The translations under genes were made by a program, and so were the position numbers. This document shows, piece after piece, positions 1 through 64,000 of a stretch of 64,000 nt of DNA. The stretch lies in NCBI GenBank assembly GCA_002633005.1, contig NMRA01000304.1:461200-525199 (forward strand), given 5' to 3'. Numbering within the stretch: position 1 is the stretch's first letter; the number at the start of each line of letters is the position of its first letter. The notes under the pieces were generated by a model. That model made no database searches and was not told the origin of the DNA. It was given only the letters and a program-made list of their open reading frames with translations. This stretch comes from Phoronis australis. Lineage: Eukaryota > Animalia > Phoronida.

Positions 1-1292
1 TTTTAGGTTCTAATTAGTCACATTTCTTGTCTGATTTTCAAAATTCAAAAAACAGAACCATGTGCGCTTTTCATGAACTATTCAAATACGCTATTTAAAA
101 ATTTCCAAACGAAAACTTAAAAATACTGTTGCCGATCCCATTGTGTTTATGATGGCTCTGATTATCTAGAAAAAGATAACATCAGCAGTCTGAGGCCATG
201 TAATTAACTACCACAGCATGGTGTCTTTGACCAATGACCGGGAAATTTCAAGGCAAGCAAACCTTGATCTACTGGAAAATAATATTTATTTGTAAAATTT
301 GGCTTCAGTACACTAAAATTTCACCAATTTAGGACACAGTATGGCGGATACAAGTGAATGTTTCCCTTGAGAGATATTTAGCACCAAATTAATGGGTTTT
401 TCTTGTTCAAGGTCTTTACCATGAGCTTCCATCTGACATTGTGTTAAGAAGTTGTTGGCTTTGACAACAATGTTAGAAGCCTTTGAGTAATGAAAAGGGG
501 TCAATTTTTGCAAATAATTTTTGTTCAAAATTGGTGATATATAGTTTTATGGTACCTGATATCCTGTAGGTATGTATGGCGTTACAAGTGAGATGAAATA
601 AACACCTTTATACCAAGTCATGTTAAAGTTTTGAAGTTTCACAGTAATTATTTTGTTATTTTGCCGAAAAATAGTTTCCAAAGTTGTCAGTTTATGAACG
701 CCATGTTGCAAATAATCAGAATTAATCAGCCGTAAGTTTTGTGATGGTAGTACGGTACGTTACAAACTGTGCTAATTTTAGAGTAAGAAGTTTCATTATT
801 TTGAAAGTTGACAAATTTCACTTAATCAGCCTCGTGGTATGCTACCTTTGATTTTCAAAAGAGGGCACATCATCGAGGTGTCCCCTTTCCAGATAATTTT
901 GCACGTCTGGTATTTGTTGAAAATGTGGACAACATGTCATATGCTCAATTTTTTGTTATTTCAAGTTTCCATAATCACCTGTCAACAGAGGGTTCGTCAG
1001 ACTTCTATTGTGGAAGTCAAGCTACTGACAATAGTGAAACCTTCCTCTTACAAGATACCTCAGTACCTGAAAAGCCCGTGGGTGGATGATCGGGCTATAC
1101 GTAATTCCAAGAATTCGCCACTCGAAACTCCTGTGGGAGCTGTTTTTGGATACCACTTTGGTATTGAGAATGATTTTGAAAGAGCCTCCAGTGCTAAATA
1201 AGCTCAGAATCACCATAAATGTTTTTGCTTTTCTATTTTCATCTTTTCACAGTTGCGGTATTGTTAACCATAACAAATGTTTTGTATTTCAG

Positions 1293-4200
1293 GGCTGTAC
1301 AATTTACGAGCTTCTGACATAGACTACAACCCCGTGTTTGTTGCCTACGCGATAGTCTTGAAGGATGAACTCAGGTAACATAAAGGCCGAATGTCTCGAA
1401 ATCCTACCCCAGTTTTGGAAAGAAAAATATTTTCCAAAACTCTATCCTTTTTGCCAGTTTCCATGGGCCTCTAACACTGTTAAAGCCCTTGGTTTGAAAC
1501 TATTTTATGGCGGATGTCGCAGTACAGAAATTGAAATTGTTAAAGCGTGATGCTTCTTCTCTTGCGTGTTTCTTGGAAAGTATTCACCCTATTGTCCTAA
1601 ACTGGTGATATTTCACTGCACATATCTGTGCTTATCATGCTTAGGCTTATGCATGGGTCGGGCGGGGGAAGTTTCACCCCTGTGGGGTTTAACCTGGAGT
1701 TTTCTGATTATCATTCATAGGCAGGCATTGAGTTAGTCCAACATTATGGGGGGGTCACTTGTAAGCACAACTTAAAAGTCATGTTGTAGAAGACGTTATC
1801 CTAAAAGAGGCCGGAACTACATGTTTCAACATTTTGATGTGAATTTTGAAAGTATAAAGGTTGGTTACTGACATCCACATATTCCTGTATAGTGCGCAGT
1901 ATTTTTCTTTTTTACTTTGAAAAGTAAAAAATTTTTAGTTCCGTAAAGCCCCACTGCAAGTGCTGTTTTTTGTGACGTCATTGAGGCTGTACAGAACAAA
2001 GAGATATAGGTCATTAGCCGTGGAGTACATAGTCCAGTCGACAGATCAACATGTCCATACTCACAATTTTTTATTTTTTTTTTTGTTCTTTCCTGTGACA
2101 TTGATTCATCCCGGGGCCTAGCCTGAGCCAGCAACTGTATAAGACTATCTTCAATGTACAGCTAGGTACCAGTAGCACTGTGTGTTGAGCTCTGTTAGGC
2201 TCCGAAATTTCACATAGCCCGGGTAGTTCTGCTCGTCACCTTGTCGTGAAACTTATATCAACGTGTAGAGCTATAAACCGGCCGGGGAGAGTGCAAATCT
2301 GGGTCTCAACCGACACTCACCTTGCCTGCTGAAATCGTTTAGTGAAAATCAATATTTTAGTAAACGTTATTTTATGTCATAATTCTCAGCCTTTTGTAAC
2401 AATCAAAACAGTGCGCTCAACATGCGCTTAATTTCTAAAATTTTGCGACATCTGTCAGGAGATGATGACAGCTTCGCAGGAGCAAAATTTTTTTATGAAA
2501 TTCGGTTTCCTGGTATTAAAATACAAAAAACTTGTAAGGAAATGAAGCTCTAATTATTGGTTGTGACATACACAACTTCGAAGAACAGTTCGATCGCATG
2601 TTATACTTGGAAGAAGAACAATTCGGGGAACGAAACTGACCAATAAGGCAACAGGTGACGGCGCCAAAAGCCGACCTTAAAGAGCGCACCCAAATTTTAG
2701 CAGCATAGTGAACAGCAGAACGCCAATTTTTTCAACGCTAGTAAATACTTTAGTTTACTCAAGGAAGAGTGTAATTTTTAATGACACTAATTTTGTGTCA
2801 GATTTTGTTTGATCAGGTTTTTACCCATGTCAGTGCAACGGCCGCTGTATATTTAGTATTACAGGTTGCACTGGCAAGGCTACGCAGTCGGTGCCCTTTC
2901 CTGCTTGGCCGCCAATAGTCAACACTACACGGCAGTAAACTTGTATTATGAACTTTGAGAGCTGAGATCACAGACGTTGTACACATTACAGCACAGTTCT
3001 GTAGCCGCAGAGAGACATTTACCCAATGAGTTTTTATATATAGTAAGCTTAATTTATCTCATTGCTATCACCTACGAGACAGCCACAGTGTTGTCAGACG
3101 CGCCTTAGCCAATAGAAATTAACATTGGAAAAACGCTTGTTTTACAAAAATGTGAAAGAATAACAAAGATGTGATTTCTGATATAGGCTTTTTAAATTAC
3201 ATTAAAAATGCAATCAGGAACCTTTTAAGGTATATTCCTGAATGTTTTATAACTTCGTGTTCAAGCCAGTCATGCAGCGCCGATATCGTCAAGATTGAAA
3301 ACCATTGCTTTGACATAATGTACTGCAGGGGAAAAGTTTGTCGTCGTTTTTTCAGTAATATAGCAATTCTTTACTTGTTCGGCACGCAATATGGCCAACA
3401 AGTGAAATTCTATTTTATCATGTTTCTGACAAAAATAAAGGTTAAGAAATTTGTAGTCTATTTCTAGAATAACGTGTAGATGTTATAAAACATTTGATAA
3501 AGTTTCCATTATTTGTAACAGAGCAGCCAACCTTTGAAAAACTGAAAAATTACAAGCTTGACAATTGTTTTCGTGCGTAATGTCTGGAGAAATTACAGTA
3601 GCATTGTTAAAAACATGATGAAACCATTGATTGAATAAAGTTCATGGATTGTTTCAATTGTGAGATTCACCTCCGCTAACATGATTTACATGTGACCTAG
3701 TTAGCAAGGCGGGGTCTTCCATGAAACTGCGTAGGATTAAACAGACATGTGGCAATGTGGTGACATCTTTATGAAAATATATGATTAGACATTGACATCA
3801 TTCCCGGACATTGAATTAAGTATAGCCCAGAATTTCCTGAACGAAACTAAAACGATGGAAAAAGAACTTGCGTTATGTTCAATGTCATCCAGCAGTAGAT
3901 TTAAATATACAAAAAACATAAACAGGACTGCCAATCATACAAAAGTGTTCAGTTGATTGTCTGGGAATGATATCGAGGACAAATCAAGGGCATCTATTTA
4001 TGATTTGAGTTGCTCATCAGTCACAGAGTTGTCAGGCTTGTCTAAAAAAGTTGTTTTTCAGTTAGACAACTGGTAAATCTTATTTTATAGTGTTGAACCT
4101 TATTTCCAGGGAGTGTACCACGTTCAGTCTTACATTAGAATTGTATTGGAAATGGTCAGTACTGTAGTGCTGCGATCAAACAACATATTGTATTTACTAA

Positions 4201-7200
4201 ATGTTCAGTTGAGCTCAAGCAGCATTCAATAAGCAGCCAATTGAAAAGCAGCATAATGCTGTTATGGTTTTATGAAGTGGACTTCTCTGGCTGGGCATCA
4301 AGCAGTATACCCTGGACACACTATTATCACCGGTGCTGTTTCTGCCCACAAAAAGGGTGAAACTCAGTGAAATCAGAAGTCTTGATTGTTCAGACTACTT
4401 TTATCTTAATGCTGTCGGATTAAAGTACTATAAAAAATAAGCGAGCGGAAAGAATTTAGGTTTTCTGACTTCCAGAGTTGCCATAATAGTTGCAGAGTTG
4501 CCCTCGTGCCAACTCTGGAGGGTCCGTCAGGAAAATATAATGTTATGGAAGTAAACAATATGCACAGTAATAAAAATACTCAGTGTAAGAATCGGGCAAA
4601 AAATACACATTTATCATACTCAAGACAATTGCACTTTAATTTTGTTAGTTCAGGACTGACTATTTTCTGTCATTTCTTCCACAACCATCACTTAACACAG
4701 CTGGTGACAAGTACTTCCAAAGGGATTATTACTCAAACTCTCTTTGCATATCTCTATTCTCCCCTTCGTTAATTATATGTTAATCTTATGTATCAGGTCA
4801 TTAGGCTTTTATAGCGACCATGCCACAATTTCAGGTTATATCTTGCCCCTAACCGTGTAACTCCATCCGTCCGCACACACCTCAACACTGGGGATGATGA
4901 TTCGTGCTCGGGAAGAAACGACAAATGTGTTCAAGTGAGTTGTTCATTTGAACCTGTGGCATGCTTCATTAAAAGTGACTTTTGAAGACTTTTCAGACAA
5001 AAATTTGGTCTTAGACTTCACGCATAGCTATTTCTGAAGAGCATTAAATCTCATTTGGGCAAAAGTGCAAAATCTGCACTTTAAGCGAATATACTTATAA
5101 CTGCTTGTTACTAAGATAATTTCTGTAATTTTTTTCTAGTAAGACCGTGTTGGGCTCAGAACTACTAAAGAAACCTTTATTCAGACATTGCAAAGTGGGA
5201 GCGTAAGATCAAATTTCTGTCTAAAGTCTTAAGGCACTTCCATGAAACAGACCCCCTGGGGTTCCATGGTTCTGTCCACTTGGATTTTCTCTCACTTTTC
5301 AAGTTATGCAAGTAACATTTTGATTGATGACAAAAGACAGTTAACCTGAGCCCGCATGTGTGTTAACTACCTCTTTAACATTGACATACTATGTTTTTTG
5401 TAGCATTTCTAGTAAATAAAACATAATTGAATGGTTACAATTTTGTGGTTGCTGTGCATAAAAGTATGAATTTTCTTACTAGTTGAATCTTGACTGCCGG
5501 TATTTGATTTCTTAAAACCCTGTTTGTACCAGTTGACTGATTTTTGCTACTGATTTACCTGATGCTTTGAGAATGCCAGAACGGTTTTGCAACTCTAGCT
5601 GATTAAGTTCACAAAGACAACGAAAATTGCATGATCTCAACTCAGTCCTCAGAGAGGCTGCGAGTGGCCACTTTCATATTGTAACAACAATTCTTTTAGT
5701 TAAAATACGTAACTATGCGTATCAGTTTTGCAAACTTTGCAGTAGATTGCTTCAAATGTTTACAAGTAAGCATTAGGTTCCTATGGTATTTCACTTTTAA
5801 AAGTGTTATTTCAAAGAGTGAGATGTTTAGTATTTTGTCGGGCTGTAAAAACTGGATTCAGTGCCTCTTTACATGCTGGAAGTTCTTCTGAGGGGTTTTA
5901 TGGCCAGTCACAACCTCATTTAGGTGTTTTTGTGGTGTCCAGTTGTTGTCTGTGTTGGAGGTTGTTGTTAGACAAAACTTAGGCACTGTGTTTATGATTG
6001 CATAGACAAAACCCAGACCTTATGTTGCCTGTGTTATCTGTTAGATTTTTTTGAGTTGTCAGTTCATGTTGCAAAATTGGATTTGTGGCAAAAAATGTTC
6101 TCGACCATTGTTAACAGTTTAAAATTCGGTCAACTCATAATCATGGTTTTGTGCTTTTACTTTGTGAATCCTTACTGGGGTTTTACCTGTACTGAAACTG
6201 TTTAGTCTTAAGGTAGCCGAGGTGGAAGTTACCATAGCAATTGCAAGCACAAGTGAAGTTCAGTTTGATTAATTGCTTTTTAGGAAGTGGATTTTAGCCA
6301 CTAAGGGTGTATGAAAACTGGCTTAGGGGGCTGAGCACATTCTGTAAATTTTTGTTTTTATTTCCAGATAATGCCCTATACTGCCATCTTCAGTGACATC
6401 AGTAATTTAAATAGAACGATTAGCAAGATCTGGATCAGCAAGCTTTCCAGCTATGGTTGTTACAGTCGAGTCTCTGAGGTATTTTATATTGTGTTCAAAC
6501 AGTAATTTTGACACGATGTTAAGTGACATGGCAGTGTCTGCCAACTGATGCTTTAGTCTAACTTGCTCGACCATATACATTGACAAGACAACAACTGAAG
6601 TTTAATTAAATTGTTAATGAAATCTCGTGTCCTCGAAAATCAGCGAAATTTGAATTTGTTGTTATACATGATTCACAGTTTTAAGGCAAGGTCTCACCAA
6701 TTTCAGTCAAAAATAATTGGCAAAATTGCACTTTTCCATTTTTCAACGTATTTTAACAATTTTTCAAGATATTGCCTGTTGGTAGCTATGGTACAGAATT
6801 TGGATATGACAAGCATAATTCTGGTACTGTGTATCATTTGTGAAAAAATTAAATTTCAACTGTTTGCCTTATTGCATGCTGAATTCAGGTGAGATTTTAC
6901 CCTGACTGCCCTCTAGTGGAAGGTTTGGTGTTTTGGTTTTACTATCTCTGAGTGATGTTTATTGGGCCATCCAATCGCCACCACATCATTTTTGACCCAC
7001 CCCTTTGTTGTGTAAAATGGTTGAAGCCAGAGCAGTCCATTAGTGGGCAACCTTTTGCATTTTGAAAGGAAGATCAACTCTATCAGTATACATGTTTGTG
7101 TTCAAATTGACTAGTTGTCAATTCAGTTAAGTATCTAATTTTCGTTTGGTGTTCCTTCCGGGTGTTTGCTACCACTGCAATGAAGGTAGTCAAATTTCGA

Positions 7201-10200
7201 TGAAATCTGTAGGTGATATTTTCAGGAAACCACTTTGTACGTGCACAGTATCAAAGAATGCCTCACAGATGCAATAGCGTTTAACTAAGATGATCAATTT
7301 GAACTGTTATTACACCCGTTTGTGTTCAGACAGGCAGTTGATATGGATTAAGATGATTCTGGTTTAATTTGCATGAGTTTACATATATGGGAACTTAATT
7401 GACAGAACGGGGTCAATTTAAACCTTGTCAAATTTCATAGGCTCTGGGTGCAAATCTAATATTAGTAACTGAATGATTGAATGTTAAATTTTTAAATCTT
7501 TTCTTTTCCTTTAAAGTGTTAGATGCCTTGGACTGTGAAAATATCCACCTGGATTTAAATTGGCTTTATTTGTTGTTGTTTGTGTTCATGTGGAGAATTT
7601 CTGGCTTACACTGGTTACCTCTCTGATTTCCTAAGCCCCAGACAACTTTTATGATCCCTATTCAGCACGCCCTTTGTATTGATGCAGATCTGAGTTAATG
7701 AAGTAGAAAGGTAATAGCTAGCACTACTTTCTTAACAATGGTGGTCCTTATTACACCTGAATTGTTTTTCACTGGCATTTGCACAGAGTTAAAGCCTGCA
7801 ATGTGGAGAGCAGTTTTAACTGGGTACATGTTAAATATTACAAAAAGACTAAACAGTTAATTTGCATTGATGTTGACAAAGGGACACTTCCCAAAGAAAC
7901 ATTGGTTTTAAATATGTTACATATCTGTTTTCATTACTTTATTTTAATACTCCTGTCTACTTGCTTTTTTTCTCACGGGTTAGGGTTGCTATCTTTTCAT
8001 TTTGTGTTTAAACGAAGCATCAAAACAACTTAGAAGTTGTGAACCCATCCCTGATATTTCCAGATTACAGCTACACCAAGCATGTCACAGCAAACAAAAC
8101 TCTTCGTGCCATTACTTCAAGTTCAATCTTTATCAGAACTCAAATCATAAAATATATACAAATGTGCAAATATGGTGATAGCCAAACTGAAGATTTGGAA
8201 CCTCTTGACAATTTTGGTTGCAGTAACTACATAACTATTCTAGCTTTTTCTCAGTAATAAAAAATGAAATCACAGCTCTTGCCCACCAACCAACCTCACC
8301 CACTGCTTACATTCTCTCGTCCACTTAAAAGCTTAAGCCATCTATAATAGTTGCCTTCACAGGTGTTCCATAACAACTACAAGCTAACTATCGAAACTGG
8401 CGCATTTCCGCGAATAGCAGTTTTCCAGTTAGTGTACTACTCCTGAAGTAAAGTAGTTCGGCATGCACCCGGCCATAAGCGATGTTTTAAAAATTATTGA
8501 CATCTACATGTCGTGAACACATCCACTAAAACAAGAAACTGTAGGAACACCGCATTTATCCACCTTCACTCTTATCAGGCTTCTATTGTGAGTCAGCATG
8601 CGTGAATAATTGGCTGATAAGCCACCTCTGGAACTACTTTGGGCTGAATGGATGACCAGGCCATAAAATGATAATTAGCCAAGACCAGTTATTATAATGC
8701 AACAAAGAACAAGTAATAATGTCTTGCATCACCTAGCCTTGGTGGAAAGCTGTATACTGTATTGGCTCAAACAAACGCNCTCTTCGTGCCATTACTTCAA
8801 GTTCAATCTTTATCAGAACTCAAATCATAAAATATATACAAATGTGCAAATATGGTGATAGCCAAACTGAAGATTTGGAACCTCTTGACAATTTTGGTTG
8901 CAGTAACTACATAACTATTCTAGCTTTTTCTCAGTAATAAAAAATGAAATCACAGCTCTTGCCCACCAACCAACCTCACCCACTGCTTACATTCTCTCGT
9001 CCACTTAAAAGCTTAAGCCATCTATAATAGTTGCCTTCACAGGTGTTCCATAACAACTACAAGCTAACTATCGAAACTGGCGCATTTCCGCGAATAGCAG
9101 TTTTCCAGTTAGTGTACTACTCCTGAAGTAAAGTAGTTCGGCATGCACTCGGCCATAAGAGCTGTTTTAAAAATTATTGATATCTAATTTAGTCACTGTG
9201 TGTTGTTCATAGATGTTTCAATGTAGCTTAGTTGTATATTAAAAGAATAATCCACGTGATATTGTTAACTCTGATCATCGAGTACATCAATACGCACATT
9301 TGTTTAATCATACCTAATGTTTGTAGCTTTTAGCTTAAATTGATTTTTAAAATTCGAAAACCAAACTTGGTTGTTTTTTTTTCCATCTGAATACAGCTGT
9401 GGTATTTGTTTTTAATAACTGTTGGTTAATGCATTTTGAAAATTCGCCAGTATGTACAGGCAGAGGTGTTTACTACAGTTTATGGTTGAGTAATTACACT
9501 TAATTGGGTCTTGCTTGCACCGGACAATGCAGTCATCGCAACTGAGTACGATTCTGGCGTCACGCTCACTTTGAACCCTGTAAAAGCCGCTCAGAAGGAC
9601 GAGCGTTGAAAAGTCACGCATATCTTTAGAAATGTGTGACTTATGTGTAAGCGTATTCTTCACGGCATGTACATATTTGTTTTATATGAATGTGAAAAAT
9701 CTAATTTAACTGCAAAAATTCTCTCATTTTGATGTAGTGATTTGCAACCATAGGTGAAAGCAATTATTGAAAATGACTAGATGATACATAATTTGTGCAA
9801 TTCTTCTCAGGACAAACTCGTGTCTAGCTACTCTCCTATTGCCTTGATGAAGGCGATGAAAAACTCCGTAGAGAGACAAGGAATGGCAAACAGTCACGTA
9901 AGTGTCTGTTACACATCCGTGATGCTTTACTTGTGCTGTTTTAGAAAATTCCGTTTGTCATTTTTCACTTCTTTTATATACCATGATCTGTGATAAGTTT
10001 TGAAATGTTTCGACTCGAAGGAAGATGGCTGTTCAGTTTTGATGTGTAGTTTTAAAGCGAACGCTTTATTATTCTAAAGGTGTGCGCTGTTGTGCTCTTA
10101 TGTACAAAAAGTTCAAAATAGGTTAAAGTCAGTTTTTATGGTTTCCATCACAAAATGATGGTGTTACTTCTTTTTTGGCCTTAAATAGCCTGCGCTAAAA

Positions 10201-13200
10201 AAGTGTCTTATATTTTTATAATATTTCATTTCTAAAGCAAATTTATAAATGTATTTGTTTGGTATTTGTTTTGCACCAGGATATTTACTGAAAAATTACA
10301 GTAATTTTTCTATTGTTTAAGGCCTGCCACTTTTTCGTATAAATTGTTAATTAGTTACAAAGCATTGTGTTAAGACTTTTTAGTCTTTATGAAATCCCAT
10401 ACAAGTTGTTACAGTTTTCTCGACTATCATTTTGCTTTCATTTTAAAACTCTATTTTGTCATAGCCTATGATGCTTAAGCGAACAGTTAAAAAACAATTC
10501 CTAATATTGTTTTGAAAAGCACTGATTAAAGGATACTACCAGTAAATGTTTTAGGCGAGTCAGACTAATCATTTCTATGATGTTCCGATGTTTTTTAAAT
10601 TTCTACACCTAACCTCAATGAATGAATAACAATAATCGTGCTGTTTTTCTCCAAGGGAGTTGAAACACTTTACAAAAAGAGCCATAACAGATTGTTTGTG
10701 ACAATATGATCGTGGTTTTGTTTTTTTAGGTACGCGACGCAGTTGCCTTGATCACTTTCATGGCATTTTTGGAAAAGGAGATTGAAAGTGGAAAACGATA
10801 CACAGAGATGTCTGCAGCTGCTAAACTGAAGGAATACAGAAGGTAAGACTTACTTTACGACAGCATCAACAGCAGCAGCAGCAGCAGCTGCAGCAGCTGC
10901 AGCAGCACAAGTTAAGGTTGTGTAAGAAACTAGGAAAATGTCCAAATTTGGTAATTGTGGAACATCACATCTCAGATTCATATGAAACTTTCACAACGTA
11001 GGGTTTATGCACTGTTTTCTAAATTGCTGTAAGTCACCTTTAAAATGTTTCACTTTTTCCTGGGGTTGTACAAAGAAGACTCAAAAGTTGCATAAAATGA
11101 AAACAGAATATTTTAGAAAACTCAGGTAACAGCATTTTCGAGATTGCATCTTGAATGTTTATAACAAGTGAAATTCGTATATGTCATTGATGTTTTGCTA
11201 TGAGTGTACCCATCTTGTTTGTTAAAATTTATTTAAAAGACATTGTCACATGACCTAATGAGTGACAGATAGACAACAGATAAACATTTAAGTCTATGTG
11301 CTTTCTACTTTCACAGACTTAATTTGGTCAAATGCACTGACTTGTTTAATTAGGTAATACATGATCTTAAAGCAATACTCTAAAATTGTGAAGAAAGAAA
11401 CAACCAAAATCAGGTTTAAGAGGTCCCTTGCTAACAAACTACAGGTAAATGTTTTTAGATTTTCCAGCAATGATGTTTGATGATAGAAATCAAAATAGGA
11501 TGGGTGGGGGAGGTGCAGCTGAGATCAGGCGTGGGGAGGTGGAAACTGAGGGCTGGGTCAAGAAAGAAAGATGAGAACTGGAAAGTTTTTGAACACCTGC
11601 AATAATGTGGATTGTGGATCATGACCACACAGGTGTCACAACCAGTGCACAGGGAACATATACTACATCCATGTTGCAGTCATACAGAAATGGCAGAGTG
11701 GTGCGTGTATGCTAAACCCAACCAGCTCATAAGGCAATTTTATTATGATAGATGGTCCCGAGTAACTTAAGCTCAACCACTTGGGACTGTTAAAATTCCT
11801 TAACAAACAATAAAATCAGTTGGTCATCCATATGATTTCACACTTTAATGATATCTCAAACCTTATTCATGAAAATTGACCGTTTTTATAATATTTCACA
11901 TGTCAAGCAACATGCCTTATCTTCATCCTCGGGGAACTTCAAGTGCGAAATATATAGCATGTATCAAGAAAAAAAGATTTAGCGCAACCACCTTCAAATT
12001 TGTTTACCACTTCTCCGGGGTCAAAGGTTACAGAGTTGTCACTCAAAATCGAATCTCCTGGCGCCAGGCCTAGAGCAGTTCTATATGTACCCTTAGTCCT
12101 TTCATTCACCAAGTCACCATAATACTGAGTCAACGAGGTATATATAGCTTGGAAAGATGCCATGGAAAACGAAGATAAAGCATTCATCAATCTCAAAAAC
12201 ACTGTTAGGGTTTTCTTTTCAAATACCTAGTTTTTGCACACCGTAAAACAGATGAATAAGCTACTATTTTTTACAAAAATATGTTGCGTTCTGCGAGTTA
12301 AGTTGGCGTAGAAACAAAACTAATTGAGTAACCGAAAATTCGAATGTTTTTGAGGTAAATTATGAAGTTTTCATTAAAATGGGCTTTAATTCTTTAAAAT
12401 CGACCGATGGGTTATTTTGCTATGAATGTACCTTTCTTGAAGATGAAATTTTGACTCAAAAAGGTGGTAACGTAATAATTAAATAAAACATAGTTTTATA
12501 ATCTATGATCATTTATCTTTCAAAATATTTATACTTTTGCTAGTTGACACAGCCGGTTTTTTGATAATTATACAAGACAGAATGAATAAATGACTATATA
12601 AGGTTTGAGATAACCTTAAGCTCACAGTGACAATAACTTAATAGTGGCCTAACACAATCAAAACATTTTGTTTTCATTTTTCTGTCTTTTGATACACTCA
12701 AATCAGTAATTAAAAACAGCATGTCCAGGTGTGATGGTCCATAAAGTCACCATCCTTGAATTTTGGCTATTTTGCATTGCTGGTCTGTATTTGTGATAAG
12801 TTTTCTTGCATGTGATGTTTTCCATACCGTAGCAAACAGGCTAACAACATGGGACTGAGTTTTCCCTCCATTTCTTCTGTTGGTTCCAACGGGGCCATCA
12901 TTCACTACAAACCGACGAAAGAGACCGATAGAGAACTGACCACAAAGGATATGTACTTGCTGGACTCTGGTGGACAGTACTTGTAAGTGGTGGTCAAGAT
13001 ATGTTGAGATTTGGCAGAATGAATTTTCATAGCAGGCACCGTTAAATAGTGTAGGGAATTATGCTCAGATTTGTTAGGCGTTTGGACTTTTGTAGCCATG
13101 AAAGTGAGATCTTGCAACTGAAGTTTCCATTAGTTCTGGATTCCAATTTACAAAACTCATTGAAAGTTCAAAACTTGTAGCCATTAATTTTGAACATTAA

Positions 13201-16200
13201 GGTGCTTTTAATGTCTTTCATTTTGTGAATGCTTAAAAATGCCTAAACTTATGTCTGAAAATGTCAAAAAATTAAAGTATCTAAATTTGTTTTAAAATTT
13301 GTTTATTTATTATTTTATTTGCTCTCTGGAGTTGAATCTTATTTATTTCATAATTCCTTGAATTCATTGTATTTTGTTGTTTTCCATGTTGGTCGGAGGT
13401 GTATTGAATTATTTCTCGTACCTCCTGGAAACCAGAAATGATAAATTTTAATGAAATAAATCAAATCAAGTAGCATTTCCTTTTTAAGTGCTGAAAGTCA
13501 TACTGGCCTCTTTAGATACAGTAAGATTAACAGAAGTCAAACATACACGTGGAAGAATCTCATAAGTTTCAGACAAAGCATAATTGCCAAAACTGCATTT
13601 TTTCAATTTTCAACTGCTTCTAACGTTGTGAAAGCCCAAAAGTGTTTAAAATATTGTCTGTTGGTAGCTTTAGTCAGGAACTTGAATACGGCTTAATGGT
13701 ACTGTGTATCATTCATGAAAAAACGAGACCACAGTTTCACCTGTCTCCCTAGTATGGCATTGTGTCTTTTAAGACATAAAAATTGGTGTGACTTTACCGT
13801 AAGTCATTTTTATTGGGAAAAATACCGCTGTTTTGCAGTACGGTTGTTCCACTTTGTGCACTCAATCCTTCGGATGAGTTGGATACTCATGTGAGATCTC
13901 TCAGTGCGGTAGGACCTGACTTATGCGAATTTTACTGTATTTGATTGCTGACGCATTGAAGCTTGACTTTCAATTATTTTCAGCTGTACAGTAAAAATCT
14001 GGCTCACATTATGATGGCCAGGAGAAATTTCGTTTTCTTGTTTTCTTTTCCATGAAAGTTATTTACCACCTAATTAACTGTATTCCATCTTCCATCTTCC
14101 TAGTGAAAATATATGCTGCAACCAGCAGATAATATTTTCATAAACTGTGCACATCTGTAACAACGCTAAAAGGCTTTGAAAATGAGAAATGGGTAATATT
14201 GGCAGATATCGGTGAGATGTTATTGTAACATAGCTTTTGAGAAAAAATTTTATACAGACATTATGGACTAAATTGTTTGTTGTAATACCTGACGAAATTG
14301 GTTGTTTCTCGTTATTCTTTTGCAAAATGATTGTACTTCAGGTCAAAAACTTAATTCTGTTTGAGCATTGTATCTACAGTCTTTGCGATACTTTCACAGT
14401 GACATTGTTCTTACTTATGCAGGGATGGAACGACAGATGTGACGAGAACTTTTCATTTTGGCACACCCACAGACTTTGAAAAGGTATGCTCTGATTGTAC
14501 AGGATGGGATGAAAATCTAGCAGAATCGAGCGTTTTTGAGAATCGAATGTCATCTTGAGCATTCATAATTACATTGCACTTACTGCGAAGTCGGTGGCAA
14601 GTTTTCTCCTGTGTCGATTGGCCCGAGTTTTGCTCACTATGATTGGGTACAATCAGACGTGGCTTGCATCAGCACTTCAGGTTTTGAACCCGAATTCTTA
14701 GCAAGAGACATTTAATATGCTGTCCAGTGTTAAGTTTTAAATTCGCACTTTCACAGATGGGACAAAGTTATCTTTGCCTTCGTCTTGAGGAAATACATTC
14801 CAGCAACTTTGAATGAAAAAATAAACATCCAACTCTGAGAGGAGTTTCATTAATTTGAAGAGTGAAAGTCGCAGAACTAGCACAATGGGTTCTTCTTGTA
14901 AAACTGCTTTCTGGAGAAACTTGACATCACAGATGTTTACTTTGTTTAATTAAATTAAGCACAACACCTGATTCATACAGAAATTGTGTAACTCCAACCA
15001 GCTCTTTTGGCCTCAGGAGAAAACTTGACTACGGAATATGATTTTCTTTATTTTTTTGTATGGTTCTGAAATGTTCATACTATAAATTTGAATACAGAAA
15101 TTGATAAACATAATGTGATGAGTAATCGTAAAGTCATTAACCATTCCCTAGACACAATTTTTAGTTGTAACTGTCACCCATGGAACAGTTTAGCCAAATA
15201 CAAGTAATTTAGTTCATTTTAAAAATTCCATCCACCATAAGCTTCGAGTACTTCTTTAATTTTCCAATTCTCTTTAGGAAGCCTATACCCTCGTTCTTAT
15301 GGGCTCAATAGATCTTGCCAGGGCTGTTTGGCCTGAAGGAGTTTATGGTAAGGTCTTGTTTGGCTGTACTTTGTCATGATCCCGGTGTGTGTTTCACTAT
15401 GACTCCATTCTTTTGCACAAAAAGATGCGTGCCAAAATTGTTACTTTTTTACTTTTCAAAAGCTGTCTACCTTCCTGTAAATAATGGAAACTATCAAATG
15501 TTGTTTTAGGACACCTACACAGTACAACCTTAATGCATGTAGTAAACTAAAATGTTATTAATTTTTATTTCGTGGAGACATTTGACAAAATAAATTTCAC
15601 TAGTCAGCAAAGTTTTGTGCTAGGAATTAACTGTTAGTGATGTTAATAAACGGACCTTCAGAGGGGTTTCAGGTCATTATCTTATCATTGTGTCTGAAAA
15701 CCAACGATTTATTACATAACCACTGATACTTCTGTCCTATGATTGGCTGAAACACAGTTATTATTTTTTGTAGGAAATATGCTAGATTCTAACTGTTGAT
15801 CTCTTCACTGTTACTGCAGGTCGTGCCATAGATGCCTTTGCACGTGGTCCGTTATGGAGGGCTGGATTGGACTATAGGCACGGGACAGGGCACGGTATTG
15901 GTCACTTTCTCAGTGTTCATGAAGGTAAGCGAGGCTAAACTTAGTAAATTAGTTAAGGTATGAGGTTAAACTGAAAGTTAGTTGAGTGTTAAGGAGCACA
16001 TTGATAATAGTTCTTGTCATTTAAACTCATGACTGGGTGTTTAATTCATCATTAACAGTGGTCAGGATGCAAATTGGGAAAATATTTTATGACGAGAAAT
16101 GTGTTTTCTCATAATTTAAGGTCAGTGTCTACCTTTGTTACTAAACATTTGATTTTTTTAAAATAACTTTTGAACTATTAACAGTAGACTCATAAAACTA

Positions 16201-19200
16201 TATATTTTTAAAATCATTGAGTATCACACAATGATTTATCTTACTGTGTGCATGAAAATAATATTCTGACATTTGTGATCACGCGGCTACATTTTTTCTG
16301 AAGAATTACATTTTTCATGGAGATGGCCTTATTTTCCATAAACATTTTTGCTCAAAACTTGTAAATTCTGTTTCTTTGTTCTATTAGGTACAAAATAATG
16401 TCTGGGATTTTCTTTTAAGGCCTCTTAGTCCAAGAAATCTGCTGTCAAAAATCAAGACTTCAACATTTTTGAAAAAGCGAAAGTCTTGATTTTTTACCTC
16501 AGATTTCTGAGGCTCAATGCCTTAAGAAATCCCAGACAGTGTTTTGCAGCTAATAAAACAACGAAACAGAATTTGCAAGTTTTGAGGACAAAAACGAATT
16601 TGTGGAAAAATCGTCGAGCTCCGTGAAAAATTGTAATTTTTTACGGAAGTGCAATCATGTGATAACAAACTTTTGAACATGTTTTCATGCACAAAATAAG
16701 ATTCTCTGATTTTTTAAAATCCCTACTATATTTTTAAAAAAATGTAGTTTTATAGGTTGAGTATTAATAGTTGAAAGCTATTTTAAAAAATCTGTGGTAA
16801 CGAAGGTAGCCAGTGACCTTAATGGAATGGCTATAAAGTTTACCTGTTGAAACGCTTGATCTGCCTATGGTAATTCTTCGCTTATTTCGATCAAAAACTT
16901 CCAAAAGTGTCATTTTTGAATTTTTCAAAGGCCTGTTACTTTGTTACGAATAATTGAAACTTCACTTCAACGTTGATTTATGATATCTACCCAGTACAAA
17001 CTATGCTATTATTTTCGGTGGCCCGAAAGTATCATCGCTATTTTAGTTTATTAATTTTTTTATTTTTCCTTTTCCACCTAGGAAGAAATATTTCAACCCA
17101 GGTGGAAACTATTTTCACCCGGGTGGAAATTATTTCAACCTAGGTGGAAATTATTTTCACCCGGGTGGAAACTATTTCAACTTTGTGGAAATTATTTTCA
17201 CCGGGGTGGAAATTATTTCAACCTAGGTGGAAATTATTTTCACCTGGGTGGAAACTTTTTCAATCTAGGTGGAAATTATTTTCACCCGGCTGGAAATTAT
17301 TTTCACCTGGGTGAAAATGTTATACATCCGGGCACCTATTTTCAGCTGTGTTGTGATTGGATGAAGTCTTGTATGTGAAGGTCGATTGGGCCAGCCATTT
17401 TCTTCAACAAAGTTCAGATTAGGTTGCAATGTCGGCGCCTTATCTGCCTCTTGGATTTGCCGAGGACTTTAACAGAGACAGTGTGATTACATATTACTCT
17501 TAGTTCCAAAACAACTCTCTGAATAAAGTTGCCGGATTTCAGCAACGAACCCAAGCCATTAACAAATATAGTGTATGGTGTAGAACGTTGAGAAATTTCC
17601 GATAAATAAATGACATATTATTGTTGTTGTCCAAAACCCTCACCCTCCCCGTGCTGACAGGTTTCAAAGGCTTAAAGTTACACAACTAGCAACAAAAAGC
17701 ACAGATAGTATTATAAATATCCCACAAATGGTAAAAGACGTATGGTGAATCACATTGTATGGATTCACAAGAGGATACAAATTTTGGTAAATAACCAGCA
17801 TGATTAATTAATTATACACCAGTCTTAAAAATTACTTAACATTGTTTCTAATTAGAGTATAATTGTCAACAGTGTCAGAAATGTCACTAACCAATAGTGT
17901 AATACAACACATAATTTCTCATTAAAATACGTATTTGTGTATGACCATTGCAATGACAATCACCTTCAGTAACCAGCGTATAACAGTACAAAGTATTCAA
18001 GATTAAATGATACTGTAAGGTACAGTCCAGATAAAGTAAAAAAATTCCAAATTAGTAACTTTCCATGAAATACTTACAGCTCTGGTCCCTGTGGTCTCCA
18101 AACATGAACTAGCACTCGGGTGTGAAACTAGTTGCGCAGTAGAACCTTTCCTATTAACGTCCTCTTTTTCCTTGATTCGCTTGTTATGTGAAGTTGAAGA
18201 CGGAGGTATCTTATAGCTGAATAGTTTGACAGATCATCGATATTTAAGGGATTGCCAAAGTTTGTCCTTAATAGTTTGCATATGTCCAGGTTAACCTAAA
18301 GTGGGCCAGCACACTGAACTCAAGACTGTTTAAAATTAATTTTGTGTTGATGACAGAAACCAAACAACTTAAAGGGACTCAAATTGATAATTGTCGAAAT
18401 TAATTGCTAAAAAGGAAACCTTTCGGGGTCAAGCGAAATTTCTTGCACAGATTGTCCTGTATATGTCTGCAAACATGTGGTGGCAGAATGATCTAACCGA
18501 TTAACATGAATAAACAAAACAAAACAAAACAGAGCATTGTTTTAGAGTGCTACAAAAGGGTGTGCAGCTATGGCTTGACACGTGACTTGTTCCTAGCGCA
18601 AGTAGATGACGCCACGTTAACCAAACGACGTACAAGCATGAAAATAATTTCCACCCGGGTGAAAATAATTTCCACCTAGGAATAATTTCCACCTAGGCTG
18701 AAATAGTTTCCACCCGGGTGAAAATTATTTCCACCTAGGTTGAAATAGTTTCCACCTGGGTGAAAATAAATTCCACCCGGGTGAAAATAATTTTCACCTA
18801 GGTTGAAATAATTTCCACCCAGGTGAAAATAGTTTCCACCCAGGTGAAAATAATTTCCACCTAGGTTGAAATAGTTTCCACCCAGGTGAAAATAATTTCT
18901 ACCCAGGTGAAAATAATTTCCACCCAGGTGAAAATAATTTCCAACTAGGTTGAAATAGTTTCCACCCGGGTGAAAATATTTTCCACCCAGGTGAAAATAA
19001 TTTTCACCTAGGTTGAAATAGTTTCCACCCAGGTGAAAATAGTTTCCACCCAGGTGAAAATAGTTCCCACCTAGGTTGAATTATTTCCACCTAGGTGGAA
19101 AATGAAAAATGAAAAAATAATTAAACTAAAGTAACGATGATACTTTCGGGCCACCATAAGTATTAGACTATTTTTTTCTTCGTTTTATAATTGTGGAGAA

Positions 19201-22200
19201 ATTTGACTAAATAGAATTTCACTTGTAAGTCATATTGCGTGCTAAATAAGGGACGAATTACCGTACGTTAGATTTTAATCAAGTAAGCCCCGACGACTTT
19301 TTTCATATGTTATGATAATAGTTAACTGTGTTGTTCAATTTTCAGTCGATAACTAACTTTCGTGCTGCTTCAGTTCTCCGTGCATGATTTAAATCTTACA
19401 CACGACTGGATAAATCTGGTATTCCTTTATCACTGACGTAAGGTTGTGAGTAATCAGTTTTGAAAATCTGTGCCCTCAGCTAATAGTCCGCAAATGAATT
19501 AATATTCCACTAAAAGATTATATCTTCTGAAAAAAGAATGTGCAAAACATTTTGATTTGGTCTTTATGCCAGTATCACATTGATTTGGTCACTTGAGCAT
19601 GTCTCTTTTGTAAAATTTAGCAAAATACAATCATCACTTTTACCAGATAACAAAACAGTTATATAACTCGAACAATTTTATGCGCCCATTTATAGGTATG
19701 CGGGTGCACTGTGGCGTCATTTATCTCTATCCGACGTCTGCTACTTTATGGACAAAATCCCTTGATGGGTGTTTGTGAAATTTTGCAGACAATTGCTCCT
19801 ATCATGAATGGGATGGCACGGGTGAATTTTCAGGCAGATTTGACTATTGCTGTGCCTCCTAGTGGCAATTTCATTTTTTTACATGAGCCCGTATATCTAT
19901 ATCTACTGAGTTACTTGACGGGTGTTCGTGAAATTTGGTAAATAGGTTTCAGTTAAAGAGACAACACTACACCTTCCTGTATTGGCAACATTATCTGTGG
20001 CCCGCAGTGGCCGTTTTTATTATTTTTGCATGCCTTTATCATCTGCCTCTGTCTGCCAAACCAATCGTATAAAAGAATCATTGTAAACGTTGACAGATGT
20101 TTTCAGTCCTATCAAAATGAACATGGCTGACATTGATTTTCCGTTGGGTCCATCTACTGTGGCGCCCCCTGTGCCTGATCTACCAAGTTCCATGTTGTAT
20201 CTTTGGACAGTCTGTGCGTTTCAATTGAAAAGATCATGGCTGGCATTGATTTTGGACTGTTAGACTGAACTGAGGTGTTCCGTAGCGGCAATTTAGGCTT
20301 CTGCATAATTATAGCTCCTGCGGGGGCTGCCGGGATGTTCATGAAGTTTGGCTGTGAGGAAGAGACACCTGACTTCCGTAATTGTTTCAGACGGATTCAG
20401 CTTATATTACACCTGGCTTTTTATTATTACTATTATTATGTCTGTTTTTGTCGTCTGTCTCCTCATCTCCCTTACAAAAATGAACTTAAGTTTTCATCGA
20501 AAAACTTAAGTTTTTGGTCTGAAAAACTTAAGTTTTCATTCCCGAAAACTTAAGTTTTTGGCGAAAACTTAAGTATTTTGGAACAAGTTTTTTGGAACGA
20601 ACTTAAGTTTTCATAACTTAAGTTTTTCAAAAACTTAAGTTCTGAAAACTTAAGTTTTTCAAAAACTTAAGTTCGTTCCAAAAAACTTGTTCCAAAAAAC
20701 TTAAGTTTTTGGAAAACTTAAGTTTCAGAAACTTAAGTTTTTGAAAAACTTAAGNAATTATAGCTCCTGGCTGCCGGGATGTTCATGAAGTTTGGCTGTG
20801 AGGAAGAGACACCTGACTTCCGTAATTGTTTCAGACGGATTCAGCTTATATTACACCTGGCTTTTTATTATTACTATTATTATGTCTGTTTTTGTCGTCT
20901 GTCTCCTCATCTTCCAAACTGCTCGAGTATCACCATGAAAAGTAGCGTGTGCTTTCTTACTGACAATATTGTTTTCGGATAAATTTGACTGTGATAATTT
21001 TTTCAGGTTGCTTTGATATCTACTAACATTTTTGATTGATATTCATCATGTTTGACATATATGTTCATATTGAGGAGAGCAAAGTTGGTGTTCTCCCTCT
21101 AGTGGGAATATTTAAAATTATCATCCCTTGGATCTGTGCTGTTGCAATGCACACTGGTGACGCTCAGCATTTCTCTTGTTCAACTCTGTTGCCTTATAGT
21201 ATTGGCCTCTGTGAAAAACGGTGGTCACAGGCAGCAACTTGTTTGGCTTGCATATAAATCTTGGACGTATGTGATGTATAAAATTATACCATTTCTACAG
21301 TTTCGTGATCAGTGACAACCCCTTTATACATCTGCAGGTCCAGCACGTATTCGTATTGGCTACCGTCCAAATGAACAGCCTATCCACGTTGGCATGTTTT
21401 TCTCTGATGGTGGGTGATGTCAATGCACACAAACTATTTGCATGTCTAGCAAGCTTCTGTAGGCACTGCAGTCTGACCTGTTGTAGCATTGCATCTAGTC
21501 ATCCCAAGTTGCAATTAACCTGTCTGTGTGCTCTACTTCATCACATTCAAACACCAAAACAACAGAGCTTAAAGTAGCCTCAGTTGAGAGTCACAGTAAA
21601 TGGTTTTACCAAAACATATTGGGTGTGCAAAATGAAATCTGTGTGCAAAATGAGTGGAGATTTAGCATACTCCGAATAAAACTCCATTAAACCATGTCAG
21701 GGAAAGATGCAAATCATCTTTCACCATTGAGAATATGCCTGCAGGCAGCGGCTCTACCTGAACTTATTGTGGCCAATGACAAACAAGTTACCAACAACCA
21801 AATGCGAAAAATAACAAAAGACACAAAAGCAATTAGCACCAACACCTCGTGCCCATTCTGCAACTGTGTTACCCTGCAAGTTATAGTTATTAGTTTCTCT
21901 CCTCACTCGGCCTGGTTTGGTTTGTTTAAATTTTGTTTGTCGTTAGGTCCTTCCTCTATTGGTCAAGGTTATTCACCAAGCCAAGAGCCTTTGCTGGTTG
22001 GAATGTTTCTGTCAGATGGTGGGTATGATCCTTGTGGTCTCGTGGAGAATAAGCTGTCTGAGGAAAGTTGAGATCAAATTGAACTGCTTTTGGGTTTGGA
22101 GCTTGAACATTGTCCTGCTCCATCCAGACTGCCAAGAAGTGGTGAAATTTGGCTGACTTCATTAAGTACAAATTAAGGCCACTGTGTAAAAATGCTTCAT

Positions 22201-25200
22201 AGTTCTTATCTGGAAAAATTTAAGGTGGATGGAGAAAAGGGTCGGTCAACTTAACTGAGTTAACTTTCTCCACGAGACGCGCGTAGCTTTATTAATGCCT
22301 TCCCACATTGAACTTACTCTCTGATGGCTTCTATGAAGGATATTTATAAAAGCTATGCAGCCATTGGTCTCTGCTCACACCGTGGGAAAGACATGTTCAG
22401 CCAGTTGGCTCTGGCGTGTCTATGTCTGATGAGGTGGCACTCCTAATACTCTGTGCGCTTGCTCACGACACTGACTTTGTGTGTATAACTTACCCCTACA
22501 TGCACTTATTTAAAGCCATAGACAACGCCATAGGTGAGTCACCATCAATATAAGTTAATAATTAGTACGGGAGCACTCAAATGATGCAGAAATTTGATTG
22601 GCAGTGGAAGCGTTTTACAGATATGGCCAGAAAATTGAGATTTTCAAGTTAATTTCATTTTCGATTTCAGCATAATATAAGTACAGGACACTCAGTTTTG
22701 TGTGTATGAAAATGCTGACGTGTTGCAAAAAATGCTCAAAGACAAGGTTACTGAAGTGTGACTGCATATTGCACTTCAACAGTTACTTTTACTCTAAATA
22801 ACCCGTGCTATTTAGGATCTGAATTGCATCAACTACTCATTTGTTTACCTTAATTGCCGTCCACACAGAGACGTACTCTAGAACAAGTTTATCCTGGAAC
22901 GAGTTGTCTCTAAGTTTTGGGAGCAGAGTGAGTGTCTGGACACTACTTAAACTATAGTACAACTTACCCGACTTGTGGCAACTTACTCCTTACCTTACCC
23001 AGGTACTGTGGCAATAAATATGTACAAAAACGTGAATTGAGTTGAAGTATGATTATACCTGTTGCGTGGCGAAGACCTTTTTGTTGTGTTTGGCTTTAAT
23101 GATTTCCCTTTCTGCACTGGCCTATTCAGCTTTTACTGCATTTAAGTACTCAGCCTCACGATTACTCATGTAGTATTCTTCAATTGGAGTTTCAATTTAC
23201 TCAAAGGCCCTGTCTACATCGGCACCAAGGCTGGCAAAATCGTTGATCAGCCTAGCCTGCACGTAGGCATATTTCTGTCTGATGGTAAGTTGTGCGACAT
23301 GCTTCTCTGCGATGCTGAAAACCGGTAGGTACATTAATGTATAGACCTGTTACAAGTGATTGACACCAATGCGCTATTTGCCTGGATTACCAATAAAAAA
23401 TCACTGGTTTCAAGTTAGGTGTTGGGGGCGAGCAACCTGACCAGAACAAGTAAATACTTGGGAGATGCAAGAAGTAAATGAAAAAACACAGGTTCGGTAT
23501 AAAAAACTTGCATTGATCACAGCTTTGCGACTCGTGTTAACTTGGTAGACTAGGACACAAAAGTGGGACTCAAAATGAGTGATTTCTTTCTCACTTTTTA
23601 CGAAAGAGATAAAGTATTATGTCAGTATCGTTACTGCTACTGCCGTCGGACAATATTTTGAAAAATTTCAGGCAGTCAAAACAATAGTAGAAGCTACTGA
23701 AAAATGAAAAAGGGCAACTTTGGTAATTATTTTTGTCCAAAAGTGTAAAATTTTACAGTGAGTGTATGAATTTTGCCAGGTGGTGGATCAATTTTCAGTA
23801 GACATGCATTCACAAAGGTGTATGGGAACTTTCAAGAAACTAAAACCAAATGTGGAAGTTAAAAAGTGAACTTTCGGAAATTGGGAGTGGTAATTACTAT
23901 ATCCAGCCAAACTTGAGACTTCAGTAATGCAGACAATTTCATTCACAACAAGACATTTTTAAATGTCATGTTAAAACATGACCGTTTTGAAATCTATATT
24001 TTTGCGTTAAATCGAGTATCAATTACATTTGTATGCATTTTCTGATTTCCTGTGATAGCTAATTGCTTGTTTGGTCTTGACTGGTATCTTTCGCTATTAT
24101 GCATAATTTCTGGTTGCTAGACGCATAAATTTGGGTTTTCTTAAGAACGTGCAAATTAGGTAGCTCTGTTCACTCCACATAGAATATTGTGTGAATTAAG
24201 CTGTCAAAATATTGGTAGGTAGAGACACTTATTGGTTGCTTATCTGCACCAAAGCATCAATTGCTGGACGTAGTTAACGTGGGTTATGAGATTGTTAGAA
24301 ACCCTTGGGCAGTGAAAAATTGACAATTTGGCAATTATGCTTGTCCAAAATCGGTGACTACGGTAATTCTACAGTAACAGCAATGTTTGTTTAAAAGTAG
24401 CAACAGCTTTGAAGATATTTTGAAAGATTCTCAGCTTAGTCATGAGTTGGTTAGTCTTGAGACTGGAGCCATTTCAAGATAGTCATTGGTGCAAAAGCAT
24501 TGCTTCTACTAGGGTGATTTGTAATGAGTAATATCTTGAAATCCGGCTGTAGTTTACTGTTTTTTCAATAACTGTTGCAGCAGTTTCCATTGTACAATTT
24601 CTGTTTCTTTTCTCTTGCCAGAGCCCGGTTATTACGAGGACGGAAAGTTTGGAGTCCGCCTGGAGACCATAGTAGAAGTGGTGAAAGATAACACTAAGGT
24701 GCAGTCAGACAATTGATGTGTAAATTTTCATGTCTGCTAAAATTCCACTCGTCCTCTTTTATCACAGAAATTAACTTAGAAAGTTCAGAAGTTAATCAAG
24801 CATTTTTGTGCCCCCACAGACTTCTTGATATCTCAAAAACTTCTGGTTGGATTTTGATGAAATTTGGCACAAGGGTGTAGGCCGTCACTAGAAGGGTTCG
24901 ATTCATGCTACTTTTCAATCTGCCTCGCCCCCCCCCTTGGGTCAGAGCGGCATAGCTTTGTCTGTATTTTTGGGGAAGAGCATTTCCGGGTGATATCTAG
25001 AGGATGGATCGGCAGATTTCAGTGAAACTTGACACAAAGGTTTGTAGTATCAATGCGCCTGCATGTTTAAATCGTCAGACGGATTTGATTACTGCAGCAC
25101 CTCCTATTGGCCATTTTGTTTTCAGTGAGGGACTTTTCAAATTGTTTGGGGAAGCGCATTTCCGGATGATATCTAGAGAACCGATTAGCGAATTCCAACA

Positions 25201-27235
25201 AAACTCAAGACTGTTATATGATGATGTGCCACTATCATTTGATTTTCGGTCAGTTTCGACCACTGCAGTGCCTCCTAGTGACCATTTTGTATGAGCGTTT
25301 CCATATGATATGTGGAGAACCGAGTGAAGGATTTCAATGAAAGTTGACACAGAGGTTTGTGATAAGAATACGTCAGCACCATTAAATTTTCAAGCAGATT
25401 CGACCACTGCAGCACCTCCTTGTGGTCATTTTGTTTTCAACATGGGCATTTCAAATGTTGCTTTGGGGGAAGAGCATTTCCGGTTGATATCTAGAGAACT
25501 GATAGGTGGATTCCAATGAAACTGACGCAGAGTTAGGTATATGATGAGATTGCACTTGAACACCATTTGATTTTCGTCTGGATTCGACTACTGCAGTGCC
25601 TCCTACTGGCCATTTTGTGTGAGCGTTTCTGGATGATATGAAGAGAACTGAGGGAAGGATTTCAATGAAAGTTCATAGAGACGTAATTGTTTGGACAGTG
25701 CAACGGCACCATTAAGTTTCCGGGTGGATTTGACCACACACAACATCGCCATTTTGTTTTCGACCTGGGCTTTTGAAGTTTTGTTTGGGGGAAGAGCATT
25801 TTCGGATGATATCTGAGGAACCAATAAGTTCGTCCCAGATTGCACTGCAACAAGAATCTCACTGTATTTACCCACAATGATGCCCTAAACACTCCTCGCG
25901 CACATTTGCTACATTGTTTTGCGTGCTATTTGTTGTCTGATCCAATACAAGTTTTTCTCGATTGCATTACTCTATTCGTCCTTCCAATGCCAATGAAGTA
26001 TTATGGCTGTGCTGTGGGCTGCAAATCCAACATGAGAAAGCTTGATAAACTCACTGGACAAATAAATACCCATGGATGCGGGATGTGAAATTCTTCACCT
26101 TCCCAACATCAATGATGCTCTTTCTGTATTTTGGTGCTAATAGTTTCTGCCTGCAGTTATGGTGGGTTCCTGAATGTGCTTTATCCTTACGAAATAATCA
26201 TTCTAGTGCTTACAACATATTTATACTTTGTGAAGCCATGGGTGATGAAATAGGCAAAAAAGTCCATTGACTTGGCTGCATCTGAAGTATTGTAAATGGC
26301 AGGACAGATTTCTAAAGAAATAATGAATAAATAAAATATAAAGCTATGGTACAGTGTACTTGATTAAAATATTTCCGACTTTGCGAAGCAAAATGACTTC
26401 TTCTGCAAGGGGGACGAGGCTGTCAAGGAAGCCAGTTAAGTACAAATATTTTAAGCAAACATGACAGATTTCTGTTTAATAAATATACTGTCTGAATTAT
26501 GACAATTTACAGTCATTCATTTGTTCAAATTTTGCTGTTATATTTCAGTACCGCTTTGACAATATGACGTATATGACGTTTAATGCCATCACTCTAGTTC
26601 CATTTGAGCCCAAGCTCATTAATCTAGAAATGCTGGACAGGAAGCAGGTAGGTGGTCAGTGTGAAGCAGGTATGTAGTCACCATGATGCAGGTATGAGTG
26701 GTCAGCATGAAGCAGGTATGTGGCCAGCGTGAAGTAGGTGTGTGGTCAATGTGAAGCAGGTATGAGTGATCAGCATGACACGAGATACAAGGCCAGTGGC
26801 CTAAATTCATTAGCCTTATTTGTTGATTAAATGACAACATGTTTACTTCAAGTTGTTTAAAAACAAATAATTGTCAAGTCTTGGGCTTATTTGCGTCAAT
26901 TTGCAATTGTTACGGACCTGACACGTTCCTCTGCTCAGTGAATGCGTGTATGATTTACGAATCTTCAAGTCAACATGTCATTGCCTTTGTGGTATACCTT
27001 AAAAGAGTAATTACCTCCCTTGTATTTTTGTCTCTAGCGTTCTTGGCTTAATGCTTATCACAAGAAATGTCGTGATGTAATCGGGCCACTGTTAACTGGT
27101 GATGCCAAGGAATGGCTGAACAAGAGGACGAAACCTGTAAATATTGACCCGAATATCTCCAGTTCCTCCAACTCTGTGAAGACTACTATTGGTCTGTTCT
27201 GCCTGTGTTTTGTTTTGTGTTTTTACAAGAACTGA
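1293..27235 (+). CDS. XPNPEP2: Xaa-Pro aminopeptidase (aminopeptidase P, M24B), XPNPEP2-like with a predicted GPI anchor; 5' part lies upstream of the window
   Basis: Phase-consistent AG/GT exons translated by hand: 1293-1374 ([22 protein letters not shown]), 4835-4934 ([12 protein letters not shown]), 6368-6478 (IMPY..KIWIS), 9811-9897 ([15 protein letters not shown]), 10730-10842 (VRDAVAL), 12833-12982 ([23 protein letters not shown]), 14423-14483 (DGTTDVTRT), 15278-15347 (EAYTLVLMG), 15820-15924 ([18 protein letters not shown]), one of three alternative exons, 24622-24698 ([15 protein letters not shown]), 26549-26647 ([10 protein letters not shown]), 27038-27235 ([26 protein letters not shown]). 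All five M24 metal ligands (D,D,H,E,E) are present. The symbol means 'most like', not proven orthology. Confidence 0.93.
4953..5258. mobile_element. Palindromic MITE
   Basis: Ends are imperfect inverted repeats over about 60 bp (..cttcattaaaagtgacttttgaagacttttcagacaaaaatttggtctta / taagatcaaatttctgtctaaagtcttaaggcacttccatgaaac..). Confidence 0.6.
7560..8240. repeat. Dispersed repeat; diverged inverted copy at about 52900-53650
   Basis: Colinear matching blocks, e.g. 7590-7725 with the reverse complement of 53480-53615, and aaatatggtgatagccaaa (about 8168) with tttggctatcaccatattt (about 52965). Confidence 0.65.
10861..10907 (+). repeat. Intronic (CAG)n microsatellite
   Basis: cagcatcaacagcagcagca... 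starts 19 nt after the donor at 10842. Confidence 0.85.
11849..12615. mobile_element. Non-autonomous DNA transposon with TTAA TSD (Kolobok/piggyBac-type target)
   Basis: ttaa|tgatatctcaaaccttat ... ataaggtttgagataacc|ttaa. Confidence 0.7.
16120..16818. mobile_element. About 700-bp fully palindromic MITE with TTAA TSD (Kolobok-like GG..CC ends)
   Basis: ttaa|ggtcagtgtctacctttgttac ... gtaacgaaggtagccagtgacc|ttaa; arms pair to the centre (aaaaatcaagactt / aagtcttgattttt). Confidence 0.85.
17016..19156. mobile_element. 2.1-kb foldback-type element with TIRs and inverted subterminal arrays of a 20-21-bp unit
   Basis: TIR ggtggcccgaaagtatcatcg / cgatgatactttcgggccacc; arrays of GGTGGAAAYTATTT(T)CA(A)CCYR at about 17075-17315 and the reverse complement at about 18640-19100. 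Confidence 0.9.
19676..21180 (+). mobile_element. Degenerate Helentron-type non-autonomous element (HINE/DINE-1-like)
   Basis: Starts ttttatgcgccc, has internal cctcctagtggc units and ends ..gacgctcagcatttctcttgtt; same ends as the copies at 33658 and 56801. Confidence 0.55.
20469..20754. repeat. Tandem array of the palindromic unit AAAAACTTAAGTTTTT
   Basis: More than a dozen copies of aacttaagt; ends at the N at 20755. Confidence 0.9.
21338..21409 (+). CDS. Aminopeptidase P alternative exon A ([25 protein letters not shown])
   Basis: tctgcag|GT..GATG|gtgggt; 72 nt, phase 1-1; joins VHE-G to E-PGYY in frame. Confidence 0.88.
21947..22018 (+). CDS. Aminopeptidase P alternative exon B ([25 protein letters not shown])
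   Basis: ttttgtttgtcgttag|GT..GATG|gtgggt; 72 nt, phase 1-1; homologous to exon A. Confidence 0.88.
23207..23284 (+). CDS. Aminopeptidase P alternative exon C ([27 protein letters not shown])
   Basis: tttactcaaag|GC..GATG|gtaagt; 78 nt, phase 1-1; homologous to A and B with two extra codons. Confidence 0.85.
24803..25934 (+). mobile_element. Degenerate Helentron-type element with internal tandem units of about 120-180 bp
   Basis: Starts tttttgtgccc; recurring gagcatttccgg(a/t)tgatatctagagaac and actgcag(c/t)(a/g)cctcct(a/t)ntg(g/a)cc blocks; ends ..ctatttgtt. Confidence 0.55.
25987..26108 (+). pseudogene. Frameshifted THAP-domain N-terminal remnant, probably transposon-derived
   Basis: [21 protein letters not shown] then, in another frame, [15 protein letters not shown]; resembles the THAP C-x2-4-C ... 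FxFP start. The rest of the domain is missing. Confidence 0.45.
26641..26778 (+). repeat. Minisatellite (22-24-bp unit, about 6 copies) amplifying the exon/intron junction
   Basis: Unit gaagcaggta(t/g)gtggtcag(c/t)(a/g)t; the first copy overlaps the donor at 26647. Confidence 0.85.
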
Positions 27236-27852
27236 GATGCCTTTTATGGCTTCTTTCTCATTTTAGTAGTTCTTCTAGTCGTTCCTAGTTGCAGATTTTC
27301 AAACATGCAACTTCTGTTCAAGTGTACAAATTTTCAAAGCTTTATATTATATCCAAGTTGTTAGACTCCTTATGATATTAATGAAATTTCTTAGGTAATA
27401 CATTGATTTGCTTTTAAACTCAAGTTGTAATATGAATTGATTTTTGGATGTTTTACTTGCATGGTTACTTGTATATGTTTTTTCTACTTTTAATGAAATT
27501 TATTGATATTAATATTTTAATTTGTTATTGAATTAAACAAAATGCCAGTTTAAAGTTTGAAGTACTATGATGTGAATTGTTTAAATAACTTAACAATGTG
27601 CCAAGTTTTAAAATTTGAAATGTTAGGTAGTGAATCACTTAAATAGCAATCAGCATTTTGTAAAGAATGGATTATAATAAGTATCACGCTGAAAGTATGT
27701 TTCTCTATAAGTGAGTGTTTCACAAAAACGTGGTAATGTAACTAATTAATTTCCAATATCCAAGTAATAACTTTGTATGAATGATGCTTAACTGTTGACG
27801 TGCATGATATAGCTTTTGTTCAAGGTACTTGGCTGTATTAATGGGATGAAGC

Positions 27853-27858
27853 AATAAA
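27853..27858 (+). terminator. Candidate polyadenylation signal of the aminopeptidase gene
   Basis: AATAAA about 620 nt after the stop in an AU-rich 3' region; not confirmed. Confidence 0.35.
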
Positions 27859-28599
27859 GATGGTGTCATTACAAGGGGGACATCTCATTTAATTAAGGCT
27901 ACTTAAAGTTAAGGAGGACCTTATCCAGTACCCTATGTATTTTTCCAAATATCTGCAAAACTATAGATTTTAACACAGGAAAAGTATGTATTTCTAAATG
28001 TGCAAAGACTGAAGAATTTGATGTAAGACTTTGTAGCAGTCTACCATTAACTGGGTCGAGTGACCATTTATTTTGTAGGAAAAAATTTACATCAAGAGGA
28101 AAACAATGGTATCTGATGACCGAATTCATTGATAAAAATATCCATGATGAAATCTCAACACTAGTTTTCTAAACTATCATTGTGTTCTCATTTTAATTAG
28201 TCAACTTTTGATTCTTTAAAATAGAAAATCTTAAATCCTATCTTTGATAGCTCCTGGTGCAAAAGTGCAATTGCTAACAGCGTTTTGGAGAGCAGCTCAT
28301 AATGCATGGTGTCTGAAGGATTTGCCATATATCCGATCAACCAATTTTGCGATGATGTTCCGAAATTTGCCACATTTGGACATTTTTCTAGGGTCCTGTA
28401 TAAATTTATTAGAACATTTTTCTCTTTATGTAAAATTTTCCAGAAATCAAAGAAGTAAAAGCCAGCAGATTGCCGACCTCCTCCACGATCAGATCGGCTC
28501 CATTACGACATCGATAACAGGTCATGCTCATTGAGAGCGGGTCATGACTCGTGCTTCCCTCGTTAGGGCTAACGTTTGGCATCATCTTTGATAGTAACA

Positions 28600-31500
28600 T
28601 CACCGGGGTAACGCTTTAGGGCTAGTGATACCATGTTTAACCCCCTTCCTCCATACAGCAACGGGGACTATCAGTTGACTAACTTTCCGAACTTCTCCGT
28701 GACAATCCGGTAAGTCAACAGCTGATGGTTTTAAGCATAGCACGGTAATGTCAGCTTCCCGACCGACGCCCAAAGATCCAATTTTTTCGGAAACACCGAA
28801 GGCTTTGGCCGGATTGCTTGTAGCTGTTTTGATGACTTCGTTTAACGGCATTCCCAGATGTAGCAACTTTGACATAACTGTAGGAAGATCGTATGCGGGG
28901 CCATTGACATTACCGGTGTGAAGGTCTGAGCCCGCAAGATCACACCAGAAATTCTCTTTGGCGCACTGCTCGGCAACAGCCCAGCTAAAGGAACCTTCTC
29001 CGTGCCCTACGTCAAAAAAGATTCCTCGTTTCTTAGCCTCTAGAACTTCAGGAAATAGTGAGCCTGATTGGGGATTGATGATGGAACCATCGTTTCCGTG
29101 TAGCGCGTGAGTGTAAATGTCGCCTTGGCGCAGACTACCGGGGCACGACATCGATTGACCTGAAATAGAGTTAGTGGTTTATAATCTGTTTTGTGGGAAA
29201 CTGACCGAAGTTGAGGTCGATATTAAGGTGACACAAACTTGTTACATTACATATACCGGTAATTGCATGACTACAGGCCAATGTCACGACGTAGCAAAAT
29301 GACGAGAAAGATTGCCCTCCAATAAAATAACAGTTTGGTAAAATGCCAGGTAGACATTGGAAACAAAGGAGACTAAAAGAAGTTTCAAGTACAGTAAAAT
29401 AAGGATGGCTAACAAAAGTGTAAGACTAGCACACGGGAGGCTTGGGTGAATAAGGTCCATTCATCCCAAGTCAAGTACATATGCCATTTTACATGCACCC
29501 ACGTATCTGCCGACAAGCGTTGATTTTTCAAACAAATGCCTAGGCCACCATGATTTGATTTTCTCCTAAATTTGGCATTTTGTGCGTGTCAGTTGTACGA
29601 ATTTTGTCAGCAGGGTCGTCTTCTGTGCCCGGCCCGAGCACAGCAGTGCATTGCGACCTCTGCCAACGCCGCGGCAACTGCTCCATAGTAATGAAATAGG
29701 TAGGGGGTTACAACTAATCCAGTCTGCGATTACCAGTTAACACTAGAAACCTACTGTACGCAGTTTGGGACTTCCCCTGACAGTTCTCTAAAACTAAATT
29801 CTGTGTAAACCTCGTAAACCCTCTGCCAAATGTTGGAACACATTTTGAAAACTCCTGCTAAACTGACAAGCATGACCTACGCGACACTGAAAGGAAAGAC
29901 CATGCCACCCATTTAGAAACATGGTACTTATTCTGTTGAACATTGGTTAGTGTCTTAGTTGATTCCTATTTTATCAGCGCCAGTTGAGACGCCAATGGTG
30001 CATTAACAGGGGACAGAAAGAGTGGTTGGAAGCACGAAAACAGGGTTTAACATCTTTTTAAGGAACAAAAATGTTTGGAAACCGTAATGCATACCTTTCA
30101 AAATGCAATGAAGGAAAGGGATATGACGCGCATTTGGCCTGAACTATGCATTCGGAAATGGAGTCCAGAGTAACAATTAACAAGGGTGCGTCCCTTAGAC
30201 CCGAGACACTAGCAAAGCACTTAAGACGAGAAATTTCTGCTTAAGCCTATGGAACAGCGAATTCTATCCCATAATTTAAAAAGGCTACTAAACCTTGTTT
30301 TGATGATTTCAACCAATCCCCGTTTTGTCACCAGCTAATGCATCATTGCCGTCAATCTTCCAAGTTAAATACAGGAATCGGCTAAAACTCGCAATCCCTA
30401 TGTCACAAACTGAACACTATGGTTCTTATAGTGAGTGGTCTTTTCCCACAGTTGCCGTGTAGGCCTAATTCGCTAAAAGCGTATCTCACGCTTGCCCGTG
30501 TTGCAGATCTTGAAAGGAGTTTTCAAATTTTGCTCCAAACATTTGAAGGTTACTCGACGGGAAAGTCTTTTTTAATATCTGTCAATAGGCCAAAACTGGG
30601 TTTGGTATCCTTTTAACACTGCAAACTCACTGCCGCTAAGGGGTACCTTTCGCTGGTTCCCACGTGCCTATAGCCAGAGCGTGCTGGCTACCGACCACCT
30701 AGCGGCACGCAGGGAACCAGCGAGAGGGGTACCACCGAGGTACTAAGCTTCAGAGCATACTCTCTAAATACTTTCACTCACGACGTTATTATAATCTAAT
30801 TGCCTTTCCAAGAGTTTGTTTGGCGTGTACAGAACGCATTATATAAGCAATGCGTTACGTTATCATATCGAGCAAATTGTCTTAACTTCAACTTTTCTTT
30901 ATTTTGCCAACAACCCAAGTACGTACTCTCTATCCAATTTACCGGAATCGTTGAAAGCGTATGGTGAGTCATCAGTGGCAGCTGACACCGGGTGGCGACA
31001 CTGAGCGCTCTCCTGAAAATACTCAGAACAATTAACGAAGCAACTCGTCGAGCACCGATAAAGGGAATATGTTGTAATTCATCTTTGACAAAAACGCGCG
31101 TTACTTTCCCGATCTGTGACTGTGCTTTGGTCATTATTAAACAAGAGCAACGCGGAGCGTGGAAATGCGCCCACGAATGCATCGCAAATGGTGTGTTTTT
31201 AGGGTTGTTTATTTGTGTCATAAAAATGGCCACTAGATGGCGCAAGAACCTACAATCCATCCGGAAACGGGAACATGTCATTGCTTCTGTCGCAGAATGT
31301 GTTATTGTGTTTTTGGTTCATTACTTGTTTAGTTTAGTCACCGTATTACATCACTTACTGTTGTTGTTTACTACCACTTTCTCCGCATGCAGAAGATGAG
31401 TAATACTTCCTTTCCCAGAACTGTTTATCATCAGCATAGTGCATCCTTTATTTGTTCATTAATTTCATTGGTTAATTCGTGTTTCTCAGGTCTCTATATA

Positions 31501-34500
31501 TATCACTTTCACCATATTTTAAGTAGTATCAGTAGCTTCAGTAGTATGAGTTGATTAGTAGTTTGTTCTCCGCATTGAGAGTTGTTCTCATCATTNTGAT
31601 GGAACTATCGTTTCCGTGTAGCGCGTGAGTGTAAATGTCGCCTTGGCGCAGACTACCGGGGCACGACATCGATTGACCTGAAATATAGAGTTAGTGGTTT
31701 ATAATCTTGTTTGTGGGAAACTGACCGAAGTTGAGGTCGATGAGTAAGTTGACACAAACTTATTACATTACGTATACCGGTAATTGCATGACTACAGGCC
31801 AATGTCACGACGTGGCAAAATGACGAGAAAGGATTGCCCTCCAACAAAATACAGTTTGATAAAATGCCAGGTAGACAGTGGAAACAAAGGAGATTAAAAA
31901 GAGGTTTCAAGTACAGTAGAATAAGGATGGCTAACAAAAGTGTAAGACTAGCACACGGGAGGCTTGGGTGATAAGGTCCATTCATCCCAAGTCAAGTACA
32001 TGCCATTTTAATTAACCACATGCACCCACGTACTGATCTGCCGACAAGCGTTGATTTTTCAAACAAATGCCTAGGCCTCCATGATTTGATTTTTCTCCTA
32101 AATTTGGCATTTTGTGCATGTCAGTTGTGGTCTTCTGCGCCCGGCCCGGGCACAGCAGTGCACTGCGGCCTCAGCCAACGCGGCAACTGCTCTATGGTAA
32201 TGAAATAGGTAGGAGGTTACAACTAATTCAGTCTGCGATTACCAGTTAACACTGGCTAGAAACCTACTGTACGCAGTTTGGGACTTCCCCTGGCAGTTCT
32301 CTAAAACAAAATTCTGCCAAATGTTGGAACACATTTTGAAAACTCCTGCTAAACTGACAAGCATGACCTACGCGACACTGAAAGGAAAGACCATGCCACC
32401 CATTTAGAAACATGGTATTTATTCTGTTGAACATTGGTTAGCGTCTTAGTCGATTCCTATTTTATCACCCAGGTGAGACGCCAATGGTGCATTAACAGTG
32501 GACAGAAAGAGTGGTTGGAAGCACGAAAACAGGGTTTAACATCTTTTTAAGGAACAAAAATGTTTGGACACCGTAATGCATACCTTTCAAAATGCAATGA
32601 AGGAAAGGGATATGACTCGCATTTGGCCTGAACCATGCATTCGGAAATGGAGTCCAGAGTAACAATTAACAAGGGTGCGTCCCTTAGACCCAAGACACTA
32701 GCAAAGCACTTAAGATGAGAAATTTCTGCTTACGCCTGTGGAACAGCGAATTCTATCCCATAAGTTAAAAAGGCTACTAAACCTTGTTTTGATGATTTCA
32801 ACCAATCCCCGTTTTGTCACCAGCTAATGCATCATTGCCGTCAATCTTCCAAGTTAAATGCAGGAATCGGCTAAAACTCGCAATCCCTATGTCACAAACT
32901 GAACACTATGGTTCTTATAGTGAGTGGTCTTTTCCCACAGTTGCCGTGTAGGCCTAATTCGCTAAAAGCGTATTTCACGCTTGCCCGTGTTGCAGATCTT
33001 GACAGGAGTTTTCAATTTTTGCTCCAAACATTTGAAGGTTACTGGACGGGAAAGTCTTTCTAAATAGCTGTCAATAGGCCAAAACTGGGTTTGGTATCCT
33101 TTTAACACTGCAACCTCACGGCCGCTAAGGGGTACCTTTCGCTGGTTCCCACGTACTTATAGCCAGAGCGTGCTGGCTACCGACCACCTAGCGGCACGCA
33201 GGGAACCAGCGAGAGGGGTACCACCGAGGTACTAAGCTTCCGAGCATACTCTCTAAACACTTTCACTCACGAGATAATTATAATCTAATTGCCTTTCCAG
33301 GAGTTTGTTCTGTGTGTACAGAACGCACCCCTATATACGCCCATATATAAGCAAAAAACGTGTTTGCGTTACGTTATCATATCGAGCAAATTGTCTTAAC
33401 TTCGACTTTTCTTTATTTTGCCAACAACCCAAGTACGTACTCTCTATCCAATTTACCGGAATCGTTGAAAGCGTATGGTGAGTCATCAGTGGCAGCTGAC
33501 ACCGGGTGGCGACACTGAGCGCTCTCCTGAAAATATTCAGAACAATTAACGGCGCAACTCGTCAAGCACCGATAAAGCAAGGGAATATGTTGTAGTTCAT
33601 CTTTGACAAAAACGCGCGTTACTTTCCCGATCTGCGACTGCGCCTTGGTCATTATTAAACAAGAGCAACGCGGAGCGTTGAAATGCGCCCACGAATGCAT
33701 CGCAAATGGTGTGCTTAGTTTTAGGGTTGTTTATTTGTACCATAAAAATGGCCACTAGATGGCGCAAGAACCTACAATCCATCCGGAAACGGGAACATGT
33801 CATTGCTTCTTTGATAGAAAGCTATACACCAAATTTCACAGAAATCCGTCACGGAACTTCAGAGAAACGAAGGAAAAGAGAATAAAATGAAATTACCACT
33901 AGGGGGCACACTGTTCATTGGATCCGCCTGAAAGTCGTCATTGTCTGTTGTTAGCTTCATTTAAATACATTTACAAATTATATTTAATAAAGATCCTGCA
34001 GTACTGGAGGTTCAGGAGATACAGCTATGGGCATAAAACAAAACAAAACTACCCCTAGGAGACGCCACAGTAGTCAAAGTTGATATCGTGGCGCAAACTA
34101 GGTCGAATCCATCTGAAAACGGATAGATAGCATCACCTCACTAACAGAAGCCTGTACACCAAATTTTATGAAAATACGTTGAGGACCCTTGAAGATACAG
34201 GGGTAAACGTAAAAAAACTAAAATTGCCACTAGGGGCACACCGGTAGTTGGATCCGTCCAAAACTTCGCTCATGTCGTCCGATCCATAAAAGGAACACGT
34301 GCAAAATTTCATGAACATACGTCAACCGGTTTTGGAGATAGAGCATCGGACGGAGGCGAACGGACGGAAGGACGGACACAGATGACCGTACGGCATAATG
34401 CGTCCACATATAAATATGTGGGCGCATAAAAATTGCCTATCACGAACTTCGGTGAAAGGCGAGGACTTTTTCACCCTCTACCAATCTTAGGACTCGATCC

Positions 34501-37500
34501 TACTGTAGTCTGGCGTTCCAGCCACCAGCACCCACTAGGGACTAGTATAAATCCAAAGTGTGTGTAAATACAGTAGCTTGGCCTCTTGTTGTCCATAAAC
34601 ACTCGGTCAAAACTACATATTAGGCATGTTGATTAGGATAAAGAAAATAGCAAATTATATTTATTGTCTGCGTTTTTGGATGCGGTACTTTCCTAGATAT
34701 CCATACTCTAGCTCTAAAAGAAGGTCACCTGATGGCAGTCGAAATGGGTCGGGGTCATTTTTTTCTTTAAACAGTAAGGTGAAAGTTCAAAATCAGTGGG
34801 ACAAAGAGTAATTAGAACCAACTGTGCTAAAATTTGACTTTACATTTCTAAATACCCCACGCATGTGCTTGCATAATTTACATGTATGTACGCCATTTTC
34901 AAGTGCATACAACTGAGGCGCATCGGTTGGTGTTCCGCACGCCATCACTCAGATTGCCCGGGCATCTTATATGGACCTACGTGTAATTCAAATACCTGTA
35001 TGCCTCTTCCTCAAACTGTCCGTCGTTCGTTACCCCAGTTGACAACCTTATTTTAATGCCTACTACCATGTCTCTGTTTTTCTCTACACAAGCCACGGCC
35101 CGCTTTTCGTCCAGTTGCTTGATACTGTCACATTCACCATAACCTGAACCGAATAAGAAGCACTTTTTACGAAGCCGTATGTATAAAAGCGAGTAAAAAC
35201 TGCTGAGCCGTCAAAGAAACTAACTTTTGAGTTTGACCATTTACCCCTATGAAACTGATCTCAGTATGTTCCTAACTCAGATGATAACCGATTTCTGGTC
35301 TAGTTGCCGGAATTGAAGAAATGACACTTCGTAATTACTTAAGGTCACGCCGTGAAAAGCTAAGTGCTACTGGTCTCGAGTAATACCGAATAACCAGCGT
35401 TTCTCAAGCACAGAAATCATCTGTCTTGACGAAAAAATGAGTTGAAACCAATTTCATATCCGTATCCGGTCTAATCAAACGTTTTTAGGAAGTCACGCGG
35501 GCGGTTTTAATGCACTCAGGAACTTACGGTAGCTTAATTGAAACTGTAAACTACAGTATTTCTTTGTCCTTGTTTTATACTAATTTTACCAAGAACAGTA
35601 CGATCAGACCCAAATCGTGGGGCCCAGGTAAATGTATACTAAGCGCTGTTTAGGTAATATGACCACTATATTGGGGCATCTCGTTTCAGTTGACGGGATA
35701 ACATGTTCGCAACATTTTTCCACGCCTCACTGAAAAACACATATTTATCCACAGTCAAAAATTGAATCGTGAGATAAAGCAACACTTTGTTTTTCAATAT
35801 TATACCAGGCTGGGAATGAAACTCTGTTTGGCTCATCAGCCGCTCCTCTTGTATTATATAACTTTGAAGTTGATCATTTTCGTTTTTGAACCTCTCACGT
35901 AGTGCACAGCATAACTTTTAATTACAATTGACTCGCTGCCGCAGTATACTGATAAAACACATAATTTTTGTTTTGCAGTTTAATTTTAACCACACAGCAA
36001 CATACCCATGTTGGAACATCCAGCCGCCGCCAGGCCATGGGCTGCAACATGGAGTAAGCACAGCACACGGGTCTTGGACTGTTCAGCTATGAAATGCCTC
36101 AAGCCAGGAAACGTAGAAGCACCTGAGAATGCATAATAGGACATCACAACGAACATTAATTATAATGTTTTCCAGTTAAAACGTATCATACTAGCCTACT
36201 CTTTTTGACAATGAAAAGAAAATTTATACTTCAGAGTTATCGAGTCGGCCGACATAAAGAATTTTCTGTTTATACTTCGTAAAACGAATGTGAACAAGAG
36301 TCAAAATTTCTTCCCGATGATACGCATTCGATATGTACGGTAGCCCAAAGATGACATCGGGCTTTTCTTTTTTAATTATCTCAGAATCTCGAGATCCCGA
36401 CTTAATTATCTCGGGATTTCGAGAACCTGAGATAAGTAAAAAAGAAACGAGCGGGCGATGTTATCTTTGGTCTACCGTAAATATGACAATTTTTCGAAAC
36501 AAATTCAACTCCACAATTCGTGAAGAATTTTATTCTTCAATAGAATTTCTGATCATGCACCAACGGTATTGGAAACCCTGATTGTTTGCCAGAGTTTTCT
36601 GCATCAGAGAAGCTCATGTTTAGGTACGCTCAGTAGGTGCATACTAAGAAATGTTTCCGTCGATACACCCTATTGTATATTCTTCACTTCCAGCTATACG
36701 GATTCGCCCCGGGTTTGTCCACAGAAAAATCCGTATTAAGCCCGTATGCTTTTATCAAATGACATAGAGTCTATACCTACAATATTGCTCAACTGTTGTT
36801 CTTCACTTTTAGACAGAGGCGCAGTGGCTTGTCTTAATCGTCTTTTTGTTTTTCCCCATTGTCAACGTCTAACATTTTGTATCGGGTAGGTCAAATTTTT
36901 GCTTTTATTCTAACTCAAGGTATGTGCCTATTTTTGCCTGATAGAGTACATTATCATTCGGTTGATGTGGTGCTCGTTCCGTAGACGCAAGGCGGCACTC
37001 TAAAAATACACGATCACACAAATTTTCACGAAATATCGGCATGCATTACTAGCCATCGGCATCTGATCACAACTCAGCCAAGAGCATGCCGAACTCCTCG
37101 GGTATTTTCGTAACCAAAATTGAAACTATAAAAATACCCGAGGATCCACGGCTGCTTCGGAACATCCGGAAACCTCGGATATTTCCGTAGCTTCAAAATC
37201 GGAACACCAAGGATATTTTCGCAGCCTTAAATTTCCAATGAGAAATGCGCCATAGTAACCCTGAGTTAACAGTAGGCCTACACGACAAGGGACGAAGGTT
37301 TAGGTACAGTCGCGTACGGCGACTTTTGCTCGGAGACCTATTAGTGAAGTAAAGAGTGTAACTGTCCTATTTTTGATAACCCCGCATAAACTGAACAATG
37401 TAACGACAGCGTTTTAGAGAATAATGAATAAAACGCAATGAGTTTCGTAAGAATGAATGTAATAAGTCATTTCTGAGATATGATGTTCCAAAGATAACCA

Positions 37501-37830
37501 AGTTTGGACACTGCTTGAGCGTCTACCGAATGTACCTGCGCTTCCACAGTCAACAATGGTTGTAACACCTCTGCTTAGGCAATCTCGGTCTGGATTGATG
37601 CCCAGCGGTGTTGCGTATTCGTAGCAATGGACATGGGAGTCGATTAAACCCGGAGTCACAATGTATCCGTCTGCATCGAATACCTCTACAGCATGTGCTG
37701 GCGAAATCTCCCTCTCCACTGCGGTTATCACACCATCTTTAACAGCGATGTCCAGGATTTCATCAACATTGTTAGCTGGATCAATCACTCGCCCGTGTTT
37801 TAAAAGAATATCGCATGCCGAGCCCGCCAT
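28600..37830 (-). CDS. Metal-dependent amidohydrolase/deacetylase, COG3964 (Atu3266/EF_0837-like, 'dihydroorotase-like'), copy A, about 401 aa
   Basis: Exons 37830-37536, 36122-36006, 35143-34996, 33526-33441 (duplicate at 31012-30927), 29159-28600; total 1206 nt, all GT-AG. Motifs: GRVIDP, PGLIDSHVH (HxH), GVTTIVDCGSAG, VGIKIRL (carboxylated Lys), LMTHH, DIYTHALH, FDVGHG, GSDLH, SNPAKAFG, GSLGVGREADIT. Confidence 0.92.
30641..30733. repeat. GC-rich hairpin of about 90 bp (mini-MITE); duplicate at about 33131-33222
   Basis: ggtacctttcgctggttccc..gtgcc / ggcac..gggaaccagcgagaggggtacc. Confidence 0.7.
31597..33810 (+). repeat. Near-identical direct duplicate of 29079-31288 after an N; includes amidohydrolase exon 4 and part of exon 5
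   Basis: Colinear with scattered SNPs and indels; starts right after the N at 31596; probable allelic overlap. Confidence 0.85.
33658..34432 (-). mobile_element. Helentron-type non-autonomous element (HINE/pearl-like)
   Basis: On minus: 5' tttttatgcgcccacata.. with a short inverted repeat, (GTCC)n-like microsatellite, units of about 150 bp, 3' subTIR gtgggcgcat, hairpin caacgctccgcgttg, end ctcttgtt. Truncated duplicate at 31139-31288. Confidence 0.8.
36338..36477. mobile_element. 140-bp MITE with TA TSD
   Basis: ta|cggtagcccaaagatgacatcg ... cgatgttatctttggtctaccg|ta; fully palindromic; TIR resembles that of the 17016 element. Confidence 0.85.
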
Positions 37831-38295
37831 TGACTCGGGCTATACCGAATAGATTTCAGTGTACGGCGGTGCTCCGCGGCGAGATATTAGCTACTGTTGG
37901 CCTGCGTCCAGAACTACATACCGTGTTTGTCCTACACATACTCCGTAATCAATGATATCGTATGTGACCCCAACTAATCTTGAGGGCCTAAACGGCAAAA
38001 TGATGATTGTTGACTAAGACCCGGTTTTGTACGACCTACATTTCACAGCTGCTGTCGTAACATGGATTGTGGGAGTGGGCGTGCACCGGGAATCGTGCGC
38101 ATCTTGGACTATCTATGGGGCGCATAGACTTGTCGCATCGACCGGGCTCGTGGGATTAGTCAGATACATCCTCGCTGGTTCCGTGCGTTTCTGATTGGCT
38201 GGTCGAATTGTCAACAAGTAGCGCTTTACGTAAACAAGCTGGCACGACTGATGGAGGAAGTGTAAATGTGAATACTATAGTTTGTGGTCTGTTGT

Positions 38296-38585
38296 CAGTG
38301 GCGGATTTAGGGGGGGGGACCATTCCCCCCTAAAATTCTACCAGATACCATTTTGGAGTTCGATCGGGCGACTAGCACGTGCGCGCAACCAGGGGGCTCG
38401 GGGGTGAATAAACAATGCATAGGCCCTGAACAAAGCCCCGTTTTTTTTAGTCAACAGGTCCACAAACCTCAAAAAGTCGAGACATCTGCATCCCCACATT
38501 GTAGGCTGGGGCGCGTGCATCTGCCGAAATTCTGGTTATTCCTGTGCCCTGCCCCCCCCCACTCAAAATCCTGGATCCGCCCCTG
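38296..38585. mobile_element. MITE with CAG(T/G)GGCGGAT ends and a 5-bp TSD
   Basis: GTTGT|cagtggcggatttag ... ctggatccgcccctg|GTTGT. Confidence 0.85.
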
Positions 38586-39719
38586 GTTGTACAGACAAAC
38601 CAATGCTTAATATTGGGATATGTTCAACATGTTCAAAAAATATGAATCGGAAAGTTGTGGTTGTGCCTTTTCGGAGTGTATTTTTCTACTGTCGCTGACT
38701 TTTGCTTACGTTGCGGCCCTGTATTCACACAGTATTTAGATATCACACCGGTTAAATCGGCCAGCGGCATATTAAACATTACTGCAGAAACGAAATATTT
38801 GCAGTAGTAGATAGAAAACTTGGTTTGCAAAGTTGTTGACAGAATTCGCCATTTTCTTTTTTTTGTTGTAAAATTAACCAATGACTGCGGGGGTGATAAA
38901 ACGTGTGCTGCTGAATGACACCTGCGTGTCTTCTAACCCCTAGTGGACACTCAGGGAACCAGTGAGTGATACTAGTGGAGTTGGCGTTGTTATTATGATG
39001 CCATCATATTGGAAAGTGTGACACAGGACAAAAATAGCGGAAAACACCGAGAATTTTACGGCTTCAGTCAGGAAATTGTAATGCGATTTGATTTTTTTGA
39101 TATTTTTACTTGCACGGTTACTTGTACGTTTTTTATACTTATAAAGTGGCACGGAATGCGAAAACTTGTTAAAATACCTTTTAAACAGATTTTGTTTGAT
39201 CAACTTCTTGTCTGAGGATGCTTACGCGAGAATATTGCAAGAATTTTTTTTAAAAATCGTCAGATTCACTATTTTTGAAACACTGACGAAATAAAAACTT
39301 TCATCTGAATACAGTTTTCAAGTTATCCGCCTTTAATAAAATGTAAACGCCCATGCACTCAAAGTAGTCAGACTAGTTGCTGTTAGAAATCGCCATTGTT
39401 TGTTTTGTTTACATGAAAGGTCAAAGGTCACATTTTCCATATAAGGGAAATGTGCCACAATTATGCATAGAACAATTCCATGGTTTGTCTTGACACACTA
39501 AATTAGGGGAGGGTCTTTGCCATGTGAGAGAAAGTCGACGAAGTGACGAGCTGCTGACAGATCGTTTTCTTTTGAAATTGGAAACTAAAGTTAAAAGTTT
39601 TTGACATCAACAAAAATTCAAAATCTTTACGAACAAACCGTGAAAATACCTGATGAACCGTTCGACTTCTGCAATTTAGTATGTTTTTCATGTTCTATAT
39701 ACCGCTTGAATGAAACTTG

Positions 39720-40068
39720 TTAAAAAAAAACAGTGCAGGTGGCCTGATGTCATTTGCGGTGCATCAGACGTGCGCAGACCTCATGGTTGGGCCCATTGCA
39801 CAAAACACCTGAGCTAAAGAACGAGAGCCCCATTATGGTTCTTCGTGAAGGAAGTTTTCAAGTCTGCCAGTCTCCATGTAACAGTGCCATACAGTAGGTT
39901 GCTTCTTAGCTTATACAAAGTTGGGCAAGACTCTACCATGTATTTTGGAGATTCTACGTCAGTGCCATACTCGGGACACATTGGGCTCCCCACATGCCCA
40001 GTAATGTGTCTGTGTCGGGCTAGGTTACAGTGGCCCGTCAAAATTTGAATGACGTGTCTTATGCCCAA
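39720..40068 (-). mobile_element. 3' remnant of a non-LTR retrotransposon (LINE ORF2 C-terminal zinc knuckle plus 3' UTR)
   Basis: QILTGHCNLARHRHITG..SPMCPEYGTDVESPKYMVESCPTLYKLR matches the LTGH..CxxC..ET..H...C tail of RNaseH-bearing LINEs, with one Cys and the His lost. Confidence 0.7.
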
Positions 40069-40625
40069 TGAAATTTGTTCATATTAGTTGTGATTTTGAT
40101 TTGTTATAGAATTAAAGAAAATGCCAGTTTAAAGTTTGATGCGAGTTTTAATATTTGAAATTTTAGGACAATTACTTATCATCACTTTGGAAAGTATTAT
40201 GCCGACAATACTTTTCAGCACAAGTGGGTGTTTCATAAATATTTGGTAATTCAACTAATTAATTTTCGAAGTAATTTGCATAATCGCAATGCAGTATCCA
40301 AGTAATAAATTAGTATGAACAATGCTGTTGATAGTTGAGTGTTGAAAAAACGTCTGTTCAAGTTACATAACTGATATATTGTGATAAAGCAATAGACCAA
40401 AAGCTGGTGAATTTACAAGGGTGGTCATCTCGTTCATCTAATGTTCTTTAATAAAAGCTTCTTAATGGTACATGCATTTTTTTCTCTTTGTGTAAAATTT
40501 GCCAGGAATTAAACTAGTAAAAGCGTGCAGATTGCCGACGCCCTTCACGATCGGATCGGCCCCATTGCGACACTACTAGCAGGTCATGCATGAGAAGTCA
40601 TGACTTGTGCTTCGAAGGAAGATAA

Positions 40626-43600
40626 TCACCGGGGTAACGTTTTAGGGCTAGTGATACCATGTTTAACCCCCTTCCTCCATACAGCAACGGGGACTATCAG
40701 TTGACTAACTTTCCGAACTTCTCCGTGACAATCTGGTAAGTCAACAGCTGATGGTTTTAAGCATAGCACGGTGATGTCAGCTTCCCTACCAACGCCCAAA
40801 GATCCAATTTTTTCGGAAACACCGAAGGCTTTGGCCGGATTGCTGGTAGCTGTTTTGATGACATCATTTAACGGCATTCCCAGGTGTAACAACTTTGACA
40901 TTACCGTTGGAAGATCGTAGGCGGGACCATGGACATTACCGGTGTGAAGGTCTGAGCCCGCAAGATCACACCAGAAATTCTCTTTGGCGCATTGCTCGGC
41001 AACAGCCCAGCTAAAGGAACTTTCTCCGTGCCCTACGTCAAAAAAGATCCCTCGTTTCTGAGCCTCTAGAACTTCCGGAAAGAGCGAGCCTGATTCGGGA
41101 TTTACGATGCAACTATCGTATCCGTGTAGCGCGTGAGTGTAAATGTCGCCTTGGCGCAGACTACCGGGGCATGACATCGATTGACCTGAAAACAGAGCGT
41201 GTATTTTATAGTCTGGCTGTTCAGTAGGAAAGGATATTAAGGTCGTTAGTAAGTTGACAAAAAATTACCACATGAGTAGAATTGACTAGAGGCCAATGTC
41301 ACAATGTGTACAAAGACGAGAAAGGATATAACCGCTAATAAAGTAACAATTCGCTAACATTAATCATGTAGCTACCTATAGAGTCCCCGTAGTAACTAGA
41401 AAGTCTTGGAAGTATATGATTTTTGTGGCAGCATGTGTTTTTAGTCAACATGAAGTTAAATATGTGTCGTTTTTGTAAAGGACAATTCAAGCTTTACACC
41501 GCACGGGTCTAAATACGCCCACATAAGGCAAAGACGTGTTTGCGTTATGTTATCTTATTTTCAAGCGAGTTGTCTTTACTTCATCCCTTCTCTATTTCGC
41601 CAGCAATTCAAATACGCACCCTCTATCCAATTTACTGGAATCGTTGAAATGGAATGGTGAGCCATTAATGGCAGCTGACACCGGGTAGCGACGCTGAGCG
41701 CTCTCCTGAAAATGTTCAGAACGATTAAAACCAACACTCCGTCACTCACTGATGAAGGGTAAGTGTTGTAATTCATCTTTGAGAAAGCGCGTGTTGAGAA
41801 TAAAAGTCACTTCCCGACGACAGTGGTTTAAAAAAATCATGCAGGTGGTCCGATACACTCTTTCACAGCGCTACGAAACTAGTATAGGTGGCGCTGTGTC
41901 AGAGGGTAGGGGTCCGATACCCGAATAGCATTTGACGTGCGCAAGCCAAATAGTTCGGGCACATTGCACATTGCACAGAACACCTGATTTAAAACTCCAT
42001 GAGAATTCTCTTATCTAAATATAATCATTAGGCTCTTCCAGAGAGAGGTTGCAGAAGTCCGGTACCCAAGTTGGCCACGGATGCTAGGTATTTGAACCAA
42101 AATACATAAGTCTAGGTAGTGTCCACAACCACTACATGCTTCCGCTTGTCCGGTCATTTCACTTAACCTTCTACCCAGAAGGATCAGTGATTTCCCAGAG
42201 CAAGTCTGGTCATCTCACTTTCACTTCTGGCCAAGCACGGTAGTATCTAGTGATTCCTCAGAACAAATGTCCAAAACACTAGATGTTGCTTCCACGCACT
42301 GCGTAGTAGGTTATAAAATCCCTAAAATGAGGGTAAAAGACGACAAACGTGCAGACAAACGCTCGTAGCCAACCACCCTCAGACGTGATTGTGGTTATCA
42401 AAAAGTTGCCTACTCACGAACTTTGTCGAATGACTTTTTACCCACTGCCAATCTGTAGGCACAGTCCAACTGACTAGTCACGTTCCAGCCACCAGGACGG
42501 AGTCTACTAGGGACTAGTCTAAATCCTAAGTGTGGATAGTAACAGTGGCTTGGACTCTTGTTCTCCATAAAACAATCGGTCAAAATTAAATGTAAAGCCA
42601 AAGAAAGTAGCCGGTTCTGATTCTGATCTGTTGTTTTGTATGCGATATTTTTCTAGTTGCCCATACTTTCAAAAGCAAAATCACCTGATGCCCACTTAAA
42701 TGGTCGAGGTCCTTTTTCTTTAGTGAGGCGCAACTTTCAAAATGAGCCTGGCGCAGACTAGCTAGAACCAGTTGTGCTAATTTTTGGCCTTAGGCCTACT
42801 TGGATTTTTCAATGCCCACGATACGTATCGTTGGCCAAAGAAGGTGATCGTTACGCACCTATATTACTTGCGTAATGAACTTAATTCTTGTTAGAGGCGT
42901 AACGCAAACAATAATTACTTTACGCTGGAAATAATTACTCTACGCCTATATAGCAAGAACTAAAATTTGCGCACGCAATTTACGTGCGTAACGTTTACAC
43001 ATTTGGCCAACGATACACGCTTGTATGTTTGCTATTTACAAATCCAAACAATTGGCTTTGAGAACGTAGTGACCTTGGGTGTTACCAGGGATGGGCCGCT
43101 CATGTTATACGGGGCTATGATGTGCAATTCAAGTCAAATACCTGTATGCCTCTTCCTCAAATTGTCCGTCGTTCATTACGTCAGCTGACAACCTTATTTT
43201 GATGCCTACTATCATGTCTCTGTTTTTCTCTACACAAGCCACGGCCCGATTTTCGTCCAGTTGCTTGATACTGTCACACTCACCATAACCTGAACCGAAC
43301 ATTGGAAACCTTTTAAAGCGAGGATAACCCCACGTTCTTTTGATTTAGACCACTTGCCGCTATAAAGCTGATCTCAAGTTGTTTGTAAGCCAGATAGATA
43401 AGTGATTTCTATGCTTTTAAGGAAACGACACTCAGTGAGATCATGCTCGGTGCTTGCAATGACCCACCGGGATTAGCCAACTTGTCGACCCTGGTCTCGA
43501 GTAATACCGAATATCCAGTGTTTTCCAAGCACAGAAATTACCTCTATATTGACTAAGAAACAAATTGAAACCAATTACATATTTGTTAATGAACAAAACC

Positions 43601-46600
43601 AAAAATTAGTTTTTAGGAAGGTAAGTGGGTCGTATTAATACGCATAGGTATTTACGGTAGTTTAATTGAAGGGTGTTACTACAGGCTTTCATTATGTTGT
43701 TTTATGTTAACTTCGTTAAGAACAGTAAAATAGGAACCTAATCGTGGAGCACATGAAAAGGTATACTAAGGGCTGTTTGGGTAATATGATTATTACCTTG
43801 GGACACACCGTTTCACACATTGGCGAGTGTCGGATGTTTTGACATTAATTTTGCGGCGGGTGGAAAATTTGAATAATTAGATGAGGCAACACTTCTTGTT
43901 TTCCAATGTTATACTATAATATGCTCAGGCTGAAGCTCATTTTGACTCATCAAGCGCTTCATCCTTATATTATGTTACTTTGCAGTGGCGAATTTAGGGG
44001 AGGGGGCAAGGAGGCCATGCCCCGGCCCTAAGGTTCTTACAGGTTCCATTTGGCAGTTTGGGGGTGCCAATGTCTGACGAGCAAAATCCTGGCTAATATT
44101 GTGCCGTGGCCCTCCTCTCCCTAACTCCCGGCAAATCCTGGATCTGCCCCTGCTTTAAAGTTGGTCATTTTTCGACCTCAGTCTCATGTAAAACTCAATA
44201 ATATAAATTGAATTAACAAAACAAAACAAAACAAAACAAAAATCGTTCTGCATTTTGATAGTTTTAACCACACAGCAACATACCCGTCATGTCGGAACAT
44301 CCAGCCGCCGCCAGGCCATGGGCTGCAATATGGAGTAAGCACAGCACACGGGTCTTCGACTGTTCAGCTATGAAATGCCTCAAGCCAGGAAACGTAGAAG
44401 CACCTGAGAATGCATAATAGGACATCACAACGAACATTAATTATAATGTTTTCTAGTTAAAACGTATCGTGCCAGCCTACTCTTTTTGACTGTACAAAAT
44501 ATACATTTTATAATCAAGTTATCGAGTCACTTAGAAATGTACTTTAAATGAAGATTTTTCTGTTTTTACTTCATAAAACGAGTTTTAACATGAGTCGCAA
44601 TTTCGTTAAAACTGCTTGCTGATGACGAACCTTCAATATGACATTTTTTTCTTTTCGAAATAAGTTTAACTTCAAAATTCATGCGCAATTTTAAAATTTC
44701 TGATCGTACACCTACGAGACTTGGGTGTTGGAGACCTTGCTTGTATGCCAGAGTTTTCTGCAGCAGAAAAGTACTCATTACGCCCAGTGGGCGCATCATA
44801 GTATTAGCAAACACACTTTGGGCGTTTATTTGGGAAAAATATCCACGGTCAAGTCCTAAACCTTTCCAAATTTTATAGGAAATGTTTGCTCGATGAAGAC
44901 TTTCCGGGCTTAGTAATGCTTACCCGAGCGACTTGGTGCCGGAGATGATGCTATTCATCGCTCAGTGTGCTTCATGCTTTTTATCGTGATTTCACTTTGT
45001 TGGAGTTATATTTTGAATGGATAAACGTTGAAAGGGTGGGGTTTGGGGGCACCGAGTACCCTCCCTTATAGGGGCTTATTCAAAATCCTTCGGTGACATC
45101 CAAGTTTCTTTAACCCGTGCCTTATAGACATAATTCACGCGGCGGACATCAAAATCCAAAGCGAGGCTCAGTGCGATTATGTGTGCTGTGTTGCCTTGAA
45201 CATTTTTCATTTTCTAACAATTTCCATGCTATTTTCTCTGCTTCAATTATGCAGAGTAGACGGTTTGCTTATACTTGCTTAATCATTCAATAATCTTGGT
45301 AATGGTGTCTTTCTGTACCCTGTTTATTATGGATGTCTTAATGGAGGAAGCACTTAAACTTATTTCTCATATATGCACTTGCTATACACAACAAGCTGTC
45401 AGAATGCGCAAGTACTTGTGCAAATTGGTCACAGTTTGTCTGGCACAACTCACTTTGAAATAAAACTTCTGTGTAGCAGTAAATGACTTTGTAACATCGC
45501 AATTGCAGTAAAAGGTATTATTTTATTATTACCGGGGTGTTTAAATTGCAAGGACTAGCATGAACCTGTTAAACTGTTAAAAATGTGATTTTGGAATACT
45601 TTGGGGATTAACATTTACCCTGAGTTATAGTTTGAGTTCAATGCCCAGGACTTTGTATTGATGTCATTGACTTCATATGGAATGGTCAATAGTCATATAA
45701 CATTAATTTATTAGTCTGAAGTAGACTTATTATATACAGAATAAGTGGAAAACTTTTCTTGGTAACATTTTTGTTGTTCCGGTTGGGGGTGTATGTTCCC
45801 TCGAACCACATACATTATCCCTGATAATTATTGGTATGTAGGCAAAATCAAATTTATTGTTATTTATGTTGCAGTTATTTCAAAACGTTAGTAGTGTAGA
45901 AGTGCTAGGTATCTGTATTATTTTATGTTTTGACATGTATTGTATAATGCATTATAAACATTGTTTTCATATAATTCATCAACTGTGAGTTAAAATTACA
46001 ATGATTGTAATGTCTTTTGAACTGATGTGTTACAAAGTTGGGATAAAAAATATTATACCACAATATTAGCCTCAAATGGCAGATACAACCGTGTAATAAC
46101 CCATAAAGTGAGATAAAATTTTGGCGGGAAACCGAGGCCGGATTCGAACCCGGGCCTCAAGCGCCTGTTCAGCAAAGGGCATTGCACCGACATTTATACG
46201 CTATGAAAAATAAAACGCATAATTTCCATAAAAACGATATTTTAATTCACTGAAATTTTTCTCTCGTGTTCTCTCACTTGTAAATCACCGATCTCCAATT
46301 TGAATGCGGGTATCGTGTCGTCGGTATCCTTTGACTTAAGCATTATACTCAGTTACTATTGGTAACCTACTTTAGCAGACGATATTTTCCCGGTCGAAGC
46401 TTAGCGTGATAAAATGTGTAGTAAGCTATAATAGTTGCTAAACCTTAATTTATAGATTCACTTTATTTCTATTTTGTTTAAATTTTCAATTTGTTTTGAG
46501 TATAAGCACTATTTGACAAAAATAGCTCGGCTTTTCTTAAAAGGTCACGACCTCCGACCCCGGGCCTCTGACATAGAAAGTAGTTACAAAGCCGTGGAGA

Positions 46601-49572
46601 GTCAGAAAAGGTAAATCGATTCATTGCAATGTTTCTGTTTAGTATGTGGTATAAATAGATTATTACATGTTCTCAGCCGTTATCCCCCTTATCTAGAGCC
46701 CCTCGCCATGTAATAATCTATATATATTAATCTACATGCTCTTATTTATCATTATTCTTCCTTTATTATGTAATGAGTATTGTTTATTATTGAAATTTAT
46801 TTTATTCTGTGCCTTTCAGCAACAAAAACTATTATACAAATATTACGTAATATATGATAAAATATAATGCTAAAATATTATATGAATTATTGTTATATTT
46901 ATTTGATTCTATTGCTATAGTTACAAAACCATGCGAAAATGTTTTTCAATTGAATTCAGGGGGTTGCTTTCATACTAGTCTTAACCCTGGCAAAGTCTCT
47001 GCTAATTGCAGTTAAATATTATCATAATTAATCATTATCATAATTGCATAAACTTCCACGTAAATGCAAATGATGTTTTCTCAAGATTGATATTGTATTG
47101 TATTGCTATGCATACAAATGGATCTAAAAAATTTTATTATTCATTTGAATGGTGTTTGCTTTCATTCTTGTGTTATAGCACCACAATAATTATCGTATTT
47201 GCCATAACATCACCAAAAATTATGTTTTCCTCAAGTAAATTATAAATATAATTCATCAAAATTGGTTTTATGCCTAAAAACTTGTCTTTATTCAAGTTAA
47301 TTACAATCTTCACCACAGGCTCAGACCTGCTTTGAGTGTCTATGAATGCAACTTGGGCTCCAGCTAATAGGTGTCGCTGTTCCAAAATGTGTGACTAGGC
47401 AAATTACACTAGGACGGCCATCTAGGGATGTAGTATCTTTGTCGTGACGAGTTGAAGATATATTCGACAGTGGTGGCTCATCGAATTTTGCTGTCTCGTG
47501 CAATTAGTCACATCTGGTTTAATTTGTTGATCAAAAATATTAGCTCCAAGCATAGCCTAGGCCCTGGTGAGGTAGGCACTACCGGGACTAACAGTTGATT
47601 TGTCATTGATCTAAAAGAATCATTGATGTTATTAAATACTATATTTTTATTAAGATAAAAAACCAGGCTCGCACTTGAAAATGAAAGTCATTTAACCTCC
47701 ATTTCTGCTTTCTGTAATAATTGTGTCTATTTCATGTGTCATATTTTTCAAATATCAATCTGGACCAAGTTGAATTTTAAAATTAAAACACCTAATTCCT
47801 TCGTTCAAAGCATGACCTCGTTTTAGAGCTCAATTTCAGTTAACTGGAAAGAACTAAGTGGCAGATTTAGAGGGGGGCCAAGGGGGCCATGGCACCCCTA
47901 AAATTCTCCCAGATTCCATTTGGCAGTTCAGGGGCTCGAATGTCTGACGGGCAAAATCCTGGCTAATACTCTGCCCTGCCTCCCACCCCCCAACTCAAAA
48001 TCCTAGAATCCTCTTGGAACTAGCATAGTTATCATGTTTCTTCAGGGTCCTCGTTCATATCCGCGGGGAAAGGTGCCTGTGCCTTCTGAGAGGGGAATTT
48101 TTCGCTAAGTGAGGTGAAAAATCTACCTGCCGATCACCCAATAGCACCCCCGCCCTCAGTGTTGCAAGCTCTCATAGGCTCTGTCTCAAGTAGCATTTTA
48201 TCCTTTTTCAAGTTGTCACCTCTGTGGTTACAGGTGATTTGAACCGTCGGAGAAAAATTTTCAATAAATAGGGGAATTTTTTAGCCTCGTGGGAGGAATT
48301 TCGCGTGATTTTTTAATATTTTTGAGAGGGGAATAGGGCCCATATTCGGCCCCAAAATCGAGGGATTGAAGGCCCTGTCTTTTTTGGAAAGAAAATGCAT
48401 CCCGTTTCAACCCGTAGTCATGAAAACAGCCTGGCGGGCCGAAGGTTCTATGATGCTCGGCAACCGAGATGCGACAAAATAAATTATGAGCCAACTTTTC
48501 GAAAGAAACATTTATAAATTTTACACGCGACATATTTTCCTTTGTCGCGGCGTATGGCAAAGACCCAACGCTTCCGGATCTCAACGTCCTTAGGGATCGT
48601 AAAACAGACAGTTGAGTGTCCGTATTTTTTCTAGCCGTTCGAGCAACGCGGAGTATAATTATGCAGATAAGACAACAGAGCTATCGTAGCGAGCCTCGTT
48701 TTGGAACGCGCCTCCTGTCTGGGTCTTGCTCATCGCCCGGCTTAAACGTTTCATTTTGCCTATCACGGTCAAGTCAACACTTCTTATATAAGACCCAATT
48801 GACCTATTGTATTTAGCCAAACATCTCTCAAAATCATGGACTTAAGCTTGGTTAAACTGTATATTTTCTAAAAGTAGAAGCCGGATTTTATACCAATCTG
48901 TCATTTGTTAGTGAAATGAAAATGTTTTAGTAAAATTTAGCAAAAAAGGTATGTTCCTAACAAAACGACGGTATCAGTAGCATGACCAAATTTCATAACT
49001 ATGACATCAATGTTCAAGAAGAAAATCTCATAAACGCTGTTATAGTTTTGTTAATCATCATTTCATTTTCGTTTTAAGCAACTTTTGGGTTTGTTTAGAA
49101 AAATCGTTAAAAGTCCTATTTTTAATAAACCCTCAAGCAAAAGTGGAACATTTAAAAAACAGCGTTTAGAGAATAGTTAATAAAGCATAGTTTCTGATCA
49201 GCTATTTTTGAGTTACGACCTTCCAAAGTTAAATTTGGACATTACAGTTTAGGGCCCTACAAAGAATTTGAATATACCTGCGCTTCCACAGTCAACAATG
49301 GTTGTAACACCTCTGCTTAGGCAATCTCGGTCTGGATTGATGCCCAGTGGTGTTGCGTATTCGTAGCAATGGACATGGGAGTCAATCAAACCCGGAGTCA
49401 CAATGTATCCGTCTGCATCGAATACCTCTACAGCATGTGCAGGCGAAATCTCCCTCTCCACTGCGGTTATCACACCATCTTTAACAGCGATGTCCAGGAT
49501 TTCATCAACATTGTTAGCTGGGTCAATCACTCGCCCGTGTTTTAAGAGAACGTCGTATGCCGAACCCGCCAT
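40626..49572 (-). CDS. Metal-dependent amidohydrolase/deacetylase, COG3964-like, copy B, about 402 aa
   Basis: Exons 49572-49278, 44403-44284, 43289-43142, 41705-41620, 41185-40626; total 1209 nt. Same intron positions and motifs as copy A; one extra codon in exon 2. Confidence 0.92.
41830..42520 (-). mobile_element. Putative degenerate SINE; head also present in the paralogous intron at about 34435-34545
   Basis: The 34435-34545 copy has a B-box-like ggatcgagtcc on minus; the tail (41830-41990) resembles the LINE 3' end at 39720-39812. Confidence 0.4.
42825..43016. mobile_element. About 190-bp palindromic MITE
   Basis: gtatcgttggccaaa ... tttggccaacgatac; absent from the paralogous intron near 34860. 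Confidence 0.75.
43983..44152. mobile_element. MITE of the CAG(T/G)GGCGGAT family
   Basis: CTTTG|cagtggcgaatttag..ctggatctgcccctg|CTTTA; the paralogous empty site near 35862 reads actttgaagttgatc. Confidence 0.85.
46655..46721. mobile_element. 67-bp element with 15-bp TIRs; same terminus at about 58470-58521
   Basis: atagattattacatg ... catgtaataatctat. Confidence 0.55.
47856..48016. mobile_element. MITE of the CAG(T/G)GGCGGAT family (degenerate)
   Basis: GAACT|aagtggcagatttag..cctagaatcctcttg|GAACT; internal sequence matches the 43983 copy. Confidence 0.8.
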
Positions 49573-50464
49573 TGAAAGGAGAAATGGTATGTTAGCCTGT
49601 TAACTCGACAAAGCAGGCGACTATCTGATACTTGGTCACGGGGTCAGTCTTAGTGTAATGTAGCTTTAGTCAGTAGAGTATGGAAAGCCAAAGCGGACAT
49701 ATATTTTCTATGCAAGATTTAAAAACAGGCCAAATCATTATTTTTACTTTGCAGGACCAAAAATACATACCGCAAAACCTGGATTTTCGTCCCGTTCTTG
49801 CGAGAATTAAGAACAGTACAAAACAAGATTTTCGCTCTGCAAGATTAAAAAAAACTCAAGACCGAAATTTCTCATGTCACTGACCGAAAATTTATCACAT
49901 CAGATTTTATAATTTATCATGTCAGGACCAAAATTTAACACGCCAAGACCCAAAATTTAATGTCAGGACTAGTGAAAATTTATCACGCCAGAAAATGTTC
50001 ATGTCGGGAACTAAAAACCACGTGTGGGCATCGAGTGCCGGTAAACGTATAGTAAGCGACTGTGCAGTAAAAGTATAAGTATAAGGAATCGTTTTACTGT
50101 TTTCTTTGAAGCCCCAGTGTGTAAAAATACTTTTGCTGAATTCATGGATTTAGTCTGATCTTATAGTTTCGGCAGTCGCAAGCCACGAAAAGGTCAAAGT
50201 TTTTCAACGCCAACCACTCCCCAATCAATCGCAAATGAGAAGCCATGATCCTTTCGCAGTGCTAACCCTCGTAGTCAGGCAGGTTTTCTCAAAGACTTTT
50301 AGCCTTAGCCTGATTTCATGAAACAGGCTAAGCCACATGTAGTGGACTGGTTCTTAGCCAAAAGACAAATTTTAAAGACAATTGTCTCTTCTACAAACAG
50401 CCCCCCCCCAGGTGTACAGCGTTCTTAGAAGAATGCCGCTTCCAATGCCCACGCGACGATTAAC

Positions 50465-51785
50465 AGTGCCGTAGGCTTAAGTCCTGTTTAGTATACTACA
50501 TAAGTTAACACGGAACAGCTGACACGGGACGAGATGATCGGGCACAAGTATGTGTGTAAACAGAATTGACACGGAGCAAAATTGATACCACGGTGAGAAT
50601 TTATGACACCCGTTTGTGCTGTGGTAGAGCAAGTTGCGCCCGATCATCTTACTCGTGTCAACTATACGTCTAAACGTGAAACTGGTGCAAGGTGGAAGGG
50701 ATCATCTCTATTGCGCTTTCCCCAAAACGCACATATATCATATATACAGGTGATCATTTCTGCGCAATTATTGCGATTTGGCTGTCAGTTGTTCAGTGCC
50801 TCTTTCAACTTAAACCCTGACTACCATTTATTTTGCCAGGAAATCGGTCAGAATATTACACACAGTTAACTCACTAAGCTGTGTTCAATTCAAATGCGGG
50901 CCTACTGATGAAAGCTGATCAAAAAATCATTGAATCAAAACTCAGTGTCACGAATTATGTATACTGGGGGGACTAGAACCACCATCACAACAACCACTGA
51001 AGAACAACAATATGCATAATCATAATGATTTGTCACTAACGCAATTTTGCATCTTTGCGCATGATCATATACTTTCCTGCCTACAACTTCCATCTTGCCG
51101 CCGTTTCTGAGTCGTGTGTGTAAACGGCCGCTTGACACCGCCGTGTCAGTTGCGCAGAGTCAAAAGTTAATGTCTAAACGCCGGATACTTTGGACTGGCA
51201 GCACAGAGTACCTAGCATAGATGAACATGGCACCAATATTTGACCACAGTGGAGCACTTAAATCCCCTTTAGACATCAACTTTTGACACGGCGCAACTGC
51301 CAGTGACCCGGGGCAAGATGATCGGTGTCAAGCGGCCGTTCATACATACAACTCAGAAACAGTGGCAAGGCGGAAGTTGTAGGCAGGAATGTGGAGTGCT
51401 CATGCTCTAAGATGCAAATTGCACTGAGGAGTCACAGTTCATTATTATTATTGTTGTTGTTTTTATTGTTATGGTGCTTCCAAGTGTACGTAATTCGTGA
51501 CATTGAGTTTTGCTTCAATGATCTTTTAATCAGCTGAGTAACGCTTTAATCAGTAGGCCCAGTGTATATAACCAAGCATTTGAACTGAACCCATTAGTAT
51601 TGATTGTTAAGTTTGTGCAATATTCTGATTTTTTCATACAAAATAAATGGTGGTCAGGGTTAAAGTTCGAAGACAAGGCATTGAACAGCTGTCTGGCAAA
51701 TCGTAACTTAATTGGGCGAAAATGATTACCTTTATACATGAATATATATACATATATATACATACATATACATGTATATATATAC

Positions 51786-51830
<45 letters not shown>

Positions 51831-52092
51831 CACATATATGTGCATTTTTGCGCAAGCGCAATAGAGATGATCCCTTACGCCTGATCCTAGTTTCGCGTTT
51901 AGACATACCAACAGTTGACGCTGAGCAAGATGATTGGGTGCAAGTTGCTCCACCTCACAAACGGGTGACAAAAGTTGTCACCGTTGTGTCACTTTGCTCC
52001 GTGTTAGCCCTGTTTACACACATACTTGGGCTTGATCATCTTGTTCCGTGTCAGCTGATCCGTGTCAACTTTTTTGCAGTGTAAACGGCACT
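50465..52092. mobile_element. 1.6-kb long-inverted-repeat element, PIF/Harbinger-like end
   Basis: Arms about 50503-51176 and 51268-52070 are reverse complements; right end reads agtgccgtttacactg on minus. Confidence 0.8.
51735..51840. repeat. (TA)n/(TATACA)n microsatellite
   Basis: Directly visible. Confidence 0.95.
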
Positions 52093-53932
52093 TTAGAGTG
52101 CACTCCAGGTTGTCGTCCGATGTCTGCACTCTGGGTGGGGCTAATGTAGTAGATGACGTGGGATCCGAGTTCAGACAACTGACAGTCCTTATGAACAGCG
52201 CTGATCAAATCAAGCAGAAAATGCAAACTTCAAGTCCGTGAATAGCAGAATGTTTAATTGTTGTGAACATATGCAGGGTATGTAGGTGTACAAGTCAACA
52301 GCTACTACACCTACCATGAGTGACATTAGAAAATTCAAAAATCAAATTGTCTCAATATCTTGACACGTTTTTCCTAAGCCATGTATTGCGCATTAATAAA
52401 CGCTTCAACTTTATAACAACACATTTCATTTCACTGCAGTCTTCATCCAGTATTATAAAAGATCGGTATTTATTGTCAACTTGTCAACATTAGTATGAAA
52501 GGCCCTTATGAGTGTTCACAGTCCAAATCAATCCTTTGTTGGCCCACCTACAGCTCATTAGTCAACACAACCTAGTCTATTGTGTGAGGCCATCTTACTA
52601 CGGGCTCATTAACTCAGACAGCTCAAACTATCAATGACTGATTGTATATGGACCCAAATAAACCTATAGTCATGTAATAATTGATAGTGAACGAACACTA
52701 TAGTTGTGATGACCACATTGTCCCACGCATGGGAGAAAAGCCCAATTAAGTGTAATTACCCGAACCCTAAGCTGTAGTACAAACATCTGTGCCTGTACAT
52801 AATGGCGAATTTTCAAAATGCATTAACGATTAAGTTTCGTTAAAGACAAACACCACGGTGGTAGTCAGCTGGAAAAAAACAACAAAGTAAGGTTTTCGAT
52901 TTTTAAAAATCGATGAACTAATAAGCTAAAAACTACAAACATTGGGTAAAATTGAAGTCTTCAATTTGGCTATCACCATATTTGGAATTTGGTGTATAAA
53001 CTTTATGACTTGAGTTTTAATAAAAACTAAACTTAAACTGATGACACGTGTTGTTTTGTTTGCTGAGAAATGTCTAGTGTAGCTGCCTGGAATCTGAAAA
53101 GTTCAGGGATGGGTTCACAATGAACTTAACTAATTAAGTTTCGTTGGCAATCAAAATCTACCACTGTTTTGGTACTTCAAGTTTAAGAATAAAATAAAGA
53201 GATATCAAATAGCTCGTTCCTGATAAGAGAAAAATGTAGACAGGAGCATTAAAAATGAAATATCAAAAAGTTTAAAACATATTTAAAACTATCTTTCCTT
53301 TGAGAAGTAGCCCATGGTCAAGTTAAAAACAAATTAACTTTTATGTCGTTTTGTGATATTTAATACAAGATAAAACTACTCTACAGAGCTGCAATCCTTA
53401 AACACTCTCAGCTGCAACTCCACTATTGCCAGAGGAACTCCAACTTGGATAAAATAACAAGCATCATTTTTGAGACAGCAGTGCTAGCTATTACCTGTCC
53501 ACTTCATTAGCTCAGATGTACATCAATACACAGCTGAATAGGCATCATAGATGTTGTCTGGGGCTAAGGGAATCTGAACAGTGACCAGTGTAAGCAAGAA
53601 ATTCTCCACATGAACTCATCAACTGTAGCAGCCAAGGATTACTTTTCATTTTAAAATCATTTGAAAATGGAGACAAAAAGCAAAATATTTTGTATTTGAT
53701 AGTGATTTTATTTTGGTTTTAAGACTGTTTCACTTTCAAATTTTCTTAATTGTTTTATATCTGATATTTTCACGAACACCTGTTTTTTTCAATATTTTCC
53801 ATTTTAAACACAAAATAGTTTCAAATTGTTTTCTAAGATTTTCTATTTGAAAATACTTTACTTTTCAAATAAATTTCTTTTTCTTTAAAAATATACCGGG
53901 GTATTGTTTTCTCAGCAATGAAATTAAAGTTT

Positions 53933-54145
53933 GCTATTGGATGTTGGATGTCAACAAACTAACCAACTATCTATCCCTTTGTATAGCTTCATGATTTGAC
54001 CACCAGGTGAGGCAGCTATTGGATGTTGCATGTTAACCACCTAACCAACTGTCTGTCCCTTTGTATAGCTTCATGATTTGACCACCAGGTGGGGCAGCTA
54101 TTTGATGTTGGATGTCAACCAACTAATCAACTATCTGTCCCTTTA
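53933..54145 (+). repeat. Tandem repeat, unit about 82 bp, about 2.6 copies
   Basis: gctattggatgttggatgtcaac..ccctttgtatagcttcatgatttgaccaccaggtg repeated. Confidence 0.85.
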
Positions 54146-56800
54146 TCAAGGTATGTTGGAAGTTAACCAACCACAAGGTGGCGTGTGCTTGGCTGTCATC
54201 CAAGTAAGGTGTACACCTAATTAGTTGGTTGACATCCATGTAAGATTCTGACATAATTGAAATTGCTCTCCGGAAAAGTCCTGCCATCATTCATGTCTGT
54301 AACTCAACATGCCCAAAAACAACTACTTTTCACTGGTGGATTCTTTATAGATGGTAATTAATCATTGCCACACTGTTAATTCTTACTTTGACAAAGACAC
54401 AATTTTTCGAAAAGTTGATTTTAAATTTCAAAAAATCACCCTGGTTTTGTGAATTTTCGCCAACAGCCAGGGCTAATCACCTTCAGCAGCCAATCACCTT
54501 ACAGTTTATCGTTTTTCCCTGATCAGTGAATGTGGCTGCTTCCAAGGACAGCTATGTTGTTAATTTCGATTCTGTTCCTATATCGTCTGGTCTGCACAAA
54601 TTCACCAATGTTTATGACATAATCAGGCTTTGTTCTTTTTGGTAGCATGAGCAGTTAGAACATGACTCAAGCTACTGTTTGCCTGTGTAGAACAACGACT
54701 GAACGGAGTAGCAGATCACCCAGTCTTCTGCCAGTTAAAAACAAGATGACCAGCGATATACTTTGAATGTAGATTTCCGCTGTTCTTTTTAATGTGAAGT
54801 AGTTATTCGCTAAATATAAATAGACCTTGTGTTCGCCTATTTTTTATCTTGCTTACTCACGTCGTGCTGTGGTGTTCAAGCACGCTCTGCCTGTGTCAAC
54901 TAAACATGAAAACCTAACATAACTCCAATGTAGATTGAAACTATCTGGAAATAGAGAAGATAAATAACCCTGAGAGGCGAGGAACGCGATCCTAGCTCAA
55001 CCGCAACTTTAAGAGTTTTTTTTTTTTCGTGAAAACCATAAAAATCTTATTTTTGATTTCCCCTCCTGCAAAAGTGTTGATAAAATATAAGCATATGTGC
55101 ACTTCATCTTTGGCGCTCGTTGTTTCATTGCATCTAAACAAAATGGCGGACTCACTCCCTTCTATTGGAGACCCGGAGTTTTTAATTTCAGGGTACCAAT
55201 TTCAACTGCTGCCACTAGAGACTGCCAACTATTAGAATTTAGAATTTGGAAACACGGTTTTTGTTAGAGGCTTTACTTTACAAGCCCATGGGTGCTTTTA
55301 GTTTCCAGAGATTACTTAAAAATTCAACGTTCCTGAATATAAAGCCGTGGGCTTTTTCGAAAATAAGACCATATCGTTTAAAGGGTATAAGGCAAGCCAT
55401 TTTTCTTATTTTCTACCAATCAACACTGACCATAAACGTACATGGTTTTGGACTTGGCAGCCGGAGGGGTTACATGACGTATTTTTTGCCTGAATATAGT
55501 GGTAGGAAAATTTGCCCCCCCCCCCCNCCCCCCCCCCCATCGCCGCCGATTTTCCGAAGAATCCCCGTTTTGCATGTCTTTCCTTATATGTATGTAGTCA
55601 AGTGGGTGTTGGTTGCAAAATCTAACGGAGGTCCAGTAATTATCCATCGACATATTCAATCACATTTTTTTCTCCATAACAAATGACTTCAATCGGTTAT
55701 AAACCATGTCTTTGTGTCTAAAACAACATTCTTCATATGCACATACGCTTTCAAAACGACATCGTTATCTTTTTGTCATATGTCAGAAGTGAAATTGGTT
55801 ACAATAAGTCATCTAAACAAATCCAATGTCACCTTTTCAGTATCTTGAAATTTCGGTTTCAGGGGTGAAACGTTCACGCCGCGACCTGAAACGTATTATA
55901 TTATTGAGCCTGATGCAAAGGTCCTATAGTTACAGTGTTCAGTATTGCTCACGCAAATTTCATTTTTACTGTCGCTCCTTTTTTCAACCGAGGTTCTGAT
56001 TCTTTTATATTAGACCCCTTTAGATGTCGTTATGTGTAAACTTAAAAGTCAGTGTCCGTATGCTTTTATCGACATTCATTTTAGATAGTTACGGATAACC
56101 TTTCGATCTGCCTTCCCTTATTGGCTACACACCTTGAAAGTCCCGGATGGCATCATCTGTCGTCATCAATTCTAATTGTACTCGGCTCATTATCAATCTC
56201 AAACGATTTCTGAGCATATTGATAATAAAAATCATTAAAAATCACAAAAGAAAACATTTTTCTGTTTTTATTTGCGATTAGGGTATAAACGTGAGCACGT
56301 TAGCCACCCGGACTATATGTGATACCTCTTCTCCGTAAAGTTTTTATGGCAAAGTCATGTTACATACAAACAACACACATCGCGATCACTGAAGCTATCA
56401 GCGCTCGTTATATGTGGTGTTGTCAAGCTATTAAAGTTTTAAGTGGGTATTATTCTCTTTTAATTTTCCTTATGGTAATGAAGTAAAGTAGCCGGTCATT
56501 TAGTAAACACCACCCTCATTGCTTAGTGTCAAGCTTATAAACGGTTCTAGCCAATGAAAAGCAAGGTCACATGCAAAGAGCACCTTCTTATGTGTCTGCT
56601 TCCAAGGAAGCCAATAGATTATATTAGCTGCCCATGAGACTAAACGACACTGATCTATTCTGGCTCATGACCTTGAGTAACTTATCAACACAGGCTGACC
56701 CTCCCAATAAAGACACAGACTGGTCCCCTCTCAACAATAATTCAATTTTAAACTTTTAACTTTATGTCAATACCCACTGTGTTATAACAGCAATACATAT

Positions 56801-58397
56801 AGAAGAGCAACGCAGAGCGTCGAAATGCGCCCACGAATGCATGGCAAATGGTGTGCTTTTAGGGTTATTTATTTGTATCATAAAAATGGCCACTAGATGG
56901 CGCAAAAACGTACAATCCATCCAAAAACGGGAACATGCCATATTTCATAAACATCCGCTGCCAAGGAACTTCGAAGAAACAAAAGAAAACAGAACAAAAT
57001 GAAATTGCCACTTGTGGACACAGAATCCGTTCCATCCGCCTGAAAGTCGTCGTCTGTTATCTTCATATAAATTCACTTTCTAAATTTAATAAAGATCCTG
57101 CAGTGGGTTTAGGAGATACAGCTATGGGTGCAAAACAAAACAAAACTACCACTAGGAGGCGCCACAGTAGTCAGTCGCCATCATCAAACGTCCTCTTCAC
57201 ACTGGAAACATATACGCCAATTTTCAAAACCATCCCTAGAATGATTTGGTTGATCGAGGGGTGGACGCCAAAACAAGATGGTAAACGTAAAAAACTAAAA
57301 TTGCCACTAGGGGGCACACCAGTAATTAGATCTGTCTGAAAGTCGTCGTCGTCCATTGTCAACATCATATAAATACACTTGCTAAATTAAATAAAGATCG
57401 TGCAAACGTTTAATAGATACAGCCATGAGCGCAAAAAAAAGAAAGCTGCCACTAGGAGGCACCACAGTAGTCGAACTCAGAAAATCGTCGTCAGCCGGCC
57501 ACTTCATAGTAAAAACAAACGTGCAAATTTTCGCAATTATCCTGAAAGCAGTTTGGTTGATAGACGAGTAGACGCCAAAAAACACTCGAAAACAGAAAAA
57601 TGGCCACTAGGTGGCGCAAACTAGGTCGAATCCATTTGAAAACGGATAGATAGTGTCACCTCGTTAACAGGATGCCTGTATGCCAAATTTTATGAAAATA
57701 CGTTGAGGACCTTTGAACATACAGAGGTAAACGTAAAAAATAAAATTGCCACTAGGTGGCACACCAGTGGTCAGGTCCGTCTGAAAGTCGTCGTCCTCCG
57801 TTGTTAACATCACATAAATACACTTACTAAATTTAGTAAAGATTCTGCGAACGGTTTAGGAGATACAGCCATAGGCGCAAAAACAAACTGCCACTAGGAG
57901 GCGCCAGAGTAGTCGAAGTCGTCGAAAAATCATCGTCAGCCGTCCACTCCATAGTAAGAACATTCATGCCAATTTTCACAATCATGCTTTGAGCGGTTTG
58001 GCTGATAGAGGGGTGGACGCAAAAAAACAGACTCGAAAACAGTAAAAATGGCCACTAGGTGGCGCAAACTACGTCAAATCTATCTGAAAACGGAAGGATA
58101 GCATCATCTCACTAATAGGTGCCTATATACCAAAATTTATGAAAATCCGTTCAGAACTTTTGAAGATACAGAGGTAAACGTAGAAAACTAAAATTGCCGC
58201 TCGGGGGGCACACCGGTAGTCGGATCCGTCCCAAAGTTTGCTCATGCAGTCTCATCCACGAAAGGAACACAAACGTCAAGGCGTTTTGGAGATAGATCAG
58301 CGGACGCCAGACGGACGGACGCCGGACGCCGGACGAACGGACGGACGGACGGAGATGACGGCATAATGCCTCCACATAGAAATATGTGGGCACATAA
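56801..58397 (-). mobile_element. Helentron-type non-autonomous element with 10 internal units of about 150 bp
   Basis: Same ends as 33658-34432 (subTIR atgtgcccac / gtgggcgcat, 3' hairpin, (ACGG)n at about 58300-58352); each unit carries a CCACTAGRNGGC-type motif. Confidence 0.85.
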
Positions 58398-59275
58398 TGA
58401 TTCGCAGGACAATAGTAAGTATTGTCAGACTAAAACCTAACGCCCCTCGGGTGATAATTCTCCAAAATCCACTCGGGCTCTAGATAACGGGAGATAACGA
58501 CTCCGCCATGTAATAATCTATATTTGTACATTTTTTGTAAAAAATTTAAAAAAAATTGCTGATATTACTACAAGCTAAGCAGCATATGCAATAAATCAAA
58601 AGTAAATTTACGCCAGAAATTCCGTTGAAGAATAAAACTTCGAAATAATGCACGTTTTGCGCTAAAAACTAATCCAAAAAGAATTTATGCTCCTTTCTAC
58701 AAAAAAAAACTGCTTTGCATAAATGCATGTAATAAATATTCATATCCGCTGTCAGGGCAACCCTTTATTGGATTTTGTAAAATGACGCTTTGTGTGCTCC
58801 GGGGGTGGAGAATCCGCGTCAACCAGAGGGGGGACAGCGTGAATAGTGTGTATGGAGCAAAGGCACGACGTGTATTTAAAATGCATACTTGATGTTTCTA
58901 AAATGTTCAGACTACAGGTGTGAGTAAACGACTTGCTTTGTTGCGTTTTTTGCAAGAAACACTTGTTAGTATTCTCTACTATACATTCTTAGCTTGATTG
59001 TGTGCAACCCTCTTACGGTGATGTGGGAAGAAACTGTGCTAAGTGTTCCCCCAGCCACTTACACTAAACCAAAACGCCGTGAGTTATCATATAAAAATAT
59101 TTTTATATAACAACGATCGTTTTAATTACATAAACAAGGAACGTGTGCTGAATCATACATGACAATGAACAGCTCAGCATAAATCTAACAATACTTAAAC
59201 TTCAAAAACAGCCAGAACAAAAAACATTTAAGTTAATTATGGTACAGTCCGTTTCTATCAAATACAGACGACTCT

Positions 59276-60058
59276 TCATTCGTCATTCTCAGTCACTTCT
59301 ACGTTCTTTTCGTTCTTTTCCTCTTCTTCATTGACATTTACTTCAACGGGCATCACTTTGGGGACTTTCACTTCTAACATACCGTCTTTAGTAAATTTCG
59401 AAGAAATCCGCTCAACGTCCACATCTGACGGCAAACGAATCCGCTGAAATGTTTCCCTGTAACCGTGCTCGTCGTCTTCTTTGGCGTGAATTTCCACAGC
59501 CTTGGCTCTAACTTTCACGTCTATATCGTCAGTAGAAAATGTCGGCAGCGGCACTTTTAAAACTTTGTCCGTTCCCTCGTCGATAAATGACTGAACATCG
59601 GTTTTAAAATGTTCACTTTCCCGGGGTCCTTTTCCCGCTACTTGTTTCAAAGGTGCGTATATGGTTAGCGTGCCGTCTTTCTCTGCGTACGATGTTTTCA
59701 CATTTTGGTCGTCAACGTCGTTGGGCAGTTGAATTTTTCTTTTAAACTCTCGACGATCCATGTTGTCCTCGTCTCCCTCTTCATGAGTAGCGCTGACAAT
59801 CACAGAACCAGCTTGTGTTTTCACAAGGATTTCTTCAGGCGAATAGCCGGGCATAAACAACCTCTGGGACCAAGACTTACGTCGAGCGGGCTTTCTCGAG
59901 AGCTTAGAGACACTGTCGGTGATCCAGGGCAACCAGAAATCTTCAATGTAGTCAAAAAAGCCCTCGCCGGATTCTTCAGTCATTGGGAAGAGAAACTTCG
60001 TCCTCTTCACTTGTGGCTCACAGAGAAATGGTCGTCGTTGTGCTAAAACTAGCGTCAT
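59276..60058 (-). CDS. Small heat-shock protein (HSP20 family) with two alpha-crystallin domains, 260 aa, intronless
   Basis: ACD1 MPGYSPEEILVK..FKRKIQLPNDVD..DGTLTIYAP; ACD2 FSTDDIDVKV..RIRLPSDVDVERISSKFTKDGMLEVKVP; C-terminal IXI/V-like VEV; HSEs upstream. Confidence 0.93.
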   Translation of the reverse strand: MTLVLAQRRPFLCEPQVKRTKFLFPMTEESGEGFFDYIEDFWLPWITDSVSKLSRKPARRKSWSQRLFMPGYSPEEILVKTQAGSVIVSATHEEGDEDNMDRREFKRKIQLPNDVDDQNVKTSYAEKDGTLTIYAPLKQVAGKGPRESEHFKTDVQSFIDEGTDKVLKVPLPTFSTDDIDVKVRAKAVEIHAKEDDEHGYRETFQRIRLPSDVDVERISSKFTKDGMLEVKVPKVMPVEVNVNEEEEKNEKNVEVTENDE

Positions 60059-60177
60059 CCTGTTTTCCCTTCCGATCGATGTTTCAAGTAACAGCTGAAA
60101 ACCGAGGTTTAAATGTTCTTAATATCAACTTCGTCTCACCTTTGCGACGATTCTGCATGTTTCACTCAGATTCTGTG

Positions 60178-60467
60178 CTTATATGGGGATCGGCAAGCGA
60201 TCTAGAAACTGGTCGAATGTTCGCGAACGCCGGCCTTACCCAACCCTGTAATGTTCTGGAAAACACAGAAGGGAATCCCACTGTCACGTGGCAGTGTAAA
60301 GACCAATGAGATAAGACGTCAACAGAGGGCAGCATTTTCGATGACCTGTCTGACATAATGACGTAGTGCGGAATTCCCTTCCGTGTTTTCCAGAACATTC
60401 GGGAGCTCGGTAGAAAGTTTGCGAATATTCGACCGGTTTCTGGAACTGTTACCGATTACTATATAAG
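60178..60467. promoter_or_regulatory. Bidirectional heat-shock promoter with several HSEs and two TATA-like boxes
   Basis: Perfect three-unit HSEs cGAAtgTTCgcGAAc (60214-60228) and tTTCcaGAAcaTTCg (60387-60401); in-phase array 60412-60446 (GAA,TTT,GAA,TTC,ccg,TTC,GAA); TTCtgGAA 60254-60261; TATATAAG 60460-60467 (+); CATATAAG on minus at 60178-60185. Confidence 0.88.
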
Positions 60468-60601
60468 CATAGTGTCTGTGTGAAGCATGTAGTATCGCGA
60501 CAAGCAAGTGTCGACGTTTATAGTGTCACGAAACGAAACAATTTTTCAGTACCACTTTCACTAGACGGCAGTGTACACTCGACTTGAAAGCGGAACAAAG
60601 A

Positions 60602-61375
60602 ATGACACTCATTTTACAACGACAACCATTTTTTTGTGGGACACTTGTGAAGAGGCCTAAGTTTCTCTTCCAGACGACTAAAGAATTCGACGAGAGTTGT
60701 TTTGAAGGCTCAGTGGAATTGCTGTGGCCTTGGATCAATGACTGTGACTCTAGACTCGCGAGAAAGAACGCCCGCAGTAACTCGTGGTCTTGGAGTTTGT
60801 TTATGCCCGGCTATTCGCCTGAGGAAATCCATGTGAAAACACAAGATGGTTCTGTGATTGTCAGCGCAACGCACGAGGAAGATGATGGGGTCAACATGGA
60901 TCGCAGAGAATTTAAAAGAACAATTCGCCTACCTGACGATGTCGACTCACAAAGTGTGAAAACTTCTTACGCAGACAAAAATGGCACGTTAACTATACAC
61001 GCACCTGTGAAACGCGTAGAAAACCAACTCGGGGAAAACGGACATTTTGCACATTTGCAGTCATTTATCGATGAAGGAAATGACAAGGTCTTAAAAATGA
61101 CGCTGCCGGGATTCTCTCCTGGTGATATTGACGTGAAAGTTAAAGACAGTATGCTGGAAATTCACGCAAAGCAAGGCGACGACCATGGTTACAGGGAAAC
61201 ATTTAATCGGATTCGTCTGCCGTCAGATGTCGACGTTGAGCGGATTTCTTCGAAATGTACTAAAGACGGTGTGCTGAAGGTGAAAGCCCCCAAAGTGATA
61301 CCCGTTGAACTGCAAATTAATAGTGAGGAGAAAAAGAACGAATACAATACTGAGGAGACTTCAAATGACGACTGA
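60602..61375 (+). CDS. Small heat-shock protein (HSP20 family) with two alpha-crystallin domains, 257 aa, intronless; paralog of 59276-60058
   Basis: True start is probably the ATG at 60602 (MTLILQRQPF aligns with MTLVLAQRRPF); the track's 60584 start is TTG. Two ACDs as in the paralog. Confidence 0.93.
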   Translation: MTLILQRQPFFCGTLVKRPKFLFQTTKEFDESCFEGSVELLWPWINDCDSRLARKNARSNSWSWSLFMPGYSPEEIHVKTQDGSVIVSATHEEDDGVNMDRREFKRTIRLPDDVDSQSVKTSYADKNGTLTIHAPVKRVENQLGENGHFAHLQSFIDEGNDKVLKMTLPGFSPGDIDVKVKDSMLEIHAKQGDDHGYRETFNRIRLPSDVDVERISSKCTKDGVLKVKAPKVIPVELQINSEEKKNEYNTEETSNDD

Positions 61376-63059
61376 CTGCCTCTGGCCGTTAACATCAATA
61401 CCAAAATTTATCATTATCATTATTATTACGGTATTATTATTATTACGTCTTCTTGAGTCACTGATGGTTTCGATGTTCTTGTCGATAACAGAGATAAAAT
61501 CCTATCAAGCGACAGTTAAAGGTCTCATTCGATTTTTGGTTTTATCCAGCTAAACAAGGACAATGCGTCTTTAATATTTACAATGTCTGTGTAGTAAGAA
61601 ACACTGAGTGTTCTGTTTTTGGTTCGGTGGTATAATTCCAAAAATTAGGTCGGCTTTTGAAATTTTTCAGATTTGTCACACACCCAGAGTTAACGTTGTC
61701 AGATTTATTCAACGAGATGAGTTTCCACCCGCGGAAGAGTTTCTTTGCAACGAACTCTAGGGAGGAACGGCGATTGGGCTGGTCCCGTTTTGGCTCCCCT
61801 CCTCCTTCGTGGTTACGCCAGTGCTACGTAGGCATTTGTATAGATTATATGATGACGGTTGTGCCATATGCCGCGTCAACTGCATGTTTTGGTGTTAGAT
61901 TCATGCTAAACCTGTTTACTTAAACGCACCTATTTGTTCATAAAGTATAACCAATGAATTAAAATGTAAATGTTTTCACTCATGGTGTTGTACCTTTAGT
62001 ATTTGGTCACTTGGCTGCTTCATCACGAGGCTTCATCACTCTTTCCCGCATGCCGGGCGAGACTTGCATAAAACCCGGGGTGAGTTCCATAGACGCAAGA
62101 ACCCCGCGAAAGAAGCAAGTATGATTACGTGCTTCGTTTGTAAATACATGGCGATGTCTAGCGAAGTCTCGAATTTTTGCGAGTTTCTTACGTATGCTGG
62201 GAACACACACCCGATCGGTCATCGAATGGGCTATTGTGTAACACATTTGGGCGCGTGATGCTGATATAGAATTAATTTCAACCTCGTGAAAACGTGACTC
62301 CAACGGTAGCAAATCAAGTTTGAGATGACCTTGGGTCACTTTTCACTGTGTCTAAATTTAACTTTCACCGTGTCTAAATTTAACGGTGAATAATTTTCAT
62401 TATAGCCCCCCTCCCCTCCTCTCTCGTGCACGATCAACGAAAAACAAGAATACCGTTTTGGGGGCTGCGCGGACGTTTTCCCATCGAAAACTAAACTGAG
62501 GTTGTTCTCCCCAATGATATGATAGATCCTCCAGTGTTCAACCCGTAGAAAATGAACTTGCCACTGATGAAAACTTGTCAGCTAGTTCAAAGTGTGCCTA
62601 TATATGGGGGATGAGTAATTTTTCAACGGTTTTGTATGTTAGATCAACTATTTAATCAAAATATTGCAACACGTTTTTAGTTTCCCCTCGTTATCGTTGT
62701 TGTTCGGGCGATGTCTTTCTTGAGGTACGTTCTTTTCCGGTCGTCATCTTCCTTGGCTTAGGTCTCGTTCACGTCGTCGTCATCGGCGTTTGTCGCGTCA
62801 CAGTCTTAAGACGGCGGTGTCTGTGGAAGGGTGGCGCTAGCAAGGAACCCATGGGGAAGACCGAAGCAAACGTTGGAGGAGATACGTTTTGACAGGGGGA
62901 GGACGGGCGGCAACGTTGTCTCGCATAGTTCCGCAGTGGCGTTGTCCCACGTGTTACATGTACGTCGAATTATAGTTTTTGCATTCCTCATATCGCTTTC
63001 AGTTATCCAGTGAAGGAAAAGTCCCTGATTATGCATACATTAAATTAGCCGTCACATGT

Positions 63060-63155
63060 CAGGGGCGGATCCAGGATTTTTAGTTAGGGGACGGGCCGCG
63101 GCTGAGTATTATCCAGAATTTTGCCCGTCAGACATTCACACCCCCAAACTGCCAC
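63060..63155 (-). mobile_element. Truncated MITE of the CAG(T/G)GGCGGAT family
   Basis: caggggcggatccaggatttt..attttgcccgtcagacatt is the reverse complement of the 47856/43983 copies. Confidence 0.7.
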
Positions 63156-64000
63156 TTTCTTATGATAGGAGCACTTAGAATGCACCCTATAGTATGTACG
63201 GAAATGGATGTCTGTATCATCCGGGAACCTTACATGGGGGCCAAAATTTGAGCTACTGAGTTAAATAACGACCAAAGCAGATTTAAAATGAGCAATCGTG
63301 CCACACTGAGCATCTATGACAGACAAACTGCACTCTAGAAATTTCCCGTCAGAAACAAAAAATGATCCCCCAAAACTGAGGTAGATCAAACAGTCGATGT
63401 ACAACAAAAAATAATTCCGTATGATATAGTACACAGCCCTGGTCACAATGGTCTATGGATAGACAACATGCACTCTGGGTTGGATCTACCAGAAAATCAC
63501 CTCCGGAATTCTCTTACTCAAGGTATGGACCAAAATTGATTTAAAATTAACTATCATGCCACACTGAGTACCAATTAACCCATGAGACAAAAATTACAAA
63601 CTAGAAAGAGCCCAGATGAGACGAAAAATGGCCTTCAATAATTGAGTTTTTTCAACGTTCGAGGCAAGTACACAAAAACATGACTCAGTATACATGCCTT
63701 GGCCACTAGCCTTTGCCAAAAGTATGCTGGGTTGGGTCCATTCGAGATCCCAAAAACTACTTAATGCTTGTGAAATTTACAGCTAAATTAGACAAACGAC
63801 ACAGCGCAGATAAGGCTGGTTGACAGGCCTAGAAGACGTCAAATGCTTTGTTCAGCAATGGCAACCCTGTCTTGGGTCAATAGATGGCGTTATAAGTCTG
63901 AACGACAAATGCTTCAGACATTTCGGTTTCGTACGATGTATCGATGCAACAAAAAAAGAAGACAGTGTGCCTGATAAGATACAAAATGTTTTAGTTTATT

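Follow-up and report, generated by a model that had tools for sequence, protein, structure and literature searches.

One-at-a-time splicing of duplicated exons in a phoronid aminopeptidase P gene, with a likely exchange of a loop at the substrate pocket

The gene and its three exon copies

The window, a stretch of 64,000 nucleotides of a Phoronis australis contig, contains part of a gene for an M24B aminopeptidase P of the XPNPEP1/2 type. Its e6 exon matched Pfam Peptidase_M24 above the cut-off of 23 bits, homologs matched by the gene carry PF00557 and PF16188, and the closest stored protein is from a chiton (58-59%). Aminopeptidase P clears bioactive and collagen-type peptides of their proline block; its preference past the proline is known mainly from inhibitor structures. 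The following features were recognised, with residues given as equivalents in human APP1 (hAPP1):

1293..1374, + strand: constitutive exon, first recognised in the window (gene start lies upstream); splice sites and frame, not reads
4835..4934, + strand: constitutive exon; splice sites and frame
6368..6478, + strand: constitutive exon; splice sites and frame
9811..9897, + strand: constitutive exon; splice sites and frame
10730..10842, + strand: constitutive exon; splice sites and frame
12833..12982, + strand: exon e6 with His395 and Asp415, one copy here; Peptidase_M24, 35.2 bits
14423..14483, + strand: exon with Asp426; matched by loose read ends before 15276
15278..15347, + strand: exon e8 with the Gly462 loop, one copy here; junction reads
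15820..15924, + strand: upstream constitutive exon e9 with His485, His489 and His498; junction reads
21338..21409, + strand: alternative exon A, Arg at position 4, 72 nt; junction reads and own contig in run X1
21947..22018, + strand: alternative exon B, Ser at position 4, 72 nt; junction reads and own contig in run X1
23207..23284, + strand: alternative exon C, Tyr at position 4, 78 nt; profile score
24622..24698, + strand: downstream constitutive exon e11 with Glu523 (codon split) and Glu537; junction reads
26549..26647, + strand: constitutive exon; junction reads
27038..27235, + strand: last coding exon, Ser-rich spacer and hydrophobic C-terminal tail; junction reads and hydropathy

The A, B and C isoforms all keep D415, D426, H489, E523, E537, H395, H485 and H498 (hAPP1 numbering) and, judged from this alignment, retain all catalytic residues. 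A model of a Lingula Ser-type isoform, used as stand-in for the window gene, superimposed on C. elegans APP-1 (4S2R) with Z 47.4 and rmsd 1.4 over 598 aligned residues. Hydropathy reaches 3.0 near the C-terminus, following a small-residue spacer, and this hydrophobic tail is probably a GPI signal. In a quick tree, the gene falls outside the clade of cytosolic XPNPEP1 proteins (support 99), the one placement relative to XPNPEP1 and XPNPEP2 that this tree resolves.

According to the original prediction, three intact, homologous phase 1-1 exons lie between 15924 and 24622, and indeed they were found at the positions claimed. Each is preceded by AG and followed by GT, is stop-free and has a length divisible by three, and any of them gives an open frame across the entire part of the gene within the window. 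Exon C is two residues longer than A and B. Also as predicted, the downstream intron splits the Glu codon (G|AG), and in the alignment the swapped segment lies between the equivalents of His498 and the metal-binding Glu523. A splice-site-aware profile scan scored A, B and C at 40.1, 35.2 and 20.7 bits, compared with -0.7 bits for the best unrelated candidate in the window and 8.5 bits for the best of 300 intron shuffles. A plain HMM ignoring splice sites gave only 7.2 for C, a score within chance, and C is therefore the most diverged copy. Its donor is consensus and its acceptor the weakest of the three (AAG, pyrimidine fraction 0.57).

Extra copies of e6 or e8 were not found within the window. 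A possible decayed fourth copy at 22357-22431 was rejected, since nhmmer gave it no significance (32 among 90 scoring shuffles, of 200 in all); the same stretch is the best local match for A (16/200 shuffles as good) and C (7/200).

Splicing of the copies

The RNA set comprised four runs from two studies. Runs X2-X4 were chosen by species label from a single study, about a fifth of the reads was used, and every junction with at least 3 reads per run was listed. In these runs, 419 junction reads link the flanking exons with a single copy, either A or B. Exon A was joined to e9 by 24, 16 and 49 reads in X2, X3 and X4 (89 in total) and to e11 by 27, 13 and 55 (95); the corresponding numbers for B were 27, 20 and 59 (106) and 35, 21 and 73 (129). 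In X1, A and B each occupied a separate contig. Joints of the types A>B, A>C and B>C, as well as skipping from e9 to e11, were not listed at >=3 reads per run in X2-X4. Thus, the count of e9>A/B/C>e11 junctions, which the original prediction had proposed, shows both A and B to be spliced, singly and without tandem joints. The exon copies and the exclusive splicing of A and B are real and confirmed. The share of A was nearly constant (0.41-0.45) across the three samples of one study, with no sign of regulation.

For exon C, no junction reached the 3-read threshold in the four runs of both studies, and read depth over C equals the intronic background. Because C was never seen spliced, the RNA level supports two enzymes, not three. 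Mutually exclusive use, claimed originally for all three exons, hence holds for A and B and lacks a junction for C, and two of the three peptidases ascribed to the gene are accounted for at the RNA level. It may be that C is silenced or decaying and that the gene makes two enzymes only, an explanation to which we give slightly less than even odds. It is favored by the lack of C junctions against 419 reads for A and B, by the background depth, and by the weak acceptor and lowest profile score of C. However, C has kept its frame, both splice sites and its C-terminal strand despite strong divergence of the DNA. Moreover, aromatic-type copies are found among the annotated isoforms of Mya, Lingula and gastropods, with conservation between Mya and the metagenome locus L013, and the reads sampled were about a fifth of three runs of unspecified tissue. 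In the main reading given below, the tandem-duplicated exon contributes one copy per transcript, A or B in the RNA, with C as a putative third choice that is rare or confined to certain tissues. As to A and B, the two-enzyme explanation is compatible with that reading.

How exclusion might be enforced was addressed by comparison with the OGDH 4a/4b type, in which exclusion is steric or by a distant branch point, with a very short spacer or a branch point near the upstream donor followed by a long AG-free zone. Neither arrangement was found in the window, where the spacers measure 537 and 1188 nt and contain 31 and 69 AGs; the AG-free zones extend over 51 nt before B and 15 nt before C. Locus L003, unlike the window, has spacers of 29 and 31 nt. 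A hairpin across the B acceptor folded no better than chance (z -1.27).

The exon in other animals and its origin

The exon duplication proved not to be confined to this gene but was seen in many other animals, among isoforms and in genomic loci. Of 30 protein clusters examined, 8 include annotated isoforms that differ by a swap of the segment; these clusters cover nine named species, namely a brachiopod, molluscs, sea urchins and a hemichordate. These variants are already present in RefSeq as unnamed isoforms, and gene models of Nucella and Elysia wrongly fuse two copies. In Acropora, two versions of the segment follow species rather than isoforms and were left out of the count. No swap was seen in 10 clusters (corals, jellyfish, cuttlefish, three unnamed, lamprey, spider and abalone), a weak null given the few isoforms in them. 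The vertebrate XPNPEP1 and XPNPEP2 proteins examined have one version of the segment. Among 17 metagenome pattern matches, 12 were dropped as chance since they lack aminopeptidase similarity; all five genuine loci carry tandem genomic copies in the same phase. The best named match of L003 is Artemia (57%). L008, L012 and L014 include two copies that each have Arg at position 4. Between L012 and L014, synonymous and non-synonymous codon changes in three copies stand at 9:1, 10:3 and 3:2, which indicates that the copies in these loci are under purifying selection.

In other lineages, three further exons of the catalytic domain have also been swapped or duplicated. Exon e6 is swapped between isoforms in Mytilus, Mya and the hemichordate, e8 in mussel, oyster and scallop, and e9 is duplicated in L003. 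Targeted literature searches found no description of an exon swap in XPNPEP genes.

That the three copies stem from one ancient event is less likely. In an exon tree of 26 columns, which has little resolution, copies mostly cluster by lineage (caenogastropods; L003; L008/L012/L014), suggesting that duplication occurred on several separate occasions and not as one ancient triplet; repeated duplication of this exon among animals is likely. Gene conversion could yield lineage-wise grouping as well. It appears doubtful that the A, B and C classes go back to a single duplication in the bilaterian ancestor with subsequent retention or loss by lineage, even though window B is nearest to the Ser-type copies of Lingula and urchin, Arg/Ser pairs occur in protostomes and deuterostomes alike, and the Arg-type copy precedes the others in the window, in L012, L013 and L014 and in the Nucella model. 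Besides the grouping by lineage, comparisons made with masking of position 4 speak against it: of 6 pairings across phyla, the same-class one came out ahead in only 4, and in one of these the margin was a single point.

The swapped loop and its likely place at the substrate pocket

The swapped residues align with hAPP1 500-522, and exon position 4 (Arg, Ser and Tyr in A, B and C) aligns with Gly503. In PMC13100289, Gly503 and its PfAPP counterpart Ser658 are placed in S2', and Tyr506/PfAPP Pro661 in the S4' C-loop; the C-beta of Ser658 is ~6.3 A from the P2' ring, without direct contact. In C. elegans APP-1, apstatin has its last two residues directed at loop 505-509 (PMC4404410), which by alignment lies inside the swapped segment. 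The role on the S' side that had been predicted for the loop, including Arg370 of E. coli PepP, is supported by PMC5723419, PMC13100289 and PMC4404410. When proteins are sorted by a crude tail rule, those with a tail contribute 105 distinct segments, of which 63 have Arg at position 4; of the 46 segments from tail-less proteins, 28 have Gly there.

Since position 4 aligns with an S2' residue and the loop beyond it likely lines S4', substrate preference is likely altered, and on the sequence evidence the A and B isoforms likely differ in it. The Arg of A might reach towards the P2' residue or a free carboxylate, which would favor short or acidic products. With the Ser of B, longer or bulkier peptides would find the site open, and an aromatic wall might be formed by the Tyr of C. 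The enzyme would be membrane-anchored and act on extracellular peptides. Our main reading, in which the copies are spliced singly, the loop lining likely S2'-S4' is exchanged and the preference for Xaa-Pro peptides is likely shifted, has in our estimate a probability of about 0.62. Points against it are the distance between Ser658 of PfAPP and the P2' ring, the lack of C junctions in the four runs, the nearly constant share of A, the Arg/Arg pairs of some relatives and the unaltered reporter activity of PepP described next.

Less probable, though to be reckoned with, is that exclusive splicing is real but has little effect on substrates, the copies tuning stability, dimer contacts, pH or partners, or being near neutral. 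When the corresponding loop of P. aeruginosa PepP was swapped, activity towards a small reporter substrate stayed the same, although cell invasion changed (PMC5723419). In C. elegans APP-1 this loop shows disorder (PMC4404410), the model has a local confidence dip there (pLDDT 85 at residues 571-580), and Arg/Arg pairs occur among relatives. However, it is at the published S2' position that copies differ most often, the remaining swapped exons also hold published subsite loops, and purifying selection appears to act on the copies in L012 and L014. That the three copies are an artefact of assembly or annotation, such as haplotype duplication or a fragment of a second gene, is hardly credible despite one N and a duplicated stretch near 20755 in the intron before A, as the copies are too diverged for haplotypes, reads tie A and B each to the same flanking exons, which refutes it for these two, and independent genomic loci show the same arrangement.

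In line with the main reading, the gene represents a real case of exon switching like that of coq-2 or mrp-1, here in an aminopeptidase P. In coq-2 (PMC7434440), the homologous, mutually exclusive internal exons 6a and 6e likewise remodel the substrate site of an enzyme, occur in several invertebrate phyla and are absent in mammals, with single versus repeated origin also unsettled. However, the two exons of coq-2 are proven to switch the product between ubiquinone and rhodoquinone, whereas here there are two or three copies in a peptidase, other exons are swapped elsewhere, and the effect on preference is predicted. Exclusive exons of mrp-1/MRP1 were also gained independently in several lineages (the same source, citing Yue et al. 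2017), but in a transporter, whereas here at least four exons of one catalytic domain are concerned. Tandem duplicated exon substitution in human and fly belongs to the same class of splice event, with orthologous convergence being common (PMC9741552); in its main text and one supplementary file, neither XPNPEP nor aminopeptidase occurs as a term. Human APP1 (3CTZ), C. elegans APP-1 (4S2R/4S2T) and PfAPP (5JQK) share the fold and metal ligands, but their loop is single and fixed, position 4 being Gly or Ser, in contrast to the exchangeable loops and hydrophobic tail of the window gene. In E. coli PepP (Arg370/371) and PepQ (Arg370), an Arg between His and Glu binds the substrate carboxylate and by its placement sets peptide length (PMC5723419 and PMC4213023), to which the Arg of exon A may be compared by analogy only.

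More tentatively, with a probability somewhat below one half, membrane aminopeptidase P of invertebrates may be a repeated hot spot of exon duplication at the substrate pocket. Four exons of S1, S2' and S4' would be duplicated and exchangeable by lineage, sometimes as two clusters per gene (four combinations in Mytilus), providing a combinatorial set of peptidases in which an Arg/Ser/aromatic switch at Gly503 would set peptide length or P2' preference. The gene adds a case of repeated active-site exon duplication across animal phyla, and its isoforms, being identical save for one loop, form a natural and directly testable S2'-S4' series. A further lead is the R293S variant of L. lactis prolidase, known from the title of a PDB entry.

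The window gene and its three exon copies

The proteins closest to the window gene are tail-bearing invertebrate aminopeptidases P, with that of Liolophura sinensis at 58%. The full set of metal ligands and catalytic histidines is present. A quick tree of 58 rows, from which the swapped segment was taken out, separates the gene from the cytosolic XPNPEP1 clade with a support of 99, with no finer placement. The C-terminal tail is hydrophobic, and the predicted protein may be GPI-anchored. For a Lingula isoform, the AlphaFold model has a mean pLDDT of 92.2 and matches human APP1 (hAPP1) and C. elegans APP-1. By their splice sites, 12 exons in the window were located as constitutive and three (A, B and C, the copies of the focal exon) as candidate alternative ones.

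Before 1293 to 27235 (stop), + strand: aminopeptidase P gene
12833-12982, + strand: exon e6
15278-15347, + strand: exon e8
15820-15924, + strand: exon e9
21338-21409, + strand: exon A, 72 nt, AG/GT ends, phase 1 on both sides
21947-22018, + strand: exon B, 72 nt, AG/GT ends, phase 1 on both sides
23207-23284, + strand: exon C, 78 nt, AG/GT ends, phase 1 on both sides
24622-24698, + strand: exon e11

With any one of A, B or C alone the frame is open through to the stop. With a profile of 131 homologous segments that demands splice sites, A, B and C scored 40.1, 35.2 and 20.7 bits; among 774 candidates on the plus and 705 on the minus strand, the top unrelated one reached -0.7 bits, and shuffling the intron 300 times gave at most 8.5 bits, confirming the original prediction of three intact, homologous phase 1-1 exons. 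C drops to chance level when the profile ignores splice sites. No further intact copy was found in the window, where the intron before A includes an N. A possible decayed fourth copy at 22357-22431, between B and C, lacks a donor in the right place and is statistically not significant. The intron before A also carries nested inverted repeats and two oppositely oriented arrays of a ~20-nt repeat (~16115-16822 and 17090-19100), probably mobile elements. Stretches at ~7980-9190 and 20310-20915 are duplicated either side of single N bases (8779, 20755), as is typical of unmerged contig ends.

Exclusive use of A and B

Splicing was assessed in a contig set presumed to be RNA (X1) and in three runs of raw RNA reads, all from one study and with the same species label (X2-X4). 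About a fifth of each run was read, and a joint was listed from 3 reads with 2 start places onwards. At 96% likeness to the locus the complete list comprised six joints, four of them splice joints and two non-splice artefacts near 20500.

Splice joints of the focal exon (reads in X2/X3/X4)
e9 to A: 24/16/49
e9 to B: 27/20/59
A to e11: 27/13/55
B to e11: 35/21/73

Among these 419 junction reads, A accounted for a share of 0.45, 0.41 and 0.44 in X2, X3 and X4. The sums of A and B agree with the adjoining constitutive junctions (e8 to e9, 58/39/111), and in X1 A and B each lie on their own short contig. Joints from A to B, skipping joints or joints of C were not detected at threshold in these runs. 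Since only A or B was found joined to the flanks, the two are mutually exclusive in these samples. Usage of C is below a few percent, and the predicted exclusive use is supported for A and B.

Competing RNA pairings are a possible mechanism of this exclusion. A candidate hairpin over the B acceptor was not significant. A perfect 13-nt inverted repeat (22037-22049/22266-22278) begins 18 nt past the B donor. A and B, both expressed, share the unusual donor GTGGGT (21410-21415 and 22019-22024), and C, not seen expressed, has the consensus donor GTAAGT. Exclusion by steric hindrance or a distant branch point does not fit the window gene, because the spacers are long (A-B 537 nt, B-C 1188 nt) and both contain many AGs. 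Nonsense-mediated decay cannot be what separates the copies, as the frame is also kept when A and B are joined or all three are skipped.

Swapped exons in other animals

Isoforms that exchange only the focal segment occur in 8 of the 30 protein clusters with members listed. Exon structure is deduced here from proteins, and the swap limits coincide with the exon ends in the window.

Species with a swap of the focal segment
Lingula anatina (three versions), Mya arenaria, Littorina saxatilis
Pomacea canaliculata, Babylonia areolata, Ptychodera flava
Strongylocentrotus purpuratus, Lytechinus variegatus, L. pictus

In Nucella and Elysia, gene models contain two versions in tandem. The Darwinula model P0090 has no focal segment at all, its His-Glu motif running straight into the next exon, and probably misses a small exon. 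A pattern scan of metagenome contigs for the genomic Arg-type exon matched 17 loci, 5 of them genuine by tblastn, and all five carry tandem copies with AG/GT ends (two each in L003, L008 and L013, three each in L012 and L014). As L008, L012 and L014 look related and the pattern is slightly biased towards loci with several Arg copies, the five represent about three independent cases. Of the codon changes between L012 and L014 over their three copies, 22 are synonymous and 6 non-synonymous, and the second copy of L013 matches the aromatic Mya isoform.

The fourth residue of the exon (position 4) divides the copies into three types: Arg, Ser and aromatic. Since corals carry Arg or Lys at this place in their proteins, the ancestral residue was probably Arg. 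We read the alignments as pointing to several duplications of the focal exon. In a tree of 26 columns the majority of forks is open, and copies group by lineage (support 82-94) in caenogastropods, in L003 and in L008/L012/L014. When position 4 was masked in the window, an urchin, Lingula and Ptychodera, same-class pairing was ahead of cross pairing in only four of six comparisons, once by a single point. An older copy class is a less likely alternative.

Other exons of the catalytic domain are swapped as well. The segment equivalent to e6 is exchanged between isoforms in Mytilus, Mya, Ptychodera and Glandiceps, and that of e8 in Mytilus, Crassostrea and three scallops (three versions each); all four e6/e8 combinations occur in both Mytilus trossulus and M. 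galloprovincialis. Both exons are single-copy in the window.

Bivalve and hemichordate isoforms with e6/e8 swaps
P0135-P0147, P0122/P0123, P0202/P0263/P0264, P0217/P0265/P0266
P0229/P0269/P0270, P0048/P0155, P0172/P0244, P0176/P0247

In the compact L003 gene, e9 and the focal exon are each duplicated and form two neighbouring pairs (2097-2349 and 1573-1769). Its spacers of 31 nt between the e9 copies and 29 nt between the focal copies make steric exclusion likely there.

Putative effect on substrate choice

The focal exon replaces hAPP1 residues 500-522 and may represent an S'-side specificity switch, a reading to which we assign a probability of roughly 0.6. Loops differ in charge as predicted (net +2 in A, -1 in B, +1 in C). 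Position 4 (Arg in A, Ser in B, Tyr in C) aligns with Gly503; according to PMC13100289, Gly503/Ser658 is the sole S2' difference between the human and Plasmodium enzymes, Tyr506/Pro661 forms the S4' C-loop, and Ser658 is too distant (about 6.3 A) for ligand contact. The longer Arg or Tyr might reach the ligand. A position of E. coli PepP Arg370 on the S' side, given in the original prediction, is in line with PMC5723419 and PMC4213023, in which Arg370 of PepP and PepQ binds the substrate carboxylate and sets peptide length. Against a role in specificity counts that exchanging the loop of P. aeruginosa PepP left activity towards a small reporter substrate unaltered (PMC5723419). The other swapped exons carry substrate-site residues, too: e6 holds those aligned with three apstatin-contacting residues of the C. 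elegans enzyme, Phe378, Ile381 and His392 (PMC4404410, Table 2), the end of e8 corresponds to the hAPP1 loop with Gly462, the equivalent of S4' residue Tyr617 in Plasmodium PfAPP, and e9 carries the equivalent of Leu484 in the S4' N-loop (both PMC13100289).

Exon swapping in aminopeptidase P was supposed to be undescribed, and targeted searches of openly accessible papers, judged by listing and opening of the abstract, found no description. The term XPNPEP is absent from the main text and one supplementary file of the human catalogue PMC9741552, whose gene tables may lie elsewhere. Segment variants are already in RefSeq, without comment. The exon swap is well supported as a new case of a known kind, with unusual breadth; coq-2 and mrp-1 are known systems of this kind, as are pyruvate kinase M and ketohexokinase.

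Further genes were seen in the window:

28600-29178, 37414-37839, 40626-41264 and 49249-49599, - strand: two tandem, intron-split amidohydrolase gene copies
59276-60118 (- strand) and 60524-61375 (+ strand): divergent, apparently intronless ORF pair, two HSP20/alpha-crystallin domains each

The C-terminal part of the amidohydrolase is likened by Atlas to the 'putative deacetylase EF_0837' type, and its nearest clusters are bacterial, which does not imply gene transfer.
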